Origin: a virus
Virus record (IMG/VR): IMGVR_UViG_3300042402_007915
Coordinates: 32,001-96,000 of that record
DNA length: 64,000 nt
Reading direction: 5' to 3' (one strand)
Shown: positions 1 to 64,000 of the stretch, piece by piece
Position numbering within the stretch: the first letter of the stretch is position 1
How the letters are laid out: the number at the start of each line of letters is the position of its first letter
Program-made: the position numbers and the translations under genes
Notes under the pieces: generated by a model
The model's input: only the letters and a program-made list of their open reading frames with translations
What the model was told of the DNA's origin: nothing
The model's database searches: none

Positions 1-2
1 GG

Positions 3-1742
3 GAGTTCCAGAAGTACGGATTTGATCCCGATGCCGAATGGAAGGCAATGCAGGAGTTTATAGACGAAGAACTCAAACACAGGCCAACTGCGACTCGGGC
101 TACTCTTGCTACTGAATACGTTGAGACTGAAACGGGCGACTCTTTAACGAGTTACTTTGACAATAACGCTGCTAGGCTTTCTGGTTTGTCTGGTAGTTTC
201 AATACCAGGAGAGTAAGGGCGGGTGGTATTCACTCTACTCAGGGGTTGCATACTTGGGCGACTGGTAAGATTGCCGGTGCAATTAAGAAGGCCCCGCTTG
301 CGTTTGGTGCGGCCTCCGTTTTTGGTCTTGTTGGTGGAACCCTTGCGGCAGTTACAACCCCTTCTGAGGAACGGTACGCACCCCAAAACAGCATTCTGAG
401 TATGTCTTACAGTGAATACTCGGCCGCAAGAGATTTAGAGACAGCAACTCACGACGGTTTCCCTGAAAAGGGCCTAGCAAAAATGACTAGGTCCAGCAGA
501 ACAGACTTCGGATCGCCTTATCAGGGACCGGCCACCTCTTTATCAGTAATAGTACATCAAGACCTACTTAGAGCAAGAGAGCAAGAGCAGAGAAAGAAGT
601 ACGGCGGCGGAAGTTACGACGAAAGGCCTGAATTGAGGTCAATGTTCACCTACACGAGACAAAGAAATACTGCACTGTCAGGTGATCCAGCTGATGGTTT
701 GTTTACTGGTCTAAGAAACCAAAATGGAATGAAAGTTCTTAACATCGATGACAGCTACGACTTCGAAATCGAAGACGTTGACACGGTAAAGCTGCAAAAG
801 AGGGGAATGTTTGCCTCCTTGCAGCGGTTCATGGGACTGGGCGGCTCCTATACCTTCCGTCTCGAGGGCATTGACGCTACAGAAACAAGCCACGGGATGT
901 TTGACGACTCATGGCATACGCCACAACCTGGAGCACAGGAATCAATTGCAGGCTTCCAGAGGCTAGTACAAAAGGGCGGCCTTCAAATGGTGTTTGACCC
1001 CAATGACAACACCTATGGTCGCGGAGTAGGAACGCTCTTTTCTAACGGACAAAACATAAACCAAAAACTAGTAGAACAGGGTTTGGCGGCACATCTTCCT
1101 TACGGCTCATACATGGATGCACATGCAAACTGGGATGCAATGAGAAAAGCAGAACAGAAAGCTGTAGATGCCAGGAGAGGAATATGGTCGACAGCTTGGG
1201 CACAGACTTATAGGCACTTTACTGACTCTGCTGGAACTCAGATTACGTTCAACACGTTTGCTAGACCAAGTAAAATGGCCGAAAACTACAAAACAATGGA
1301 ATTGATCAGCCTTATGGAGCAGGCACAAGAGAAGGGCGCCATTTCTCCTCTCCAGGCCGAAACTGCATCTGCAATAGGCAAGTCATGGTCTCAATTCGGA
1401 GACAAGATGACCCCTTACCAGATTGAAGGAAATATTGCCGCCAACTACAGAGCGTCTATGCCCTCACTGATCAGAGACAATACTTCATTCATGCAAACCC
1501 AAGGAACCGGAAGTAACCCCAACAAGCTCGAAACAAAGAACTTTAACGACCTGAACGGTTACTTAGCAGTAGATTCAATGGGAAGCACAAACAGCCCCTA
1601 TACAAAAAATGCCTACCAGGCGTATGAAGTGTATGGCGTTGACAAAAAAAGAGCAGCTGAAAGAAGAGCTAGAATGGCTGCTATGCAAAGAAACATCAAC
1701 AACAAGTTTGGCGAGTCACCCATTAACCACCACAGGATGTAA
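3..1742 (+). CDS. C-terminal part of a large Gly-zipper protein with a thermonuclease (SNase) domain; 5'-truncated by the window edge
   Basis: The frame is open from position 3, upstream of the ATG at 48. SNase motifs occur in order: EDVDT, RLEGIDATE, QPGAQES, NTYGR, INQKLVEQGLA, KAEQKAVDARRGIWS (about 770-1190). Hydrophobic segment APLAFGAASVFGLVGGTLAAV near the start. Confidence 0.85.
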   Translation, partial: EFQKYGFDPDAEWKAMQEFIDEELKHRPTATRATLATEYVETETGDSLTSYFDNNAARLSGLSGSFNTRRVRAGGIHSTQGLHTWATGKIAGAIKKAPLAFGAASVFGLVGGTLAAVTTPSEERYAPQNSILSMSYSEYSAARDLETATHDGFPEKGLAKMTRSSRTDFGSPYQGPATSLSVIVHQDLLRAREQEQRKKYGGGSYDERPELRSMFTYTRQRNTALSGDPADGLFTGLRNQNGMKVLNIDDSYDFEIEDVDTVKLQKRGMFASLQRFMGLGGSYTFRLEGIDATETSHGMFDDSWHTPQPGAQESIAGFQRLVQKGGLQMVFDPNDNTYGRGVGTLFSNGQNINQKLVEQGLAAHLPYGSYMDAHANWDAMRKAEQKAVDARRGIWSTAWAQTYRHFTDSAGTQITFNTFARPSKMAENYKTMELISLMEQAQEKGAISPLQAETASAIGKSWSQFGDKMTPYQIEGNIAANYRASMPSLIRDNTSFMQTQGTGSNPNKLETKNFNDLNGYLAVDSMGSTNSPYTKNAYQAYEVYGVDKKRAAERRARMAAMQRNINNKFGESPINHHRM

Positions 1743-1745
1743 CTA

Positions 1746-2738
1746 ATGAGCCAAGGACTTCTAAGTTTCCTGTCTAACACCCTCAACAGGGGGTTTATTG
1801 ACGCAATCGGTGGCAACTACGTAGGTATGGGTCAGGGGACTCGGATTTACGAGTTTGGTCCCTCTCGCTTTTCGGTAGCAAGCAAGGCACCTGCCGCATT
1901 CGGTAAATCAGTAAGAGCTGGTTTAATTGGTGGCGCTGTTGCTGTCGGCCTAAACGTCTTTACGGACAGTGATCCGTCTGTGTTGGGAATGGCAGGCACT
2001 TTCTCTTTTATGGGAATGATGTCTGCAGGTATGCCAGACTTTAAGAACCCAATGAAAATGCCAGGGAGAGGTGCAAGCTCGCTACTTGGTGTGGCGGCCC
2101 CTCTTCTCTTCTCTGGGTGGAATATCTGGAATGGTTACAACAACGAAGGCCTTCAGGGAGCAAAAGACGCGGCAATCTTTGACGTGGCCGTAGCTGGTGG
2201 TGCTTCTTTTGGTATTAGAGGACAAGTACTCAAATCTACAGTAGGAGACGCCACCTATGGAATCACAAGTCGAGTCACGAACAAAGGACCGCTACGTAAC
2301 GCAGGTAGATATCTTGGTGCGGCGGTTGGTGCAACGCTTGGCGGATCTATTGGAGAGTATATTGGGGTACCTGGTGGTGAAACTGCTGGAGTTATTGGTG
2401 GAGCTCTACTTGGAGGGGCGCCGCTTAGAACGTTTGCGAGATTCCCAAAAGCCACAGCAGCGGGTGTAGTTGGAATGGCAGTTGGTGCAGGGGTTGCAAC
2501 TGTAGGTAAGGGCGCCGGATACGTAGTTAAAATGGCAAATGCACATCAAAAGGCAAGAAGATCTATACAAACGGACGGATCTTTGGCAGCTTTTATGACT
2601 GAAGGTGCAAGTACTATGCGTTCTCGAGCAGTACAAGCGATCCAGAACTCGCATATGAATGCGAGATCCGCGCTAGGTAGAGAAGCTAACTTTATGCACT
2701 ACCCCAGCAAGAACTACCATTCGAGTTATAGGATGTAA
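1746..2738 (+). CDS. Gly/Ala-rich (glycine-zipper) membrane-active or virion-internal protein
   Basis: 330-aa ORF with several GxxxG hydrophobic helices (e.g. YLGAAVGATLGGSIG, GVVGMAVGAGVATVG) and a helical C-terminus TMRSRAVQAIQNSHMNARSALGREA. Confidence 0.7.
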   Translation: MSQGLLSFLSNTLNRGFIDAIGGNYVGMGQGTRIYEFGPSRFSVASKAPAAFGKSVRAGLIGGAVAVGLNVFTDSDPSVLGMAGTFSFMGMMSAGMPDFKNPMKMPGRGASSLLGVAAPLLFSGWNIWNGYNNEGLQGAKDAAIFDVAVAGGASFGIRGQVLKSTVGDATYGITSRVTNKGPLRNAGRYLGAAVGATLGGSIGEYIGVPGGETAGVIGGALLGGAPLRTFARFPKATAAGVVGMAVGAGVATVGKGAGYVVKMANAHQKARRSIQTDGSLAAFMTEGASTMRSRAVQAIQNSHMNARSALGREANFMHYPSKNYHSSYRM

Positions 2739-2740
2739 GC

Positions 2741-3172
2741 ATGATTAACTTTAGCCACAAAACTGCTCTTTGGAATGAGATCCGAGAACTCCTAGTCGCA
2801 GGTAAGCGCGTAGCCGTGTTCGGCAATGATCAGAATTTTGAAGACTTAGTTTCTTTCCTCATTCCGGTTGTTTACATCCAGCTCGAACACGAAGGTCCGC
2901 CTCCCAAAAGGATCGGAAAGTCTTGGTCTATCCCCGTAACTAACTACAATACTGTCATTGAGTTCTACAATACAGACAGTATGGATCAGATTGACGAATT
3001 CAAAGACAGGTATCTTCTTAACCCCAGCAAGCTGGATTACATTGTTACAATTGAGCTCCGTGATAACCCGACTGTCTTTGATGCTCTCATGATGGATGTA
3101 TTGCCTGTTTTGGCAATCATCTCCGAAACTGAACCCGACATTTACGTTCAAAGGAAGATTTTTGATGTCTGA
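2741..3172 (+). CDS. Hypothetical protein; apparent degenerate paralog of the terminase ATPase core
   Basis: 143-aa ORF fills the gap before terL and overlaps its start. Segments align by eye to the neighbouring terminase (see findings). Confidence 0.6.
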   Translation: MINFSHKTALWNEIRELLVAGKRVAVFGNDQNFEDLVSFLIPVVYIQLEHEGPPPKRIGKSWSIPVTNYNTVIEFYNTDSMDQIDEFKDRYLLNPSKLDYIVTIELRDNPTVFDALMMDVLPVLAIISETEPDIYVQRKIFDV

Positions 3173-5345
3173 AGAGCTGACCCTAAAAGGCCTAGAGAAG
3201 AGGCTGTACACTAAGAACGAGTACGGCATTAAACACCAAGACCCTAACCTTTCCCTCTCTGAGGAGGAAGAGGCGTTTCTTAGGGACTTGTTTACCATTC
3301 CTAGTCACTGGCATAAGACTTGCGTCTCTTGTATTGCAAGGCAGCATGCAAAGTACGGAGAAAACAAGATTAAGTGCAAAGGCATCAATAGTGAGTTGCC
3401 CGAAGGGTCCGCCGAGCTACTTGACGAGTTAGTAATTGAAAAGGGCATCGACAAAGACAGGGCCCTTCTGGTCCTTCGTGCAAGCCAAGACCCAGTTGCT
3501 TGGGCCGAGCTGATGTTTGGTTTTGATGACAAGACAAAAGGCACTGAAAACGAGTACTACATTCGGTCATATCAGAAAGAGCAGCTTCGTTGTACGGCCG
3601 AAAGTATGGTCATACGTGAAGGAAGGCGTACTGGTAAGTCTTTCGTTATTGCACTTAAGCTGATTTGGTTAGCCTTTAACCACAAAGTGTCTCGAGGCAT
3701 GAAAGACGGAGTTGCTGTAACTACAGGACCCCAAATTCTCATTGTTACTCCATACCAAGTACAGATTGACAACATCTTCCAAGAAATTGAAGGGCTACTA
3801 CTAAAGTGCCCTGAGCTGGCAGATGAGGTTTTGACTGGAAATAGCGGCTCTCTGTACGCCAAGACTCCTCCTTTGCGTATGGAGTTCAAGAACAGAGCTA
3901 GTATCAAGGGATTCGTTTCAGGCGTCTCAGCCAAAACTGACGGTACTGCAGGAGGTACTATCCGCGGACAGTCGGCCGACATCATTTACCTGGACGAGAT
4001 GGACATGATCCCCGAACCCATCTTGACCAACGCTATCCTCCCGGTACGTCTTACTCGTCGTGGAACGAGGATGATTGCCACCTCAACGCCTATCGGAAAG
4101 CGTGGCCACTTCTATAACTGGTGCAAAAACAGCTCAAATTACAAAGAAGATCACTTGCCCACTACAGTCTTGCCACACTGGGAAAGCGAAAAAGACAGTA
4201 TCCTAGGAGATCAGACTAAAGACTCACTCATGGCAGAGTACATGGCTGAGTTCATTGATGGAGATAACTCGGTATTTAAGTCTGAATGGATTAGAAGGGC
4301 CCGTTTTGAGTATGAATACGCCAAAACCACCTCGCATCGGTATGTAAAAGAGCGGCTCTTTGTTCAAAAGCCCCAAACTCTCTCAAAATGCCTTGGTATC
4401 GACTGGAACAAGAATGCTGGCACTGAATTCGTTGTCACTGGCTACGACAGAGACGCTCATAGGTGGGTAGTCCTTGAGGCAACAAACATCCCTCAGTCCG
4501 AGTGGTCTTCAATCAGGTGGAAAGAAGAGGTAATTCGCCTAAATCAGAAGTGGGAACTTGATTACATCTACGCAGACGAAGGATATGGCCACACAATCAT
4601 CGAAGACTTGCGTGCTTACTCACTAGCAATGCAGTCTATCGAGAAACCGGACGCAAGACAGAAGTCAATTGCACGTCTAGTAAACGTAATTAAGAGCCTC
4701 AACTTCTCATCTAAGATCATCTTGCGTTCTCCCGTAGATGGCAAGGAAATTCCAAAGACAGCAAAGGACTTCCTGATTGAGAACACAATCCGTATCTTTG
4801 AAGAGGACGCCGTTGCTTATCCTCTCGAGGACGACCAGCTGTTCAAAGAACTAGAAAACTACACAATCTTGAGAAGAAACCCAAGTACTAACAAGGCTGT
4901 TTATGGCCCCAAATCTGACAAGATTGGAGACCATAGGCTGGATGCCTTTATGTTGAGTCTTGGTGGGTTGTTCTTGGAGTTAAGTGAGTACAGTCCTAAC
5001 ATGTATGGAAGCTCGAACGCGCACTCCTTAGACAAAGAGACCCTTGAGAAGAGAGCGCAGGCAGAAGAAGCCGAAGGTACTGTTTCTCAATTCTTCAGGG
5101 ATATGAAGAAGACAAATGTTTCCCTAGACATGACTGCATTGTTAGTTTATGGAAATGATGGTAAAATCCTAAATAACCCAAATGAGGTAGAAAAGCTTTC
5201 TCATATTGGTAGAAGAGGGAAACCAAATACGTCTGGGTCTGCTTACGAGCACTACAAGGAACTAAGAAACGTTCCTAGCGGAGATCCTGACTATGCTCAA
5301 CAGAGTGAAGCAAAAGTTCTAACTCGTAGAGGATTCAGGAGGTAG
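3165..5345 (+). CDS. terL: Terminase large subunit
   Basis: Q motif IRSYQ, Walker A REGRRTGKS, Walker B IIYLDEMD, coupling motif ATST, RNase H-fold LGIDWN, YADEGYG and DHRLDAF. The ATG at 3165 is preceded by AAGGA and is preferred over 3096. Confidence 0.96.
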   Translation: MSEELTLKGLEKRLYTKNEYGIKHQDPNLSLSEEEEAFLRDLFTIPSHWHKTCVSCIARQHAKYGENKIKCKGINSELPEGSAELLDELVIEKGIDKDRALLVLRASQDPVAWAELMFGFDDKTKGTENEYYIRSYQKEQLRCTAESMVIREGRRTGKSFVIALKLIWLAFNHKVSRGMKDGVAVTTGPQILIVTPYQVQIDNIFQEIEGLLLKCPELADEVLTGNSGSLYAKTPPLRMEFKNRASIKGFVSGVSAKTDGTAGGTIRGQSADIIYLDEMDMIPEPILTNAILPVRLTRRGTRMIATSTPIGKRGHFYNWCKNSSNYKEDHLPTTVLPHWESEKDSILGDQTKDSLMAEYMAEFIDGDNSVFKSEWIRRARFEYEYAKTTSHRYVKERLFVQKPQTLSKCLGIDWNKNAGTEFVVTGYDRDAHRWVVLEATNIPQSEWSSIRWKEEVIRLNQKWELDYIYADEGYGHTIIEDLRAYSLAMQSIEKPDARQKSIARLVNVIKSLNFSSKIILRSPVDGKEIPKTAKDFLIENTIRIFEEDAVAYPLEDDQLFKELENYTILRRNPSTNKAVYGPKSDKIGDHRLDAFMLSLGGLFLELSEYSPNMYGSSNAHSLDKETLEKRAQAEEAEGTVSQFFRDMKKTNVSLDMTALLVYGNDGKILNNPNEVEKLSHIGRRGKPNTSGSAYEHYKELRNVPSGDPDYAQQSEAKVLTRRGFRR
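5139..5167 (+). promoter_or_regulatory. Candidate sigma70-type promoter inside the terL 3' end
   Basis: TTGTTA-N17-TAAAAT with an extended -10 TG, in a local AT-rich patch about 180 nt upstream of the 5348 gene. Confidence 0.3.
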
Positions 5346-5347
5346 TT

Positions 5348-6739
5348 ATGGGTTTGCTTGCAAAAAGAGTCCTTCAGGTACTAAGCCCTGACACGAATCG
5401 CATTATCTTAGAGCGTGCACAAAAAGAAGTTACAAGCTCACACGCTAGGCCAATGAGTCGTACAGCGCCAAACGTTGTAACTCATAGCGCTGGCGGGAAC
5501 TCCTCATCTTATGCTCCATATGCGCAGCTACCCGGGTTCAGGCCTAACTATAGCTTAGGAGCTGAGCCGCCTCGGCCTAGTCCCTGGAACGCATTGGGAG
5601 ACAGAGACGATATCAGCTTCGACCTTCGCGCTTCGGTGGAAGCCAGGAAGAGGCATGGTCCACAGGAACAGCCAATCCCGCCTTATGAAAACGCTCCTTC
5701 TAGGGCTGGTGTGGGACGAGCTACTCGCTACATACCGATTCGTGAAAAAGAACGAGGTTTTAGAGCAGGTCATGCACTTTTCAGCAACGACCCCCCGGAG
5801 TACAGAACTTCGGTCAGACGCTATGTTCCCAATTCAGACACCGTTTTCATCTTTAGCAATCTCCGTACCGGACAGCTAAACAGTTTTCATCGACCGACAG
5901 CGGCAGGCCTAAAAGTAGAAGGGTACAAACCACCTCCCGGTCTAGATCCGGTTGCAGTTGGTGTACATAGGCCAACAGAAAACGTCACGCATAGGCAGGT
6001 GTACCCAATGTCTAAATGGCAAAAGGACCTAGAAGCCAACCAGAGACTTGATAGGCTAGGGCGGATTGCAAACGATAGAATGGCCGAAAAAGCAGAAGCC
6101 GCAGCCCTAAAAGCTGCAGAATTAAAAGCGTCAGCTCCTGTTCAGCCAAGCGGCAAGCCTCCCTCCGATCCTTCCTCCTGGAACGCGAAGTCAAAAATGG
6201 CCGACGAAATTGGCAAGCAAGCTGAAATGGGTCATTACCAAATGGTTCTTTATTCCAAGCCTGCCGGCAAGGGAAACACTGCTGTAGACCAAGCCGTTAA
6301 GGCAGCCACGGGTGCCGCCCCGGTTCCTAGGAACCTAACTAGTGGTTTTGGTGGTATGGGTTCTGTTTTTGGTGGTGCTGCTCTTGGTGGCGGTATGGGT
6401 TATATTGGTAGTGACCCGGAGAGTAGAGGGTTTGGGGCCTTTGCTAAGGGTGCCGTTGCTGGTGCTGTTGGTGGTGCTATTGTTAGTGGTGCTGCTGCCC
6501 GGGGTATGATTAGTGGCGCCGCCGATTACGCAGGAACCTTTGCTAAGAACCACGATCTTGACGAGGCCTCCCAGTTCTTCTCCGACAATGCAAACCGTGC
6601 CCACATGGGTCTAGAGTCCGCTGAAAGCCGAGCCATGCTGTTTGGTGCTGGTGCTATGTTAAGTGGTGCTATGTTTGGTACAAGAAGAAATCGTGCTTCT
6701 GGTATCAACGCCAATAGAGGCAATCGTTTCGGAGGATAA
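5348..6739 (+). CDS. Hypothetical protein: Pro/Arg-rich disordered N-terminus and Gly-zipper hydrophobic C-terminus
   Basis: 463 aa; SD AGGAGG upstream; C-terminal GGAALGGGMG, GAVAGAVGGAIVSG and AMLFGAGAMLSGAMFG segments. Confidence 0.7.
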   Translation: MGLLAKRVLQVLSPDTNRIILERAQKEVTSSHARPMSRTAPNVVTHSAGGNSSSYAPYAQLPGFRPNYSLGAEPPRPSPWNALGDRDDISFDLRASVEARKRHGPQEQPIPPYENAPSRAGVGRATRYIPIREKERGFRAGHALFSNDPPEYRTSVRRYVPNSDTVFIFSNLRTGQLNSFHRPTAAGLKVEGYKPPPGLDPVAVGVHRPTENVTHRQVYPMSKWQKDLEANQRLDRLGRIANDRMAEKAEAAALKAAELKASAPVQPSGKPPSDPSSWNAKSKMADEIGKQAEMGHYQMVLYSKPAGKGNTAVDQAVKAATGAAPVPRNLTSGFGGMGSVFGGAALGGGMGYIGSDPESRGFGAFAKGAVAGAVGGAIVSGAAARGMISGAADYAGTFAKNHDLDEASQFFSDNANRAHMGLESAESRAMLFGAGAMLSGAMFGTRRNRASGINANRGNRFGG

Positions 6740-6741
6740 GA

Positions 6742-7176
6742 ATGGCGCTCGCTTTTTACGACAGCAGTCAGACCTTAATTGACGCGTCTAACCCAATTCG
6801 AACTTCACACAATGGCTTCGTTGGTGAGTCTGACGAAGTCTTGTTTCATATTCGCAATGACAGCACGGACAGGTACTACGAAGAGATCTCTGTAGAGATT
6901 GAAGACCTTGAGGGATATGGAACGACTCCTGAGTACGAGCACAAGGGCTGGTCCTTTAAGCTCCTATACGGCTCTAGACGGCCTACAGAGAAGGAGTGGG
7001 ACATGGCCACTAGTATGGCACCGCTTCTAGTTCCTGACCTGGGAGACGACACTGGGGGCGACGACACGACCTATCTTCCTATCTGGCTTCGCATCTACGT
7101 ACCAGGAGGAACAAGAGCACAGTACCGCCCCAATTACTCTCTCAAGATTACTGCTATTGAAAAGGTAGTGCCCTAA
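6742..7176 (+). CDS. Small beta-rich (Ig-like) virion protein, hypothetical
   Basis: 144 aa, GGAGG SD, alternating beta-strand pattern (LFHIRN, IWLRIYVP); lies in the head module. Confidence 0.6.
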   Translation: MALAFYDSSQTLIDASNPIRTSHNGFVGESDEVLFHIRNDSTDRYYEEISVEIEDLEGYGTTPEYEHKGWSFKLLYGSRRPTEKEWDMATSMAPLLVPDLGDDTGGDDTTYLPIWLRIYVPGGTRAQYRPNYSLKITAIEKVVP

Positions 7177-7658
7177 TGTCTCGGTCCCTGTTTGAACAGT
7201 ACTCACCACCAAAAGAGATTGCCGATTTTGGTTCTCTTGCAGACAAGGTTAAAAGTCCAGAAAAGCAGATTGAGGAGACACGGGAGAGAATCAACGAAAG
7301 GGTTCAGCAAGCAAAACAAGAAGCAAGAAATGCTGAGTTTAAGGCCCTAAGCTACCAAGAGTCGGTTGAACAGCAGAAGCAGATTGCAGAGGCTCTGGAC
7401 AAGGTCCGGGAGACAAAGACAAGGCTCGGCGCCTTCTCTTCCTTTCTCGAGGCACAGCTCATCACAAACGGCATCTCACCAAATTTCAAACTGAATATCA
7501 GTAAGAGAAGAGCACTTAGAACAGCAACTAAACAGCTCTATGGGAAACCACAAGACGTAATCACCTACGAAATGTACAAAGAGCTTAAAGCCCTTAAAGC
7601 CAAAATGGAAAGAGAAGAGAGCCGAGAGTACGTTAAGGGTGACTGGAGTACCGAATGA
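7176..7658 (+). CDS. Hypothetical coiled-coil protein
   Basis: 160 aa with E/K/Q/R-rich heptads; translationally coupled to its neighbours (TAATG overlap). Confidence 0.65.
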   Translation: MSRSLFEQYSPPKEIADFGSLADKVKSPEKQIEETRERINERVQQAKQEARNAEFKALSYQESVEQQKQIAEALDKVRETKTRLGAFSSFLEAQLITNGISPNFKLNISKRRALRTATKQLYGKPQDVITYEMYKELKALKAKMEREESREYVKGDWSTE

Positions 7659-7945
7659 GCTTCTTAAGAAAAGCCGCAAGAGAAGAAGACAGTTACGATT
7701 CGGACAAAGCAAGAGAAGAACAGTATCTTTACTTGTTTCCTAAAATCGGAAGGGACTTTGTTACCAGAGAGGACCTTAGTTCCATCCTTGGATTGATTCT
7801 AGTTTTGCTAGGAAGACCCGATCTGCAAGTAGATTTAGAATCAAACACCTATGCTAAACAAATGGCAGAGAACTATAAAGACAAAATCAACAAGGGTACT
7901 GGTCCCGACTACTCCAAATTAGACCTTGTTAACATGGATGACTAA
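7655..7945 (+). CDS. Hypothetical protein
   Basis: 96 aa, ATGA overlap, GGAG SD, short hydrophobic stretch SILGLILVLLG. Confidence 0.6.
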   Translation: MSFLRKAAREEDSYDSDKAREEQYLYLFPKIGRDFVTREDLSSILGLILVLLGRPDLQVDLESNTYAKQMAENYKDKINKGTGPDYSKLDLVNMDD

Positions 7946-9546
7946 TGGCTCTACGAATCAAAGCTGACATCTACGATCAGGAGACTTACAACAACGTAGT
8001 TCTCCTGATTGACGCTTTTGAAAGTGCCGCGCTTGAGTCTGAGACTCGCGAAGGCATTCTTATGGCTATGCAAGGACCTATTCTTGGATATGGTCAGATC
8101 TTGGATGGCGCTGAAGAGACCCTTGAGAGAATGAAGAAGATAGGCGCCCCTCCTGACATGTCTAAGATGGGAGATCCAACGCCTAACGGCGGCTATGAAG
8201 TTCAGCAAGCAAACACTTCGGATGGATTCAACTACTACCCTGGAGATGCTGAAGGATTCACCGTCAATAGGGGTGCGGGAGGCCTGCCATTACCAAGTCT
8301 GACTATAGGAGGCGGCTCTGTCTCTGGAGAAGCGGACTGGCTAGGAGAAATGCTGAACCTTTCAGAGAAAGAGGCTGATGCTCTTAACGCCTACATGTAC
8401 GAGTGTTGGAACTGTAATACTCGGATTACGTTTAACTGGCAGATACCGCTCATCGACTTGCTGGCGCCAATCCTTTCCCTCCTCACGGACATCAACGAAA
8501 TCCTAGAGAGGCTTGAAGACCTAACAAACCCAGTAAACTTCTTACGGAACTTCTGTAAGTGGATGAACTGGTTTAGCCTAATCTGTCCGGCCGACTGGAT
8601 TTCACTCCTAATGGCCCTAAAGATGCTATTTACCAAGTACCTGACGTTCTCGCTTAGTATTAAGCTTGACTGGACTGTCTTACTTGGACCGCTAATCAAC
8701 TTCATTGTAGAGGCCCTAACCTCCCTAATCAGGCAGATTGCAGGAGTAGTGGTAAACCCCCTAGACTGTCTCATTGGCATCTTCAATACCCTCGTGGAAG
8801 TCGAATTTCAAGGGAAAGATACCTATGCAACCATGAAGGCTGCTAAAGATGAGTTCAAGGCTAGGCTAGAAGAGATTGCTAAAGGCGAAGTAATGCCTAG
8901 CGCTCGTACTTCGTTTGTTATGAGTGGGGTCTACTGGGATCCATTCCAGAAACAGTTTGTCAGGGTCGACCAGGACGTAGCCTTGAGGGATAAATATGAG
9001 TTTGCCGCTAGCAGTGGCAAGAAGACGAACCCCTGGGAGGCCTTCGTTTCCGGTGCCAAATACGAATCTGCCCGAAACATGAAAGAGGCAATTCAGCACC
9101 CCAAGCGGGAAGACATGTTCTTCTATACGTTTGTGGGGGCGGTTAAGGAAGCGAAGGACTACATCTTAGAAGTCTCGGCCCAGCTAATTGAAACCCTTAA
9201 CTCGATCAAAGGTCTTTGTGCCGGTGGGCTAAGCGTACAGCTCGAAGGTCTTGGGTTTATGCTTTTGATCCTGCAAATGATTCGCATGGTCCTTATGATC
9301 ATTAAGCTAATCCAGTCCAACAAAGATGTAACCGATTGGTGTGATTACCTTGAGAAGCATCCCGAGAAGCTTGAAGACGCACTTAAAGAGTTTGTCGACC
9401 CAGGTAGTAGCGCAAAAGAAGGCAGGGTCACTGTTAAGGGGCACTCTATCGACATGGCAAGTTGTATAAGTAGTCGTGATCCGCAAGAGTCTGTTATGCT
9501 TAGCAAATGGATCTCTGAACTTACGGAGAAAACTAATGCATCCTAG
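7945..9546 (+). CDS. Helical, Cys-containing hydrophobic protein immediately upstream of portal (hypothetical virion or membrane protein)
   Basis: 533 aa with long amphipathic/hydrophobic helices (WISLLMALKMLF.., GLGFMLLILQMIRMVLMIIKLI) and an ECWNC motif. Confidence 0.65.
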   Translation: MALRIKADIYDQETYNNVVLLIDAFESAALESETREGILMAMQGPILGYGQILDGAEETLERMKKIGAPPDMSKMGDPTPNGGYEVQQANTSDGFNYYPGDAEGFTVNRGAGGLPLPSLTIGGGSVSGEADWLGEMLNLSEKEADALNAYMYECWNCNTRITFNWQIPLIDLLAPILSLLTDINEILERLEDLTNPVNFLRNFCKWMNWFSLICPADWISLLMALKMLFTKYLTFSLSIKLDWTVLLGPLINFIVEALTSLIRQIAGVVVNPLDCLIGIFNTLVEVEFQGKDTYATMKAAKDEFKARLEEIAKGEVMPSARTSFVMSGVYWDPFQKQFVRVDQDVALRDKYEFAASSGKKTNPWEAFVSGAKYESARNMKEAIQHPKREDMFFYTFVGAVKEAKDYILEVSAQLIETLNSIKGLCAGGLSVQLEGLGFMLLILQMIRMVLMIIKLIQSNKDVTDWCDYLEKHPEKLEDALKEFVDPGSSAKEGRVTVKGHSIDMASCISSRDPQESVMLSKWISELTEKTNAS

Positions 9547-11305
9547 AATCGCAGAGCTCATAATTGACCTCCGTAAGCAGGAGTTCGACACTGGTTACGG
9601 CATGTTTGTTGCTGACAGGAAGGCTGACGAAGTTAAGAAAGTCAGTTCTAGGGCCTTGTCTTACGTAGAGAAGTACGGCCGCGACATTTTCTTCAACGCC
9701 GAGTATGACTTTAGGGAGATTCAGATTGCACAGCACTCTGACGGGTACATCTCAAGGTCTATCCGGAAGAAGATCAACCGAATCCTAACTGCCGGGTTCA
9801 CTTTGGTCAGCCCAAGTGACGACCCTCTTAACTATGTAAAGGCCAGACTGTCCGCCATTGCTTTGGCTACGTCCTACCCTACTGAGTGTTTGGTCCGAGA
9901 CTTCTTGTTTGATGCCTCGAGGTATAACAACTGTATTGCTGTTAAGACTCGTAGTGCAGAGCTGTCAGACGGAGACTTGCGTTCTGATTTGAATGGGCGC
10001 GAGCTTAAGCCAGTGGCGGGCTACCATATTCTGCCCTTAGAGACGCTTAGGTTCAGAGCTAAAGAGAACGGCGAGCTTCTTGAAGTCGAACAGCGCATGG
10101 TCAATGGGACCTATAAGGTCTTCAAGGCCAAAGACATTCTGCACTTCAGTACAAACAAAAGCCCTGGATTCTTTCTTGGTACGCCTGAACTGATCCCTGC
10201 AATCGACGACATCGTTATCCTTAGACGTATTGAAGAAAACATTCAGGACCTAATCGAAACAAATCTGTTCCCGGTATACCACTACACCGTAGGCACTGAC
10301 GCAATGCCAGAGCGTATGTCTCCAGAGGGGTATAAAGAGTCAGATAAGTTGGCGACAAAGATTAAGTTCATGAACCCAGGGCAGGTCATCGTTAGTGACC
10401 ATAGGCACAAGATCACTGCAGTCGGCTCGGAAGGACGGTCCCTTAAGATTGAAGGCTACATAGACCACTTCAAGAAGCGCGTCTTTGCCTCTCTAGGTAC
10501 CTCTGGTCTCGATATGGGCGAGTCTGACTCTGCCAATAGGTCTACGGCCTCTACCTTGAGCAAGGGAATGCTACTGGACATTGAGGCGTTGACACTTGAG
10601 TTTACCTACTTCTTTAACAACTTTGTGCTGAATGAGCTGCTTATGGAAGGCGGCTACGACATCTTAGACCCGGAACAGCAGGTTAAGATTCAGTTTGGAG
10701 TCATTGACAAAGAAGAACGCCGCGCGGACGAAAACCAGATTATCCAGTTGTTTTCCGCCAACCTTATTGACATTGACGAAGCCCGCATTGCATTGGGACG
10801 CAAGGTCTTCGATGAAGACCAAATCGAAAAGACACACTACAAGATGTTTGGTGAACCGGCAGAGCTTCTCAAGGCCGCTCAGGTTCCTCTTGCAGCTGGT
10901 GAAGCCCTTGCTCAGTCTCCGACATCTTCTATCACACCAGAAGGGGTGAAGAAGGAAGAGAAGCAGCGCAACGAAGAGAACAAACTTGCGAAGAAAGCAG
11001 CGGCACAAAAGCCCGCTGCTGGGGCAAAACCCCAAAAGAGTGGAAGGCCAACAACCAGGAAGAACGGAACCTCTACAAATAGAAGCCGCCCTGCTAACCA
11101 GTATGGTAAGCGCTCCTCGGCCAAAACAACAAAAGATGTAGAATTCCCGAATAATCAACGTATAATGATTGAAAAAGATTTGGCAGATTCTCCCAACCTG
11201 GACTCCTGGGTCGAACTAGTTTGGCAAAGGTACGAGTCCATGGATGGCTTCAACGTTTCATTGCAAAGTGTAGCTGAATCTATGCTTTGGAGGCTAAATG
11301 AATAA
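9536..11305 (+). CDS. Portal protein
   Basis: Lies between terL and the protease. Portal-like segments FKAKDILHF..GFFLGTPELIPAIDD, KKRVFASLG..MGESDSANRSTA and IDIDEARIALG; basic disordered C-terminal tail. ATG at 9536 has a GGAG SD. Confidence 0.88.
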   Translation: MHPRIAELIIDLRKQEFDTGYGMFVADRKADEVKKVSSRALSYVEKYGRDIFFNAEYDFREIQIAQHSDGYISRSIRKKINRILTAGFTLVSPSDDPLNYVKARLSAIALATSYPTECLVRDFLFDASRYNNCIAVKTRSAELSDGDLRSDLNGRELKPVAGYHILPLETLRFRAKENGELLEVEQRMVNGTYKVFKAKDILHFSTNKSPGFFLGTPELIPAIDDIVILRRIEENIQDLIETNLFPVYHYTVGTDAMPERMSPEGYKESDKLATKIKFMNPGQVIVSDHRHKITAVGSEGRSLKIEGYIDHFKKRVFASLGTSGLDMGESDSANRSTASTLSKGMLLDIEALTLEFTYFFNNFVLNELLMEGGYDILDPEQQVKIQFGVIDKEERRADENQIIQLFSANLIDIDEARIALGRKVFDEDQIEKTHYKMFGEPAELLKAAQVPLAAGEALAQSPTSSITPEGVKKEEKQRNEENKLAKKAAAQKPAAGAKPQKSGRPTTRKNGTSTNRSRPANQYGKRSSAKTTKDVEFPNNQRIMIEKDLADSPNLDSWVELVWQRYESMDGFNVSLQSVAESMLWRLNE

Positions 11306-12779
11306 CTTAAAGGACAAAAGCACTAATGTCCTGGGCGGAGAGACCGCTCTCGACGCTAAGGGCTTACTTGACGTTGCTTTTGATGAAGCTCGCGGCCCCA
11401 AGAAGGGAATTCTTGTGGATTTGGTGTTTAGCACCTCCGGTAAGGTGACGAATCATAGGATTTACAGAGCGAGCGGACACGTAGCAGGAATGTCTACTTG
11501 GACCAAGCCATACAAGAAGCCCATGATTGTGCAGCACAACATGGAAGGAAGCGAGCCTCTTGGCCGAGTCCAGTCTGTTCGATGGCAGGAAAATCCCGAG
11601 GCTGTTCGTTTCTTCAATAGCAAGGGTGAGTACGAGCTCTTCAAAAAGACCTTGAATGAAGGCAGTGCTGTTGAGGTCTACAAGGCTTTCGAAAAGCATG
11701 GCCTCCTAAACAACAAGGACTGGCCCGGTGTCGGAGACGTTATCGGTACTGTTCGCATTACTGACAAAACCGCCGCCGAAAAGTTCATTGATGAGCGGTA
11801 CCTAACAGTTTCAGCTGGGCAAGACACGGATAGCCTTGCATGTGGCCTCTGCGGAGCAGACCATGCTAAAGGCAAGCGTTGCCCCCACAAGCGTGGACTT
11901 AAGGACGACAAGGGCCGTGTTGCTATTTTTGTTACCGGAACCATGAGCGGATCTGAAATTTCGGTAGTGAATAGCCCCGCAAATGATCGTTCTACTACAG
12001 TTGGTATTTCGATTGAGGATTCGGAAGAGTCCCAAGAGGATACCGAAACTATCTCAATCGCAACCCTCTTAGACGAAAAGGAAACTGATAAAATGCCTAC
12101 TCTTGCAGACATGTCCATGGACGAGTTCAAGGCGTTGATCGCCGATATGATCTCGGTAAAGACTCCCGCGCCAGTTGAAGACGCGCTGGAGACCGTATAC
12201 AAGAAGAAGACCAAGATGAGCGGCGAGAACCTCCCTACTCTCTCGGACAGCAAGTATCCATACAGGACAGCGGACGACCTGAAGGTCCTCCTTGCACTTG
12301 TTGATGGCCTAGAGGATGAAGAGAGCCTCGCCCTCGCTAAGCTTGCTACCGACAAGGTAGAGGAGCTCACGAAGACCAGTACAATCGCAGATGAACTTGC
12401 GACCCTTAAGGCAGAGCTCGAAAGCGTTAAGGCCGATTACGCGGCTGCACTGGTTCTGAATGACAGCCTGAAGACTCAGGTTGCTGAGCTTTCAGAAAAA
12501 ATTTCTGTAGAAAAGAACACAGATGCTTCGGTTGGTGTAGACGCCGAGAAGCTAAGTAACGAAAATGAAACCAAGGTAATTGATAATCCCAGTGTAAGCG
12601 GGACTCCAGCCCTCGACTCAAAAGGTACGAAGCTGTCAGACACGCTTAACTACCATGTAAGTACATACCACAAGCTTCTGAAAGATAAGGGTGGGAGAGC
12701 TGCTGAAGGGTACTTGATGAATATCAAGGCAAACAGGCTTGTTCCACGCGATTTCGATCCTACTAAGTACAACTCATAA
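11298..12779 (+). CDS. Prohead (maturation) protease fused to scaffold domain
   Basis: HK97/herpes-type protease motifs MIVQHN, YLTVSAG and EISVVNSPAN, with a CxxC..CxH insert (CGLCG..CPH); acidic linker followed by a coiled-coil C-terminal half. Confidence 0.88.
   Translation: MNNLKDKSTNVLGGETALDAKGLLDVAFDEARGPKKGILVDLVFSTSGKVTNHRIYRASGHVAGMSTWTKPYKKPMIVQHNMEGSEPLGRVQSVRWQENPEAVRFFNSKGEYELFKKTLNEGSAVEVYKAFEKHGLLNNKDWPGVGDVIGTVRITDKTAAEKFIDERYLTVSAGQDTDSLACGLCGADHAKGKRCPHKRGLKDDKGRVAIFVTGTMSGSEISVVNSPANDRSTTVGISIEDSEESQEDTETISIATLLDEKETDKMPTLADMSMDEFKALIADMISVKTPAPVEDALETVYKKKTKMSGENLPTLSDSKYPYRTADDLKVLLALVDGLEDEESLALAKLATDKVEELTKTSTIADELATLKAELESVKADYAAALVLNDSLKTQVAELSEKISVEKNTDASVGVDAEKLSNENETKVIDNPSVSGTPALDSKGTKLSDTLNYHVSTYHKLLKDKGGRAAEGYLMNIKANRLVPRDFDPTKYNS
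12093..12779 (+). CDS. Putative nested scaffold protein (internal in-frame start in the protease gene)
   Basis: In-frame ATG at 12093 (MPTLADM..) preceded by AAGGA at 12078-12082, at the protease/coiled-coil boundary. Confidence 0.45.
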   Translation: MPTLADMSMDEFKALIADMISVKTPAPVEDALETVYKKKTKMSGENLPTLSDSKYPYRTADDLKVLLALVDGLEDEESLALAKLATDKVEELTKTSTIADELATLKAELESVKADYAAALVLNDSLKTQVAELSEKISVEKNTDASVGVDAEKLSNENETKVIDNPSVSGTPALDSKGTKLSDTLNYHVSTYHKLLKDKGGRAAEGYLMNIKANRLVPRDFDPTKYNS

Positions 12780-12791
12780 GGAGTTTGAAAA

Positions 12792-14138
12792 ATGGCAAAG
12801 CCTCTTGTTCGTCGCGACGAATTCTTTGGGGAGATGACTCCCTCCAACACCCGTAACCAGAACGTTATCTTTCCTCAGGGTACTTACATCCCTGCTAAGT
12901 GGCTCCCGGTAGCATTTACTGTTACTGACCGTGATGCTGGCAGCGATGCTTTCGTAATCTCGGAAGGAAAGCCTGTCTGTTTTGATAGCACGGGTGCTCT
13001 CGTTCCTGCTGGTTACTACTGGTACGTTACCAAGCTGAACGCAACCACTGATAACTTTGTTACCTATACTGCTACCGACGTTGAGTGGGGAGTCCAGGAC
13101 ATCACCACTGGTGAGGCAGTTGCTGCTGCTGTCGCTTATGACGCAATCACTGTTGCCAAGGCTCTCGTTGAGCGTGGCCTCGTAAACAGCACCACGATCC
13201 CGTCAAACGCTTCGGGCTGCAAGACCATCTTTGGTCTGTTCTTCTCTCTGCCGGTTGGTCTGGCCCCATATGACTTCTATAAGTACCTTGGGAAGAACGA
13301 GGACGGCGATGCAGTTCTCCATAACTACCTCAAGCAGTCGAACGTTCAGTTCCAGACCGAGAAGATGCTTGACGTTCTGAACCGTGCTGCTGATAGTACC
13401 ACTTCAGATGCCTTTGACGCTGCGGCCATTACCACGATTACTGCTCCTTCGGCGGTTGGAGACTTCCCCGAGGCTGGACAGGTTTGGACTGCTGCCGCTC
13501 TCGCTGCGACTGTTCGTTTCTCCCTCATGGGCATTACCAGCTCCAAGCCAGTTGTTGCTCTGAAGCTTGCTAACCGTGACGTTGCTTCTGTAACTGACCG
13601 CACTCCGTTCAGCTGCGATGACGCTAGCGTTCTGGTTAAGCTCAAGGCTTCTCCGGCTGCTATCCGCTCGGAAGGCGATTACTACATTGACCACTCAATG
13701 GGTATTGTCTTCATTCACGATGACACTTGGGCCGCCCTTGTTGCTGACGCCGTCACCGCCACCTTCAGCTACTACTTCTACGCTGCTCCTGGTAGCATCA
13801 CTGACGTAGCTAGCGGCCACCGCCACGTTTACTTCGAGGGCATTTGCCGTCCAGGTGACCGCGTTGGTATCGACAAGCAGTCCAACTACGTTGTTGCAGG
13901 CGGAACGAGTGACGTTCTCCCCAGCGGCACTAGCTTTGGCTTTGTAAACTTCTGTGAATATGAGCCTTACGCCCTCATGACCCACGTCAAGAGCGCACAG
14001 GAAGAGCGTCCAGGCCGCACGGTACCCGCTACCGCTAAGATGCCAGGTACTGCTTCTAAGGGCTTCTCCGACAGTATCATGAAGGCTCGCGAGACGGTTG
14101 CTGATCGCCACGTCATCGTAACCCTTCGCTTCCTCTAA
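12792..14138 (+). CDS. Abundant head protein (capsid decoration/cement-like)
   Basis: Between protease and major capsid gene; strong SD TAAGGAG; same high-expression codon bias as capsid and sheath; beta-rich. Confidence 0.7.
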   Translation: MAKPLVRRDEFFGEMTPSNTRNQNVIFPQGTYIPAKWLPVAFTVTDRDAGSDAFVISEGKPVCFDSTGALVPAGYYWYVTKLNATTDNFVTYTATDVEWGVQDITTGEAVAAAVAYDAITVAKALVERGLVNSTTIPSNASGCKTIFGLFFSLPVGLAPYDFYKYLGKNEDGDAVLHNYLKQSNVQFQTEKMLDVLNRAADSTTSDAFDAAAITTITAPSAVGDFPEAGQVWTAAALAATVRFSLMGITSSKPVVALKLANRDVASVTDRTPFSCDDASVLVKLKASPAAIRSEGDYYIDHSMGIVFIHDDTWAALVADAVTATFSYYFYAAPGSITDVASGHRHVYFEGICRPGDRVGIDKQSNYVVAGGTSDVLPSGTSFGFVNFCEYEPYALMTHVKSAQEERPGRTVPATAKMPGTASKGFSDSIMKARETVADRHVIVTLRFL

Positions 14139-14165
14139 TTCATAACGATCTAAGGAGTCAATGAA

Positions 14166-15449
14166 ATGGCTACTCTAAAGCTTACTGACGGCAACGAGGT
14201 TCCGGTTGAGAACAACCAGGAGTCCGCTCGTCTTCTGAACTATGCGTTTAACAACTCGGGGCACATTCCTGGGCAGGCGGAGGCTCTTGATTGGAGTCGT
14301 TTCGTAGGCTCGCTGAAGGACACTGTCGCTGCAGGTTCGATTAAGCCGCTGCTTACCTCGAGCATTGAGATTACGATGCGTGAGAGCGTTGAGCCTCTTA
14401 TGCCAATCCATACCCTGTTTGATGTAATCCAGGCTCGCGGTATGTCGACTCAGGTTGTTGCTGGTGCAATCGGCGCTGCCTTCCATGCTGCTGACGTTGG
14501 TGAGCAGGGTACTTACCCTGAAGCCACGTTCACCATGGGTGGTGGCATGCAGACTGCCATGATTGGCAAGTGTGGTATCCAGCAGTCGTTCACCGACGAC
14601 GCTCTTCGCTACGCCAACTTCGACCTCATGGGCTTGAACCTCCGTGAGATGGCAAAGGCAATGAAGCGCCACAAGGAGAACAAGGCACGCGCCTTCCTCC
14701 GTCAGCTCGGTGTTCCTCTCTTCGACAACGCTGACCCCACTTCGTCTCTCTTTGGTATCTGCACTGGCCGCGGCCTTGATATGGCCGCTAACGGCGCCCT
14801 TACCATGGACGACCTCCTGAAGGCCGTTTCTCACTCTGCTGAGCAGGGTTATGTTTACGACCTCCTGATTGTCCATCCAACCACCTACCTCATGTTCCAG
14901 CACGATCCGGTTATGCGTAACCTGTTCCTCATGGGCCAGGGCGGTTCGTACTTCGGTCAGACTGCTGGTAACCCCGGTCCTCTCGATCCTTGGGGTTGGG
15001 GTAACATGGGTCCTGCTCGCGGTCGCTTTGTCACTCCGGTTGGCGCTGCTAACGGTGATGACCCGACTGGCAACTTCAACTCAATCGCTTGGGGTTCTGA
15101 TAGCCGCCCCGTCCTCCCCTCCTACGGTCCCAAGGGCATTACTGTCCTCGCTTCGGCTATGGTTCCGTTCGACGAGTCGACTGGTCTTTCGGACGCCTAC
15201 TTTGTCTCCAGCGGCAACGTTGGTATGATGCTGGTTGATGAGGGTGAGACCAAGGCTGAGTGGTACGACCAGACCCGCGAGGTAACGACCATCCGTATGC
15301 GCGAGCGTTACGGTTTCGCCATCAAGAACGATGGTATGGGCGTTGGTCTTATCAAGAACCTGAAGGTTGTCCGTAACTACTGGGATGGTGCTGTCCACGC
15401 CGAGGCTGCTCCTGTTGAGCCCATCGACGTGACCACTGCTGTAGTCTAG
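14166..15449 (+). CDS. Major capsid protein (HK97 fold)
   Basis: 427 aa; SD TAAGGAG; E-loop-like AADVGEQGTYPE, KCGIQQSFTDDALR, spine helix LREMAKAMKRHKE, LLIVHP and C-terminal IRMRERYGFAI; followed by a terminator. Confidence 0.92.
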   Translation: MATLKLTDGNEVPVENNQESARLLNYAFNNSGHIPGQAEALDWSRFVGSLKDTVAAGSIKPLLTSSIEITMRESVEPLMPIHTLFDVIQARGMSTQVVAGAIGAAFHAADVGEQGTYPEATFTMGGGMQTAMIGKCGIQQSFTDDALRYANFDLMGLNLREMAKAMKRHKENKARAFLRQLGVPLFDNADPTSSLFGICTGRGLDMAANGALTMDDLLKAVSHSAEQGYVYDLLIVHPTTYLMFQHDPVMRNLFLMGQGGSYFGQTAGNPGPLDPWGWGNMGPARGRFVTPVGAANGDDPTGNFNSIAWGSDSRPVLPSYGPKGITVLASAMVPFDESTGLSDAYFVSSGNVGMMLVDEGETKAEWYDQTREVTTIRMRERYGFAIKNDGMGVGLIKNLKVVRNYWDGAVHAEAAPVEPIDVTTAVV

Positions 15450-15474
15450 ACGATCCAGGGGTGACCCTATAAGA

Positions 15475-15505
15475 TAGGGGGAGCGCAAGCTCCCCCTACT
15501 TATTT
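15475..15505 (+). terminator. Rho-independent terminator after the major capsid gene
   Basis: TAGGGGGAGC-GCAA-GCTCCCCCTA: perfect 10-bp stem with a GNRA loop, followed by CTTATTT. Confidence 0.85.
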
Positions 15506-15515
15506 GGAGATTCAT

Positions 15516-15707
15516 ATGGTTAGTTCTAAGTACGAAGACTTGTTAAGAGAGCTCCTTGGCCAAAAGACTAAGGTCCAGAGCGTTGCTGATCCGAGTAGAG
15601 AACTAGAAGTTGTAGATTTAGAGCTCGAGGTCTTTAATCAAGTCGAAGCAAGCGAGACCAAAGTCTTCAAGGCTAAATTCATTCGTCCGTCCGAAGAAGA
15701 GGAGTAA
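15516..15707 (+). CDS. Small acidic hypothetical protein
   Basis: ATG at 15516 with GGAG SD; 63 aa; abuts the next gene. Confidence 0.6.
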   Translation: MVSSKYEDLLRELLGQKTKVQSVADPSRELEVVDLELEVFNQVEASETKVFKAKFIRPSEEEE

Positions 15708-15709
15708 CA

Positions 15710-16822
15710 ATGGCAAGTCCAGAATTGGTTCACAACTACCCTGCGAGTGGAGATACTGGATTCCCTGTGGGTGAAAAGATTCGCCTCTACTTCTCTAACT
15801 GTGTTGATCCTAAGACAGCTAAGGATTCGATTATCTTGGTTGGTAATGTAAGGGATAGGGCGCATGGGCCTGGCATGGCAAGTCTTGTTTCTCCCAAGGT
15901 AGGAGACGACAGGTTCTTTCTTAAGTCTCCAGGGTTCAGTGGAACTGTTCCTTTGAAGATGGAGTTTGGTCTTTACAGGACAGATGATAGTGACCGGGAG
16001 ATAGTAAGTGGCGCGCTTCCAGACAGAGATGCAGAAGTGGCAGGCCCTTACGCCTCGGCAGTTACTATTTGGCCCGAAGGCGGCTCTTTTGCTGCAGACA
16101 CTATTTACACCCTGTATGTCAATGGAGATCCGGAGAGTACAGGGATTGTTGGTGTGTCCTGTAAGACGGTCTATGATGTGGTCCCAGACCCTGCCAATGC
16201 CTCTACGACTGGAGTTGTGAAGGTAAGCGGTACATACACCGGAGACGGAGACGACACGGTTGTGGTGGTCATTACGACAGCAGGAGACCCTGGAGGTATG
16301 AAGTATAAATGGTGGTTCGACTCGGCGGGCGAACCCTCTGCCACTATGGGGAAAGTAAGCTCACGGCGCTATCGTTTGCTTGACGAAGGACTTCAGATCC
16401 GTTTTGACGGGTCTGAATTTGAAGTGGGCGATAGGTTTGAGGTACAGGTCTACTCTAGGGAAAGAATGGAGACCAGTTCAAACCTTACGTTCACGACTAA
16501 CGACGGTACTTGGTCAGAAGCCCCAGGAGTGTCTTCTATTCCGGCCTCGACAGTTCCGGCAGTTACTGACCTCATTGAAACCGAAGCCACCTATCTCACG
16601 GTCATTGAGATGGACCCGGAACACCAGTCCTACAACAACAAGAACAATCTTAGAAGGGTCTGGATTAAGTTCTCCGAGGAACTAGATGCGGATACTGTTA
16701 CTAAGGAAACGGTTGAGCTTTGGAAGCTTCCAGTAAGCGGTCACTACAACAAAACGTATCGCCCCGAGAGACTTGAGTTTGAGCTCGAAGTTGACGGTGA
16801 CGAAATCGTACTCAAGTTCTAG
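15710..16822 (+). CDS. Ig-like (SbsA/Big_5-type) domain virion protein
   Basis: N-terminal YPASGDTGFPVGEKIRLYFSNCVDPKT and C-terminal MDPEHQS..RVWIKFSEELDADTV are both Big_5-like starts; SD GAGGAG. Confidence 0.65.
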   Translation: MASPELVHNYPASGDTGFPVGEKIRLYFSNCVDPKTAKDSIILVGNVRDRAHGPGMASLVSPKVGDDRFFLKSPGFSGTVPLKMEFGLYRTDDSDREIVSGALPDRDAEVAGPYASAVTIWPEGGSFAADTIYTLYVNGDPESTGIVGVSCKTVYDVVPDPANASTTGVVKVSGTYTGDGDDTVVVVITTAGDPGGMKYKWWFDSAGEPSATMGKVSSRRYRLLDEGLQIRFDGSEFEVGDRFEVQVYSRERMETSSNLTFTTNDGTWSEAPGVSSIPASTVPAVTDLIETEATYLTVIEMDPEHQSYNNKNNLRRVWIKFSEELDADTVTKETVELWKLPVSGHYNKTYRPERLEFELEVDGDEIVLKF

Positions 16823-16830
16823 GAGGTACA

Positions 16831-17910
16831 ATGTTCTATAACAGACAAACAGGTGCTTCTCCTGGAGACACTATTACCCTGTATGCAATCTTTACTGATG
16901 ATGCAGGGGCACTTAAAGACCCAGACGCTTTGCCGGAAGTGTACTTGTATGATCCGGAAGCTGTGTACGAAGAGGTTGAAGAGGCGTTGCTTCTTGCTGA
17001 TTATTCCGGTGCTGCGGAAGGGCCTTTAGAGCCAGAACGTATTTCGACTGGGTATTACAAGTTAGAGTATGAAATTCCCTCTGGGGCAGCAGAGGGTACT
17101 TGGTTGGACGTTTGGGTGGGTGCTGTTGACGGGGTGTCGTTCTTTAATATCCTGTCCTATATCAGTAATGCAGGTCTTTCAGTTTCTCCTCAGAATATTG
17201 GTAACAACACTTTGGTGTTGATTAAGCTTCGCAAGGAAATTACTGCTAGTGAGACTGGTCATGTCCTTGAGGATGACACTAGTTTGTACTTCACAACAAT
17301 GTATTCGCCGCTTTACGCGTCACCCACGCTTGTCAGGCTTGAGCTTGGTCGTTGGGTTGAATCCTTCCCCGAGGACACACTTGCGTTGATGCTACACTGG
17401 TCTTCGCAAGAGTGCGACGCCATTTCCTCTCCGGGTGCAAATGGTCGTAATCTTGGTTTTGCCCGTACTAAGTTTTGTGTGTTTGACACGGCGCTTCGGT
17501 TGTTGACAATGCCTGGGGCTGGGTTGGTTGACGCCTTAGAGACAATTGGTCTGGGAAAGAAGATGTTGGGCGACCTTTCTATCACGAAGAACAACCTGAC
17601 CCCAGCAGAGGTGGACTCTGAGACGTTTGGCTGGCTTAAGAAACAGAGAGAAGAGTGGTGGCGTGTAGTAAACAGCGGCGGCACTATTGTCCCTGGGGAA
17701 GGCCTAGGTCCAGTAACAGCAAAACCTGGAGAACTAAGTCCAGACAGAATGAACATTGGAAGACTATGGGATTCACCCTTTGAAAGAGATTACGCACAAC
17801 CAACTGTAAATGGGAAAGGACCAAGCTACACTTCAGACGGGAGATTAAGAACTAGAGAGAGATTTAACTACAATGGAATGTTACTGCCCTTCCAGAGAAG
17901 GAGGAGGTAG
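16831..17910 (+). CDS. Putative head-tail adaptor/neck protein with N-terminal Ig-like domain
   Basis: SD AGGAGG; position after capsid; adaptor-like PLYASPTLVR..helical region and KKMLGDLSI hairpin. Confidence 0.6.
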   Translation: MFYNRQTGASPGDTITLYAIFTDDAGALKDPDALPEVYLYDPEAVYEEVEEALLLADYSGAAEGPLEPERISTGYYKLEYEIPSGAAEGTWLDVWVGAVDGVSFFNILSYISNAGLSVSPQNIGNNTLVLIKLRKEITASETGHVLEDDTSLYFTTMYSPLYASPTLVRLELGRWVESFPEDTLALMLHWSSQECDAISSPGANGRNLGFARTKFCVFDTALRLLTMPGAGLVDALETIGLGKKMLGDLSITKNNLTPAEVDSETFGWLKKQREEWWRVVNSGGTIVPGEGLGPVTAKPGELSPDRMNIGRLWDSPFERDYAQPTVNGKGPSYTSDGRLRTRERFNYNGMLLPFQRRRR

Positions 17911-17914
17911 TTCT

Positions 17915-18517
17915 ATGGCACCAAGACCCTCCCTTCATTCCTCTAGGACAACCCCAAGAGCAGCAACCGCAAGTCTGACTGGAGAGATCGATCTCCGAGA
18001 CGAGTTTGACAGGCTTGTACTTGGAAAGGGTGAAAAGATTAGGCACGGACACCCAATGCTGCTTCGTAAGATGAGACGTGAACCAAATGGAGAACCGACC
18101 TACTGTACCTGCTCAGTCAATGACTCAAACAGACAAGGAGACAAGGACTGCGTGTACTGTCTTGGAGAAGGGTATCTCTGGGACGAGAGCTGGACCATCG
18201 GCTATACACTCTACACGTCTTCAGAGGGCGGAAAGTCAGACACAATCGTGCGCATGCCTTCTGGAAACATTAAGGGCAATTACAAGTTGTTCTTTCTTCG
18301 GTATGACACCGGAATCCAGTACGGGGACAAAATTGTAGAGGTCAGGCTAGATGAGGAAGGAAAAATTCAGTTATCATCGAATACAAATAGTTATATCCGG
18401 AAAGAAATCCATAAGCCTCAAACGATTTCCGAGATGAGGTCTGATAACGGAAGACTTGAATACTACGCAATTTACTGCCGGGCAGAAGATGCCATTAGGA
18501 ATCCGACACCAACATGA
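17915..18517 (+). CDS. Putative head-closure/neck protein with Zn-binding motif
   Basis: CTC..CVYCLGEGY motif as in myovirus neck proteins; ATG at 17915 with AGGAGGAGG SD. Confidence 0.65.
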   Translation: MAPRPSLHSSRTTPRAATASLTGEIDLRDEFDRLVLGKGEKIRHGHPMLLRKMRREPNGEPTYCTCSVNDSNRQGDKDCVYCLGEGYLWDESWTIGYTLYTSSEGGKSDTIVRMPSGNIKGNYKLFFLRYDTGIQYGDKIVEVRLDEEGKIQLSSNTNSYIRKEIHKPQTISEMRSDNGRLEYYAIYCRAEDAIRNPTPT

Positions 18518-19272
18518 GTGAAACCGGTAAAGACCTTGAGAAAATTCTTGCTAGCCTTAAGGCTAGCTCTGGATCTATTGCTGCTGAGCTGACTGACGGG
18601 AATGGAATTGCAGACCCTATGAGCCAAGCAGTTCCTATCAGCTCTCCGTACCCATTTGACATGGGGGACTTCTCTCCTAACCAAAAACAGTACTCTCTTG
18701 AAGAGTTTGTTGAAACTGCAGAGCGTCTTATCCGTTTTGGGCAGGAACTTGAGTCTAATGACGCTTCCAAGTTTGTAAGCCTAATTGCTGAGTATCCGAA
18801 TGAAGACTTCTCTCGGTTTAACAGTGGCGAGGTCATTACCTGGAAAGTAATTAGGCGCGAACCTGCTATGCTTAACGCTAAGGCAAGTGGCCGTCCTGGA
18901 CGGACCTTTATGCATCAGCGAAACTTTAAGTCCCCCCTATTTCCGAATAAAATTGTTGAGTTAGAGACAAGATATTTGGACCATGTTATAGAGTTTACTT
19001 GCTACTCGAAAGAAGCCTCTAAAGCTAACAAGAGAGCGCTGTGGCTTGAAAGACTATTCGTAAACCACTCTTGGGCTTTTACGTTTAGTGGAGCAGACAG
19101 GTTCTTCTTCAAAGAAAGAGGTTCAGACAATTACAGAACAACTGGTGGGCAGCCCCTCTATGAGCGCTGCCTAAGATTTGATGTTAGATTGATCGAATTC
19201 AGGCTCAACATCCAGAGTGAGATCAAGACGATTATGATTCAGAACGGTATTTCTACCGACTACCTAGAATAA
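18514..19272 (+). CDS. Putative tail completion/terminator protein
   Basis: Immediately upstream of the sheath; IEFTCYSKEASKANKRALWLERLF helix-strand pattern typical of tail terminators. Confidence 0.55.
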   Translation: MSETGKDLEKILASLKASSGSIAAELTDGNGIADPMSQAVPISSPYPFDMGDFSPNQKQYSLEEFVETAERLIRFGQELESNDASKFVSLIAEYPNEDFSRFNSGEVITWKVIRREPAMLNAKASGRPGRTFMHQRNFKSPLFPNKIVELETRYLDHVIEFTCYSKEASKANKRALWLERLFVNHSWAFTFSGADRFFFKERGSDNYRTTGGQPLYERCLRFDVRLIEFRLNIQSEIKTIMIQNGISTDYLE

Positions 19273-19283
19273 GGAGTTTTAAG

Positions 19284-21584
19284 ATGAGTTTTTCATCTCT
19301 AGGCGGTGTAACCGCTGCTTACGTTGACGGGAGCCTCGCTCCTGCCCGTTCACCTGCTCAGAACCGTGTCCTCGTTATTGGTGCTGCACCTTCTGGTCCT
19401 AGCGACGAGATCTACGGTGTTGGTTCGATTAACCAAGCAGAGCAGGTTTTCGGTGTTGAATCTGAAGTGATGAAGAGGGTTTGGGAGCTCTTTACCGAGG
19501 GCGCAGATAACATTGGTATCTTGCGTTGCGGTGGGCGTCCTGGAGTTGCAGTTATCGAAGACGGAGCTAGCACGATCACCATTACTCCGGTCCTCCGGGG
19601 AGATGAGGTTTGGGATCGTTATGCTCTGATTTTTGAGCCTCTTGACGGTCAGAACCGCCTTGTCATTTGGGACATTGAGGGCGAGACCTTCGTTTACGAC
19701 TCTGCTGGTATCTTGACCGTAGATGATTCTCTGTTCGAGGTTGAAGGCCTTGAGGAGATGGAGAGCCTGCTTGAGCTTGGTAGCGTTGCTCTTCCGACTT
19801 CAGTAGCTGCTGCTGCTGACCTCAGTGGTACTCCGTTCGTTGATGGTTCGACCACTTTTGCTGCCGATGCTGGTACTGATGGTGTCGACGTCTCTCTCGT
19901 AGAGAAGTACGCCAGCCTTTCTAGCGGTTATCACGAGCTGTCCTACAAGGATGCTTCTGCGCTGATTCCTGTTGGCGTTGACTTTGATGCTGCAAACATC
20001 GTTGACGAGAGCCTGAGCTATGGCTTGTACTGGAAGGGCCTCCCCGTCCAGGGCGAAGCTAACGACAAGCTTGGCTATCTCTGGCAGTACGTCTACCGTG
20101 GCGGCGTTTACACTTACTTCACGGACAGCGATCAGTACTTTACTGACGTTCCTGACCTTGAGTTTGCTACTCGCGCCCACGAAGGCGTAACGATTTCAGC
20201 CCTTAAGGCTGGTGTTGGTGGTAATGCTTGCCGCTTTGTGATTACCGCAGGTACTCTTGGCACAACCATCACCGAGACCGACTTTGGTCTGGATATCGCA
20301 GTTACTGCTGTTACTTCTACCAGCACCTACAACGCTATCATCAGCAGCATCAATACTGCTCTTGCTGCGTTCACGCTTGCTAACGGAGTCGTAGCTTCTT
20401 CTCTTCTCGAGGCAAGTCTCACCTCTGGCTCGACCGGAACTGATACCCTGAGCGCTCTGCGTAGCATTGTGAACCTCACTGGCGGTGTTGGTGGGCATGT
20501 ACTCACCCACGAAGACCTCACCGGTGTAGCGGCTCCTGGAGCGGTAGAGGACAAGTTTGAGGACGGCTCAGACGCTCAGCTTCGTGAGTGCAACTTCGGT
20601 CATCAGCTTGCTACCGCTTGCCACCTTGCTTCTTCGTACTGGCAAGATTGCTTGGGTGCAATCTCCTTCTCGAAGCCAAGCGCTTTTGGTCGGCGTGTCA
20701 TCTCTGGTCACCTTGGAAACTCTCCTACCTATACCACGAATGGAAGAGAGCTTTACATCGACACCGCTTCTCAGAATGGTAGCGGAGTCCTTGGTAACAA
20801 GCTGCTTGCAGGTCTGTCGGCTTCGGGTAATGGATACCGTGCTCACTTGGTCACCGATGGCGGAACCAATGACTCTATCGCTTACGGTGGATTGATCCTC
20901 ACCAAGGGCCTTTCACTCCCGAACGAAGGTAAGTTCTCTTACGGTATCGATGACGGCGATGAGGCCCTCGACAGCAATAAGCGCCCAGTTGATATTGGCC
21001 GCCACATCTTCGTGAACGCAAGCTGGGGTAACTGCGTGTCTGGTTGGAACTCTGGTGCAAGATACAAGGCTCCGGCCCACGCTATCTTCATGGGAGCCCT
21101 GCTCAGGACGGCTGCCAACGTAGAGCTGATTGGTGAGAACGGTCTGCTTCGTACCCCCTTCGCACAGATGGATATTCACCCGACGACTCAGGACGAGCTT
21201 GCGGCTGGTCGTATCGTGTTCGTGAAGCCCATCGACGGTGGTACCGCGCCCACCTTTGGTGCCTGCAAGACTGCTGCTCTTCCAAGCTCGGACTACAGCA
21301 GAATGTCTACGATTCGTATCGTGAACCAGCACCTTGCTGATATTCGTCGGATTGCTCGCCCGTTCCTTGGAAGGCCGTTCACCAACGCCGAGCTTCTTTC
21401 TCTCCAGGCCAGCATCTCACAGTACTGCCGCGAGCAGCAGAACCGCGGGATGAACAACGGAGCAGCTGCTGTAATCAGTTACAGCAATGTTGACCGCACC
21501 GTTGGGACTCTCCGGGTTGGCCTCCGTATCCGTCCCACCTTCTCGATGGAAACCATTACGGTTTCTGTCAGCATCTCAGAGTAA
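19284..21584 (+). CDS. Contractile tail sheath protein
   Basis: 766 aa; N-terminal GGVTAAYVDG..RVLVIGAAPSGP..AEQVFG; C-terminal SDYSRMSTIRIV..ARPFLG..LRIRPTFSMETITVSV; high-expression codon usage. Confidence 0.93.
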   Translation: MSFSSLGGVTAAYVDGSLAPARSPAQNRVLVIGAAPSGPSDEIYGVGSINQAEQVFGVESEVMKRVWELFTEGADNIGILRCGGRPGVAVIEDGASTITITPVLRGDEVWDRYALIFEPLDGQNRLVIWDIEGETFVYDSAGILTVDDSLFEVEGLEEMESLLELGSVALPTSVAAAADLSGTPFVDGSTTFAADAGTDGVDVSLVEKYASLSSGYHELSYKDASALIPVGVDFDAANIVDESLSYGLYWKGLPVQGEANDKLGYLWQYVYRGGVYTYFTDSDQYFTDVPDLEFATRAHEGVTISALKAGVGGNACRFVITAGTLGTTITETDFGLDIAVTAVTSTSTYNAIISSINTALAAFTLANGVVASSLLEASLTSGSTGTDTLSALRSIVNLTGGVGGHVLTHEDLTGVAAPGAVEDKFEDGSDAQLRECNFGHQLATACHLASSYWQDCLGAISFSKPSAFGRRVISGHLGNSPTYTTNGRELYIDTASQNGSGVLGNKLLAGLSASGNGYRAHLVTDGGTNDSIAYGGLILTKGLSLPNEGKFSYGIDDGDEALDSNKRPVDIGRHIFVNASWGNCVSGWNSGARYKAPAHAIFMGALLRTAANVELIGENGLLRTPFAQMDIHPTTQDELAAGRIVFVKPIDGGTAPTFGACKTAALPSSDYSRMSTIRIVNQHLADIRRIARPFLGRPFTNAELLSLQASISQYCREQQNRGMNNGAAAVISYSNVDRTVGTLRVGLRIRPTFSMETITVSVSISE

Positions 21585-21596
21585 AAGGAGTAACTC

Positions 21597-22277
21597 ATGG
21601 CTACAAGTGCTCTTGAGCTTTCTAGAACCTACACATCCTATAGCGGCACTGATATCAAGGCCGTTATCAACGGACAGCCTCTGGCGACGCTTCAGGGCAT
21701 TTCTTACGCCGTGCAGCGCGAGAAGGCTCCGGTATACGTCATGGGCAGCAAAGACCCCCTTTCTTTCTCTCGTGGTAAGCGTGGCATCGCAGGCACCATC
21801 ATCGCGATGATGTTTGACGAGCACGCTCTCTACAAGGAGGCTGCGTTCAGGGATACGCAGGTCATCCTCGGGAAGGAAGAGATCTACGCCAACCCATCCA
21901 GCCTGAACTCGCTGACGACTGGCCCTTCCGGAGACCTTCTGGACCTGGGTTCTGTCGATCCGAGTTACGCCGGCCTAAACCCATCAGACCTGTCTGCCTC
22001 GTATCAGCCCTACAACCCATTCTACATGGACCAGCTGCCTCCGTTTGACATCGTTCTCGTTGCACAGAACGAGTACGGCAATGCTGCTACCATGAGAATC
22101 TATGGTGCTGAGATTCTGAACGAGGGCTCAGGCTTCTCAATCGACGACACCACCATCGAAAGCCAGATGACTTACGTTTGTAGGACCATCCTGCCTTGGC
22201 AGAAGCTTGGTAACTTCACCGTAAGCGGTTCTGGATTCAGCGGCGGCTTCACGACTTCGCCGGTTGGTCCTACCTAG
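21597..22277 (+). CDS. Major tail tube protein
   Basis: Follows sheath; YTSYSGTDIKA..LQGISYAVQREKAPVYVMG..SFSRGKRGIAG..IYGAEILNEGSGFSIDD; high-expression codons; followed by a terminator. Confidence 0.88.
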   Translation: MATSALELSRTYTSYSGTDIKAVINGQPLATLQGISYAVQREKAPVYVMGSKDPLSFSRGKRGIAGTIIAMMFDEHALYKEAAFRDTQVILGKEEIYANPSSLNSLTTGPSGDLLDLGSVDPSYAGLNPSDLSASYQPYNPFYMDQLPPFDIVLVAQNEYGNAATMRIYGAEILNEGSGFSIDDTTIESQMTYVCRTILPWQKLGNFTVSGSGFSGGFTTSPVGPT

Positions 22278-22302
22278 GCTGACAAAACAGTAACTAAATG
22301 AT

Positions 22303-22336
22303 ATACAGGGTGAGGCAACTCACCCTGTATTCTTTT
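22303..22336 (+). terminator. Rho-independent terminator after the tail tube gene
   Basis: ATACAGGGTGAG-GCAA-CTCACCCTGTAT: perfect 12-bp stem with a GNRA loop, followed by TCTTTT. Confidence 0.88.
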
Positions 22337-22348
22337 GTAGGAGAGAAA

Positions 22349-23071
22349 ATGCAGTATCGTTACTCGTATTCAGGTGCCGACTGTAAGGTTTATATCTGCC
22401 CGCACGGAGAGTACAGCAAGTTCATTGAACTAGAAAGTTTCAATACAATTTCGTACTCGATCCATGAGGCAAAGGGGCAGGCCAGAGCTTTAGGCTATAG
22501 AGGGGTAAAGGGCTTCTCTAGGGGCATTAGAACCATCGCCGGCTCTTTCATCCTCACGGTCATTGAAGACAACCCGTTCCGTCCGTTCTTAAAGCTCTTG
22601 CAAGAACCAGGAGAAAGCATCCCCGCTGTTGACAAGAGACAGTACGGCTACTCTGCTGATATGGGGCTGACAGGTACTGGGGCCTTTAATGATGATCTCG
22701 ACTTTAGCAACGCACTCCCAACCATCATGTACCCGTTCGATCTGCTATTGATCTATGCAACAGAGCGACCGTTTGAAGCAAGAACCGACACTATTTGGCG
22801 CGAAGATGAAACCTGGAGGCGAAAGACAGAAGATCGAGGGCTCGAGGCAGCATACGCTTCAAGCCTTATTGAGGCTATTGAGATTGTAGATAACGGTGTA
22901 GTTACTTCGATTAATGACTCGGTGACTGAAATGACGTGTTCATTTATGGCAAGAAACGTAATGCCAATGACGCTTGTCCTGCCAAGAAAAACAATCTTTT
23001 TGAACGACGATGAAAGGCCTCCTGTCCCTTTTCCAGCAGATTTGGGTAGCAGCACAGAGGAGTCTGACTAA
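22349..23071 (+). CDS. Tail tube paralog 2 (tube initiator-like)
   Basis: YSYSGADCKV..ISYSIHEAKG..GFSRGIRTIAGS..PFDLLL..SINDSVTE parallels the tube protein. ATG at 22349 with AGGAG SD. Confidence 0.78.
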   Translation: MQYRYSYSGADCKVYICPHGEYSKFIELESFNTISYSIHEAKGQARALGYRGVKGFSRGIRTIAGSFILTVIEDNPFRPFLKLLQEPGESIPAVDKRQYGYSADMGLTGTGAFNDDLDFSNALPTIMYPFDLLLIYATERPFEARTDTIWREDETWRRKTEDRGLEAAYASSLIEAIEIVDNGVVTSINDSVTEMTCSFMARNVMPMTLVLPRKTIFLNDDERPPVPFPADLGSSTEESD

Positions 23072-23670
23072 TGGAAAGACCACTTGGACAAAGATTCATT
23101 CCAGGTACTGCAGCGTACCCGTACGAGTATTTTTGCGGTGCCAATACTGTTCTTTACTTTAACGGTACCCCCGCCCTAGAGATTGCAGGGCTAAGCTTCA
23201 CCATCGTGGAAGGTAAGCGGCCACTCTATGGTTACTCCTCGAGGTTCTTTGATGGAGTCGCAAGAGGTAACGTAATCGTAGAAGGCTCACTACTTGTCAA
23301 TATGGTAGACAGTGCATATCTAGTAGGTCTCCTGGATGGAGTAGTACCAACGACTCCTCAGGGTAGAAGTGCCCTCGCAACGGGATTATCTCCAGATCTA
23401 AGCTGGGACGATTTGGAAGATACCCCAACAGTCGGAGTAAGAGACCTTGTGAGTTATAGAGGCAACCCCCATGATAGGGGTGTAGGTTTTTACATCAAAG
23501 TAGTTATGGGCGCGCAAGATGGAAGTGGCAATAGACTCCTTGGTAATTCAAGTGCTGGCTTTTCTCTAACTGGTCTTACCTTCACTGGACGTGGGAGTAG
23601 TATTCAGGTAGATGAGCAAGTCATAGTTGAACAGCACATGTTTTTGGCACGCAACTTTGTGCCAAACTAA
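23071..23670 (+). CDS. Tail tube paralog 3 (tube initiator-like)
   Basis: YFCGANT..LSFTIVEGKRPLYGY..ARGNVIVEGSL..IVEQHMFLARN is homologous to the two preceding genes. Confidence 0.78.
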   Translation: MERPLGQRFIPGTAAYPYEYFCGANTVLYFNGTPALEIAGLSFTIVEGKRPLYGYSSRFFDGVARGNVIVEGSLLVNMVDSAYLVGLLDGVVPTTPQGRSALATGLSPDLSWDDLEDTPTVGVRDLVSYRGNPHDRGVGFYIKVVMGAQDGSGNRLLGNSSAGFSLTGLTFTGRGSSIQVDEQVIVEQHMFLARNFVPN

Positions 23671-23680
23671 AGGATAAGTA

Positions 23681-24502
23681 ATGGCAAAGCTCTCTCCAGC
23701 GCAGATTGAACAGCTCAAGAAGCAGTCTGTAGACATGAATGCACTACTAACTGATGACGACTTCTTCGAGACCATTAACAAAGATATTTCGCAGACAGTG
23801 GCTGAACAGTGTGACCCAGAGGAAGTAAAGAAGGCTCACGAAGCGTTTGGCCTTCCTCTCCAGGCTCCAGTACCTCGGCCTACCCCACAGAAGACCATTC
23901 CCAGGAAGGAACAGACAATGAACAAGCGCCCAGTATCGGTTTCACCCGCCCCAGTTAGTCCCATCTCAAGCGAAGAGGAGAATCTTGAAGCAGAACTTGA
24001 GCGTCTCAAGGCTGCTCGTGTTGCCAAGGAGAGGGCCCTCGCAGAAGCACGGCAGAAGGAAGAGGAGGCCCGGCAGCCCGCAGCTGCCGAGGCGGAGGAG
24101 CCTCAGGAAGAGTTCCGGGACACAGTCCTCGGGCTGTTGACCAAGATCCCAGGTGCCCCAAACCCCAATCAGGTTGAAGCCCTGAAGAAGCAGTTCCAAG
24201 CGGTTTACGCCATTGCTTTCTCTGAGACCGAAGTGTTCCTGTTTACCTTCCTCCGTCGTTCGCAGTGGAATAAGATCCAGGAGATTATGCAGGAGAAGAG
24301 TCAGGCTATGACTCCTCAGCAGGCCGAGCGTGATCTTAGGGAGAAGGTAGTTCAGAACTGTATTGTTTGGCCAAACGTAAAGAGTGCCGAGTTTACGGCA
24401 TCGACTCCGGCCGGCATGATTGACACTCTGTTTGAGACAATCATGATCCACTCGTACTTCCTCACGACTCCTCAGGCAATGCAGCTGACCACCAAGCTCT
24501 AA
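23681..24502 (+). CDS. Tail assembly chaperone 1 (putative)
   Basis: Between tube genes and tape-measure-like genes; disordered/coiled N-half, then FLFTFLRRSQW..KVVQNCIVWP..PAGMIDTL. Confidence 0.6.
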   Translation: MAKLSPAQIEQLKKQSVDMNALLTDDDFFETINKDISQTVAEQCDPEEVKKAHEAFGLPLQAPVPRPTPQKTIPRKEQTMNKRPVSVSPAPVSPISSEEENLEAELERLKAARVAKERALAEARQKEEEARQPAAAEAEEPQEEFRDTVLGLLTKIPGAPNPNQVEALKKQFQAVYAIAFSETEVFLFTFLRRSQWNKIQEIMQEKSQAMTPQQAERDLREKVVQNCIVWPNVKSAEFTASTPAGMIDTLFETIMIHSYFLTTPQAMQLTTKL

Positions 24503-24511
24503 GGAAATACC

Positions 24512-25183
24512 ATGCTCGACATCAAGAAGATTGTCGAGAGTGAGGGACTGTATAGAACGAGCCTCCCTTTCGGAGGCTCGTTTACTTGGCGCCTCTTAAC
24601 TCTCAAAGAATACAACGCCTTCGCTTCCCTCAAGGACTCCGGTACCATTAACGACTATGAGTTCTACACAAAGGTGTTTGAGTACTGTTTTGTGGGGAAT
24701 CCTTTACTCATTGATGGAAGCATGCCAATGGGTATTATCTTCGGGATTGGACGGCTAATCATTGACCTGTCAGGACACAAAGACGCAGAGCAAGAGAAGG
24801 CTGAACTTGAGATTGCTCGCCAAAACTATCCCAGGAATACTCTGCTTGAGTACATGAAAAGAGTAATACTTAGAACGTTTTCAACGTATACTCCAGAAAT
24901 TATTGAGAATTGGACAAGGGAAAAAATCCTAGAAAGATTTGTCTTGGCAGAGTCTGTCTTGGCTGATGCTACGGGATACACCCCAATCTCAATGGACAAC
25001 ATTCTGTCTCCGCAAGAGGCGAAGAAGAAGGCAAAGAAGAAGGAGAAGATTGACTTCGAGAAGGAAAACAGAGCACTCGAAAAGTCTCTTGGTAAGAACG
25101 GACAGCACTTTGTTGAGAACACTCCAACTGATCCAGAGTATGAAAAGCGTCTTCGGATAGCGAAGGCGATGGGAGGTAGGTAG
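24512..25183 (+). CDS. Tail assembly chaperone 2 (putative, paralog of chaperone 1)
   Basis: FTWRLLTLKEY..KVFEYCFVGNP..PMGIIFGI parallels the preceding gene; has its own AAGGA SD. Confidence 0.6.
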   Translation: MLDIKKIVESEGLYRTSLPFGGSFTWRLLTLKEYNAFASLKDSGTINDYEFYTKVFEYCFVGNPLLIDGSMPMGIIFGIGRLIIDLSGHKDAEQEKAELEIARQNYPRNTLLEYMKRVILRTFSTYTPEIIENWTREKILERFVLAESVLADATGYTPISMDNILSPQEAKKKAKKKEKIDFEKENRALEKSLGKNGQHFVENTPTDPEYEKRLRIAKAMGGR

Positions 25184-28100
25184 TGGCATTTGAATCGTTT
25201 AGGGGCCCAGACATTTGGAGCAGTGAAGAGGCTCCGAACTCAAATGCAAACCTGTACAACTCGGGACAGTTCGCCGTTGCTGCAGCAGTAGCCGGTGGGG
25301 GTCTTTACGCTGGGTACAAGTTTAACAATAACTCGATGTACCCAATGATTGAAGGTGCGTCAGATAAGTTTAGACGTATTGGTAACCTGACCCCCTTTCA
25401 GCTTGCGAACACTTTCCGTATCCCTGAGTTTTTGTCTTTCTTTACGTCAGCCCAGTACAAGAATCGGGTCCTAAATCTAAGTGGCAACGCTTCTCCTGTT
25501 TCAGGAGTAATTGAGTGGGGTCGTGATGCTCTACAGAACGAAGACACTGCCGATTACATTTCTAGTATTACCGGGAGAAGTAGGAATGAGTTGGCGGCTC
25601 TTGGGTTCGAGCCCACTCGTATCAAGAATCTTGTTGGTGCTGACAACGCCAAACTGTCTTGGGAAGCAACCGGTGCAGGCAGAGGACGGCTCTCGTTTGT
25701 TCAGAGCCTAAGTGGTGTAGAAAGTCGGGCTCTTCTTTCTGAGGACATTGCTGTCGGTGCTTTCTCTCATGAGGTTAATGCTGCTGCTGGCGGGCACAAG
25801 GGAGAAGTAAACAAGCTAACCGAAGGAATGATGCGGGCGGCTGGCGTTGGGGAACGAACCGACGACTCCGTCAACAAGATCCTAAGAAGTTATACCGCCT
25901 CTGGAAGTACTGCACCCTCGTTTATGCCAGTACCGTCCATGTTGGGAAGGCTTGATAGCTTTGAGGACCTAGCACGACGCAGTACGATCCTTCGAGGTAT
26001 CTACTCGTTCTCTGCAAACCGCTTTAATGAGCTTATGGAAACGTTCGTCGACACTATGGGCGGCGACAAGACCAAAGAGTTCATGCGGAATGTTTTGGGT
26101 GTTAATCCTAAAGTCAAAGGCGGTACCGCAAGCTCTCTTATAGCTCGTTATGCGGGTAGAGCAGCAGCTTTTGGAGGAGCTGTTCTTGCCGTTGACCAGC
26201 TCGATTGGTTTAGGCGTCAGCACTCCTTCGGCCAAGTCTTTTCCTCTGGGGTAATGTCTGCAGGCTTTGCCTATGCCGCCCAAAAGATGGGCCATACTAG
26301 AGTCGCCAAGTATGGGGCCGCTGCTACTTTCTTGGGTCAGTTGATCCTTCCCGGTTTTGATGAAGGTGTTGTACCTGGAGTAGCAAGTAGTCTTGCGTCC
26401 TTGGACGTAATAAGAGGCTCGCCCCTTAACCCAATGACCCACTACAGAAGGGCGGTGGAAGGTCTGCTCCCCGGATTTACTGGGTTTGAGTTTACTGCGC
26501 TTACAGGTGCAGCTGCCCTTCTTGCAACTTCTATTCGGTCTCCAATTAGCGGACAGACCTTAGCGGAGAAAATCTTCTCAAAGTACGGAAACATTGTAGG
26601 TGTCGGACATGGAAATATCGACAACTACTATGGCGTAAACAAAGAAGCTCTCAGCCCAAGAGATATCTACTGGAACAAGGTGTCAGAAGCTGTTGACCAG
26701 AAGGTAGGCGCTCCTATTGGAATGGAAAGAAGGACGCTAAAAGAACGAGCTCTGTTATTTAACCGGTTCGAAAAGCTGTTTGGTGCGGACGCAGACTTTA
26801 CTGCCAACTCACTATTCCAAGCAGCAGAGACCGAACACAAAGAGTTGATGCGGAACTCTTTCACTACTTCTGGTGGCATTAACAACCGAATGGTTGAAGC
26901 CTTACGTGGAGTCGCAAGCAAATACCAAGGTCAAGGCTTGGGCAAGAAAGTAATGATGAACGTAGAAGGGTTTGGCGTTCAGTTACTGTATTCGGTGTTT
27001 GGCGCGGACGCTTCTTACAACAAGGACATTAGATCTGCGATCAAAGGTTTGGGTTTTAAGGGACCGGTTGGTTCGTTTGGTAAGCTCCTGACCGTTGCTG
27101 GTGCAGGTATGGCCGCCCATTCTATTCTCTCGGGTAACCTGCTTGGTTCATTAGCAGGCTCTGAAGAGCTGTCTAGAATCTATTCAGGTGAACAGTTAGT
27201 TGAGGTGAAGAGTTCTAGGGCCTGGGAAGCTGGTGGTACTCCTTTTGAGGGAGGTGAAACTTCTTACTTCAGACCACACCAGTTAGCGTTGATGAGGAGT
27301 AGGGCAAGAGAGAAGGCGGTTTGGGGTGAGAATGAAGACGAGATTTCGCCTCTGAAGAAGTTCTTCATTAAGAACTTCACTTATGACCTCGAGAGAATGA
27401 ATTACTACAGGCGGCCTTATCAGATGACAGGGTCTGCATTCCAAGACGTCCCTATTGTTGGTGATATCTTGGCAGGCTCTGTTGGGCAGTTAATCAAGCG
27501 CGCAAGGCCGATGCATTTGGGTGAGTGGGTTCGTGAGGGCGAGTCCGGTTTGGAGTACGCCTCTTTGTTCAAGGGGGCAAAGGCCGAGCCGGCTTATGCG
27601 CTTGGGGCGCCTAAGCCTGGCGCTCCTGTCAGTCCGTTTGCAGCCGGTGAAATTGCCAAGCAGATGGTGTACCAGTTTAGAGAAATTGAAGGTATGACGG
27701 GATGGGCCAAGAACATCATCCAGCAGACGCTCACGGGTTCAGCTCAATGGGAGAACCCGGCTCAGTCTATTGCAACCTCAAACGAGATGGACTCGACAAA
27801 GCGTAACTTCTGGGAGATGAACTTAGGAGGCGCACTCTTCAGCAACGAAATCATGCGCCGTATCCTTCCTCCAGACAGACAGGGGTTAGTAAAACAAAAC
27901 GCAATTCGTAACGACATGCCTTACTGGTTGCCAGATAAATTCCACTATGGCGATCCATTCACACAGGTTGAATGGGGAGACGCAAGACTTCCAGGTGCAG
28001 GTTACGAGGCACTACATCCAGAACTAAGGGGAATGGACCCTAACGACTACCCACTAATTGCAAGGTACGCAATCTTGGGAGACGTAGCACCTACTTCATA

Positions 28101-29280
28101 CGAGTTTAACAAAACCCAAAGAGAGGTTTATAAGAAACGGTACGAAGGTGGTTACAACAAAGAGCAAGAGGTACTGATTGATACTGTAGCGGCTAATGCA
28201 GCATCAGTAATCTCAAAGCTGGATTTCAGAAGGAATGACCCTAACGCGTATAACACGGCACTGACACCGATAACAGGCGGCCTCTTCCATTCTCTCCTCT
28301 CGGTAGCAAGAGAAGTAGCAGCACCTGCTGAGTACTTATTCCCAATGGGTTTCCGCCCAATGCAGAAACTTACTGGACAACTAAGAACCCCAATTGAAGA
28401 GTACGAACACAGAAGAATGTACGGAACAAATATGGCCTTCTGGGATAAGCCAATCCGAGACTGGTTCCGTCCTGCTGCTTACAGTGCTGCTCACCTTGCG
28501 GGCTTTGATGGGAAGCCTGGCTGGAGAACAGAAGCAGATGCGGCGTCTCAAAGATTCGACCAAATTGAATTTGTAAAGTGGATGCGTCTTGCACAGACAG
28601 CTAAAGAAAATGGTCTCAAGAATGAAGAGAACCAATACCTCTGGGCTGCTCAGCAGACCCGCGCAGGAGTAAACCCTCAAGGCTCCCCCCTTGCCATTTA
28701 CTGGGCTCTCCCTGCCGAGGACAGAGCCTTTATGGACGCGTTCGCAAGGGCTGCACCTACTGAGAGGGGACGTATCCTAGAAATGGTTCCTAAGGACCAG
28801 CAGCACCTCTACAAGGCCTTGTGGAGTCGACTCGACAGTGGAGATCCAACAGTCCAGTACCCGACAAGTGCCAAGGTAGACGGCTTAGCCTTAGCACAAA
28901 AAGCAGCAGTCCTCGAGCAACAAATAGCTATGCCCAAAGAAGACTGGATTGGCTGGAATCAAGAAGTGGATATTTCAGACATTAAAGTACGCTATGCTCA
29001 AAACCATGCACTTGATCTTCAAGACTATGGCATGTGGGACAAGCAGCTTAAAAAGTCTTATAACCAGTCCTTTCTTGATGGAGCTGAACTAGAAGTGCCT
29101 GTGCCAAGTGCAATCATGGCGCAAGAGATTCGAAACAGCCTTTCATCAATGGGGGGGCCGCTAAATTCGAACTATACAGTCAATACCACGTACGGTATGT
29201 CTAGGGCAAAGATTGCTGTTAACGATGACAGAGAAGGCGCTATTCAAAGGTTAAGAAGGGAGGCTAACTATGGGCTTTGA
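25183..29280 (+). CDS. Tape-measure-like giant tail protein
   Basis: 1365 aa; GTG start with GGAGG SD; canonical position after the chaperones; helical, Ala/Gly-rich, several hydrophobic segments. Confidence 0.65.
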   Translation: MAFESFRGPDIWSSEEAPNSNANLYNSGQFAVAAAVAGGGLYAGYKFNNNSMYPMIEGASDKFRRIGNLTPFQLANTFRIPEFLSFFTSAQYKNRVLNLSGNASPVSGVIEWGRDALQNEDTADYISSITGRSRNELAALGFEPTRIKNLVGADNAKLSWEATGAGRGRLSFVQSLSGVESRALLSEDIAVGAFSHEVNAAAGGHKGEVNKLTEGMMRAAGVGERTDDSVNKILRSYTASGSTAPSFMPVPSMLGRLDSFEDLARRSTILRGIYSFSANRFNELMETFVDTMGGDKTKEFMRNVLGVNPKVKGGTASSLIARYAGRAAAFGGAVLAVDQLDWFRRQHSFGQVFSSGVMSAGFAYAAQKMGHTRVAKYGAAATFLGQLILPGFDEGVVPGVASSLASLDVIRGSPLNPMTHYRRAVEGLLPGFTGFEFTALTGAAALLATSIRSPISGQTLAEKIFSKYGNIVGVGHGNIDNYYGVNKEALSPRDIYWNKVSEAVDQKVGAPIGMERRTLKERALLFNRFEKLFGADADFTANSLFQAAETEHKELMRNSFTTSGGINNRMVEALRGVASKYQGQGLGKKVMMNVEGFGVQLLYSVFGADASYNKDIRSAIKGLGFKGPVGSFGKLLTVAGAGMAAHSILSGNLLGSLAGSEELSRIYSGEQLVEVKSSRAWEAGGTPFEGGETSYFRPHQLALMRSRAREKAVWGENEDEISPLKKFFIKNFTYDLERMNYYRRPYQMTGSAFQDVPIVGDILAGSVGQLIKRARPMHLGEWVREGESGLEYASLFKGAKAEPAYALGAPKPGAPVSPFAAGEIAKQMVYQFREIEGMTGWAKNIIQQTLTGSAQWENPAQSIATSNEMDSTKRNFWEMNLGGALFSNEIMRRILPPDRQGLVKQNAIRNDMPYWLPDKFHYGDPFTQVEWGDARLPGAGYEALHPELRGMDPNDYPLIARYAILGDVAPTSYEFNKTQREVYKKRYEGGYNKEQEVLIDTVAANAASVISKLDFRRNDPNAYNTALTPITGGLFHSLLSVAREVAAPAEYLFPMGFRPMQKLTGQLRTPIEEYEHRRMYGTNMAFWDKPIRDWFRPAAYSAAHLAGFDGKPGWRTEADAASQRFDQIEFVKWMRLAQTAKENGLKNEENQYLWAAQQTRAGVNPQGSPLAIYWALPAEDRAFMDAFARAAPTERGRILEMVPKDQQHLYKALWSRLDSGDPTVQYPTSAKVDGLALAQKAAVLEQQIAMPKEDWIGWNQEVDISDIKVRYAQNHALDLQDYGMWDKQLKKSYNQSFLDGAELEVPVPSAIMAQEIRNSLSSMGGPLNSNYTVNTTYGMSRAKIAVNDDREGAIQRLRREANYGL

Positions 29281-32200
29281 TCCATTCACAAGAATGCAAG
29301 AGAAGAAGGAAAGGACTACAGACGGCTTTGCGGTCGCCGCTAGTCTTGCGCCTGCTGTGGGCGTGGCAAGCTATCTTTGGAAGCAGCAAGTGAAGAACGG
29401 CCCCATTAATCCTGTCTCCTCTCTAGGTCTGAAGAATGACACTTCTGACTTCGGTAGAGAACTTGGTAAGGCCCTAAAGCCAAAAGAAAAAAAGGAAGCA
29501 GCAATAAAGGCCTTCCTGGAAGGAGATGCTTTTGCCAAGGTAGTTAGTAAAGCCCAAGACAGAAGAGCCTTAATTCAGTCTGTACTGATTGGACTGGACG
29601 CTGATGAGCTTGGAGTCGACAAGGGAGCCCTTGCTGACCTAAAGGACAAACTTCTTAAAATCGGTGAATTGGACCAAGACGACCTTGCCGATGACCTGAT
29701 TCGTCCTCTCAGGGAGGTCATTGATACGCTTAACACCTCTGGTAACGATTCCATGAGGAGTAAAGTGGCCGAGAACTTCCAGGAGCTAAAAGCGTTCAAG
29801 AAGAAGATTGTTCCGGCCAAGCCTTTTGGCAGTCGTCCCTCTTCGACGAGTTTCAGGGTGCTGGATCAAAGCGCTCTAACTAACTTTGACACCTTCAGGA
29901 CTCAAGTTAGGTCTGCCGGTGCAAACGCAGGAGACGAAGAGCTTTCAAGAATCTTCAATGACCAAGTTGGAAGCATTAAACGGTTTATCGGTACGAATCT
30001 CGATAATGCTCAGCTAGTCGTTGTCGACGCTGCAGCTGGTGTTAAGTCACTAAACCTTAGAATCATGCAGGGTACTAAGGGGAACATGAGACCGGTTATG
30101 AACCTGCCAGTAGCGTTCAACCTCGGCAACACCGATGCGTCGATGCCTAACATCACAAGAATGGGGCGTGACTTTGCTACAGGGTACTTTGTTCCGCAAG
30201 GCGTTATCGACACAAGAGAAATCTTGCATCAGCTTAAGGAGGGAAAGATCACTCCGGGTAACGTAAAGGGTGTTCAGTCGAATATGAAAAGCTTCGGCAG
30301 CTATGCTCTTGGCTTACTAGAAGAACACTTTGAAATGACCCCGAGTGGAAGACTGAAGTCTCGACTTGGCACCACCAACAAAAAAGCACAGTCTGAAATG
30401 TTTGCAGTGCTAAATGCGAACATGGAGAACATGCCTAGGTCTCTGTCTGCGACTCTAGAATCGAATGAAGCTCAGGCCGAATACCAGTCTCATGTTAAAA
30501 AGCGTGCTGGTGCTAAACACAAGACTGTTTTGCTGACTCATGGTGAAGCTCTTACAGATGCTGACTTCAACTATGTGCATACTTCCTTGATTGGTGGAGA
30601 TTCTCCTTTTGACCCTGGTGTTGGTGCTTCTCGTTTGCAGAACATAATTGGTGGTCGCAAGTTTGGTTTGCTTCAGTTGTCGAGTCATTCTGTTCATAGT
30701 CGTTACAGATTGCCGTTTAAGGTGTCGCGTAAAGACGCGCCACTTATTGCTCGACAGGAGCAGGTAGAAGGTCGTATTGGTCAGTTCATTGCTCGAGGTG
30801 GAAAGGAAAACAATCCGACTATCAGAGGCGGACTGACTCTGGGAGAAGAGACAGCCTCTCCTATCCTTGAGGGAATGACGGGACACAAGAACGTACTTGT
30901 TGCAGTTGACGTCACAATGGGAAAAGGAAAGGGCGCTTATTCTGCGGCAGAAAATGAAGGTCAGTACTTTGTTCCAAAGAACAAAGGAGCAGGTCTTGGT
31001 GCCTACATCACAGAGAGCACAATCCCGCTACTCGACCCCGAAGAACACAAGCTTATGTCTTCAGAGCTACTCGAACAATTAAAGGCAGATTTCGAGGCAG
31101 GAAAGCCGCCGCGTTATTTCACGCTTGAAGAGATCGGCAAGCTTAACGGATATCTTGGTCACTCAACGCTTGGTAACAGGACTGTAAGGATTGATCCTCG
31201 TATGCTCGGCGCGTATATGGGTATTGCAGAGACAACAAGTGCTTCTGGAAAGAAGCAAATTCACCTGACATCTCGAGCTGTTAGAAAGGCTAGCGCAGGC
31301 AAAGTCTTCTCCACCTCGACAGTAAAAGGAACTTATAGAGCAACGAGAACTGCTTCTATCCGGCGAGATCTATCTACTTATGGTAGGACTAACTTGGTAG
31401 ACGGAAGACTTGTCAGAGAAGACGTATTCGACCGCATTCTCACTGACGTAAGTGGTGTAAAAAGCGGAGCCGGCCTAAACATCAAGGGTTCGTTTATCAC
31501 GGGCTCTGGAGACGTGCTGAAGAAGTCTGCTGCAAACAGGGCCAACTTCCTATTGACCTCCGCCGCTGTCTCTCTAGGTCAAAAGCACTCCAACCTCCTT
31601 CATGAAATGACTGGTAAAGTAAGCAGCTCGGAAGAACACTCCAGTTACCTGTTTAACAAGATTGCCACAGCTTTCGAAGCGGGACAAATCTCGGAAAGCC
31701 AAGCAGCCAATAGCTTATCTCTACCTTGGTGGGGAGGAGGCAGAGGAACAGGTAAAGGCGCTTACGCTCCGGAAATGAAGTCTATCGCAGATGAAATGCT
31801 TAAGCGTTCGCAAGAGACTACAGAGCAAGGAAAGAAGTGGGCTGCCCTGCTTGAGCTAACAGAAAAAGGACTTCAGGTAGGTGTGGATACTGTCACGCAG
31901 GGTACGGGACACGGAGATTACGGACTGGGTCGCGCATCTATTGAACCGAGAGCAATCGGGTTCATTCGCATGTCTCTCCAGGACATGGGTTTTGACAGCA
32001 AGCAGCAGGTTAACTTCATGCGAGAGATCCTCTCCAGAAAAGTAGGTGGAACCGCAACCCGTAGAACCCTTGAAGGCCTTACGACTGTAATGGCTTCGCA
32101 GATCTCTGCTCCAATTGATGGCGCAAGCAAGATGCCTTCATTCACGGTCAATCAGTTGCTCAAAGAGGCCAATACGCCTACCGAATTCAAAGAGTTAATG

Positions 32201-34573
32201 CGTAAAAACGAGAACGGCTTCTTTATCGATTTTAACAACGAGGAAGACCTCAATAGTTCAATCTTCAGAGAGGCAGCCCGCGAGAAGTACGGCAATGATA
32301 GACGCGTTTTCATTGCTGGAAAGCGTACTATTGAGAATATGAAGGGGACCGAGATCAAGCAGTCCAACCAGACAGTCAAGGTTGCCTCTGCGTACGAAGA
32401 GATGTCTTCCGAGTTCTTCTCGCAGATTAAGCAGCTTACGTCTAACTCTGACAATACAACCGTTGGCGATGTAATTAAGACGATGGACAGCTACAAACAG
32501 CAGACCACGCGTCTCTACACGTCGACTTTGCACCAGGTTACTCGTGGCAAGATCAAGGGCAATACTATGGGTATTGTCCACTTTACTGGTACTGAATACG
32601 ATATGGAGACAGCTACTGGAACCCAGAGAATGAAGATGGCTCTGAGTTCAACGCAGAGCGCCTATCAACGTGCCGCCGAAGAAGCCACCAAGAAACAAGT
32701 TGTATTTAGAGATACCCTTCAGTTCCTAAACAATCTTACGGACTACATGAACGTAACAAAAGACAAGGGTGAGCTTGGGGCCTCGCTTCGTAATTTTGCA
32801 TTGGAAAGTGCTCAGCTGCTTCGAGACAGTAAAGCTGGCGTTGCTACTACTGCTCAAGGTGAATGGGGCCTTATTGCTCGTGCCCCTGCTCTTGCTGCTG
32901 GTAACTTCAGGCTCATGGCCTCGTTTAGGTCTCCGCATGAAATGAACGAGAGCGTAGATCCCCTATTCCGAATGATTAAGGATTCAAAGTCAGCACGTAA
33001 AATACTTCACAAGTTTGAAGAAGACGCAGGCCTTGTGACTGTTACCGAGAAGAAAGTCACCAACAAGAAAGGCGAAGAAGTCGTCAAGCAAATCCGAAAG
33101 GGCACCCCAGTAGAAAGCTTTGATCAGCTACTTGACCTTGAGAAACAGCATCCTAACTTAGTTCGGACACTGTTTGAGGACTTCGCTGCAAACCTTAGAC
33201 AGTGGAATAGAGGTACCGGCGGCGGCTCTGTATTCATCGTCAAGGATATGGCGAACGCAAAGATTGACGGTAAAGTGAGGCCAGTGGATCTTGGTTTCGC
33301 TACTGGATCTCTTGCGGACGCAGACGGTGACTGGGCCTCTTTCATGACGCTGTCTAAAGAGCAGCGGAAAGTGATTGCAGCTAAGATGGCAGATCCAACT
33401 TCAGCTGCAGCGTATATTGCAGCACAGCAAGACCAAACTATTGCGTCAAGCGTATACGCAGAGTACGCAAAGAAAGGGCTTGTTTCGACTGGTGTCCTTA
33501 ACGAAACCTCAGATGAAATCCTGCGGAAGGACTTACTCAAGGAAAAGACTTCGGCTTCGGGCACCGGTAGCGTTGACGTTGCGTTGAACAAACTTCGTAA
33601 TGCAAGCCTTGCTTTCCAAACTGAAGACCCTCGTTTGCTTAGGGAAATGGTTCCGCTTTTTCAGATGCTGGAAGAGCACACTACGATTAAGTCTAAGAAG
33701 CTTGCAGACTTCAAGCCATGGGCAGAGCGTCTTTCCGCGTCTGTTGACGAAGCATTTCGTAGAGACAATATCGCTCCTTTTGCTAACTTCCTAAAGACAG
33801 AGATCTTTCCAGAAGCTGACATGAAGGAGCTTTACGCAGGCTTTGACGTTGAAGCAAGCGGGAGAACTACTCGCATTGAAGGTTTGGATGCAATCTTTGG
33901 TTACCTGCAAAAAGCCATCGTAAATGCCAAAGCGAATAAAATCGACCTTATGGCTACACCGAACATTGCAGCAACAACACTCGCTGGTGATGAAGTTGGT
34001 GTCGCAAGAGAATTGTTTGCCGCCATCACTTCAGGCAAAGCAACGATGCAAAGCGGTATGGCTGCTGAGTTCTTCGGAGACAGGGCTAACCAGAACTTAG
34101 CTAAAGCAGAAGTGCTGAGACAGGCCGCATCTAACCTGATGGACAAGATAGATGTTCGTGGTGCAGGGCTTGCTGTTGGGGCCCTTGCTTTGGGGGCTAT
34201 TACTGTAGGTGCTGTATCAGGCGGCGCCACCTCTTCTCCTCTCATGGTAGAAGGTGAGATGCCTGTTGCAGGGCTTAACAGAGCAGTTTCTGATGGTTTC
34301 CTAGAGGGAAGTGAAGCTCGTGGGATGAGTGGTGGGCCCATGTCAGACGTATATGACATGACAAACACTCCTCAAGGTCATGGTGTGACTTACATGTCAG
34401 GTGGGGCTGGGTTTGACATTAGAGGCGCGACCAGTTCCTTGGCCAACACTGAGACCAGTAGGGCTTTCATCAATTTAGTAACAAAAGGAAATGCTAGAGG
34501 TTCTGTTGTTATCAATGATACAAGAAGGCCTATTACGCCAAACTACTTGGATCGTCTTAACGGAGAATACTAA
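29270..34573 (+). CDS. Putative single-chain two-barrel (beta+beta'-like) virion RNA polymerase with tape-measure-like termini
   Basis: In order: GHKNVLVAV..ENEG (E563), GK678VFSTSTVK686GT, RGK1094, R1204APAL, AD1350AD1352GD1354 and a bridge-helix-like R1419KDLLKEKTSASG; GGAGG SD. Confidence 0.8.
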   Translation: MGFDPFTRMQEKKERTTDGFAVAASLAPAVGVASYLWKQQVKNGPINPVSSLGLKNDTSDFGRELGKALKPKEKKEAAIKAFLEGDAFAKVVSKAQDRRALIQSVLIGLDADELGVDKGALADLKDKLLKIGELDQDDLADDLIRPLREVIDTLNTSGNDSMRSKVAENFQELKAFKKKIVPAKPFGSRPSSTSFRVLDQSALTNFDTFRTQVRSAGANAGDEELSRIFNDQVGSIKRFIGTNLDNAQLVVVDAAAGVKSLNLRIMQGTKGNMRPVMNLPVAFNLGNTDASMPNITRMGRDFATGYFVPQGVIDTREILHQLKEGKITPGNVKGVQSNMKSFGSYALGLLEEHFEMTPSGRLKSRLGTTNKKAQSEMFAVLNANMENMPRSLSATLESNEAQAEYQSHVKKRAGAKHKTVLLTHGEALTDADFNYVHTSLIGGDSPFDPGVGASRLQNIIGGRKFGLLQLSSHSVHSRYRLPFKVSRKDAPLIARQEQVEGRIGQFIARGGKENNPTIRGGLTLGEETASPILEGMTGHKNVLVAVDVTMGKGKGAYSAAENEGQYFVPKNKGAGLGAYITESTIPLLDPEEHKLMSSELLEQLKADFEAGKPPRYFTLEEIGKLNGYLGHSTLGNRTVRIDPRMLGAYMGIAETTSASGKKQIHLTSRAVRKASAGKVFSTSTVKGTYRATRTASIRRDLSTYGRTNLVDGRLVREDVFDRILTDVSGVKSGAGLNIKGSFITGSGDVLKKSAANRANFLLTSAAVSLGQKHSNLLHEMTGKVSSSEEHSSYLFNKIATAFEAGQISESQAANSLSLPWWGGGRGTGKGAYAPEMKSIADEMLKRSQETTEQGKKWAALLELTEKGLQVGVDTVTQGTGHGDYGLGRASIEPRAIGFIRMSLQDMGFDSKQQVNFMREILSRKVGGTATRRTLEGLTTVMASQISAPIDGASKMPSFTVNQLLKEANTPTEFKELMRKNENGFFIDFNNEEDLNSSIFREAAREKYGNDRRVFIAGKRTIENMKGTEIKQSNQTVKVASAYEEMSSEFFSQIKQLTSNSDNTTVGDVIKTMDSYKQQTTRLYTSTLHQVTRGKIKGNTMGIVHFTGTEYDMETATGTQRMKMALSSTQSAYQRAAEEATKKQVVFRDTLQFLNNLTDYMNVTKDKGELGASLRNFALESAQLLRDSKAGVATTAQGEWGLIARAPALAAGNFRLMASFRSPHEMNESVDPLFRMIKDSKSARKILHKFEEDAGLVTVTEKKVTNKKGEEVVKQIRKGTPVESFDQLLDLEKQHPNLVRTLFEDFAANLRQWNRGTGGGSVFIVKDMANAKIDGKVRPVDLGFATGSLADADGDWASFMTLSKEQRKVIAAKMADPTSAAAYIAAQQDQTIASSVYAEYAKKGLVSTGVLNETSDEILRKDLLKEKTSASGTGSVDVALNKLRNASLAFQTEDPRLLREMVPLFQMLEEHTTIKSKKLADFKPWAERLSASVDEAFRRDNIAPFANFLKTEIFPEADMKELYAGFDVEASGRTTRIEGLDAIFGYLQKAIVNAKANKIDLMATPNIAATTLAGDEVGVARELFAAITSGKATMQSGMAAEFFGDRANQNLAKAEVLRQAASNLMDKIDVRGAGLAVGALALGAITVGAVSGGATSSPLMVEGEMPVAGLNRAVSDGFLEGSEARGMSGGPMSDVYDMTNTPQGHGVTYMSGGAGFDIRGATSSLANTETSRAFINLVTKGNARGSVVINDTRRPITPNYLDRLNGEY

Positions 34574-37500
34574 TGGCTCTCAGCCCCAACCAGCTCCCCT
34601 ACGTTGTTGATGTATTCACACCGGTAGGAGAAGAGGACCTTTACAGTCGCAAGGACGTCTTCATCATTAATGACATTGGCTTGATCATCCCGCCAATGGC
34701 TATCTCTATCCAGAAGGAAGATCTTTCCTACACCTGGAAAATGCTGCGTTCTGCTACTACTACCAAGCTCCCCACTGGGCATGGAGCTATTCGTATTGGT
34801 ATCACGATTCCTTTTTTGAACAATCACATCTTGGACTTTCACCGACTTCTTGTTCAGATTCGGCATAACCCTTTTGTTTATATCGAAAACAGGTATCTGA
34901 GAGAGTCAATCATTCCCGAAGCCCCAAGTTCACAGAACATGGCCTTTGGCGTGGACTCTGTTAACATTGCAAGCATGAACGGAACTGCTGACGCTTGGGT
35001 TCTGCAGCTAAACCTAAGTTGGTTTAACTACGCACCCTTTGGACCGAACTTCCTATTCAGGCGAGAGTGGGAAACAGTAGACGTAAATGAAATGAACTTT
35101 GCAAGCTCCTCAGACCCTAACGGGGAAGAGGTTCCGGTAATCGTTCGTAAGAGTATTGGGTGGCATCTCCCTGACGAGTACGGCAGGAGAACCCCGCGGC
35201 CCTGTATTACTTCAATGCGTTATCTTAGGGATGATAGCTTTGGTACAAGCGACTCTGAGACAGGAGAGTCAACTCCAGTAAACGACTTCGACACCACAAT
35301 CCCTAGTCCGATGACTTTGATTGATATGGAGTATGTTCACAAGGGTTTCGAGTGGGACTTGCTGCCTAAGATTTCAATGATGAGTAGGTCAGCGCCTTCT
35401 GTCTTCCCTGCTTCCTCAAGGATCTACACACGGTTCTATAACTACCTGCAGAGAGACGCACTAAAGGAAAACTTTGGCATTGACCTTGAGGGAATGCTTA
35501 GGGACCAAGGCGGCAATGTGGATGGCTACTTTGGTGTTTGGGATCCAACCAGAGCTGACCGTCTCGAAACGTGGTCTCTGCATAATGGTCCAAGAATGCT
35601 AGGGGCCTCAGAAGAGGAGCGCAAGCGCGAGATCGCTATATGGGCTTCTGTAATGTCATCCGTCCGAAGCGCCATGTTTGATATGAACGGACCTCTTGTG
35701 GTTGGCTTCCATTTGTACAAAGAAGTACGAATGCCAGCAGAGTGGGCCAAGGCTCTTGGCGATATGATTCGGGTAAAGAACACAGCGTCCCAGATGGCCT
35801 TGGATGAGAAGATCAACAACCCACTCAGCCCTGAACATCAGATGGATTCAATTACCTACCAAGACCCAAGTACTGGGAACTGGTACGTCATGGAGAAGAA
35901 GTACGAGGGTGGCCCTCTTAGTTGGAAGCCAAAGCTCTTCTCTCAGACTCCAGGGAACCTCCAGGGCCTTTCAACACCCATTGGCGTAGGCGGACGTAAG
36001 GCTACGTTTGCCGAGGTCTCAGCCGTCTCTGGACAGGGCATAGCGACTCGAAACTTTCCTGTTGCAGGTTCAGGCAGGACACTCAAGTCTGGTGAGCTTA
36101 GGGCACACTTGGGCTTGGACTTGTCTCCGCTGAGCAAGAGTGAAAGCACTTACGTCTATCCGGTTAAGGATGGCACCGTACTTAAAACCACTCAATACGA
36201 AGCTCTTAAGGGTACTTGGTATTGGACTTCAGATAGTGGAGTCACTGAGCCCGTTAGTGCTAAGCATTTAAGTCGTCTTAAAGTCGTGTTTAAGACTTAT
36301 AGCGGCTTCTTCTTTGGAGAGGGTGTAAGCCCTGAGTTGTACCTTCTTGGAATTGGTGACAACTTTGTTGGTGCCCAAAGTTACCTCGAGAAAGGAAGGG
36401 TTGGCTCGGTTTACCGCTGCGACTATGTTGGTACTGGGTGGGAAGAGTCTGGTTGGTTTTGGATTAACGGACCTTCTTCTGGTAACACAATTACCATTCA
36501 GCATGGAGATGGAAGCGTCTCTCGGTACATGCACCTTGAATCAATTACCAAGGGGCTGAGGGCCGGAGTGCCTGTTAGTGTTAACACCGTTATCGGTGTG
36601 ATGGGGCAAAGTGGAACCTATGCTTCTAACAAAGTTGCAGACTTCCTAACGACGAATGGCACAAGTGAGATTCGGTCTCTTGGGGCGGCAAACGAAAACT
36701 TAGCGTCTTTTGGGATTCATCTTCACCTTGAGTACGAAGAGCCTTTCAGGAACTCCCTCTGTGTTCCTTCAAGGGTCTTCACTTATGAAGGTGAAGTGGT
36801 TGATCCGGGCAAGACCCCTTCAACTGTTCTAGTTAACCTAAAGCAGATCTACAAGCATTTTGAAGATAGGCAGGCTGTTACTATTCCGGAGGACTACGTA
36901 GCTCCCGAGTACAAAGAATACATCGCGGAAGCGACGACAAAGGCCATCTTGTCTGAAGACTCAACAAAGCCTAAAACGCAGACAGAAGAAGAACAGCTTC
37001 AGTCCGTGGCCCAAGAGCTTGAGGACTTGGTGGAAGACGGATGGGCTAACTACGGCGGGTCTGGTGGTTTGGGTAACGTCTATGAAAAGGCGGTCTTCTT
37101 TAATTTCCGTACCGACCAAGCAAGTGCTATCAAGCTTCCGGAGAACCTAGTTTACACCTTCCAAGACACGTTCCTTACGGGTGTTAGTGCTTCTTACGGA
37201 GCCATTCTCTCAAGGATCCCTCTGCTTGGGCACGAGTACCCAACGCTTCAGCACCTAGGTTCAAACGAACCGTCTTATTCTTTTGAGTTTGCAGCTTTGG
37301 ATACCGAAGAGACTCTGGACGGAGTAAGCTCTGGAGTTAGAAACCTTGAGTCAATGAGGGCAAGGCTTCAGAAGAATGCGCGACTCTTTAGAGAGGTTCC
37401 CAATAGCTGGTCCTGTCTCATGGATACATTTCTCACTCGCCTAATGGGTAGCTACAAGGAGACAGACGTTGTCGTAGATAGTCCAGGAGAAGGACTGCCT

Positions 37501-40500
37501 TCTCGCTTGATGATGAAGAAGAGAATGAACCTCAGCCGTACCGAGGTCGGAACTATCCAAGGAAACCCCGGCGCCTCTTTCTATACGGTAGAGGCAGAAG
37601 AGACAAACGTCTTTGAGACAGAAATCCTAAAGAACACTAACAGTCAGTTCACGACAATTGAGAATGCAAGGCAAACGGTACTTCATAAGCTCCTTAATCT
37701 TGAAGTAAAAGATGTGGAGAATGAAGCTCTTACACTGGCTATCGCTAAAGCATTAGCACCACAGGCCCTTGATCCTGCAAACCCAATGTATGGGATTATC
37801 GATTTAAGCAACCAATCTCTCCTGAACTCTGACCTGTATCTTCCAGGGCCAGAAGACAGTAGCTCCAAGCCAGACAACGGTAGTCTTGAGAATCTGGTTA
37901 GCTTTTTGATGGCAGAGCGAGCCAGCGGAGAAGTGTATAGCGTTCTAGAAGAAACAGAGCTAGGCGGCTTGCTGGGAGAGTTCCCCAAACAACCATTCGC
38001 AAAGGCTGAAGAGCAGTATAGTGCTGACAAAAACAAGAGCGGAATCGTAGTAGATTTGACGAAGCTTACAGGCGTGACTCTTAACGATAGCTTCTTAGAC
38101 ATCAAGGAACTGCTTGCTAACAACGGGGGTCCCGAGGGGGCAGCCGCTTTCCTGCAGATGATGGACCTCCATTTCCTCCTCAAGGCTCTCATTGAAAAGA
38201 GTTGCATTGTACTTGCAGAAGACAAGTCTAGAGCAAGCGGTACCTATCCAGACGGCGGTTTCACTGTTGAGGAGGCCAGAAGTGAGCTCTACCAAATGCC
38301 TATCACTCCAAGCATGTGGAGCCTGTTTACTGAATACGAAAGGGTCTGTGCACAAAGGTTCTCTCTTGATGTAAACGGCTTTGATGTCCTGGAGGGAAAC
38401 TCAGAGGGCGCAATCGCAACGCTAGAAAGCAATGCTAACTGGAATACCTTTGAGCCGGTAAAGGACGGAAGCGAAGCCTACGTCAACAAGCTTACTATCG
38501 AAGCTAGAAAGGCTGGTCTAAGTGTGACCAATCTTCACTTGGCCTTTGACACTGTAGAGATCCTAACCTCTTCTGCCGTAGAAGGAGCTGCTGATACTGC
38601 ACTCGGGTTTGCAAGCTACATTCCAGGCGCAAGCCTCGCTATCGACCGCAATGGAGAGTCTGAAGGTCTTCTCGGAACTCGTATGTTTGACGCAAGTGTA
38701 AAGAACGCACTTAGTGAAGCTCATGAGTTTTTGGTTGAGGGATACATTAACAGCATCTTCAAGTCTGCTATCGGTTTGACGGAGACCGCAAAGGCTTACG
38801 GCCAAGAGTTTATCTTTAGGCCTCTCCAAGCACTTGTTACTTCTTCGAGCACTGGATATTCGCCACTCGACAACCCTATCGGAGCATTCACCAAGCACGT
38901 CGAATCTTCAGGTTATTGGGGCTATGGTTTTCACCACTTCCTTGGTTTAGGGCCAAACACTGGCGGTCTCACTTTCTGGGCGGCAAACCCAGAGGACTAT
39001 GTCATCGTTTACGACAAGAGCTACGAAGCTGGTAGGGCGCAAGTAACTAAGCAAATCTACGAAGGTGTTAACGGTAGCATGGCCACAAATGCTTTTGCCG
39101 CAATTGCTTCTCTTGCCAATGGTTCTCTACAGCCTTTTGATAACTCTAACATCACACAGTGGAACTCTCCTTTGGAGTGGAAGGTTACACGGCCAGAAGA
39201 GAAGGACAAGGTTGACCAGCTCAAGAGAGAGTTCTCCTCTCTCGCGGACAACATCCTAAACAACTACAACCTGCTCAAGTTATTTGGTTTGGAGAAGTAC
39301 ACCAATGTCCTAAACAACGAACAGTACCTCGAAGGAACAGAGGCGTATCCAGACCTTAAGCTGCCAGCCCATCCTTTCTACGGAACGGTGAAAGATACCG
39401 GGCCCGACTTCTATTACTGGAACGTATACGAAGACGGACAGATGCTTGACGCACAGGTTGTAAAGAGTGTTGAAGCTTCGATGGATGAGGTCGTTAAGAA
39501 TGCGTATCAGAGCATGCGACGGTTCCAGTCGGGTGAAAAATACAACCCGGTTAAAGACCCAAGTACCAACTACTCCAAAGACGTAGCACAGGCTGCTCAA
39601 GGGGTCATTCTGTTTAACGCAGAAGCTACTGACGGGAACAGCAACAACCCTGCAAATAAGGGTCGTACTTCTATCAGCTTCTACGAATACGAAAAGACTG
39701 AACAGATTGCAGAGTTTGAGAATGCCCTCACTGGAGCAAACGGAAAAGAAATCCTGAAGAGGCATCCAAAGATTCCAAACCTGTTTGGTACTAGTGGCAT
39801 CTCAATCGGTAGCGAGTTCATGCCGGATAATTTTGCTCCCATTAAGCAGCAAGACCTGGAGAACCTAGAGAAGACTCTTGAGGAAACTCAGAGCATGTTT
39901 GGATCTCGAAGTGGATACCTGAAGGAGAAAGTGGGCAACCCTCTTACTCGAGGTCTTGAGGGAACCAACAGAGCCTCCACTCCAGACATCACCGGGCATA
40001 GCTGGACTATGGAATCGCTTCAGGGTCTTGCGAAGGAAAGCGCAAAAGACATCTTCTCCCAGAAGATGACCATGGCTAGAGCCTACCCAACCTTCAAGCT
40101 GTTCTTTGTAGAGGAAGATGAGATTGAAAACGCTCTGATTTCTCTAGACGACTTCCACTCGTACAACGGTGTGAAGGACTTCACCTTTGTAGAATCAAAG
40201 GATTCACCGGCCAGTGTAGCTGTCATTTCTCTCCAGAACGTCTCAGGAGTGCTTGACGGAACAAAGAGAAACGTCGTTACTGACTTGGACTACTTTGACC
40301 GGAAGATCACTAAGTCCCTTGAGAAGAACCAGTCGCACCTCCAAGGAGATGTGCTTACGGAAGGTACTGACTACGAACAGCCGTTTGGCTCTGTCGTTCT
40401 ACGTCCAGGCCTAAACGTACAGCTTAGAGTTGGCTATTCAAATGACCCCAAGAACCTCTCGGTCCTCCTCTCAGGTCGTATTGTCGATATCTCTTGGAAC

Positions 40501-43479
40501 AAGAATAACGACCTTGCTGAAATTGTAGTCCAGTCCTTTGGAACAGAGTTGATTCAGCAAAAGAAGGAAGACACCGAAGTCCATTACACGACTCACCACC
40601 TACTCTCGCATCTTATGCTGTCTCCAGAGTTAGTTCACTTTGGTCGGTGGGAGATTGGAAAGCTCTTCCAGACTGGCGAAAGCAAAGACGCGCGTATGGA
40701 CTTTACGAACTACGCCCGTGAGGGTTTGGCTGGTAAGTTTGCGTTCACTACTTGGACTAATGAGTTTCTTGCCAACAATACCTACATCCTTGTCGCTCTC
40801 GGTATGGCTTCTGCTGTAGCGTCATTCTTCCCTGCCGGTAAGCTCCTTGGAAAAGCAGGGGCGGCTGGAGCCGCTGCTGCAAGCGGAGCCGCAAACGCCT
40901 CTAAGGTTGGTAGGATGACAAGCTGGGTCAAAGAATTGCTCTTGAAGGCAGCAGACACCCTTCCAGCAAGCAAGAGTGCCAGCCTTGCTAGACTGTTCAT
41001 CACACCAAGCAAAGAGTTCAGACTAACACAGCTTATCGAAAAAGAGGCGGCAAAGGTTGCAGCAACTTCAGGACGGGGACTCGCACCAAGCATTCAAAAT
41101 CTAATCGCCCAAGGGAATATAAAGTTGGTCGAAAAGCTTTTGATGAAAGCGGTGAAAGAAGACACCGTTTACCTCAGAAGCTTGATTAAAGCGCTCAACA
41201 ACAAAGAGGCAAACGATGCTGTCGCCAGGGCCTATGCTAACTACTTTAGCGCAAGAAGCGCAGCAGTAACTGCTGGCTCTATCGATAACGCGATTGCAGC
41301 AGGAGTTCAGTTCAGGTCTGAGCTTCAGTACATCTACGGAAGCATGAAGGTTCTAGATGCACCTGCGCTCTCTATCAAAGAGGTTGGCAAGGTAATCTGG
41401 TCGAACAAAATGGGGGCGCTAAAGGCGGGAGGATTCTTTGCGGCTCGGACTGTAGGAGGAGGTCTAACGGCAGGTAGTGTTCTTGCTGCGGGTGCCGTGG
41501 GAGGTGACTTCCTTGCTATGACAGACACGGCCAAACGAATCCGAGACCAGTACCTCTACTATCTATCAAGGTTCCTAGCCGCAACTGAAGTGTCTCTGAT
41601 GGTTTCGCCTCAGGACGACAACATCTTTGCACCTCATCCGAAAGACTACATGGACCTTAAGATCGGAGGCATCCTTGAAGGCTTAAGCCGTACTGTCACC
41701 TATGCGAGCGCCTCTATCCTTCTCCAGGACAACGTAATCGCTAATGACCTTGCCAACCTTGTAACCCTTAAGGGTTTGTTTGATAAGCGAGTCGACCCAC
41801 GCGCTTGTCAGTACTCACTAAACAAATCCACTATCTGGGAAGTGTTCCAAGAGATGAGCTACAGACACCCTGGTTGGGTTTATGGCGCTCGTCCTTATGG
41901 TACCGCCTTCAGGTATACCATGTTCTTCGGAGTGCCTTCACAGCGGTACTGGAGCCAGCCAGGGAGTGATAGCTTTATCACTCGCATGAACCAGCTAACT
42001 CGTGTCCTAGAGAAAGAGGGACCTGCTAAAGAGTCCAGGGTAACAGAGCAAGAGTACAGAGAGCTGTACGGAGACAACCTGCACGGAATGACGATTGCTG
42101 ATTGGTATGCCATGAACCCAGGTATCAACCTTGAAACTGAGTTCAAGGGCGTTGCCATGAAAGAGTATCTGAAGGGAATGGAGGCTAGATTCGTGCCCTT
42201 CAGAAGACATCACCACCTGTCTGCTCATACCGACATCGTCTGGAATGGTTTGCTTTCGTCGGAGAACGCTGCATCAAATGCAATCAACGTTCATTACTAC
42301 GAGACTGGAAGCAACCCAGAAATCGCTGGTAACCAAGTAGTAAAGGCGCACAGCTTCATCCCGCCACATATGACAAGAGTTCACGATATGCCAATCTATC
42401 GTAACTGCAAGTCGGACAGGATGGCTCGTAGATACGCGCTAGGTGGCTTGATGGAGCAAATGAAGAAAACGTACAGAGGTGAAATCCTTGTCGTAGGTAA
42501 CGCTCGTATCCGCCCTTGGGATATTGCTATCCTTTGTGATAGCTACAACGACATGTATGGTCCGATTGAGGTTGACCAAGTGGTGCATACATTCAGCTAC
42601 GAGACTGGATTCGTAACCGAAATTAAACCAGCAGCAGTCGTCATCGCAAATGAGATTTCTTCTTGGCCGCTTATCGAAGCCGCAAAGATTGCTTCTCTTG
42701 CAATTGAGGACATCACTCTTAAAGCAAACTCAACCCGTAGCTCCAAAGCTTTAGCTAACGCTAACGGACTGAGCGCTCTCACCAAGGGCACCTATGGTGT
42801 AGATGCAATGCTTTCACTTGCTCGTGACTTCTCGCAGGAAGAGATAGTTACTCTTAAGAGCCGCTGGCTTTCTCTCTCTAGGAACTCTAATAGCCTCTAC
42901 AACGCTCTCGAGGAAGACCCAGAACTTGCTTCTGCCTTGAGTGAGTTGGATCCTGGAATCGCTGCGGGCTATGAGACTGCACTGGCTAGCGCTTCAGTCG
43001 CAGTGGCTCTGACTGGTACTGCTCTCGGGCTTGGTACTTTGGCTTTGGCACAAAAGAGCGGAATAACAAGCCTTGGTTCAAAGAACTTAATCACGGGTGT
43101 TGCCGGTTTGGGTACTTTGGTTGCGTCCGGTGCGCTTTGGAGCGCTTCAAACATGACGCCTCCGTCCCTAATCAGCCTCCTGGGTGGTTCAATCCTCTTC
43201 CTGCAAACCATGAAGGAGGAGAGCATGATGCTAATTCCGCTGGTAAAGAGTGGCCGCCCTATTGTCTCCGGTTTGTCTCTCAAGGACCCATCTATCATGT
43301 GGAAGAACTTCAAGGGTAATATCACCAGAGAATTTGAAGATACTTTTGACGGCCTGCAAGACCTGCAAACCCTCTTTAACAAGTACCAAACTGGTGCCTG
43401 GGAGAAGATTGTAGAAGCCTCAGAAGAGGCCTCATACGACAGACTGAAGAGCAACAGGATTGATACCAGTACGCCCTAG
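34573..43479 (+). CDS. Giant baseplate hub/tail-lysin protein with M23 metallopeptidase domain
   Basis: 2968 aa; M23 motifs H512LGLD516, YMH654L and H716LH718; hub-like LRPGLNVQLRVGYS..LSGRIVDI and YRGEILVVGNARIRPWD..VDQVVHTFSYETGFVTEI. Confidence 0.8.
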   Translation: MALSPNQLPYVVDVFTPVGEEDLYSRKDVFIINDIGLIIPPMAISIQKEDLSYTWKMLRSATTTKLPTGHGAIRIGITIPFLNNHILDFHRLLVQIRHNPFVYIENRYLRESIIPEAPSSQNMAFGVDSVNIASMNGTADAWVLQLNLSWFNYAPFGPNFLFRREWETVDVNEMNFASSSDPNGEEVPVIVRKSIGWHLPDEYGRRTPRPCITSMRYLRDDSFGTSDSETGESTPVNDFDTTIPSPMTLIDMEYVHKGFEWDLLPKISMMSRSAPSVFPASSRIYTRFYNYLQRDALKENFGIDLEGMLRDQGGNVDGYFGVWDPTRADRLETWSLHNGPRMLGASEEERKREIAIWASVMSSVRSAMFDMNGPLVVGFHLYKEVRMPAEWAKALGDMIRVKNTASQMALDEKINNPLSPEHQMDSITYQDPSTGNWYVMEKKYEGGPLSWKPKLFSQTPGNLQGLSTPIGVGGRKATFAEVSAVSGQGIATRNFPVAGSGRTLKSGELRAHLGLDLSPLSKSESTYVYPVKDGTVLKTTQYEALKGTWYWTSDSGVTEPVSAKHLSRLKVVFKTYSGFFFGEGVSPELYLLGIGDNFVGAQSYLEKGRVGSVYRCDYVGTGWEESGWFWINGPSSGNTITIQHGDGSVSRYMHLESITKGLRAGVPVSVNTVIGVMGQSGTYASNKVADFLTTNGTSEIRSLGAANENLASFGIHLHLEYEEPFRNSLCVPSRVFTYEGEVVDPGKTPSTVLVNLKQIYKHFEDRQAVTIPEDYVAPEYKEYIAEATTKAILSEDSTKPKTQTEEEQLQSVAQELEDLVEDGWANYGGSGGLGNVYEKAVFFNFRTDQASAIKLPENLVYTFQDTFLTGVSASYGAILSRIPLLGHEYPTLQHLGSNEPSYSFEFAALDTEETLDGVSSGVRNLESMRARLQKNARLFREVPNSWSCLMDTFLTRLMGSYKETDVVVDSPGEGLPSRLMMKKRMNLSRTEVGTIQGNPGASFYTVEAEETNVFETEILKNTNSQFTTIENARQTVLHKLLNLEVKDVENEALTLAIAKALAPQALDPANPMYGIIDLSNQSLLNSDLYLPGPEDSSSKPDNGSLENLVSFLMAERASGEVYSVLEETELGGLLGEFPKQPFAKAEEQYSADKNKSGIVVDLTKLTGVTLNDSFLDIKELLANNGGPEGAAAFLQMMDLHFLLKALIEKSCIVLAEDKSRASGTYPDGGFTVEEARSELYQMPITPSMWSLFTEYERVCAQRFSLDVNGFDVLEGNSEGAIATLESNANWNTFEPVKDGSEAYVNKLTIEARKAGLSVTNLHLAFDTVEILTSSAVEGAADTALGFASYIPGASLAIDRNGESEGLLGTRMFDASVKNALSEAHEFLVEGYINSIFKSAIGLTETAKAYGQEFIFRPLQALVTSSSTGYSPLDNPIGAFTKHVESSGYWGYGFHHFLGLGPNTGGLTFWAANPEDYVIVYDKSYEAGRAQVTKQIYEGVNGSMATNAFAAIASLANGSLQPFDNSNITQWNSPLEWKVTRPEEKDKVDQLKREFSSLADNILNNYNLLKLFGLEKYTNVLNNEQYLEGTEAYPDLKLPAHPFYGTVKDTGPDFYYWNVYEDGQMLDAQVVKSVEASMDEVVKNAYQSMRRFQSGEKYNPVKDPSTNYSKDVAQAAQGVILFNAEATDGNSNNPANKGRTSISFYEYEKTEQIAEFENALTGANGKEILKRHPKIPNLFGTSGISIGSEFMPDNFAPIKQQDLENLEKTLEETQSMFGSRSGYLKEKVGNPLTRGLEGTNRASTPDITGHSWTMESLQGLAKESAKDIFSQKMTMARAYPTFKLFFVEEDEIENALISLDDFHSYNGVKDFTFVESKDSPASVAVISLQNVSGVLDGTKRNVVTDLDYFDRKITKSLEKNQSHLQGDVLTEGTDYEQPFGSVVLRPGLNVQLRVGYSNDPKNLSVLLSGRIVDISWNKNNDLAEIVVQSFGTELIQQKKEDTEVHYTTHHLLSHLMLSPELVHFGRWEIGKLFQTGESKDARMDFTNYAREGLAGKFAFTTWTNEFLANNTYILVALGMASAVASFFPAGKLLGKAGAAGAAAASGAANASKVGRMTSWVKELLLKAADTLPASKSASLARLFITPSKEFRLTQLIEKEAAKVAATSGRGLAPSIQNLIAQGNIKLVEKLLMKAVKEDTVYLRSLIKALNNKEANDAVARAYANYFSARSAAVTAGSIDNAIAAGVQFRSELQYIYGSMKVLDAPALSIKEVGKVIWSNKMGALKAGGFFAARTVGGGLTAGSVLAAGAVGGDFLAMTDTAKRIRDQYLYYLSRFLAATEVSLMVSPQDDNIFAPHPKDYMDLKIGGILEGLSRTVTYASASILLQDNVIANDLANLVTLKGLFDKRVDPRACQYSLNKSTIWEVFQEMSYRHPGWVYGARPYGTAFRYTMFFGVPSQRYWSQPGSDSFITRMNQLTRVLEKEGPAKESRVTEQEYRELYGDNLHGMTIADWYAMNPGINLETEFKGVAMKEYLKGMEARFVPFRRHHHLSAHTDIVWNGLLSSENAASNAINVHYYETGSNPEIAGNQVVKAHSFIPPHMTRVHDMPIYRNCKSDRMARRYALGGLMEQMKKTYRGEILVVGNARIRPWDIAILCDSYNDMYGPIEVDQVVHTFSYETGFVTEIKPAAVVIANEISSWPLIEAAKIASLAIEDITLKANSTRSSKALANANGLSALTKGTYGVDAMLSLARDFSQEEIVTLKSRWLSLSRNSNSLYNALEEDPELASALSELDPGIAAGYETALASASVAVALTGTALGLGTLALAQKSGITSLGSKNLITGVAGLGTLVASGALWSASNMTPPSLISLLGGSILFLQTMKEESMMLIPLVKSGRPIVSGLSLKDPSIMWKNFKGNITREFEDTFDGLQDLQTLFNKYQTGAWEKIVEASEEASYDRLKSNRIDTSTP

Positions 43480-43482
43480 GAG

Positions 43483-43908
43483 ATGAAAATGCCAATTCCA
43501 GGAGGAGCCCTCCAACGAAGAATGGCATCGCTAACATCGGAAAGCCTAAGAGAAAGCCCCTCTGGCCTGCAAGCGGTCAGGGGGGTAGTCTCTAATGCCT
43601 ACTGCATTACCGATGTGTCGATCCCAGATGACATCAAATTCAAACTGGAAGAAAATCCAGGTTTAATCTATCTAGAAGTTATGCTTTTGGATAAAAGGAT
43701 TTACTACCTACCTGCGGATATAAGCCTAGACGAAAAAGAATTGATCTATGGTAACACTGAAAACATTCGGTATAGACCTGTAGAGATTCGTTTTGCTGGG
43801 AACAGCATTGAGCTTGGAAAGGTGTATTTCTTAGCAGACCCACTTAATACTCGGATTCCAGATGAACAGATGCCAAAACCTTTTGACGTCTGCAAGGGGT
43901 TAATTTAA
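43483..43908 (+). CDS. Putative baseplate spike N-terminal (OB-fold-like) protein
   Basis: Directly after the hub; VRGVV..YLEVML..YRPVEIRFAGNSIELG pattern resembles gpV/gp5 N-terminal domains; AGGAG SD. Confidence 0.45.
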   Translation: MKMPIPGGALQRRMASLTSESLRESPSGLQAVRGVVSNAYCITDVSIPDDIKFKLEENPGLIYLEVMLLDKRIYYLPADISLDEKELIYGNTENIRYRPVEIRFAGNSIELGKVYFLADPLNTRIPDEQMPKPFDVCKGLI

Positions 43909-44270
43909 TGAGACCAGCCAAAATCTTTCGACTTAATCTTTGGGACTTGGGAGAAGACGTTTCGGCGGCCATTACTCTTCTAGGGGCACCTGGAGAGATC
44001 CGCATTCAAGCCAACCAAGAGAGCTTCATGAACGTACGTCCTGACGGCCTCTCTCTTTCTCCAGGTAGAGGCAACAAGATCTCCATTCAGGGGTTACCTG
44101 CGACAATGAGATACGCAGGTATGATCCAAGCAGTACCGTTCCCGCTTTCGTTGATTCCAAGTACTGCAATCACTCCAATTCCTCAACATGTTATTGTACC
44201 GCCATTTAAGAGACTTGTTCCCTTGCTCACAAAGTTTGCAAATATCGCAAGCAAGATGGCTGGAGGCTAA
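43908..44270 (+). CDS. Putative spike-associated small protein
   Basis: 120 aa with short repeated beta strands (EIRIQA, FMNVRPDGLSLS, KISIQG); TAATG coupling. Confidence 0.45.
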   Translation: MRPAKIFRLNLWDLGEDVSAAITLLGAPGEIRIQANQESFMNVRPDGLSLSPGRGNKISIQGLPATMRYAGMIQAVPFPLSLIPSTAITPIPQHVIVPPFKRLVPLLTKFANIASKMAGG

Positions 44271-44271
44271 G

Positions 44272-44697
44272 ATGAGAGTTAGTCCCAAGAGCTTAGACTT
44301 GGCCTGGAGTGAAGAAGGGGACTTCTTGATTCGTGACGCTAGAGTGTATGACACGAAGAATGAGGCGGCCCTTTCGTTCATTCAGGCTCTTCGTGACAGA
44401 CTTGGGATTGAGCGTGGTTCTTGGAAGCTCTTTCCAGAAGCAGGCATCTCGATCAATAGCATTCTCGGCCGTGGCGTAAACAGAAACGCAGGAACCCTTG
44501 TCGAACAAGCCATTGCCGATGCGCTCACCTCTGGTGGGTTCTTGAACGTGAATGAATTTAGTGTCACTTCATACCCTGCAGATAAATCTACAATTGGCGT
44601 AAGGCTAAGAATTCAAACTAAAGATCTCCCCAAAGGCGTTGTCTTTGTTATAAGCTATGATACGCGAAACAACAGAGTTTCGCTTAGGAAGGTCTGA
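44272..44697 (+). CDS. Baseplate wedge/sheath initiator (gp25/GPW-like)
   Basis: DLAWSEEGDF..IQALRDRL..GSWKLFPEAG pattern; lies upstream of baseplate J; ATG at 44272 with GGAGG SD. Confidence 0.75.
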   Translation: MRVSPKSLDLAWSEEGDFLIRDARVYDTKNEAALSFIQALRDRLGIERGSWKLFPEAGISINSILGRGVNRNAGTLVEQAIADALTSGGFLNVNEFSVTSYPADKSTIGVRLRIQTKDLPKGVVFVISYDTRNNRVSLRKV

Positions 44698-45908
44698 TGC
44701 CGACAGCACCAACTATCAAGAATCCAGCGACCATCCTTGGTGGCTTCAAGACAAGCTTTAGTCGACTCCTCGGGGTAAACGACTACACCAGCGATAGCAA
44801 ACTCAGAGCTATCACGGAGCCTCTGGCAAAAGAAATTATTGACCTGAACGAAGCTCAGCTCAATTTGTTTAATGCTAGAAACCCTACTACGGCACGAGGT
44901 GCCGACCTAGATGCTCTTGCACTTGAAGCTGGGATTAGCAGGAATCCTGCCTCGTTTGCTTTTGTGACAGCTTCAAGCAGGTGTCTTGCCTTTTACGTTG
45001 CAAGTGGAAACTTTGGGTCTCTATTTGACGGGCCAAGCTACACGATCCCTGCAAACACTCGCATCTACTCCACTCCAAACGGTAACGAAAAGAACAGCAG
45101 TGTCTCTTTCTACACGACAGAAGACGTTGTTCTCGAGGCGGCTGAAACTGTAGTGTTTGTCTCAGCTAGAGCTCAGTACGCCACCAAGGAGCATAACGTT
45201 GATGCTTATGTTCTTAGCAATCACAGCGTTTCTCTTAGCACTTTACGTGTTATCAACTTCTTCCCAATCCTCAATGGGGCCGATAGAGAGACTGATGAGC
45301 AGCTTCGATTCAGACTATCTCGCGTTGGTTCTGCTAATACTTCTCGCAATGCTGATCGTGGTTTGTTGGCTGGCCTGAGCGTTCCAGGAGTTCTTTTGGT
45401 TAAGACTCTGCCTGGCTATTATGGTCCAGGTACTAACGCTGTAGTCGTTCTGGGAACAGATATGGAAGTGTCTCCTAGTCTGTTACGTTCAGTTCAGGAC
45501 AGACTTGATAGGGACAGAGTAGCTGGAGTTCGTTCGGTAGCGGTGGGAGCAGTAAAGAACCTATTGGTTCCGGAGATAATCCTTGAGGTAAGGCAGGGAG
45601 TAACTGCCGCAGAGAAGACGGCACTACAAGCGCGCCTCATCTCTTCCCTCAAGGACCTCTGTAGAGCCCAGGGGCTTGGTGGCACAGTTTCCCTCAACAG
45701 CATTGAGGAAGCAATCAGAACGACTGCAGGGCCGTACTTGGCAAACCCGATGTCAACAAAGAAGCGGATCACAAACCTACGTAGCCAAAGGGAGACCGAA
45801 AACACAAGGTACTTCAGAAACAAGTTGGTTTACCAGGGAACGATTCAGCTCGAAGAGGATGAGTACGCAGACGTTGAGAACATTTCAGTTCGCTACGTAG
45901 AGGGTTAA
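44697..45908 (+). CDS. Baseplate J-like wedge protein
   Basis: TARGADLDALA..GISR, NGADRETDEQLRFR and LSVPGV motifs. Confidence 0.88.
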   Translation: MPTAPTIKNPATILGGFKTSFSRLLGVNDYTSDSKLRAITEPLAKEIIDLNEAQLNLFNARNPTTARGADLDALALEAGISRNPASFAFVTASSRCLAFYVASGNFGSLFDGPSYTIPANTRIYSTPNGNEKNSSVSFYTTEDVVLEAAETVVFVSARAQYATKEHNVDAYVLSNHSVSLSTLRVINFFPILNGADRETDEQLRFRLSRVGSANTSRNADRGLLAGLSVPGVLLVKTLPGYYGPGTNAVVVLGTDMEVSPSLLRSVQDRLDRDRVAGVRSVAVGAVKNLLVPEIILEVRQGVTAAEKTALQARLISSLKDLCRAQGLGGTVSLNSIEEAIRTTAGPYLANPMSTKKRITNLRSQRETENTRYFRNKLVYQGTIQLEEDEYADVENISVRYVEG

Positions 45909-45909
45909 A

Positions 45910-47484
45910 ATGGGAACCTTCTTACACGCAAAAGCGACCCGGTCTTTCCCTTCTCAAAGCAAAGCCGCTCGTGACATAACCTCGAACGTTAACGTTCTCT
46001 ATCAAATTCTTGCCGAACCCCTTGAGGCTGTCAGGTCCAACGAGATCTCACTGCATAGGGATGCTTTTCTCTTCAAGAACTGGTTGGAAACAGCGACTGT
46101 TTACCAAGTGCGAATCCCTACAGACGAGGCGCCAGATAATTCGCGAGGTGTTATCACTTATCCGGTCGTAACAGCCCAAGAAGGAGAATACGTCTTCACC
46201 CGAGTAAACACCGTAGAGGAGTTGCTAAAGTCACACGCTAGGGCGCTGAGGGATTCCAATTTGTTCCAGTTAGAAGAGGGGGCCTTGTATGATCATGAGC
46301 CCTTAGGCATCTGGTCCGAAGAACCTCCCGATAACTTTGAACCTACAATGATTTCGGTTGACCATGTCTTTGAGTCCCCTATGAATCTTTGGGTCAACGT
46401 CTTAGGCGGAGAAGTGCCGCTCAAGAACAGGGAGCCCCTTGCCCCTGGTAATCCTTGGGTTAAGATTGTAGGCTACAATGAAAGCTGGATTTCCGTAGAA
46501 GAAATAATTCCGCTCAGGTCCTTTGAAGCAATACAGAGTAAACATGCTTATGCCGAAATCGTTTCAATAGAGCACTCAGAGTGCGGCTACCTTAACTTTT
46601 CGGTTGGGCCTAGACCTAACAACACCGTTCCAAAGCGCCACCCATTCCTCACGGTACATGGAGAGAACAAGAGTTCGCCGCTCTATCTTCACATCGAAAA
46701 CACTGAAGACGGAGCGTTAACCCTGTACTACTTCCTAAAGACTGCCAATGACTTTGTAAACCTGGATTCGTACCTTGATGCTTACGAAGAAATTGCTCGG
46801 CAAAGAATCGAAACAGAAGGGTCGCTTGCTCTTCAGGACTATTTTGTACATCCAGAAACTGGGCACCTATACGTGTCAGCGGCAGAAGAACTTCTCTTCA
46901 TTATTGAACCGACGCTGCCCGAAGTGCAGTCTCTTAACCTAAGAGAGTCTATTAGTTATCTTTCTAGCCTAACGGCAATCATGGATGAGCAGTACGTTTG
47001 TCCAGGAGATACCGTAAGAGGAAAGACTAAGCTTGTAAATACTGCGGCTCCGATTAACAAGGTCATCATCTCCCTTATCGATCCAAGTCTTCAGGTCTAC
47101 TATCTGCAATCAGACTTAAGTTGGGATACTACTTTGTACGCTTTTGAATACGACAGGGTAACGGCAGATGCTTGGCAAGACATTCACTTCGATGTGACGG
47201 CAGAAAGTGAGGGACAGTGGGAGGTCTATGTTGAAGCATTTACCGACCGTTATATCACCCTAAGTGGAACCGCTATCGTTGCAAGTCGTACAACGGACGT
47301 GGAAGTGCTCTCTGTGTTAAGCCATAGCGGGATGGTTCTTATAGACGGAAATGAGATTGCGTTGATTGACGGAACTGATGTAACCGCCTACGAGCCACTT
47401 AAGCTTGCTTGTTTGTTTGACACGGATAACAATTCAATCTATGTAGCCGATGAGTTTGACACCATTGAGGTGGCCCATGAGTAG
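45910..47484 (+). CDS. Baseplate structural protein (hypothetical)
   Basis: 524 aa, acidic and beta-rich; coupled to baseplate J. Confidence 0.55.
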   Translation: MGTFLHAKATRSFPSQSKAARDITSNVNVLYQILAEPLEAVRSNEISLHRDAFLFKNWLETATVYQVRIPTDEAPDNSRGVITYPVVTAQEGEYVFTRVNTVEELLKSHARALRDSNLFQLEEGALYDHEPLGIWSEEPPDNFEPTMISVDHVFESPMNLWVNVLGGEVPLKNREPLAPGNPWVKIVGYNESWISVEEIIPLRSFEAIQSKHAYAEIVSIEHSECGYLNFSVGPRPNNTVPKRHPFLTVHGENKSSPLYLHIENTEDGALTLYYFLKTANDFVNLDSYLDAYEEIARQRIETEGSLALQDYFVHPETGHLYVSAAEELLFIIEPTLPEVQSLNLRESISYLSSLTAIMDEQYVCPGDTVRGKTKLVNTAAPINKVIISLIDPSLQVYYLQSDLSWDTTLYAFEYDRVTADAWQDIHFDVTAESEGQWEVYVEAFTDRYITLSGTAIVASRTTDVEVLSVLSHSGMVLIDGNEIALIDGTDVTAYEPLKLACLFDTDNNSIYVADEFDTIEVAHE

Positions 47485-48352
47485 TGTAACCCCAGTAAGG
47501 ATTCCTCTCGAAACTAATCTCGACAGGAAAGGCAGCAATCTTGCTCTCTCTAGGCTACCTGGAGAGAGCGCAAAGCTGTACCGGAAAAGACTTAGGGCGG
47601 AGGCCCTTGATCCCGGAAACGGTACACTAACGGGTCTACGTAAAAGCATTGGCCGCCAAGTTGGCTTGGAGCCAATTGTTGCTCTAAGGATTACGCTACG
47701 CTTAGATGAGAACGGAAGGCCTGTCGCAGAGAAACCGGCCGTTGTAGTTGAGCCAACGCGGGTGCTCTTCTACAGCTCCTACCCTGACGTAATTGAGCTG
47801 ACATGTCTGACTAGAGACAGGGCGCACTATTACCTTCTCGAGGATATTGTCTCTGCCCTAGAGAGTAGCTCATGCTTTGAAGGAACACTTGAAGACCCAG
47901 ACCATGCCTATAAGCTTTCTTCGAAACTAAGATGTGGTAGCAATCTAAAAACAGTGAATACCTTTGTCGTTCAAAAGGTCGCCGGTCTTGAACTCGGTAG
48001 ACAATACATCGCAGACATCTTGATTGGTAACACAAACCACTTCGTCTATGAAATGGAAAGCCCTGAAGATATTGAACTAGAAGGTCAATACCACATTGAT
48101 TATCTAAATGGGGTAATCCACACACTGAGTGGTTTTTCGGGATCGATTGACTACACCTATGCAGAGTTTCCTTTTAGGATGATGTGGGAGGACATTCAGA
48201 TGCTTGAGCTGTCAAAAGAAGAAACCCAAGATATGTTTGAAGGCAAGCGGCTCGACGAAGAAACTGGTGACGAAACGTATGGCTTGCTGAACTCCTATGG
48301 GAGTAAAGTGCAAAGAGTAGTCCTCTCAAAGATGGGCAATCAGTGGGGGTAA
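47477..48352 (+). CDS. Baseplate wedge protein (P2 gpI/T4 gp7-like N-terminus)
   Basis: LDRKGSNLALSRLPGESAKLYRKRL..GTLTGLRKSI motif; ATG at 47477 with GAGG SD. Confidence 0.7.
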   Translation: MSSVTPVRIPLETNLDRKGSNLALSRLPGESAKLYRKRLRAEALDPGNGTLTGLRKSIGRQVGLEPIVALRITLRLDENGRPVAEKPAVVVEPTRVLFYSSYPDVIELTCLTRDRAHYYLLEDIVSALESSSCFEGTLEDPDHAYKLSSKLRCGSNLKTVNTFVVQKVAGLELGRQYIADILIGNTNHFVYEMESPEDIELEGQYHIDYLNGVIHTLSGFSGSIDYTYAEFPFRMMWEDIQMLELSKEETQDMFEGKRLDEETGDETYGLLNSYGSKVQRVVLSKMGNQWG

Positions 48353-48353
48353 A

Positions 48354-50771
48354 ATGTCTCTTGTCTCAGTTATCGCGCCAATTGAAATCCATGTCAGGTC
48401 TGAACTAGAAGACCAGCCGCTTATTGAACTGTTTCCCTTTAGGATGGACAGGGCTTCTTACTCTGCATTCGACACTGAAACCGATTACCTATCGTCGCAA
48501 GAAGTCTTGCTTGTCGAAGGCACCGCACACGACGAATGGGTTTCGGGCCATGTCCTCCCAGTTAAGTTCGAAGGCCTTAAGCTCTATGCAGAGAACGCCT
48601 TCTTTACTCACACCCCAGTTGTCTCTCCAGGTACAGTAAGCTTTTACTGGGATGAACGATATCTACCTGGAGAAGCTAGCGTTTGTGTTCTAGCCAGCAT
48701 GGAAGAACTCAGTGATATTGGCTATGAAGTGCAACTGCCAGAGGGAGCAATTGAATCCACGATTGTCGCAAGACTGTTTGTCCGAAATGAAGATGCAGAA
48801 GCCCTAACTCTTTTTAGGTGGGACTTTACCGATGAATTTACTGGTGTCCTAGAGGAAGGAGGTAGGCAGCCAACCATTGTAGACGAAAGCATTGTCTGGG
48901 AGTCCGTAAGTGATCGTCACTTTGAATGCCTGCTAGAAGAAGGGGTCCTTTACTTTAGCAACTCTCAGCACGTTAAAGTCGGCAAGACATACGAAGAGGG
49001 TGAGTCGAACATCATTGAATCGACTTGGGAGTACCACTACAATGCTAGTGCAGGAAGGACTGTCTTCACGAAGTTCTTCCCTGTTGAGAATGTGCAGGTT
49101 GCTACCGTAGACGGAGAGGTATTAACTTTCTGGGAAGAGGTTGAGAATCTCAACTTAGTAACAGATAGTACTAAGGCCTTCTCAGTTAATAGGGAACTTG
49201 GAATAGTAACCCTTGGGGGTTTTTCGAATCCTTCGCTTACGCTATCTGAAGACCTGACCGACAGCTCTAACTACATACCGTTTGTGTTTGCCGAACACCA
49301 CTCTTCTTATCCCAGCTACGGGGTTATTCAGATTGGGACCGAAAAGATCTTGTACGAAGAGAAAACCTCTCTAGGCTTCTCAAGTCTTGTTCGCGGATAT
49401 GACTCTACTACTGCAGCCGCTCACACAAGAGGGGACTATATTTCTGATAGCTCCCGAGGGGCTGTTGCGGAAGGAGAGCTTTACCTTAGTTACACTGCTG
49501 TCCCTAGGGTTGATTTTGAAGTGGCCGACAAAAGCAAGCTAGCAAGAAGAGGCCCTCGGCTTAATGTCAAGTCGACCGTATCTCCCTCCTCCTCTGGGGT
49601 CTTGCAAGTTGGAAGCAAAATCAAAAGCGTTTCTTCCTTGGTGCTTACGAGCGATTCTCCTTTAATTGGAGGCAACGTTTATGGACCAATCTATTTCGGA
49701 ACAGATGTAAGCAAGTTAACAGCTACTGCTCTTGATCGCTCTGGGAATCCGGTGGATGAAGTAGAAGTTACTATTGAAGTGCTGTCTGGAGCCGGATACC
49801 TTTCTGACGATTTGGCAATGACTGGTGGGTTCACCAACGCCGAAGGTGAGTTCTACGCAGACTACAGAAGCCCAGTAGACAGCATGGAGTCTTCTTACTC
49901 AGTTATGTCTATTACCCATGAGTCTGGAGGCACTACCATTAGAACCGAACCAATTGCAGGTTCTCTTCGCAACGAAAAGTTTTGGCTCTTCCAGGTGCTG
50001 AAGTGTGATCCCATCTATGGAACCATTGGAGTTAAGGCAAGAACAAAGCTTGCTGGGAGTACGAACGTCTTGGGAGCAAGTCATTCGATCTATATCGACG
50101 GAGTCTTTGGAGAGGTGTTCAATGGGGGCTACCTTGATGTTCTTAAGACCAACTTGGTTAAGCAACGCTTTACCGTCGTAAAGATGGACCAAGAGATAGT
50201 AGGCGGGCGGCTTGTAAGCCTTGCACACCTTGCAGAAGCTATTTCAGGCGGACAAATCATTAATCGTCCGTGCTGGTTGTTAGAGGAGGGGGCCGTCTCT
50301 TATGATTCAGACAATCCAAATGGTTTGATGCGCCTCGTCTATGAATGGTCTGAGGACGCAACGCACCCGATTACTGAAACGGCTGGAGCCTATATGCCAG
50401 TCTTTCCGGATACCGTATCCGCCTCTGCATTGGTCTATGAAGGGAGGAGCCTTCCTATTCCTGCTCCTGGTACAGATACAAACAACCTAGCTGCTTACAG
50501 AATTGTAGGTCCTAGAGAAGCTCTGTTAAGGGCTTCAGTGGTAGACCCTCTGACTGGGCAGACTATCTATTCTAACGAAATCAGACTTAAAGTTCTCATC
50601 GGTCCATCCTTGATTGGTGTTGATTTTAGTGGAGAACTTCCTATCCCGTACGGCTTAAGACTCTACACTGAAGAACATAATGATGGCGTTGCTATCGGCG
50701 GCGCAAACTTTTACACGATTAACCCTGAGGCTGTAGGGGCTTTGCAGCTTCCTCTTGCTGGAGTTATCTAA
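48354..50771 (+). CDS. Baseplate/tail structural protein with Ig-like (Big_1-type) domain
   Basis: SKLTATALDRSGNPVDEVEVTIEV..TNAEGEFYADY; also VIQIGTEKILY..LVRGYDSTTAAAH. Confidence 0.6.
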   Translation: MSLVSVIAPIEIHVRSELEDQPLIELFPFRMDRASYSAFDTETDYLSSQEVLLVEGTAHDEWVSGHVLPVKFEGLKLYAENAFFTHTPVVSPGTVSFYWDERYLPGEASVCVLASMEELSDIGYEVQLPEGAIESTIVARLFVRNEDAEALTLFRWDFTDEFTGVLEEGGRQPTIVDESIVWESVSDRHFECLLEEGVLYFSNSQHVKVGKTYEEGESNIIESTWEYHYNASAGRTVFTKFFPVENVQVATVDGEVLTFWEEVENLNLVTDSTKAFSVNRELGIVTLGGFSNPSLTLSEDLTDSSNYIPFVFAEHHSSYPSYGVIQIGTEKILYEEKTSLGFSSLVRGYDSTTAAAHTRGDYISDSSRGAVAEGELYLSYTAVPRVDFEVADKSKLARRGPRLNVKSTVSPSSSGVLQVGSKIKSVSSLVLTSDSPLIGGNVYGPIYFGTDVSKLTATALDRSGNPVDEVEVTIEVLSGAGYLSDDLAMTGGFTNAEGEFYADYRSPVDSMESSYSVMSITHESGGTTIRTEPIAGSLRNEKFWLFQVLKCDPIYGTIGVKARTKLAGSTNVLGASHSIYIDGVFGEVFNGGYLDVLKTNLVKQRFTVVKMDQEIVGGRLVSLAHLAEAISGGQIINRPCWLLEEGAVSYDSDNPNGLMRLVYEWSEDATHPITETAGAYMPVFPDTVSASALVYEGRSLPIPAPGTDTNNLAAYRIVGPREALLRASVVDPLTGQTIYSNEIRLKVLIGPSLIGVDFSGELPIPYGLRLYTEEHNDGVAIGGANFYTINPEAVGALQLPLAGVI

Positions 50772-52960
50772 TGGCAGACAAGCTTAAATCTGGTATCTCA
50801 GTTGTACCTACATTTGTAGATGGAGAGGCAGTCAGAGCTGCAAAGCTTACTGCTATTACCGCCCAGCTTCAGCGTGCAGTTTCTAACCTAGAGAAAGCGA
50901 TTGGGGACATTCATGATGAGTCCTTCCCCTATTCGTCTGCTGCTGAGGCAAGACTGTCACCCCCATGGGGACGGTCTCTAACTCTAAATGAGTCTTTCCT
51001 TGACGCTGGACGGTCTCTAGACATTGTGAACTTGGCGCGTTTTGTTGGTCCCGCATCAAACCTAAACCCTACCATGCCCGCTACATCTAGGACGATTGTT
51101 GAACCAACGCCAACAAGCGCTCATTGCTTCCAGCTTAAGTTTCCAGCCAACACTGTTACTTCAAGCACTGATGCATCATTGACTACAAAGGTTGCAAGTC
51201 TCAACCTGCTTAATGCGGCAGGCGAATACTTCTATGATGCTGATACGAACAGCATCTACTGTGTGACAGCAACAGCTGGTGGAACAATTACTTACACAAC
51301 TGTTCCGTACACCTACGCAGGTGGAGCAAACTATACTGGTGCCAGATTCAACGTCATCCCAGACCCAAATCAATTGCATGAGGGCGGAGACGGTTGCGAC
51401 GTCTCGGCTGAGCTTGACTCTGAAGGACGCCACCTTATTTCTCTCCCGGTCATCTCTCATACGCAGAGGAGCTTTTCGGAAGCAGATGTTGCTCTAACCA
51501 GCCTAGATCCTCTCTACCAAGACCAGCTCTTACTCCCCAAGGTACTAGTGGACAACTTTACAGCCGGGGATACGATCCCAGCTGGGTTCCTAATGCTGAA
51601 GAACTGGACTACTGGCAAGGTCTACGACTCGGCAACTTATACGTACATCGATTCTGAAAGCTTCTACATCTCAGGGGTTGACCTAGAAGAAGAGGTGGCC
51701 AACGGAGATCAGTTCATTACACTGACGGTCGGAACTGACATTACTACGTCCATTGACGACCTTAGAATGAAAATGGGCCTCCACTCTCACGATGGTCGGT
51801 TCGGGGAGCAGCACATTGAAGCTGGCACTATTACTGGTTGGACTACTAACGCTGGACCTAGTGGCGTTTACATGCCTTCCAGCATTGCCAACAACCATGC
51901 CCCACAGTATCTCCTTCGAGACGGCAAGCGTACAGATAACTCTCCCCTCAATGACGACAATGCCATGAGAGGAGATATTTGGTTTGGACTTACGGCGGGA
52001 ACTCCTGGAGCTTACCTTCCCCTCCTCTCTAGCGGCGAAAGCTATGGTGTTCGGTTTGGCGGTTCGGGATGGCGCATCTACAGAAACAGCTCTGACGACC
52101 TTGTCATTACAACCCCTGCGGATGACCGCGTAAAGATTGAGACTACAAAGAACGTAGCCTTATTCACTCCGGTGAAGATGTTTGCCGGCTTCAACATAGA
52201 GACGGTTGAACTAACAAGCGGTTCCAAACCAGATGGCCAATACTGGGGTAGTTACAGCTTCGAGGAAGAAGCTCATGGCATTGCCGGTCATAACGTAGAT
52301 GCCACCTTCTCTGGGATTTATGTAGGGCCAACTTCTAACGAGTGGGGCGTTGATAGACTTCCTGCTTGGGATATTGATCGTCATGGAACCGAACATAGTG
52401 TCAGGGCGGAACAATCCTGGTGTACTTGGCCAGGAAGTGTAAGCGTCGCTGGCACCGTTAGTGGGAGTGCCGCTGCTGACTATTGGGTGGTTCCTAAGAT
52501 TCAGATTATACACGTTGGTCTTCAGAGTCTGAAGGTAAACTTCAAAGACAGCGGCGGAAGTAACGCAGCTACTTGGGCTGATGTTCAGTACGCAGTAACA
52601 GATGCTATCCCGCTTCCATCAGGCCTAATGCATTACCACGTTATCGGCATCATGGGTATGCTTCATCAGCCCGATATCGGAGCTAACGCCTGGGAGACGG
52701 GCTACACAAACATTAGAGGCCAAGCGCTCAGCCATATTGCCTTTAGGATTGTAAGCGGAGAAGTATTCGCCACCATCGACTGTGACACTGGCTCGGATTC
52801 AAATAATCCTTACTACTGGTCCAACTGGATGGATGCGGAGGGAGATACGTCTGGCGACGCACCGAACTCCTCAAGCATCAACTATGTAGACGTGAAGATT
52901 ACGCTTCTCATTGCAGCTCCAGAGAAAACAGGAATCACGAATATCTACGAGAGAACCTAA
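50771..52960 (+). CDS. Tail fibre / receptor-binding protein (putative)
   Basis: Fibre anchor PTFVDGE..KL plus coiled coil; HSHDG and NNHAPQYLLRDG fibre motifs; Trp-rich beta C-terminal domain. Confidence 0.65.
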   Translation: MADKLKSGISVVPTFVDGEAVRAAKLTAITAQLQRAVSNLEKAIGDIHDESFPYSSAAEARLSPPWGRSLTLNESFLDAGRSLDIVNLARFVGPASNLNPTMPATSRTIVEPTPTSAHCFQLKFPANTVTSSTDASLTTKVASLNLLNAAGEYFYDADTNSIYCVTATAGGTITYTTVPYTYAGGANYTGARFNVIPDPNQLHEGGDGCDVSAELDSEGRHLISLPVISHTQRSFSEADVALTSLDPLYQDQLLLPKVLVDNFTAGDTIPAGFLMLKNWTTGKVYDSATYTYIDSESFYISGVDLEEEVANGDQFITLTVGTDITTSIDDLRMKMGLHSHDGRFGEQHIEAGTITGWTTNAGPSGVYMPSSIANNHAPQYLLRDGKRTDNSPLNDDNAMRGDIWFGLTAGTPGAYLPLLSSGESYGVRFGGSGWRIYRNSSDDLVITTPADDRVKIETTKNVALFTPVKMFAGFNIETVELTSGSKPDGQYWGSYSFEEEAHGIAGHNVDATFSGIYVGPTSNEWGVDRLPAWDIDRHGTEHSVRAEQSWCTWPGSVSVAGTVSGSAAADYWVVPKIQIIHVGLQSLKVNFKDSGGSNAATWADVQYAVTDAIPLPSGLMHYHVIGIMGMLHQPDIGANAWETGYTNIRGQALSHIAFRIVSGEVFATIDCDTGSDSNNPYYWSNWMDAEGDTSGDAPNSSSINYVDVKITLLIAAPEKTGITNIYERT

Positions 52961-55041
52961 TGGCTAAGCTAACCTTAAAGCTTCTTGCTAGTGGAGACGC
53001 CGATAACAAGATTGAGTTGTCGGCGCCGTTCCATGTTCACGTACATAACAATGTCGAGCAGTTCTCTTTCTCTAGGACCCTCAAAGAGGGACATGTACCC
53101 ATCGCCTACTTAGAGAATGAAGCAATCACACCTACCAAGAACTTGAGCCTAGTGGAAAGGTACTACGTTGCTCCTGGGTTCGTACCTGAACGTGTAGAAG
53201 ACCCCCTGAGGGCTGGTAAAACGTTTACAAGCGTCGCGTACAGCTCACCCTATAGACGAGTCCTCATGACAAACCAGACGGCCCAGAACGAACGTGGGAG
53301 ACTTGTACCGCTATACAAGAAACACCTTGTACCAACCGGAACAACAAGGGTTGAGATCCGCAAGGTCTCAACCGAAAACGATCCGAAACTAAATGCTGAG
53401 TTTAGATTTGACGCAGACACTTTGTCCGTCTTCAACAACTTCAAGAATCGCTTTGACACCGAGACTGAATACACCATTTACTTTGTAGACTGTTTTGGTG
53501 CGTATGGGAAGATTACTCAGATATTGAATAACGTCCCTGCGGTTTCAGAGGCAACTTGGGAAGACATTGACCTTGAGACTGGTGCGTTAAGAGAGGGGCT
53601 TTCCGTTTACACAGTAGAGAAGAACTCTGATGGCTACACTTTCTACTTGAACGTTGGAGACAAGTATTGGGTCAAAGCTAATGACGAGTACATGATTCGT
53701 CCAGTAAAACCCAAGACGTTAAGCTACAAAGACTCTTGGTATATGCAGTTCTCGGCTGGGGAAGTAGTTGATTTTCACAATGGCCTTACCATGCGGTATA
53801 GCGTTCCTGAGATTAGTACCCAGCCCTATACGCCCTATGCTCCTTACATGTTTGCAAGTCAACAGACTGGATTGCAGCTAGATGAAAGCCTGTTGTACCT
53901 TGGGAGAAAGAGATTGGCGATTAAGCCTGAAATGGGTCTCCACTTGGTAGTAAAACTGCTTGACGGCAATGGTCTCCTAAAGCGTGTCCTTACTACTCAG
54001 AGCTCCAAGAACGGATTGCCTTATAGCGGTGCAGTAAAGTATGAGTATGGTTCTATTGCGTCTTGGTCGAATGAAAGCGGCCTTGTCGTTCTTAATGAAC
54101 AAATCGGCACTAACACTCAGGTGGAAGCGTCCTTCTATTACGAAGCCGATCTTCTTAACTACACGGGTATCAATCTCAATCCCTTTACCGACTCTAGGAT
54201 CCTAAACCACACTATTGTGTTCTACATTGTTCCGAACGTCGTTGATGGAGAGCGGGCTATCCACCATCTGATTGTTGACTCTTCAGGGCGTATCGTTTAC
54301 TCCTCGCAAGGTCCGGGCGCAAGCTCTTATCCAAACCTGCAAAGACTCAACACTGATGAGTCTTTCAATGACAATACAGTTGTGGGTATGGCTTACCAAG
54401 ACGAAGAGGACGATTCCTTTTACGGCCTCTACTGCTTTGGCCAAGAGAACAACTTCGGGTATGTAGTCCTTGCAGAAGTTTCTTACCAAGACACTCAGCA
54501 CGTTAGCGATGTTAAGTCAGTAGATGTTCTTCCAAAAGGTGGTGTTCCTAAAGACAGAGTGTTCACGTATACACGTAACCCCAAACTCATTGAGTCAGCA
54601 AAGTCTTGGAGTCCTAGAGGAAGGAAGGTGGTGCGAAGTGGAGTGCTCTTAATAGAGGCGCCCCTTTCTCTTCTCCAGGACTATGGCGGCAGGCTCACCC
54701 TGCAAGAAGCAGAAACCCTGTTGACACAAAGAGTCGACATGTCAGTACTGCCTGTAATCGAGTGGACCTACCCTAAGTGCATAGTCAACGTAGATACAAC
54801 CGTTGAAAGTGAAGTTAGCTTTGCTTGCTCGTTCGAAGGTTTATACACCTACAACCTATACAGAAAAAACGAAGACGGTATATTTGACCTTTACGATAGC
54901 GTCGCAGTAACCGAACGAGGTGACATCAATTTTCTGGTTGATGAACTTAGCTCTGGGGCTGTAGAAACCTTCAGATTGTGTTTAAGCTATGGTGAGATTG
55001 AGTATCCAGCTTCTTGTGAAGTAACAGTTGAGGTGAAATAA
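52960..55041 (+). CDS. Baseplate/tail structural protein (hypothetical)
   Basis: 693 aa, Tyr- and beta-rich, TAATG-coupled within the baseplate module. Confidence 0.55.
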   Translation: MAKLTLKLLASGDADNKIELSAPFHVHVHNNVEQFSFSRTLKEGHVPIAYLENEAITPTKNLSLVERYYVAPGFVPERVEDPLRAGKTFTSVAYSSPYRRVLMTNQTAQNERGRLVPLYKKHLVPTGTTRVEIRKVSTENDPKLNAEFRFDADTLSVFNNFKNRFDTETEYTIYFVDCFGAYGKITQILNNVPAVSEATWEDIDLETGALREGLSVYTVEKNSDGYTFYLNVGDKYWVKANDEYMIRPVKPKTLSYKDSWYMQFSAGEVVDFHNGLTMRYSVPEISTQPYTPYAPYMFASQQTGLQLDESLLYLGRKRLAIKPEMGLHLVVKLLDGNGLLKRVLTTQSSKNGLPYSGAVKYEYGSIASWSNESGLVVLNEQIGTNTQVEASFYYEADLLNYTGINLNPFTDSRILNHTIVFYIVPNVVDGERAIHHLIVDSSGRIVYSSQGPGASSYPNLQRLNTDESFNDNTVVGMAYQDEEDDSFYGLYCFGQENNFGYVVLAEVSYQDTQHVSDVKSVDVLPKGGVPKDRVFTYTRNPKLIESAKSWSPRGRKVVRSGVLLIEAPLSLLQDYGGRLTLQEAETLLTQRVDMSVLPVIEWTYPKCIVNVDTTVESEVSFACSFEGLYTYNLYRKNEDGIFDLYDSVAVTERGDINFLVDELSSGAVETFRLCLSYGEIEYPASCEVTVEVK

Positions 55042-55490
55042 TGGCGGCTAAAGATATCACATTTGAATTCGATGGGGATCCAATCCAGTCTCCCCAGGCC
55101 TTAGAGTCGGGGACTTCTGTTACGATTCACATTGTGAATTCAGGAGAAGAGGACCAAGCCACCCTTGGGATGTTTTTGGTACCCGCAGATAACCTCGGCA
55201 CTTGGGAAGATGCTTCCGAAGACGCTCCTGCAACGGATTACCAGACAGTTCTCACTTGGGGCACTAATACTGTCCTTGAAGAAGATACCCAGGGTGGTCT
55301 CAAGGTTACCTACCAAAATGGAGAGGGAGAAGTCACGACTTACTTTACAAGACTACAAGGCTCTCTTTACGAGAATAGGATCGAGCTGCTTGAGCTTGAG
55401 GTTGGAGAGTCACACGAGATTACCCTTGAGCTTGAAACCCCAACGGGAGAAGCTGCTAGAAAAATCTACGTAAGCCTAGCCGTGGAGTAA
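55041..55490 (+). CDS. Small acidic Ig-like virion protein
   Basis: 149 aa; VTIHIVNSG..LEVGESHEITLEL pattern; GAGGTG SD. Confidence 0.55.
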   Translation: MAAKDITFEFDGDPIQSPQALESGTSVTIHIVNSGEEDQATLGMFLVPADNLGTWEDASEDAPATDYQTVLTWGTNTVLEEDTQGGLKVTYQNGEGEVTTYFTRLQGSLYENRIELLELEVGESHEITLELETPTGEAARKIYVSLAVE

Positions 55491-55493
55491 ACC

Positions 55494-57245
55494 ATGAACA
55501 CAAGAATGACTCCCAAGTTCAGGGACGCTCAAGTTGCTGTTGTAGAAGAATATGTGAGAGGAAGGCGTAAGGGCGTTCTTGAACAGCAGGCTGGTAACGA
55601 GGAGATGAAGAAACGACTTCGACTCCTCGAAGGCAATCTTGTTACTGTACCTGTTCCGATGGATGGTCCAATTCGTGCTAAAGACCTAGACGAAGCTTTG
55701 ACGAGCTACCTTCTTCTCAACGGAAGCTTGGAGCGAGCCACGGAGTCCCATGTTGATTTTTGTTCGAAGCTTACAGAGAACGCTAAGATGCGCCTGGATG
55801 ACTTCGAAGTTAAGACGACAAGGGCTGAAGGTTTGGTTTTGGAAGTAAGTACCGAAGACGATGAGCAGACGCAGATTCATCTTAACCAGTTCCTCAACAA
55901 CAGAGACTTCGGCGATCAGATAGAAACCCCCATTACAGATCCTAAGACGGGTATTGTCTTCACGGAAGACCACCGTTGTTCTCCTCGTGGTCTTGGTGGA
56001 CTTAGACTTCCTGAAGCGGACATTGCCGAACTAAGGTTTGTACAAGCAGACATCAGTTATGAAGACACTTCGTTTTCGAACGTAAAGGCTCCAATCCCAA
56101 CCGATGACCCCGCCAAGGTGTTCCTCGAGAAAGCAGCCTTCAGGTTCAGTTCCTATCAGTCGAAAGACTGGAGAAAGACAAAGTCTAATGCAGCTTTGGG
56201 TTTGGTTTTGACGCTGCCTGGTTCCCAGCTAATCAACTCAATTAGAGTCAGAATGGGGTCGGCAAAGAAGACCGAAGTTGAGGAGCTTTACTTCGAGAAC
56301 GAATATGGCGAGTGGGAAAGTATTGAGGTGCATATACCAGTTGAAGGAGATAGCTTTGAGTTGCTATTTGCTCCAGTTACCACACGCCGGCTTAGGATTG
56401 TTTTTGTGCAGTACTCTCCGCTTTACGTGGGACCTCAAACCTTTAGTTTTGATAACAGAGTAATGCAGGAAGAAGTAGAGCATTACGAATTCGTAATCAA
56501 AGAGATTTGGGCGCGTAGGATCCAGTACAAGGGTCTTGGGTACTTTTTGAGCAAGAGCATGGAAGTAGAGCGGCCCCTCTCTTTCTCCCTCAAGGAAGCA
56601 GTGCTCGACCTAACAGGTTCACACGCAAGGTACTTTGTAAGTGATACTGTTACAACAGACACCTTAACTGATAAGTACCTACTCCTTACCTTGAGGGGAA
56701 GGGCGGGGAAAGAAAGCGAAGTCATCATTGCTGTACCTAGCAGCGCTACCGAAGCGGAGATGCTCCCAAGTACCAACCAAGCTAGTAGACTGAACTTCGC
56801 ACCACTCATCACAGAAACATCTGCTCCTGTAGTCAAGAACAGTTCTGGCGTCCTAGTGTTTGGTACTGACTACGAGATTACTTATAACGGCATTAACTGG
56901 ATTGGTGCGTACGACAGTACAAATCCATATATCAATGGAGACTTAACACCGGTAGCGACTTCAGCGCAAATAAGATTACTGGCTCCAGAATCCGGAGAGC
57001 TCTACTGGATTGAATACAAAGCTATGCCTAACCAGTATCTTGAGAAGTCTAAGAGATTCTTTCTGAAGAATGGTAGAGTGCAAACGGCGAAGAAAAATAA
57101 CCTGCTGGAAGGAGAAGTGAGAGTTCTCTACGTACTAAGATCTCTTTCTAACGATTTCTATCTAACACCCGTAATCAAGAATTACTTGCTGCGTGTAAGG
57201 GAAGGGAACAATGAGAACGAATCTTCTAGGCCAAGAGAGTCCTAA
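55494..57245 (+). CDS. Baseplate-periphery protein, paralog A (coiled coil + discoidin-like sandwich)
   Basis: Shares ordered motifs with the next two genes (LVLTL..INSIRV, FAPVTTRRLRIVFVQ, C-terminal TPVIKNYLLRV). Confidence 0.6.
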   Translation: MNTRMTPKFRDAQVAVVEEYVRGRRKGVLEQQAGNEEMKKRLRLLEGNLVTVPVPMDGPIRAKDLDEALTSYLLLNGSLERATESHVDFCSKLTENAKMRLDDFEVKTTRAEGLVLEVSTEDDEQTQIHLNQFLNNRDFGDQIETPITDPKTGIVFTEDHRCSPRGLGGLRLPEADIAELRFVQADISYEDTSFSNVKAPIPTDDPAKVFLEKAAFRFSSYQSKDWRKTKSNAALGLVLTLPGSQLINSIRVRMGSAKKTEVEELYFENEYGEWESIEVHIPVEGDSFELLFAPVTTRRLRIVFVQYSPLYVGPQTFSFDNRVMQEEVEHYEFVIKEIWARRIQYKGLGYFLSKSMEVERPLSFSLKEAVLDLTGSHARYFVSDTVTTDTLTDKYLLLTLRGRAGKESEVIIAVPSSATEAEMLPSTNQASRLNFAPLITETSAPVVKNSSGVLVFGTDYEITYNGINWIGAYDSTNPYINGDLTPVATSAQIRLLAPESGELYWIEYKAMPNQYLEKSKRFFLKNGRVQTAKKNNLLEGEVRVLYVLRSLSNDFYLTPVIKNYLLRVREGNNENESSRPRES

Positions 57246-60078
57246 GGTATTTGCTCAACAGGTTGCAGATAGAAGCATTGCAACCTTTCGTTCGAGTAGA
57301 GGTTCAGTTGAAGAGGCCGCCGATGCTAGGGCGGCCGTAAGTTCTTTCTTCCTCAAGGTCATAGAGGCTGACCTCAACCTTGTTGAACAGGGGGATTATA
57401 TTGACCCCGAGAAGATGAGCCTGCTTAATCAGTACCTCAGTACTCTTGCTGTGCTGACCGAAGAAGCCTACTCTAACCTTGTCGCAAGAGAAAAAGAGTT
57501 TGCAAACGTGTCAGACGCTTTAGACACGGCCCTCTCTAGTTCACTCGTGAAAGTAAACCAGAAGCACTCGGCTCTTAAGTCTCTGTCGTCTACGGCAGCA
57601 CAAGTGGTCCGTGAAGGTTTTAAGAGGAGAGAGCGGCTGGCTTTAACTGGAGCTGCCGAAGAGCTTGCACTGTTCTCCAGGCAGGGAGTTGCTACTCTAC
57701 CTATTGAAAGCGAAGCCATCGTATCTATCTCAAAGATGTCTATCGCTCGTGGCTCTAACGGCATTAACGGAAACTCGGATAGAAAGGTGTTGCCTGAACT
57801 TGGGTACCTAAGTTCAATCTTGGACAGCAATCCAGACAACCACTTTGAGTACGAGTCTTACAAGCGTGGACCTTTAACTCTCAAGCTCAGAGTACAGCTT
57901 GACCGAGAATCTATTGTTAACCATCTACGTTTCAAGTTTGTGAATCCGGAAAGCGTTCCAAGTTTTACTGTTGAAAACATTCTAATCAACGACAAGAACT
58001 TGGGCATGATGAGCGTCAAGGAGTTGTGCCCTAACAGAAAGGAGCCAGACTTCTGGGACGCCATCAATGAGGATGGCACGGGGAACTGGGAGGTTGTTTT
58101 CCTCCCAGTAATCGCAACAGAGTTCACGCTTGTTCTGAAGCAGACACACGCCAACACTGAAGGCAGAAAGGCCATTGGTATCGGCGGCATGGAAGTAAAA
58201 GGAATTCGGTTCAAATCAAGTGGAAAGATTTCTTCAAAGCCAAGGGGGCTGGCTTCGTCTCTGTACTACGCAGAGAGACGCGCCCGTATTTTCCCTCCAG
58301 GTGAACGCTTCTACAAAGCAGATATCAAAACAGAGTATGAAATTGACGGTACAATAGCTCGTGACATTCATGGCCTCAGTGGTGAGGAGCAGGACATGAG
58401 TTGGTCTTGTTCCTTGAGAAGGAAAGAAGGTGCCGTCAGCTCCGCCAAGACGCTTCTAACCAAAGAAGAGTTGTACGAGGTAGATACCCTTACTAGGACA
58501 ATCAACCCAAACAGGTCTCCTGCTCTCGTTCCCCTAAACGTAGACCTTGAAGACACAAAGCTTTTAGTCGTTCAGCCAAACATTGCCAAGGTGGGAGAGA
58601 GGTCAGAACCCGTATCTCTTGGTCGTCTAAACACCGGGCAGTATCGAGTCACAACTCCGACCTCTATCCTTGAAAGAGACTTTGACGTAAGTGACCTTGT
58701 CGTGGAAGTAAGCGGCGAAAGATATGATTACGTTCAGGACACTGCTTCACTTGGAACTGCAAACTGGACCTTCTCCGAACTCTACAAGAAGATCATCCTC
58801 TCGGACGATGCTCCCTCTGGGGGAGAAGTTACTGTCCGGTTTAAGCCAGAAGTTCCTGTCTGGGAGAAGACACCTAACGGCTATGCCTGTAACCCAAGCT
58901 TCCTCTTTGATCCCGACAAGAAGCTTATCAGCATCTCCTTGACGGATGAACTCAACGCAAGCAAGGTCTTCAATCTGCCTAGGAACCAAGAAGTCATCCG
59001 CCTCCCGCACAAGCATATCAACCGAGATAGTGCTCAGCTTGTGGGTTCTGATGGTGTTGTTCTCGAGCTTGTAGATACTGTTGCCGAGCTTGCCTCTGGT
59101 AAGTGGTACCTCGATGAAAGTATTGGTGTTGTGAAGCTGTATGAAAGTTCAGGCCTTCTTGCGCTTACTCTTCACTACAGCTGTTCGCCTCGTACTGAGG
59201 TGAGAAAAGAACAGTACTCGGTGCTATTCGAAGGGGTTACTCCGAAGAGCCTCTTGGTGAGTTCGGAAGCTTTTAATGCATTCAGTGTTAGCGAACGTAA
59301 GGGCGATGAATTGATTAGCCGCAACAACCCGGTGACAGGGCGCTGGGGAGCAAGGAATGACCCCTACACTGGTGTCTCCAACAAGAAGCGCCTTTCATAC
59401 GAATCAATTATCAAGGGCACTCTTAAGACCAAGAACTTGTTTGTTGTCGGAGAAGACGCAGAAGAAATCCCGTACATTAACGGGTACTTGGAATTCTTAG
59501 GCGCCACTTATTCGGAAGAGAAGACAAACCAAACAGCTCCTGTTGCGGGTGTTGTTACGTTCTCTCTTGCCGGCGGCTCTCTTACTCTCAAGGAACTTGG
59601 TGTTCGTTTTTCAGACACAAGTGTGTTTGTTTCCCAGAAGGCTTTGTTGGGTGGGTTGTCCTCTACAGGTGACTACCACATTTCAAACTCTGGTGTTGTT
59701 TCGGTCAAGAGACCAACAGCACTGCCTGCAGACATTACTGTGTCCTACTACTACAGCAACCCAAGGTTTGTTTCCTCTAACAAGTATTCTGTCGATTACA
59801 GAAACGGAGACATCTTTAGTGAAACAGACATGAGGGACGAAGGAATAATTAGGTACAAAGTTTGTCCCTCTGTAATCGAGTATGATATCGTTAAAGAGTT
59901 AACAGAGGCTGTGTATTATGATGAGACGAATCTGTTGACTGTTGCAACAGAGGAAATGCTGCCTGTAAATAACAAGGTCAAAGTCTTCTGGAAGAAAACA
60001 GTGAACGTAGATACGCTAGAGGATTTGGCGGCCTACTTCTCCCCCATTGTGACAGCAATCACTCATAGGTACTACTAA
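57211..60078 (+). CDS. Baseplate-periphery protein, paralog B
   Basis: LRVQL..VNHLRF, FLPVIATEFTLVLKQ, C-terminal SPIVTAITHRY; extra repeated beta modules. Confidence 0.6.
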   Translation: MRTNLLGQESPKVFAQQVADRSIATFRSSRGSVEEAADARAAVSSFFLKVIEADLNLVEQGDYIDPEKMSLLNQYLSTLAVLTEEAYSNLVAREKEFANVSDALDTALSSSLVKVNQKHSALKSLSSTAAQVVREGFKRRERLALTGAAEELALFSRQGVATLPIESEAIVSISKMSIARGSNGINGNSDRKVLPELGYLSSILDSNPDNHFEYESYKRGPLTLKLRVQLDRESIVNHLRFKFVNPESVPSFTVENILINDKNLGMMSVKELCPNRKEPDFWDAINEDGTGNWEVVFLPVIATEFTLVLKQTHANTEGRKAIGIGGMEVKGIRFKSSGKISSKPRGLASSLYYAERRARIFPPGERFYKADIKTEYEIDGTIARDIHGLSGEEQDMSWSCSLRRKEGAVSSAKTLLTKEELYEVDTLTRTINPNRSPALVPLNVDLEDTKLLVVQPNIAKVGERSEPVSLGRLNTGQYRVTTPTSILERDFDVSDLVVEVSGERYDYVQDTASLGTANWTFSELYKKIILSDDAPSGGEVTVRFKPEVPVWEKTPNGYACNPSFLFDPDKKLISISLTDELNASKVFNLPRNQEVIRLPHKHINRDSAQLVGSDGVVLELVDTVAELASGKWYLDESIGVVKLYESSGLLALTLHYSCSPRTEVRKEQYSVLFEGVTPKSLLVSSEAFNAFSVSERKGDELISRNNPVTGRWGARNDPYTGVSNKKRLSYESIIKGTLKTKNLFVVGEDAEEIPYINGYLEFLGATYSEEKTNQTAPVAGVVTFSLAGGSLTLKELGVRFSDTSVFVSQKALLGGLSSTGDYHISNSGVVSVKRPTALPADITVSYYYSNPRFVSSNKYSVDYRNGDIFSETDMRDEGIIRYKVCPSVIEYDIVKELTEAVYYDETNLLTVATEEMLPVNNKVKVFWKKTVNVDTLEDLAAYFSPIVTAITHRYY

Positions 60079-62048
60079 TGAAACCCAAGCTAGAAGAAGC
60101 CATCGCAACCTTTGTCCTTGAGAATAGAAGGGCTCCATCTGCGTACGAGCTTAGACTTCTTGAGGAAGGGGTAAATAAAAACCCCCTACCGGATTTTGAT
60201 CCGGAGGGGGTGGAGATTGCTTTCAGAGAACAGTCTGACGCATTTAAGTTCAGCAAGTTAATGAAGCAAAGATTTGTTCGTGGGTTGAAGGCTTACGAAG
60301 AGATGCTCATGCAGTCCGCCAAGCTTAGGGAAGAACTGATCTTCAAAAAGCACGCCGCTAGTAGAATGCTGGATCGTCTTGCTCGGGTAGAGCAAGGGCT
60401 CGACAACATCTTGCTGAAAAAAGAAAACAAGTTGTTCTTCGCTACGGCAGAAGAGACCTTTGATACTAGAGCCAAGGTGGTAAGACAGAGCACTACGGCG
60501 TCTATTAAAGATGGCAATGTCTTCCTTGGTAAAACAAATGAAAGCAGCATTGAACTGTCTTCGGGAATGATTTCGTATGCGATCTATGCGCCCAAAGGCA
60601 TCATCTCCAAAGCTGTAACCGAAAGCACAGAGGCCCTAAAAAACAACGACGGGGTTATGTGGAATGCTTTTGTTTACACCGACTACGAGGTGGGAGAGAT
60701 TGCATTAGAGCTAACCATCGAATTGCCAAAGCCAACCACTATCAAGAGGCTTGAACTGATAGGCCCTCCAGTGAACGGCAACTCAGATACAACAGTCGCT
60801 GTCTTCTCTAGGTCCCCTAATGGGAAGCTGCAATCCATTGCTCCAGGTGAAGAAGCCTTTAGGAGCCTAAACACTTTCTTGGTGAACAAAGACGAAGTCG
60901 CTTCAATCAGCATTGTGCTCAAGAAGTCTGCCTTCGACACAAAAACTGATTCGGGAAGACAGAACGTCTACGTGTTCAGTCTAGACCAGTTGGTGTTGTA
61001 TGGAAGGGGGACGGAAGAGAGTCTGGAGTCTGTGTTGGTTTGCGGCCCCTACTCCTTCCTCAAGGACAATACCGCAGTTAAGTTTCAAAAGGCTCAGCTC
61101 TTCCCTTGTGAGTTCAAACCTAAAGACACAAGCATTAGTTACTTCCTGTCTGATGACGGCACCAACTTCCTTCCTTGGACTTCTGAGCCTGTACACTTCC
61201 AAGAGGAGGCAGAAGGAACAAGCGCGGCCCTCATTGAAGAGCTAGAGAACGGACAGTCTTTGATTGCAGATCCTGAAGTAATTGAAGAAGCAGAACTTCA
61301 AGTTTCACTGTCATACGAAGACGAAGCCATCGTCAATAAATACATTGATCCGGATGAAGCTGCCAATGTTCCTCTAACAACCCTCTTGGTCAAGAGAGGA
61401 ATCCTAACTGCAAGTAACAGAGATGTTAAGTTCTTCAACGCTACCTCGGGATGGAGATACAAGCGCGGAATCTATTACACATGCGTAGTCGTTAAAGAAG
61501 GGGAGGGCAAGACCCTGGACTTTGGACCCAACTCAATCAGGGTCAACGGCGTAGAGAAGAGCGGCCTAGTTACTTTCCCTCAAGGTATCAACGAAGTAGG
61601 TGTGTACAGTGCTAACTGGAAAACAATTGAACCACAAGCCCTAACAGAAGTGGAGCTTGAACAAGAAGACTCTCTGTACCCCTATAACCATAAGTACCTA
61701 CTACAAGGCTATCAGTATGCAATAGGATACACCGGAGAGAAGATCTACAACGGCTTTGATGAAATGTTTGCCGTGAAAATGGACTTCGTGTACCCAGAAA
61801 TTTTTGCAGTAAAGGACCTGACAGAAGAAGATTTCTATTCGGTCTTTACGGTAGAAGAAGAAGAAACGGGCTCCTTCATTAAAGTCAAGATTGACAGAAG
61901 CAGCCAAGAGTGGGTTAACGAACTCATCTCTGTATCCTGGTCCAAGATCTCGGCAAGCAGAACTCAGCTATGGGTCAAGGCCATACTAAGAACAACAGTG
62001 CCGGGACTAAGCCCGAGACTCGAATCCTTTAAGCTTCAGGTGGGGTAA
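60078..62048 (+). CDS. Baseplate-periphery protein, paralog C
   Basis: LTIEL..IKRLEL, VASISIVLKK, C-terminal SPRLESFKLQV. Confidence 0.6.
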   Translation: MKPKLEEAIATFVLENRRAPSAYELRLLEEGVNKNPLPDFDPEGVEIAFREQSDAFKFSKLMKQRFVRGLKAYEEMLMQSAKLREELIFKKHAASRMLDRLARVEQGLDNILLKKENKLFFATAEETFDTRAKVVRQSTTASIKDGNVFLGKTNESSIELSSGMISYAIYAPKGIISKAVTESTEALKNNDGVMWNAFVYTDYEVGEIALELTIELPKPTTIKRLELIGPPVNGNSDTTVAVFSRSPNGKLQSIAPGEEAFRSLNTFLVNKDEVASISIVLKKSAFDTKTDSGRQNVYVFSLDQLVLYGRGTEESLESVLVCGPYSFLKDNTAVKFQKAQLFPCEFKPKDTSISYFLSDDGTNFLPWTSEPVHFQEEAEGTSAALIEELENGQSLIADPEVIEEAELQVSLSYEDEAIVNKYIDPDEAANVPLTTLLVKRGILTASNRDVKFFNATSGWRYKRGIYYTCVVVKEGEGKTLDFGPNSIRVNGVEKSGLVTFPQGINEVGVYSANWKTIEPQALTEVELEQEDSLYPYNHKYLLQGYQYAIGYTGEKIYNGFDEMFAVKMDFVYPEIFAVKDLTEEDFYSVFTVEEEETGSFIKVKIDRSSQEWVNELISVSWSKISASRTQLWVKAILRTTVPGLSPRLESFKLQVG

Positions 62049-62051
62049 CAA

Positions 62052-63341
62052 ATGGCTACGCTAACTAACAAACTACATACTGTCACTCAAGCGACAAGCA
62101 AGTTGGTCGCTGATAGGAGCGTAGTGAAGGACCTGGCAGGGATCGTTGAGCAACTTAACGAAGTCAACTACCCCCTGTTTGACGCACTACCGAGTACTGG
62201 TAAGGGTCATAACATTGATGCACTGGACTACGGTCTAAGTGGGAATGTCGTCTTTACTGACGTTGAAGCAAGTCTTGGTTCTGAACCTGTGTACTGGAAC
62301 ACTGCTCAGGGTAGACCTTGTACTGTTAAAGAGAGCCTTGAGGAAGTAAGTGCGCGGCTTGTTGGGCTGGACAATACAGTGGCGGCCCTTAATGACATTG
62401 CAGAGTACGATGACAGCGCTCTGTCTGACGGATTGGCAGAGCTTGAACTTAAAGTGGGGCAGGTTGCAGAGGATTCCTTTGGCGCTGGTTACACCTTGAA
62501 TTCAGATGGCGCCACCGTACTTCCCTACTCTGTGGCTGAGGTCCTAGACGCCCTGGGCGGGCTGTGTGAGGGCTATCTGGGGACAGGGCTAACCCACAGC
62601 GGTACTTTCCCAAGCATCTCCATCGCGAGAGGCTCAGTGTCGGAACTTGATGGAAACCTAGCTGAAATCTACGGAGCTATTGGCCTAGAAGAAGGTGACG
62701 AAACTATTGATTACTCCCTAGCTGGAGGTCCTTGGTCCTTTACCGATGGAATGTCTCTCGCACATGCAATGGTTAGTGTCGACGAGAACCTGTTCCGTCA
62801 ATGGGGAGAGCGTACCTTTGAAGCAGATCATCTTCACATCAATACTTCGGACACAGAAGTTAACGTAAGCTTTAACGCCTTGAGTTACCTCGGAGGAGAT
62901 GAAACGTACTTCCAAACCTTGGACATTACAGAGAACGTCGGCGCCCACTACTTTTCTCTCCAGGTAGTACCCCCAGTAGACGAAGACGGAAGAGCCCCTT
63001 CACAACTACAAGTAGAAGTATTCGCAACCTTCCTAAACCCACCCTCAGCAGGTACTGTAGCCAAGCTAGAAGTCTATGGACAAAACCAAGTCCCCTCAGG
63101 CCCACGGCTCCTAAGACACGGAGATGCACTAAACGTAGGCCACAAGCTTCTTGAAACCCTTACCTTCACCTACTCGGCTGTGAACACCCTTCATATTGCT
63201 ACCGGGAGTATGCACTCTATCGATAGCACCAACAAGGGTTTGATCACGCTGAAGTTCAAACGTCATTTTGGAACAATTGTCGGAGACGACTTCGATGGAA
63301 CACTCTCCGTACTGTTAGTAAAAGTTAAATGGTTCAAGTAA
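62052..63341 (+). CDS. Fibre-like protein with C-terminal beta-sandwich head (putative receptor-binding protein)
   Basis: Short coiled segments (TVKESLEEV, GMSLAHAMVSVDENL) followed by a beta-rich C-terminal domain; end of the tail module. Confidence 0.5.
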   Translation: MATLTNKLHTVTQATSKLVADRSVVKDLAGIVEQLNEVNYPLFDALPSTGKGHNIDALDYGLSGNVVFTDVEASLGSEPVYWNTAQGRPCTVKESLEEVSARLVGLDNTVAALNDIAEYDDSALSDGLAELELKVGQVAEDSFGAGYTLNSDGATVLPYSVAEVLDALGGLCEGYLGTGLTHSGTFPSISIARGSVSELDGNLAEIYGAIGLEEGDETIDYSLAGGPWSFTDGMSLAHAMVSVDENLFRQWGERTFEADHLHINTSDTEVNVSFNALSYLGGDETYFQTLDITENVGAHYFSLQVVPPVDEDGRAPSQLQVEVFATFLNPPSAGTVAKLEVYGQNQVPSGPRLLRHGDALNVGHKLLETLTFTYSAVNTLHIATGSMHSIDSTNKGLITLKFKRHFGTIVGDDFDGTLSVLLVKVKWFK

Positions 63342-63356
63342 CCGAGGAGGCGACCT

Positions 63357-63770
63357 ATGGCAGAAAAGAACGCTGAAGAGGTGCTTCAGAGCTTACAAGC
63401 AATGAGACAAGAAGACCTTCGCGCCCTTGCCGAAAAGGAACGCGACCTAGTTTCAATGATTAGGGTCATGGAAGGAAGGCAGAATGCTCGGCTTCAAAGA
63501 GTTGAAGACAACCTCGCAAGGATAACAACCGACAGAGATTCAGACGTGGCAGATGCAAAAGAGTCCTTGAAAGAGATCAACGAAAAGATTAGTGCTATCT
63601 CGACTAAGCTCGTACAGCACAATCTGGACTTTGCAACGTTTAGCGCCAAGTTCAGTACTAAGACTGAAGGGGCCGATAATCTACTATGGAGGATTGTAGT
63701 GCCACTAATCACTGGTGTAGGAGTAGGCGCGGCCCTATTACTCGCTAAAGTAGTACTGGGGGTTTCATGA
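63357..63770 (+). CDS. Coiled-coil protein with a C-terminal transmembrane helix (XhlA/holin-like)
   Basis: GAGGAGG SD; heptad N-terminal region, then LLWRIVVPLITGVGVGAALLLAKVVLG; located after the fibre genes. Confidence 0.55.
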   Translation: MAEKNAEEVLQSLQAMRQEDLRALAEKERDLVSMIRVMEGRQNARLQRVEDNLARITTDRDSDVADAKESLKEINEKISAISTKLVQHNLDFATFSAKFSTKTEGADNLLWRIVVPLITGVGVGAALLLAKVVLGVS

Positions 63771-63988
63771 CAGAACTGCAATACCAAAGAGTATTGGCTC
63801 GTCTAACTAAACTAGAAAACACAATGAATGACTTGATCACTGCACACCAACACTTCATCACTGCTCTCCAGGTAACAGAACTACTAACTATTACCCAAGC
63901 AAAGATTGAAGAGCTCAGGATCACTACCGAGTCTCTTGTGGATAGGGTAGAGGTCCTAGAGGAAGAGCCTTACGAAGACCGAACGTAA
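63767..63988 (+). CDS. Small coiled-coil hypothetical protein
   Basis: 73 aa, ATGA overlap with the previous gene, heptad pattern. Confidence 0.55.
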   Translation: MTELQYQRVLARLTKLENTMNDLITAHQHFITALQVTELLTITQAKIEELRITTESLVDRVEVLEEEPYEDRT

Positions 63989-64000
63989 CCGCAGAAGAGA

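Follow-up and report, generated by a model that had tools for sequence, protein, structure and literature searches.

A putative two-part tape measure that may inject an RNA polymerase along with the DNA of a contractile-tailed phage

The tape-measure locus

The window analysed is a 64,000-nt stretch of viral DNA (positions 32,001 to 96,000 of IMG/VR record IMGVR_UViG_3300042402_007915). It carries a block of tail genes in which two giant genes, A and B, lie between a pair of chaperones and the baseplate hub:

19284..21584, + strand: tail sheath protein of a contractile tail (PHROG tail-sheath families, best E 4e-32)
21597..23670, + strand: three tail-tube-like genes, counterparts of gp140-142 of phage 0305phi8-36 (phrog_9206 match in all three)
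23681..24502, + strand: tail assembly chaperone 1, gp143 counterpart (paralogy with chaperone 2, synteny and passages of PMC2147016)
24512..25183, + strand: tail assembly chaperone 2, gp144 counterpart (synteny, paralogy with chaperone 1)
25183..29280, + strand: gene A, 1365 aa, homologous to gp145 (tblastn matches include gp145 and ME3_35)
29270..34573, + strand: gene B, 1767 aa, in the gp146 slot (N-terminal region, RNA polymerase core, C-terminal anchor module)
34573..43479, + strand: baseplate hub, gp147 counterpart, with an M23 peptidase domain (Pfam M23, PHROG matches, synteny)

Gene A starts with GTG and overlaps gene B by 11 nt; the coordinates and sequences quoted in the preliminary description were found to be correct. 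Synteny with annotated tube genes also backs the assignment of the three tube-like genes. The two chaperones had been described as paralogues, and they are (hhalign probability 98.8, E 7e-17); the paralogous pair gp143/144 of 0305phi8-36 has already been reported (PMC2147016). In all loci examined A and B occupy the same slot between tail chaperones and hub, and the tube-to-hub interval holds no tape-measure candidate besides these two genes. This position, downstream of a G/GT-like chaperone pair, supports reading the locus as the place of the tape measure in a contractile-tail gene block, with the hub as the presumed docking partner of the A and B tips.

Gene B, a predicted RNA polymerase on an anchor module

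The following features are located within gene B:

29324..29380, + strand: N-terminal hydrophobic segment
30977..34069, + strand: RNA polymerase core, aa 570-1600
31301-31333, + strand: K678/K686 of the core
32879-32887, + strand: R1204-x-P of the core
33317-33331, + strand: DADGD of the core
34067..34570, + strand: C-terminal module, some 170 aa long (hydrophobic helix, Pro/Gly linker, strand-helix-strand-D-x-R-helix)
34160-34216, + strand: hydrophobic helix of the module
34493-34570, + strand: C-terminal signature shared with A, the last part of the module

Across 82 sequences R1204 and P1206 are conserved at 95% and 96%, D1350/1352/1354 at 96/99/99%, and K678 and K686 at 98% and 91%; from motif order, the latter are taken to be the two lysines of the first barrel. 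The AF2 model is confident (pLDDT 88, pTM 0.87). In a VIA structure search the top 14 matches were all two-barrel RNA polymerases, at moderate scores (Z 7.0-9.3). The alignment to QDE-1 (Z 8.9, 312 residues) spans the whole model and that to P74-26 gp62 (Z 8.0) covers 284 residues. Foldseek gave weak polymerase rows only, and VIA the clearer matches. Motifs and predicted fold thus bear out the preliminary description of B as an RNA polymerase, here a single-chain two-barrel enzyme with a putative activity. The family comprises 466 clusters at 50% identity. It has no annotation in Pfam, PHROG or PDB, and a literature search found no paper on it; members with DxDxD in the B slot (ME3 gp36, WH1 gp95, KLEB27-3 gp34) are annotated as hypothetical or structural.

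New here is the finding that the C-terminal module survives repeated loss or replacement of the polymerase. The polymerase motif is present in 69 of 75 slot-B genes; at least three losses or replacements of the enzyme have left the module in place, as in L044, L061/L066/L069/L173, gp146 of 0305phi8-36 and MTATph1. The B of L044 is a stand-alone gene of 193 aa, preceded by a Shine-Dalgarno site and 44% identical to the C-terminus of a relative, next to an A of normal length. L049 is identical over the locus, so the two were counted as one lineage; both contigs are incomplete, and the genome may encode a polymerase outside them. Replacement cargo of B includes DEDDh exonucleases, and both families, A as well as B, accept nuclease cargo. 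Because the polymerase is repeatedly lost while the module is kept, B reads as cargo plus anchor and as no universal ruler. In the ESM Atlas neither the anchor nor A had a match above 0.8.

Gene A, a candidate core tape protein

Gene A contains the following features:

25261..25317, + strand: N-terminal Gly/Ala-rich hydrophobic segment (weak shared signature)
aa 325-460 and 630-660: hydrophobic helices, from hydropathy
aa 663-1300: conserved helical globular part, then a terminal helix-strand-strand-helix
29200..29268, + strand: C-terminal strand-D-x-R-helix (shared signature)

Its AF2 model (pLDDT 87, pTM 0.83) is a mostly helical, compact fold, and the family-average hydropathy has modest peaks (0.9-1.4) near aa 348, 374, 437 and 637. 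Like a tape measure, A follows the tail chaperones, precedes the hub and is predicted to be mainly helical with membrane-compatible hydrophobic segments. It is more conserved than is usual for tape measures. Neither a tape-measure family nor a solved tape structure turned up in searches of Pfam, PHROG and PDB; the PDB fold search gave generic helical matches alone, up to Z 6.9 across some 55 residues, and these were rejected. BFVD returned weak tape-labelled rows (E 0.02 or worse) that appear to belong to A's own family.

The shared termini

The preliminary description held that A and B begin and end alike around dissimilar interiors. The C-terminal likeness is above chance. A motif of the form hydrophobic-x-hydrophobic-x-D-x-R, ending 8-22 aa before the stop, occurs in 52 of 93 A and 57 of 82 B proteins compared with 3 of 1082 other ORFs of the same loci, and a separate search found it in 107 of 143 B representatives. 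Aligned by hhalign, the C-terminal profiles score 22.2, against a maximum of 9.6 in 100 column shuffles and 6.8 when reversed; the match spans just 22-24 columns (E 2e-4 to 7e-4). With full-length profiles only the last 22 columns align, still as the top-ranked match but without significance (E 0.2). In the 147-kb genome the best non-self match of the B-terminal profiles is A, weakly (E 0.03 and 0.37), and no other protein carries the C-terminal signature significantly. The terminal profiles had no match in PHROG or PDB. In L040 and L043 the terminal helix is missing from A and kept in B.

The N-terminal likeness is detectable above shuffles (score 15.9; shuffle maximum 7.2; reversed 9.9). It is weak, consisting mainly of a mildly hydrophobic Gly/Ala-rich helix and so being partly compositional; similar segments occur in the interior of A and close to the end of B, and it is absent from the B proteins of Bacillus phages. 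Among more divergent, held-out sequences the cross-family signal is faint for either terminus, with 0-7 of 26-30 above 8 bits compared with 0-1 for the reversed control.

The interiors are indeed unlike: profile comparison found no A-B paralogy beyond the termini, and a BLASTP patch in the interior (best E 0.007) was rejected as lacking profile support. The first proposal, if taken as a complete scaffold duplication with docking at either end, is not upheld: the homology detected is confined to some 22-24 terminal columns, the N-terminal signature is weak and is absent from several B proteins, and B, at 193-3222 aa compared with 1231-2025 aa for A, would in some relatives be too short to reach along the whole tube. 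Predicted as a complex, three A tips plus three B tips scored 0.15, where the mark was 0.32, and this was counted neither way. The overhang from motif to end co-varies between A and B (rho 0.38, p 7e-4), as do their lengths (rho 0.52); both correlations are confounded by kinship and were set aside for that reason.

Alternative explanations

It is conceivable, though unlikely, that the tape measure is B by itself, a polymerase-tape fusion like that of P23-45, with A forming a distinct tail-tip or baseplate protein that shares the hub-binding tip and lies outside the tube. PMC2147016 assigns gp146 of 0305phi8-36 as tape measure by tail length. For the 486-nm tail of this one phage, gp146 gives 0.19 nm/aa, a better fit than the 0.25 nm/aa of gp145, which is higher than usual; a search for tail lengths of ME3, WH1, KLEB27-3, Edson and MTATph1 found none. 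The lengths of gp146, WH1 gp95 and KLEB27-3 gp34 are also alike (2434-2537 aa), although gp146 has only about 140 C-terminal aa in common with the other two, and A is predicted with a confident compact fold. Against this, the gene directly after the chaperones is A, and B varies more in length (193-3222 aa, CV 0.25) than A (1231-2025 aa, CV 0.12). As a ruler, the diverged 193-aa B of L044, whose contig also has a capsid gene, would set a tail length of only some 30 nm.

The virion RNA polymerases of phages are usually stored in the head. Both proteins might accordingly be ejection proteins kept unfolded there, as with the N4, phiKZ and crAss virion polymerases, and their shared termini packaging or ejection-order signals. 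SPN3US ejection proteins are cited for such storage (PMC5694885), nuclease cargo is accepted by both families, and the virion data for gp146 do not tell head from tail. This explanation is nevertheless improbable given the constant slot between tail chaperones and hub, the lack of another tape-measure candidate in the tube-hub interval and a signature significant in no other protein of the genome. Convergence on a generic strand-helix end and hydrophobic start, which would be silent on a joint structure and leave B perhaps loosely associated with the virion, is compatible with the short match, the unrelated interiors, the partly compositional N-terminal signal and the weak held-out signal. It is very improbable, as the two families place D-x-R at an equal distance of 13-16 aa from the stop, which hardly any other ORF does, and the anchor survives loss of the cargo.

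A proposed two-part tape measure

The data suggest a two-part tape measure that would inject an RNA polymerase along with the DNA. There is about an even chance that A forms the core of the tape or channel and that B rides with it, docked by a paralogous C-terminus, both extended in the tube. The evidence counted in its favour comprises the chaperone-hub slot, the shared tip, the anchor kept without cargo, the 3+3 packing and the presence of gp145 and gp146 in the virion of 0305phi8-36 (mass spectrometry, GenBank notes), a relative whose gp146 is without the polymerase motif. Counted against it are the 22-24-column homology fading in divergent clades, the length fit of gp146, the lack of a tape match for A together with its unusually high conservation, the A proteins of L040 and L043 that lack the terminal helix, and a search for head/tail fractionation results that turned up none.

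A and B would be loaded together into the tail through their C-terminal tips and then ejected. A would be the constant, tape-measure-type partner, whose hydrophobic helices and large helical domain probably fold only after ejection and help to open the membrane path. The last 170 or so residues of B may dock at the hub as the A tip does, and its N-terminal 1600 or so residues would be the cargo, usually the polymerase. Kept extended in the tube lumen and expelled ahead of the DNA, the polymerase could refold and transcribe the first genes, probably including that of a second polymerase in the early arm. The transmembrane-like helix directly C-terminal to the polymerase is awkward for this topology. 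In myophages six tape strands occupy the lumen, with C-termini in a 3+3 arrangement of two states at the three-fold hub (PMC13338283, PMC11972413, 10.64898/2026.03.06.709160). Specialisation of these two non-equivalent sets is a plausible origin of the A and B tips, and we infer a 3+3 hetero-oligomer. With A as length setter, 3A+3B amounts to 43-49 residues per nm, which fits the lumen at a known packing density (about 43 in P7-1).

The generalisation is more tentative and somewhat less probable: a widespread myophage family would use a hetero-oligomeric tape, with a constant ruler/channel and an exchangeable carrier that both have paralogous hub-docking tips, in which the 170-aa module loads unfolded enzymes (RNA polymerase, exonuclease) of up to about 3000 residues. 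If true, a two-gene tape with swappable cargo would show how a contractile tail can deliver a 190-kDa enzyme and would identify a short module that naturally serves for loading. Cultured relatives exist (ME3, WH1, KLEB27-3), so the two-gene tape is directly testable.

Comparison with known systems

In T4 the tape combines a transmembrane segment with a helical domain predicted to be globular (PMC13338283, PMC11972413, 10.64898/2026.03.06.709160). The layout proposed for A, a hydrophobic segment together with a helical domain whose folding follows ejection, is that of the tapes of T4 (gp29), P7-1 (gp82) and phiTE. These tapes differ in being homo-oligomers of one gene product, and no sequence or fold match between them and A was detected. 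The effectors Sle1 and Tme of actinobacterial contractile injection systems (PMC13277306) likewise combine a tape-like scaffold with variable cargo, proposed to be lumen-adapted and to fold after ejection. They belong to bacterial DNA-free machines and carry their cargo C-terminally, whereas that of B is N-terminal.

The tape-measure region of P23-45 gp96 (PMC10770324; PDB 8h2m, 8h2n) also contains a single-chain two-barrel RNA polymerase with DxDGD, followed as in B by a hydrophobic segment and a C-terminal tail part; the structures align at Z 6.5 (rmsd 4.4 A over 279 residues), and no sequence similarity was detected. P23-45 has a non-virion polymerase, gp64, much as a second candidate lies in the early arm here. 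Its tail is non-contractile and its tape a single chain of 5002 aa with the polymerase as the N-terminal quarter. The present locus belongs to a contractile tail; in it the polymerase makes up most of B, only about 170 aa follow the core in place of a long length-setting tape region, and a second giant gene also carries the tip. Longer homologues showed no A-B fusion, a result of little weight. The supplements of PMC10770324 do not name ME3, WH1, KLEB27-3 or 0305phi8-36.

Another parallel is gp143-gp147 of 0305phi8-36, with identical gene order, paralogous chaperones and a homologue of A in gp145. In the portion of PMC2147016 considered, a polymerase in the gp146 slot is not recognised, and neither a tip common to gp145 and gp146 nor a role for gp145 is mentioned. 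Unlike B, gp146 is without DxDxD; it carries the C-terminal module of B (E 1e-11), and the two-part reading, if true, would revise the tape-measure assignment in this phage.

Genome setting

The phage genome is a single contig of 147 kb, and the window covers its bases 32001-96000. It encodes a terminase, a capsid protein, a tail sheath, three tube-like genes, two small genes, two giant genes, the hub and a baseplate J gene. The central genes are (window positions):

25183-29280, gene A, 1365 aa, a gp145 homologue (Bacillus phage 0305phi8-36)
29270-34573, gene B, in the gp146 position between A and the hub (slot B)
34573-43479, hub

Homologues of A also occur in ME3, MTATph1, WH1, Edson and KLEB27-3, and the order chaperones, A, B, hub is kept in 5/5 annotated regions examined. 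The tail chaperones directly upstream of A are paralogues, as had been proposed (profile comparison probability 98.8); paralogy of the 0305phi8-36 pair has already been published (PMC2147016). In that phage, mass spectrometry of virions detected both gp145 and gp146 (GenBank notes), and gp146 is assigned as tape measure chiefly by tail length (PMC2147016). Upstream of the terminase lies a protein of 564 aa containing a staphylococcal nuclease domain (48-1742), of a domain family also fused to A in a related locus, L080.

Gene B as a predicted RNA polymerase

Gene B, called an RNAP in the preliminary description, is a predicted two-barrel RNA polymerase. Among 82 non-redundant B proteins, conservation is 91-99% at K678, K686, R1204 and P1206 and at all three aspartates of DADGD. 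Residues 570-1600 yield a confident structure model (pLDDT 88, pTM 0.87). Its 14 closest structural matches are without exception two-barrel RNA polymerases, QDE-1 and P74-26 gp62 among them (Z 7.0-9.3); P23-45 gp96 scores Z 6.5. The family comprises 466 clusters at 50% identity. A literature search, thin on subscription journals, found no description of a B-type polymerase. Three slot-B proteins of cultured phages carry the metal-binding DxDxD and are probable unrecognised polymerases: ME3 gp36 (L002:17328-22139), which hits the B profile with E 1e-9, and the two Bacillus proteins WH1 gp95 (L160:17377-24924) and KLEB27-3 gp34 (L161:17100-24404), which match by motif order only. Their annotations read hypothetical or structural. 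B of L017, L022 and L024 carries insertions of 600-1100 residues at a single site between R-x-P and the polymerase aspartate loop.

Loss and replacement of the polymerase

Related loci were collected in two rounds, 156 first and 31 later. On a tree of A, DxDxD is present in 69 of 75 slot-B genes (67 matched by script and two more, L040 and L043, identified by reading the alignment). The genes without it occupy no fewer than three distinct positions on the tree, and all keep the C-terminal module, the last ~170 aa of B. In L044 this module stands alone as a 193-aa protein with its own Shine-Dalgarno site, 44% identical to the C-terminus of a polymerase-bearing relative; its neighbour is a normal A, and the genome also encodes a capsid protein. 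L066 and MTATph1 have DEDDh exonuclease domains in place of the polymerase, and gp146 and WH1 gp95 have only ~140 terminal residues in common. In the tree set, with most inteins removed, lengths run from 193 to 3222 aa for B and from 1231 to 2025 aa for A. Given these losses with the module kept, and this range of length, B behaves like a conserved anchor to which interchangeable cargo is attached. A is also able to acquire N-terminal cargo, as with the nuclease domain gained in L080.

The slot-B gene of the Moorella phage MTATph1 (L003:18288-25644) is apparently disrupted by a transposase together with an adjacent gene, with the exonuclease domain in the front part and the module as a separate 313-aa ORF. 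Single relatives carry extra ORFs, ClpB-like by eye between A and B (L074:12751-13821) and GIY-YIG-like by eye between B and the hub (L016:7350-8087).

Shared termini

Profiles of the last 70 residues of A and B can be aligned across 24 columns that comprise a strand, D-x-R and a helix (the tip), with a score of 22.2 against at most 9.6 in 100 column shuffles and 6.8 when reversed. Among 8687 control windows, B C-termini rank first for the A profile, and A C-termini rank first for the B profile behind only B's own fragments. Counting sequences in which the tip motif ends 8-22 residues before the stop gives 52/93 for A, 57/82 for B and 3/1082 for the remaining ORFs; a separate set of B representatives gives 107/143. 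Since the pattern derives from the A and B families, these counts are descriptive, and the actual test lies in the comparison with other ORFs. At the N-termini the likeness is weaker, scoring 15.9 against 9.9 when reversed: its signature is a Gly/Ala-rich hydrophobic helix that internal segments resemble, and it is absent from Bacillus-phage B proteins. Both signals are faint in more divergent held-out sequences. Full-length profiles have nothing in common beyond the C-terminal tip. Thus, of the earlier claim that A and B begin and end alike around dissimilar interiors, the C-terminal likeness and the dissimilarity hold and the N-terminal likeness is weak; a common short tip is well supported by the sequence comparisons, and the proposed duplicated full tape-measure scaffold is unsupported.

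In ME3 (L002) and its relative L063, A and B both seem to lack the last helix, stopping directly at the end of the terminal strand; as one clade they are not independent evidence.

Gene A

Residues 170-1365 of A are predicted to form a compact, mostly helical fold (pLDDT 87, pTM 0.83), with no convincing match among solved structures. Several hydrophobic helices come first, then a helical stretch of high conservation, and the terminal motif last. The gene is an intein hot spot: insertions occur at ~8 different sites in conserved motifs, and one protein may hold as many as three (L030, L050, L055, L075, L078, L081, L146, P0011, P0021); the same pattern search found none in B polymerases. In KLEB27-3, A (L161:9923-17076) consists of two parts separated by a small homing-endonuclease-like ORF, probably through an intron.

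A proposed two-component tail

In myophages six tape strands fill the lumen and three C-termini cork the hub (PMC13338283, PMC11972413). The earlier idea of two-component tail-lumen delivery is partly supported and is here refined to a constant partner A and a cargo-anchor B, and that the two are paired tail proteins has about an even chance of being right. Both tips would dock at the hub, the chaperones would hold the chains extended during tube assembly, and contraction would expel A and B C-terminus first; A may then contribute to the membrane path while B would refold and start transcription. Simple arithmetic with an assumed rise and residue volume puts three A and three B chains at 43-49 residues per nm, should A set the length, near the ~43 of P7-1 and below the packing limit of ~80.

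The single measured tail, 486 nm in 0305phi8-36 (PMC1817643), fits gp146 better than gp145, so either protein could be the ruler, and the ruler may differ between lineages. The same fit favours B alone as tape measure, an unlikely reading but the likeliest of the rivals. Storage of A and B in the head is more doubtful again, and convergence of the two termini is the least probable.

Comparison with known systems

In the T4 tape measure, a transmembrane segment is accompanied by a helical domain, predicted to be globular, and by a C-terminal loop that binds the hub and adopts two conformations (10.64898/2026.03.06.709160). A resembles it in outline, by analogy. The early arm of the genome holds a further polymerase candidate, which is homologous to a protein of the L004 genome (E 9e-150) and has no Pfam or PDB match:

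Genome 18831-23054 (L162:6831-11054), minus strand, second polymerase candidate, 1407 aa, with DGSG, RFP and DDDGD
Genome 24279-28827, minus strand, seven hairpin, T-tract and CTATGG elements upstream of this candidate, pointing toward the gene

The elements are candidate terminators or phage promoters. Together, B and the early-arm candidate would parallel the two-polymerase plan of P23-45 (PMC10770324).

What the first reader, a model, noticed from the sequence alone, without database searches (positions are those of the whole stretch)
29270..34573. Hidden single-chain two-barrel RNA polymerase in the tail module
Seen: this 1767-aa protein has the motifs of both RNAP barrels in the cellular beta-then-beta' order. 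(1) GHKNVLVAV..ENEGQYFV (about 30880-30975) resembles RpoB G-[QK]-N-x-x-VA..GYNFEDS. (2) GK678VFSTSTVK686GT (31298-31333) has the same 8-residue spacing as E. coli beta K1065/K1073 in GDKMAGRHGNKGV. (3) TRGKIKG (about 32540) resembles beta' LGKRVDYSG. (4) LIARAPAL (R1204 at 32879) resembles LLNRAPTL. (5) LADADGDW (DADGD at 33317-33331) resembles NADFDGD, with all three Mg-binding aspartates kept. (6) RKDLLKEKTSASG..VDVA (from 33524) resembles the bridge helix RKGLADTALKTANSG..VDVA. Known: single-chain two-barrel RNAPs include SPbeta YonO, crAss-like phi14:2 gp66 and Thermus phage P23-45 gp64/gp96. Inference: a highly divergent virion-packaged RNAP of a contractile-tailed phage that transcribes early genes after injection, and that automated annotation would probably call hypothetical or tape measure.
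Basis: partly seen in the sequence, partly recalled or inferred. Interest (0 to 1): 0.93.

Follow-up and report, generated by a model that had tools for sequence, protein, structure and literature searches.

The report
Hidden RNA polymerase in phage tail module
A 1767-residue "hypothetical" protein encoded among the tail genes of a 147-kb lake-water phage folds as a single-chain version of the cellular RNA polymerase core and keeps its catalytic residues. It is probably an enzyme that the virus particle carries into the cell to start its own transcription.

Summary
All six motif strings lie at the stated coordinates in the ORF 29270-34573 (+).

- **Sequence searches:** the protein has no Pfam, PHROG or PDB-sequence match and no tblastn match in about 50,000 isolated phage genomes.
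- **Family:** an exhaustive HMMER search found 133 diverged relatives. Among the 101 proteins of at least 1400 aa (100 relatives plus P0001), about 20-40% identical, K678, K686, R1204, P1206 and D1350/D1352/D1354 are kept in 99-101.
- **Fold:** an AlphaFold2 model of residues 380-1500 is confident (pLDDT 87.9, pTM 0.88). In an unbiased search of 48,161 PDB chains the top 18 hits are all two-barrel RNA polymerases. The N-terminal half matches beta/Rpb2, the C-terminal half matches beta'/Rpb1, and the whole model matches QDE-1 (Z 9.3-9.9, about 415 residues).

The protein is therefore a new, sequence-orphan family of single-chain two-barrel RNA polymerase.

Delivery by the virion is inferred, not shown. 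The gene is translationally coupled between the tail-tube genes and a 2968-aa M23-peptidase giant, and it has a C-terminal hydrophobic segment. The same genome encodes a second, YonO/QDE-1-like polymerase in its early arm (Z 12.5). That parallels the virion plus non-virion polymerase pair of Thermus phage P23-45.

Other windows of this scan flagged the same gene. I class it as a new variant of a known kind, interest about 0.7.

The parts
29270..34573 (+). Whole gene: 1767-aa single-chain two-barrel RNA polymerase (P0001). Its start overlaps the stop of the upstream 1365-aa gene by 11 nt. Its stop, TAA, overlaps the ATG of the downstream 2968-aa gene (TAATG).
29270..30406 (+). N-terminal region, residues 1-379. 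It was not modelled. It has the conserved start MGFDPF and a Gly/Ala-rich hydrophobic stretch at about residues 19-37. The 1365-aa neighbour has a similar N-terminus.
30407..31933 (+). beta/Rpb2-like half, residues 380-888 (model 1-509). It contains the beta-type double-psi barrel.
   Evidence: (Rpb2-type chains, Z 9-10.4, about 310-330 residues aligned)
31301..31327 (+). Lysine pair K678 (31301-31303) and K686 (31325-31327) on adjacent strands of the beta-like barrel, with F680 between them. Each lysine is kept in 99/101 proteins.
32102..33769 (+). beta'/Rpb1-like half, residues 945-1500 (model 566-1121). It contains the beta'-type double-psi barrel, a bridge-helix-like helix and a helix-loop-helix.
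   Evidence: E. coli beta' chains, Z about 9.3; designed DPBB 7dww, Z 6.6, at model 718-982
32540..32560 (+). TRGKIKG, at the start of the beta'-like barrel. G1093 is kept in 95/101 and G1097 in 97/101. The structure-alignment ranges start at model 709 = beta' 339, which places G1093-K1094 on E. coli beta' G344-K345 (GKRVDYSG).
32879..32887 (+). R1204-A-P1206 at the end of a barrel strand, the counterpart of beta' NRAPTLH. R is kept in 99/101 and P in 100/101.
33317..33331 (+). D1350-A-D1352-G-D1354, the candidate Mg-binding triad. It lies in the loop between the last two barrel strands. The Asp residues are kept in 100, 100 and 101 of 101 proteins; about half of the proteins read DFDGD.
33509..33613 (+). 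35-residue helix, residues 1414-1448, at the bridge-helix position. It contains RKDLLKEKTSASG..VDVA.
33671..33703 (+). EEHTTIKSKKL, the most conserved block of the family (E1469 100/101, K1476 99/101). It sits in a helix-loop-helix at the trigger-loop position. That assignment is an inference.
34160..34228 (+). Hydrophobic segment GAGLAVGALALGAITVGAVSGGA, residues 1631-1653. It is a candidate membrane-spanning helix.
34514..34570 (+). C-terminal tail NDTRRPITPNYLDRLNGEY. It is kept at the very C-terminus of the family, including the 2000-3057-aa members. It is a candidate assembly or targeting signal, and a weaker NDxRxxAI occurs near the C-terminus of the 1365-aa neighbour.
25183..29280 (+). 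Upstream 1365-aa protein with no family match. It is syntenic with the polymerase in every related contig read.
34573..43479 (+). Downstream 2968-aa protein, a tape-measure or ejection-type giant. It has an M23 peptidase at residues 635-684, a match to a PHROG 'endolysin' family at 2572-2697, and two hydrophobic segments. It is syntenic in relatives.

Best explanation
P0001 is the founding example seen here of a large, sequence-orphan family of single-chain two-barrel (double-psi beta-barrel) RNA polymerases in tailed phages.

**Shown**
- Residues about 380-888 fold like the catalytic part of the second-largest RNAP subunit (beta/Rpb2) and carry two invariant lysines.
- Residues about 945-1500 fold like the catalytic part of the largest subunit (beta'/Rpb1). 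They carry a GK motif, an RxP motif, an invariant DxDGD triad, a long bridge-helix-like helix and a conserved helix-loop-helix.

**Inferred from what is established for this superfamily**
- The Asp triad holds the catalytic Mg ions.
- The lysines contact the incoming NTP and the RNA 3' end.
- The enzyme makes RNA on a DNA template.

**Inferred from gene context**
- The gene is translationally coupled inside the tail operon: sheath, tube, four small genes, the 1365-aa giant, this gene, the 2968-aa M23-peptidase giant, then the baseplate.
- The protein is therefore made late, built into the particle and ejected with the DNA. It probably leaves with its two giant neighbours through or alongside the tail channel.
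- In the next cell it transcribes the first (pre-early) genes without the host polymerase.
- A second, YonO/QDE-1-like polymerase encoded in the early arm would then take over. This matches the virion plus non-virion polymerase cascade of Thermus phage P23-45.
For: **Conservation**
- 133 relatives were found at 50% clustering.
- K678, K686, R1204, P1206 and D1350/1352/1354 are kept in 99-101 of 101 proteins at about 20-40% identity.
- The 2000-3057-aa members keep the same layout.

**Fold**
- AF2 gives pLDDT 87.9 and pTM 0.88.
- Nearly all of the Foldseek PDB top 50 are RNAP beta or beta' chains, although E is only 0.03 or worse.
- VIA second look: model 1-509 matches Rpb2-type chains (Z 9-10.4), model 566-1121 matches beta'/Rpb1 chains (Z about 9.3), and the whole model matches QDE-1 (Z 9.9, 416 residues, rmsd 4.2 A).
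- The unbiased search of 48,161 chains puts only two-barrel RNAPs in the top 18: QDE-1 9.3, maize RDR2 9.2, archaeal A' 9.2, ASFV 9.2, vaccinia 8.9, P74 gp62 8.6, and AR9 and phiKZ nvRNAPs 7.3-7.5. P23-45 gp96 follows at 6.4.
- This level of similarity equals that reported between accepted families: gp66 versus QDE-1 gives 479 residues, 8.6% identity and 3.5 A (bioRxiv 10.1101/2020.03.07.982082).

**Context**
- Sheath, tube and baseplate genes flank the gene.
- The start and stop codons overlap those of the neighbours.
- The order of the three giants is conserved in four related contigs.
- There is a C-terminal hydrophobic segment, and the terminal signatures are shared with the 1365-aa neighbour.
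- The genome has no T7-like RNAP, no Rpb1 Pfam domain and no sigma-70 region 2.
- The second polymerase is at genome 18831-23054(-); its model matches RDR2 at Z 12.5, QDE-1 at 12.4 and P74 gp62 at 10.8. It co-occurs with a P0001 homologue on a related IMG/VR fragment.
Against: - No sequence method links the family to any known RNAP. Pfam, PHROG and PDB phmmer/hmmsearch give nothing. hhalign against E. coli RpoB and RpoC and against the phage's own second polymerase gives nothing.
- Foldseek E-values against PDB are not significant.
- VIA Z values of 9-10 lie only modestly above the tool's stated background of 7-8 for models without a clear match. The argument therefore rests on the exclusivity and domain-wise consistency of the hits, not on one score.
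- Residue-level superposition and the Asp-Lys distance could not be checked.
- There is no proteomic, expression or biochemical evidence, so packaging, ejection, template and timing are all inferred.
- Which of the three giants is the tape measure is unresolved.
Confidence: 0.68

Rival explanations
1. It is an active two-barrel RNA polymerase that is not packaged. It is made with the late genes and works inside the infected cell, for example on late or tail genes. The early-arm YonO-like enzyme or the host polymerase does the early work.
For: The fold and catalytic residues are as in the best explanation. Nothing here shows the protein in particles. YonO of SPbeta is a non-virion enzyme (my own knowledge).
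Against: - The gene sits between the tube genes and the M23-peptidase giant and baseplate genes, with overlapping stop and start codons. An enzyme made at that time has little left to transcribe.
- It has a hydrophobic segment and a conserved extreme C-terminal tail, partly shared with the neighbouring giant. These are odd features for a soluble cytoplasmic polymerase.
- The phage already has a separate polymerase in the early arm.
Confidence: 0.12
2. It is a structural or ejection protein (part of a tape-measure or ejectosome set) that descends from a polymerase but no longer polymerises. The fold is a relic used as a scaffold.
For: - It lies in the tail module, among giants that carry cell-wall-degrading domains.
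- It has a hydrophobic segment.
- A structural look-alike in BFVD is labelled 'Minor tail protein'.
- In crAss-like phage gp66 the packaged form has an active site in a non-catalytic conformation.
Against: A relic would not keep all three aspartates, both lysines and the RxP motif in 99-101 of 101 proteins that are otherwise only about 20-25% identical. The most conserved positions of the whole protein are exactly the catalytic ones.
Confidence: 0.07
3. It is a two-barrel nucleotidyl transferase with another job: a PolD-like DNA polymerase or primase, or an RNA-templated polymerase like the eukaryotic RDRs.
For: - The best single-chain structural matches are QDE-1 and plant RDR2, which use RNA as well as DNA templates.
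- The two-barrel superfamily includes archaeal PolD (PMC10770324).
Against: - No PolD chain is among the 50 rows listed by either VIA search, and cellular DNA-dependent RNAP subunits score the same as the RDRs.
- The phage has its own DnaE-type polymerase, primase-helicase and RecA.
- All characterised phage members of the superfamily are DNA-dependent RNAPs (PMC10770324; PMC7824862).
Confidence: 0.06

Closest known systems
P23-45 gp96 virion RNAP (tape-measure-fused) and gp64 / P74-26 gp62 non-virion RNAP
   Same: - It is a single-chain two-barrel RNAP encoded in the tail module.
- It is followed by membrane and metallopeptidase elements.
- A second, non-virion two-barrel RNAP is encoded in the same genome.
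- It carries DFDGD-type motifs.
- Structural matches: P74 gp62 Z 8.6 (357 residues) and gp96 Z 6.4 (340 residues).
   Different: - The polymerase here is a separate 1767-aa ORF ending in a stop codon, not the N-terminus of a 5002-aa tape measure.
- The host phage has a contractile tail, not a siphovirus tail.
- There is no detectable sequence similarity.
- The two polymerases of this phage show no profile-profile similarity to each other, whereas gp96 and gp64 are reported as ancient paralogues (PMC10770324).
crAss-like phage phi14:2 gp66 virion RNAP
   Same: - It is a giant virion-type single-chain two-barrel RNAP.
- It is flanked by two other giant genes, one of which carries a metallopeptidase domain (gp65 zincin there, M23 here).
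- Its sequence is an orphan apart from the DxDxD motif.
   Different: - gp66 has DFDID, with Ile or Val at the fourth position, and a cleft-blocking domain. This family has Gly (78/101) or Ala (19/101) there.
- gp66 belongs to a podovirus.
- 6VR4 is not among the 50 rows listed for this model, although it appears for the second polymerase (Z 5.8).
QDE-1 / plant RDR2 / SPbeta YonO clade of single-chain two-barrel polymerases
   Same: - These are the best whole-length structural matches: QDE-1 Z 9.3-9.9 (about 415 residues, rmsd 4.2-4.4 A) and RDR2 Z 9.2.
- The domain order is the same, lysine barrel first and then the DxDGD barrel.
- There is no large flap (SBHM) insert in the beta-like barrel.
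   Different: - There is no match to the Pfam RdRP family.
- This protein is about 400-800 residues longer, with unique N- and C-terminal regions, a hydrophobic segment and a tail-module location.
- The phage's other polymerase (P0138) is the closer relative of this clade (Z 12.5).
Multisubunit virion RNAPs of phiKZ- and AR9-type jumbo myoviruses
   Same: These are two-barrel polymerases carried in the particle of contractile-tailed phages, paired with a non-virion set. Structural matches to the AR9 and phiKZ nvRNAP beta'-like subunits have Z 7.3-7.5.
   Different: Those enzymes are split into four or five polypeptides and are encoded outside the tail module. This one is a single chain between the tube and baseplate genes of a 147-kb genome.

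Membership tests
Two-barrel (double-psi beta-barrel) RNA polymerase superfamily | Two double-psi beta-barrels, one beta/Rpb2-type and one beta'/Rpb1-type, that form one catalytic core | tested here: met
   - Model 1-509 matches Rpb2-type chains (Z 9-10.4).
- Model 566-1121 matches beta'/Rpb1 chains (Z about 9.3).
- The whole model matches QDE-1 (Z 9.9).
- A designed DPBB (7dww) matches model 718-982 (Z 6.6).
Sources: with a model of pLDDT 87.9 and pTM 0.88.
Two-barrel (double-psi beta-barrel) RNA polymerase superfamily | DxDGD/DxDxD metal-binding triad in the beta'-type barrel | tested here: met
   D1350, D1352 and D1354 are kept in 100, 100 and 101 of 101 proteins. They lie in the loop before the last barrel strand.
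Two-barrel (double-psi beta-barrel) RNA polymerase superfamily | Two basic residues supplied by the beta-type barrel | tested here: met
   K678 and K686 are each kept in 99/101 proteins and lie on adjacent strands inside the stretch that aligns to Rpb2. Residue-level equivalence to E. coli beta K1065/K1073 was not checked.
Two-barrel (double-psi beta-barrel) RNA polymerase superfamily | Bridge helix and trigger loop after the beta'-type barrel | tested here: inconclusive
   A 35-residue helix (residues 1414-1448), followed by a helix-loop-helix that carries the EEHTTIKSKKL block, lies in the right place and within the ranges aligned to beta' and QDE-1. No residue-level superposition is available.
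Two-barrel (double-psi beta-barrel) RNA polymerase superfamily | Asp triad and Lys pair face each other across the barrel interface | not testable with these tools
There is indirect support only: one rigid superposition on QDE-1 spans both halves (416 residues, rmsd 4.2 A).
Two-barrel (double-psi beta-barrel) RNA polymerase superfamily | Template-dependent RNA synthesis | not testable with these tools
   This needs biochemistry.
Virion (injected) RNA polymerases | The protein is present in the particle and acts before any phage protein is made | not testable with these tools
   Only gene position in the tail operon and analogy bear on this. No isolate of this phage group is in the phage collection.
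P23-45 gp96-type tape-measure-fused RNAP | [quoted passage not shown] | tested here: not met
   The ORF ends with TAA at 34571-34573. The next giant starts at 34573 in another frame, and relatives are split in the same way.
crAss-like gp66 family | A DFD[IV]D motif, and sequence membership in the crAss RNAP family | tested here: not met
   The fourth position is Gly or Ala, and there is no PHROG match.
Tail tape measure protein | A long, mostly helical, extended polypeptide with a match to a TMP family | tested here: not met
   There is no TMP family hit in Pfam or PHROGs. Residues 380-1500 are a confident globular alpha/beta polymerase fold. Residues 1-379 and 1501-1767 were not modelled.

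The most novel reading that the evidence does not exclude
A 147-kb freshwater myovirus runs a self-contained two-polymerase transcription cascade.

1. A tail-delivered single-chain two-barrel RNAP from a family with no described member enters with the DNA.
2. It starts transcription at 13-14 same-orientation hairpin elements found only in the early arm (genome 4.7-23.1 kb). On the - strand these read GC-rich 5-bp stem, UUC loop, stem, N4, GUUC, N3-4, GGAGG.
3. One element lies just upstream of the gene for a YonO/QDE-1-like second polymerase, which then takes over.

This would be N4-like hairpin-promoter logic carried out by an unrelated, two-barrel enzyme. It would also show that injected two-barrel RNAPs are a widespread, unrecognised feature of contractile-tailed phages: there are 133 protein clusters, and structural look-alikes occur in Acinetobacter phage ME3 and in Microcystis phages.
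Probability: 0.3. Interest if true: 0.85.

Novelty: new variant of a known kind. Interest (0 to 1): 0.72.

Why it matters
Injected two-barrel RNA polymerases are known from three settings: crAss-like podoviruses, one group of Thermus siphoviruses, and the multisubunit enzymes of phiKZ- and AR9-type jumbo phages.

This result adds a fourth lineage that is independent at the sequence level. It is a single-chain enzyme encoded as its own gene between the tube and baseplate genes of mid-sized contractile-tailed phages. It has more than 130 diverged clusters in metagenomes and none among sequenced isolates.

- **Annotation:** it gives a function to a class of giant "hypothetical" or "tail" proteins.
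- **Host independence:** it suggests that independence from the host polymerase is more common in environmental phages than annotation shows.
- **Evolution:** it supplies new deep branches for reconstructing the two-barrel polymerase superfamily, including the proposed phage origin of eukaryotic RNAi polymerases.
- **Delivery:** it poses a concrete mechanical question, namely how a globular enzyme of about 195 kDa (calculated from 1767 residues) leaves through a contractile tail.

Tried and rejected
- **Family and sequence searches of P0001:** Pfam, PHROGs, PDB phmmer, and PDB hmmsearch with a 5-sequence profile found nothing.
- **hhalign:** the 44-sequence family profile found nothing against E. 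coli RpoC or RpoB as single sequences, or against the alignment of the phage's second polymerase. Single-sequence templates are a weak test.
- **tblastn against 50,697 phage records:** P0001 and two divergent long members (P0104, P0110) gave no match.
- **Profile search of the four phages nearest by terminase:** Moorella MTATph1, Acinetobacter ME3, Bacillus 0305phi8-36 and WH1 gave no match.
- **Scan of GTDB species genomes:** the patterns matched, but no relative was confirmed. The 44-sequence alignment was too diverse to make patterns.
- **ESM Atlas:** no usable hit.
- **Alignment of 91 sequences:** the alignment tool failed, so 44 sequences were used instead.
- **Foldseek against PDB:** no hit at E <= 0.001. 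The signal came from the make-up of the hit list and from VIA-align.
- **Sequencing runs:** no RNA holder is listed, so nothing can be said on expression.
- **ME3 DxDGD scan:** the only two hits lie in small genes unrelated to this question. The 798-aa ME3 protein that Foldseek matched (probably ME3_309, judging by its length) was not examined further.
- **Tape-measure reading of this ORF:** rejected for residues 380-1500, which form a globular polymerase fold.
Full report
**What is there**

The window is bases 32001-96000 of a single 147,225-bp virus contig. IMG/VR classes the contig as a 'provirus', and CheckV estimates it 99% complete. In the window all real genes run on the + strand and form the structural module of a contractile-tailed phage:

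| Gene | Coordinates |
|---|---|
| Large terminase | 3096-5345 |
| Major head protein | 14166-15449 |
| Tail sheath | 19284-21584 |
| Two tube-like genes | 21597-23071 |
| Four small genes | 23071-25183 |
| Giant 1 (1365 aa) | 25183-29280 |
| Giant 2 (1767 aa, the finding) | 29270-34573 |
| Giant 3 (2968 aa) | 34573-43479 |
| Baseplate genes, including gp25/W-like and J-like | 44188-45908 |

The genes from the tube to the baseplate are separated by at most about 20 nt or overlap. The finding's start codon lies 11 nt inside the upstream gene, and its stop overlaps the next start (TAATG). The 2968-aa protein carries an M23 peptidase domain and matches a PHROG 'endolysin' family.

**Checking the observation**

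On its own the protein is a complete orphan. It has no Pfam or PHROG family, no PDB sequence relative even with a family profile, and no tblastn match in 50,697 phage records.

A word-indexed search found only four relatives. An exhaustive HMMER search with a three-sequence profile of residues 440-1500 found 133 cluster representatives, 93 of them at E <= 1e-30. Most are 1650-1830 aa and some reach 3057 aa.

I aligned 101 proteins of at least 1400 aa (P0001 plus 100 relatives).

- K678 (99/101), F680 (99) and K686 (99)
- G1093 (95) and G1097 (97)
- R1204 (99) and P1206 (100)
- D1350 (100), D1352 (100) and D1354 (101)
- K1424, E1425, G1433 and D1436
- the block EEHTTIKGKKL

About half of the proteins read DFDGD, which is closer to the cellular NADFDGD than this protein's DADGD. 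The long members keep the same order, with a larger insert between the two halves, and the same extreme C-terminal tail.

Two details of the observation need correcting. The 8-residue Lys-Lys spacing is an idiosyncrasy of this protein, since the other 100 proteins have 7. Motif 1 is only weakly conserved.

**Fold**

AlphaFold2 on residues 380-1500, with 43 relatives as the alignment, gave a confident model (mean pLDDT 87.9, pTM 0.88).

- *Foldseek against PDB:* no hit reached significance (best E 0.03), but almost every one of the top 50 was an RNA polymerase beta or beta' chain.
- *VIA-align on Foldseek's candidates:*
  - Model residues 1-509 align to the catalytic part of Rpb2-type subunits (Z 9-10.4, about 310-330 residues).
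  - Residues 566-1121 align to beta'/Rpb1 (Z about 9.3).
  - The whole model aligns in one superposition to the single-chain polymerase QDE-1 (Z 9.9, 416 residues, rmsd 4.2 A).
- *Search without Foldseek, against 48,161 representative chains:* the top 18 hits were all two-barrel RNAPs. They were QDE-1, maize RDR2, archaeal, ASFV, human Pol I, vaccinia and Pol II subunits, P74 gp62, and the AR9 and phiKZ non-virion enzymes. P23-45 gp96 came at Z 6.4 and designed double-psi barrels at Z 6.1-6.6 on model 718-982.

The tool warns that Z of 7-8 is common background. What carries the argument is that the hit list is exclusive and that each half matches the expected subunit. For scale, the authors of the gp66 structure report 479 equivalent residues at 8.6% identity and 3.5 A against QDE-1.

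In the model the two lysines lie on adjacent strands. R1204 ends a strand and P1206 follows it. The Asp triad sits in the loop before the last barrel strand. The beta' alignments begin at model 709 = beta' 339, which puts G1093-K1094 on E. coli G344-K345 of GKRVDYSG.

The extra 110 or so residues between RxP and DxDGD, compared with E. coli, correspond to a modelled insert at model 852-933. This is the position where cellular enzymes also carry lineage-specific inserts (PMC7824862). I could not measure the Asp-Lys distance because coordinates are not exposed.

**How it most likely works**

Shown: the two-barrel polymerase fold, intact and strongly constrained catalytic residues, and a place in the tail operon that is conserved in relatives. 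The same 1360 / 1750 / 2800-2990-aa gene order, followed by baseplate genes, occurs in four other contigs.

Inferred: RNA synthesis on DNA, incorporation into the particle, ejection, and transcription of the first genes.

The inference rests on four points:

1. **Timing.** A polymerase made together with tail proteins is useful mainly if it is carried to the next cell.
2. **Features unusual for a cytoplasmic enzyme.** The protein has a hydrophobic segment (residues 1631-1653) and a family-wide extreme C-terminal tail, (I/V)ND(T/N)RxPI(T/S)xxY.
   - The 1365-aa neighbour and its homologues have a similar N-terminus (MxF[DE]..., then a Gly/Ala-rich hydrophobic stretch).
   - They also have a weaker NDxRxxAI near the C-terminus.
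   - This suggests a shared assembly or targeting signal.
3. **Parallel architecture.** This protein plus the next giant have the order polymerase, membrane segment, metallopeptidase, long remainder. The single 5002-aa tape measure gp96 of P23-45 has the same order (PMC10770324). crAss-like phages likewise have the polymerase flanked by two packaged giants, one of them a metallopeptidase.
4. **Other transcription genes.**
   - *What the genome lacks:* it shows no T7-like RNAP, no Rpb1-type Pfam domain and no sigma-70 region 2.
   - *The second polymerase:* the genome does encode a second large DxDGD protein (GDDDGD) at genome 18831-23054(-), outside the window. Following a lead from earlier notes of this scan, I folded its residues 230-1000 (pLDDT 65, pTM 0.69). 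It matches RDR2, QDE-1 and P74 gp62 at Z 12.5, 12.4 and 10.8, well above the next hit at 7.5.
   - *Its distribution:* Iyer and colleagues had already noted YonO-like enzymes in the related jumbo phage 0305phi8-36 (PMC7824862). This second polymerase also lies on a related IMG/VR fragment that carries a P0001 homologue.
   - *Relation between the two:* the two polymerases show no profile-profile similarity, so they are not recent duplicates.

**A possible promoter set (lead, partly followed)**

The early arm (genome 4.7-23.1 kb) holds 13-14 same-orientation copies of GAAC-N4-[GC-rich 5-bp stem]-GAA-[stem]. For exact 5-bp-stem/GAA-loop hairpins, 21 occur on both strands of the genome against about 5 expected in shuffles. 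The eight exact copies preceded by GAAY are all in this arm.

Read on the - strand the element is stem-UUC-stem, N4, GUUC, and often N3-4 GGAGG and a start codon. In one copy GUUC lies 15 nt upstream of the start codon of the second polymerase gene. This fits promoters or 5' leaders of leftward early genes. It resembles the hairpin promoters of the unrelated N4 virion polymerase (my own knowledge), but RNA processing or stability elements are equally possible.

**Comparison with what is known, and novelty**

The protein works like the known virion two-barrel RNAPs, but it fails the specific membership tests for each named family:

- It is not fused to a tape measure, unlike gp96.
- It lacks the DFD[IV]D motif and any sequence tie to crAss gp66.
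- It has no Pfam RdRP match.
- It is a single chain, unlike the phiKZ and AR9 enzymes.

Full-text searches found no paper describing such an enzyme in the tail module of a myovirus. I could not read the list of 23 families in Supplementary Data 3 of PMC10770324, because that file is not held. Prior inclusion under another name is therefore not excluded.

Structural look-alikes in BFVD include an uncharacterised 798-aa protein of Acinetobacter phage ME3 (E 1e-7), a 'Minor tail protein' of an uncultured siphovirus (E 5e-7), and large proteins of Microcystis phages LMM01 and MaMV-DC (E 7e-3 and 4e-2).

The DNA occurs in many lake-water metagenomes from different studies. Other first-stage readers flagged this same gene in overlapping windows.

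**Verdict**

The polymerase identity is well supported (about 0.9 for the fold with an intact active site). Virion delivery and early transcription are plausible but unproven (about 0.6). It is a new variant of a known kind.

Noticed in passing
outside the window: G000:C1:18831-23054 (-), = L008:831-5054:-: This 1407-aa protein (P0138) carries IQIRG..KGLL, WRFPAIL and GDDDGD, and has no Pfam, PHROG or PDB sequence hit. The AF2 model of residues 230-1000 matches maize RDR2 (Z 12.5), QDE-1 (12.4) and P74 gp62 (10.8). It is a YonO/QDE-1-like second RNA polymerase in the early arm.
   Followed up: yes
outside the window: G000:C1:4722-23090, + strand: There are 13-14 same-orientation copies of (CCTCC)-N3-4-GAAC-N4-[GC-rich 5-bp stem]-GAA-[stem], confined to the early arm. 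On the - strand they read hairpin, GUUC, GGAGG, start codon. In one copy GUUC lies 15 nt upstream of the start codon of the second polymerase gene. They are candidate early promoters or 5' leaders.
   Followed up: partly
window 25183-29280 and 29270-34573: The 1365-aa giant and the polymerase share terminal signatures. At the N-terminus both have M-x-F-[DE] and then a Gly/Ala-rich hydrophobic stretch at about residues 20-45. Near the C-terminus they have ND-x-R-x-x-[AP]-I. The signatures are kept in the homologues from two other contigs and may be a common assembly or ejection signal.
   Followed up: partly
window 34573-43479: This 2968-aa protein has an M23 peptidase (residues 635-684), a match to PHROG 20474 'endolysin' (2572-2697) and hydrophobic segments at 2070-2089 and 2807-2826. 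Together with the polymerase it reproduces the domain order of the 5002-aa P23-45 tape measure, but as two genes. Which of the three giants measures the tail is unresolved.
   Followed up: partly
outside the window: G000:C1:121518-124064 (-) and 127906-129165 (-): The DnaE-type DNA polymerase III alpha is split into two genes about 3.8 kb apart (the PHP plus N-terminal part, and the finger/HhH/OB part). Between them lie + strand ORFs, one of which (126512-127855) has tail-fibre-like repeats. A primase-helicase, a RecA and a PD-(D/E)XK nuclease are nearby.
   Followed up: no
BFVD hits to model mcfd4e5273fef: Structural look-alikes of the polymerase core occur in isolated phages that have no annotated RNAP: Acinetobacter phage vB_AbaM_ME3 (A0A172Q0S6, 798 aa, E 1e-7, probably ME3_309 in its early region; also A0A172Q021) and Microcystis phages LMM01 and MaMV-DC (E 7e-3 and 4e-2). 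These may be unrecognised two-barrel polymerases.
   Followed up: partly
window 21597-22277 and 22298-23071: Two adjacent paralogous genes both match PHROG 9206 (labelled major head protein, but lying directly after the sheath gene, where a tail tube gene is expected).
   Followed up: no
window 48-1742 (gene starts upstream, at genome 30602): A protein of about 1046 aa with a staphylococcal-nuclease (SNase) domain lies just upstream of the terminase gene.
   Followed up: no
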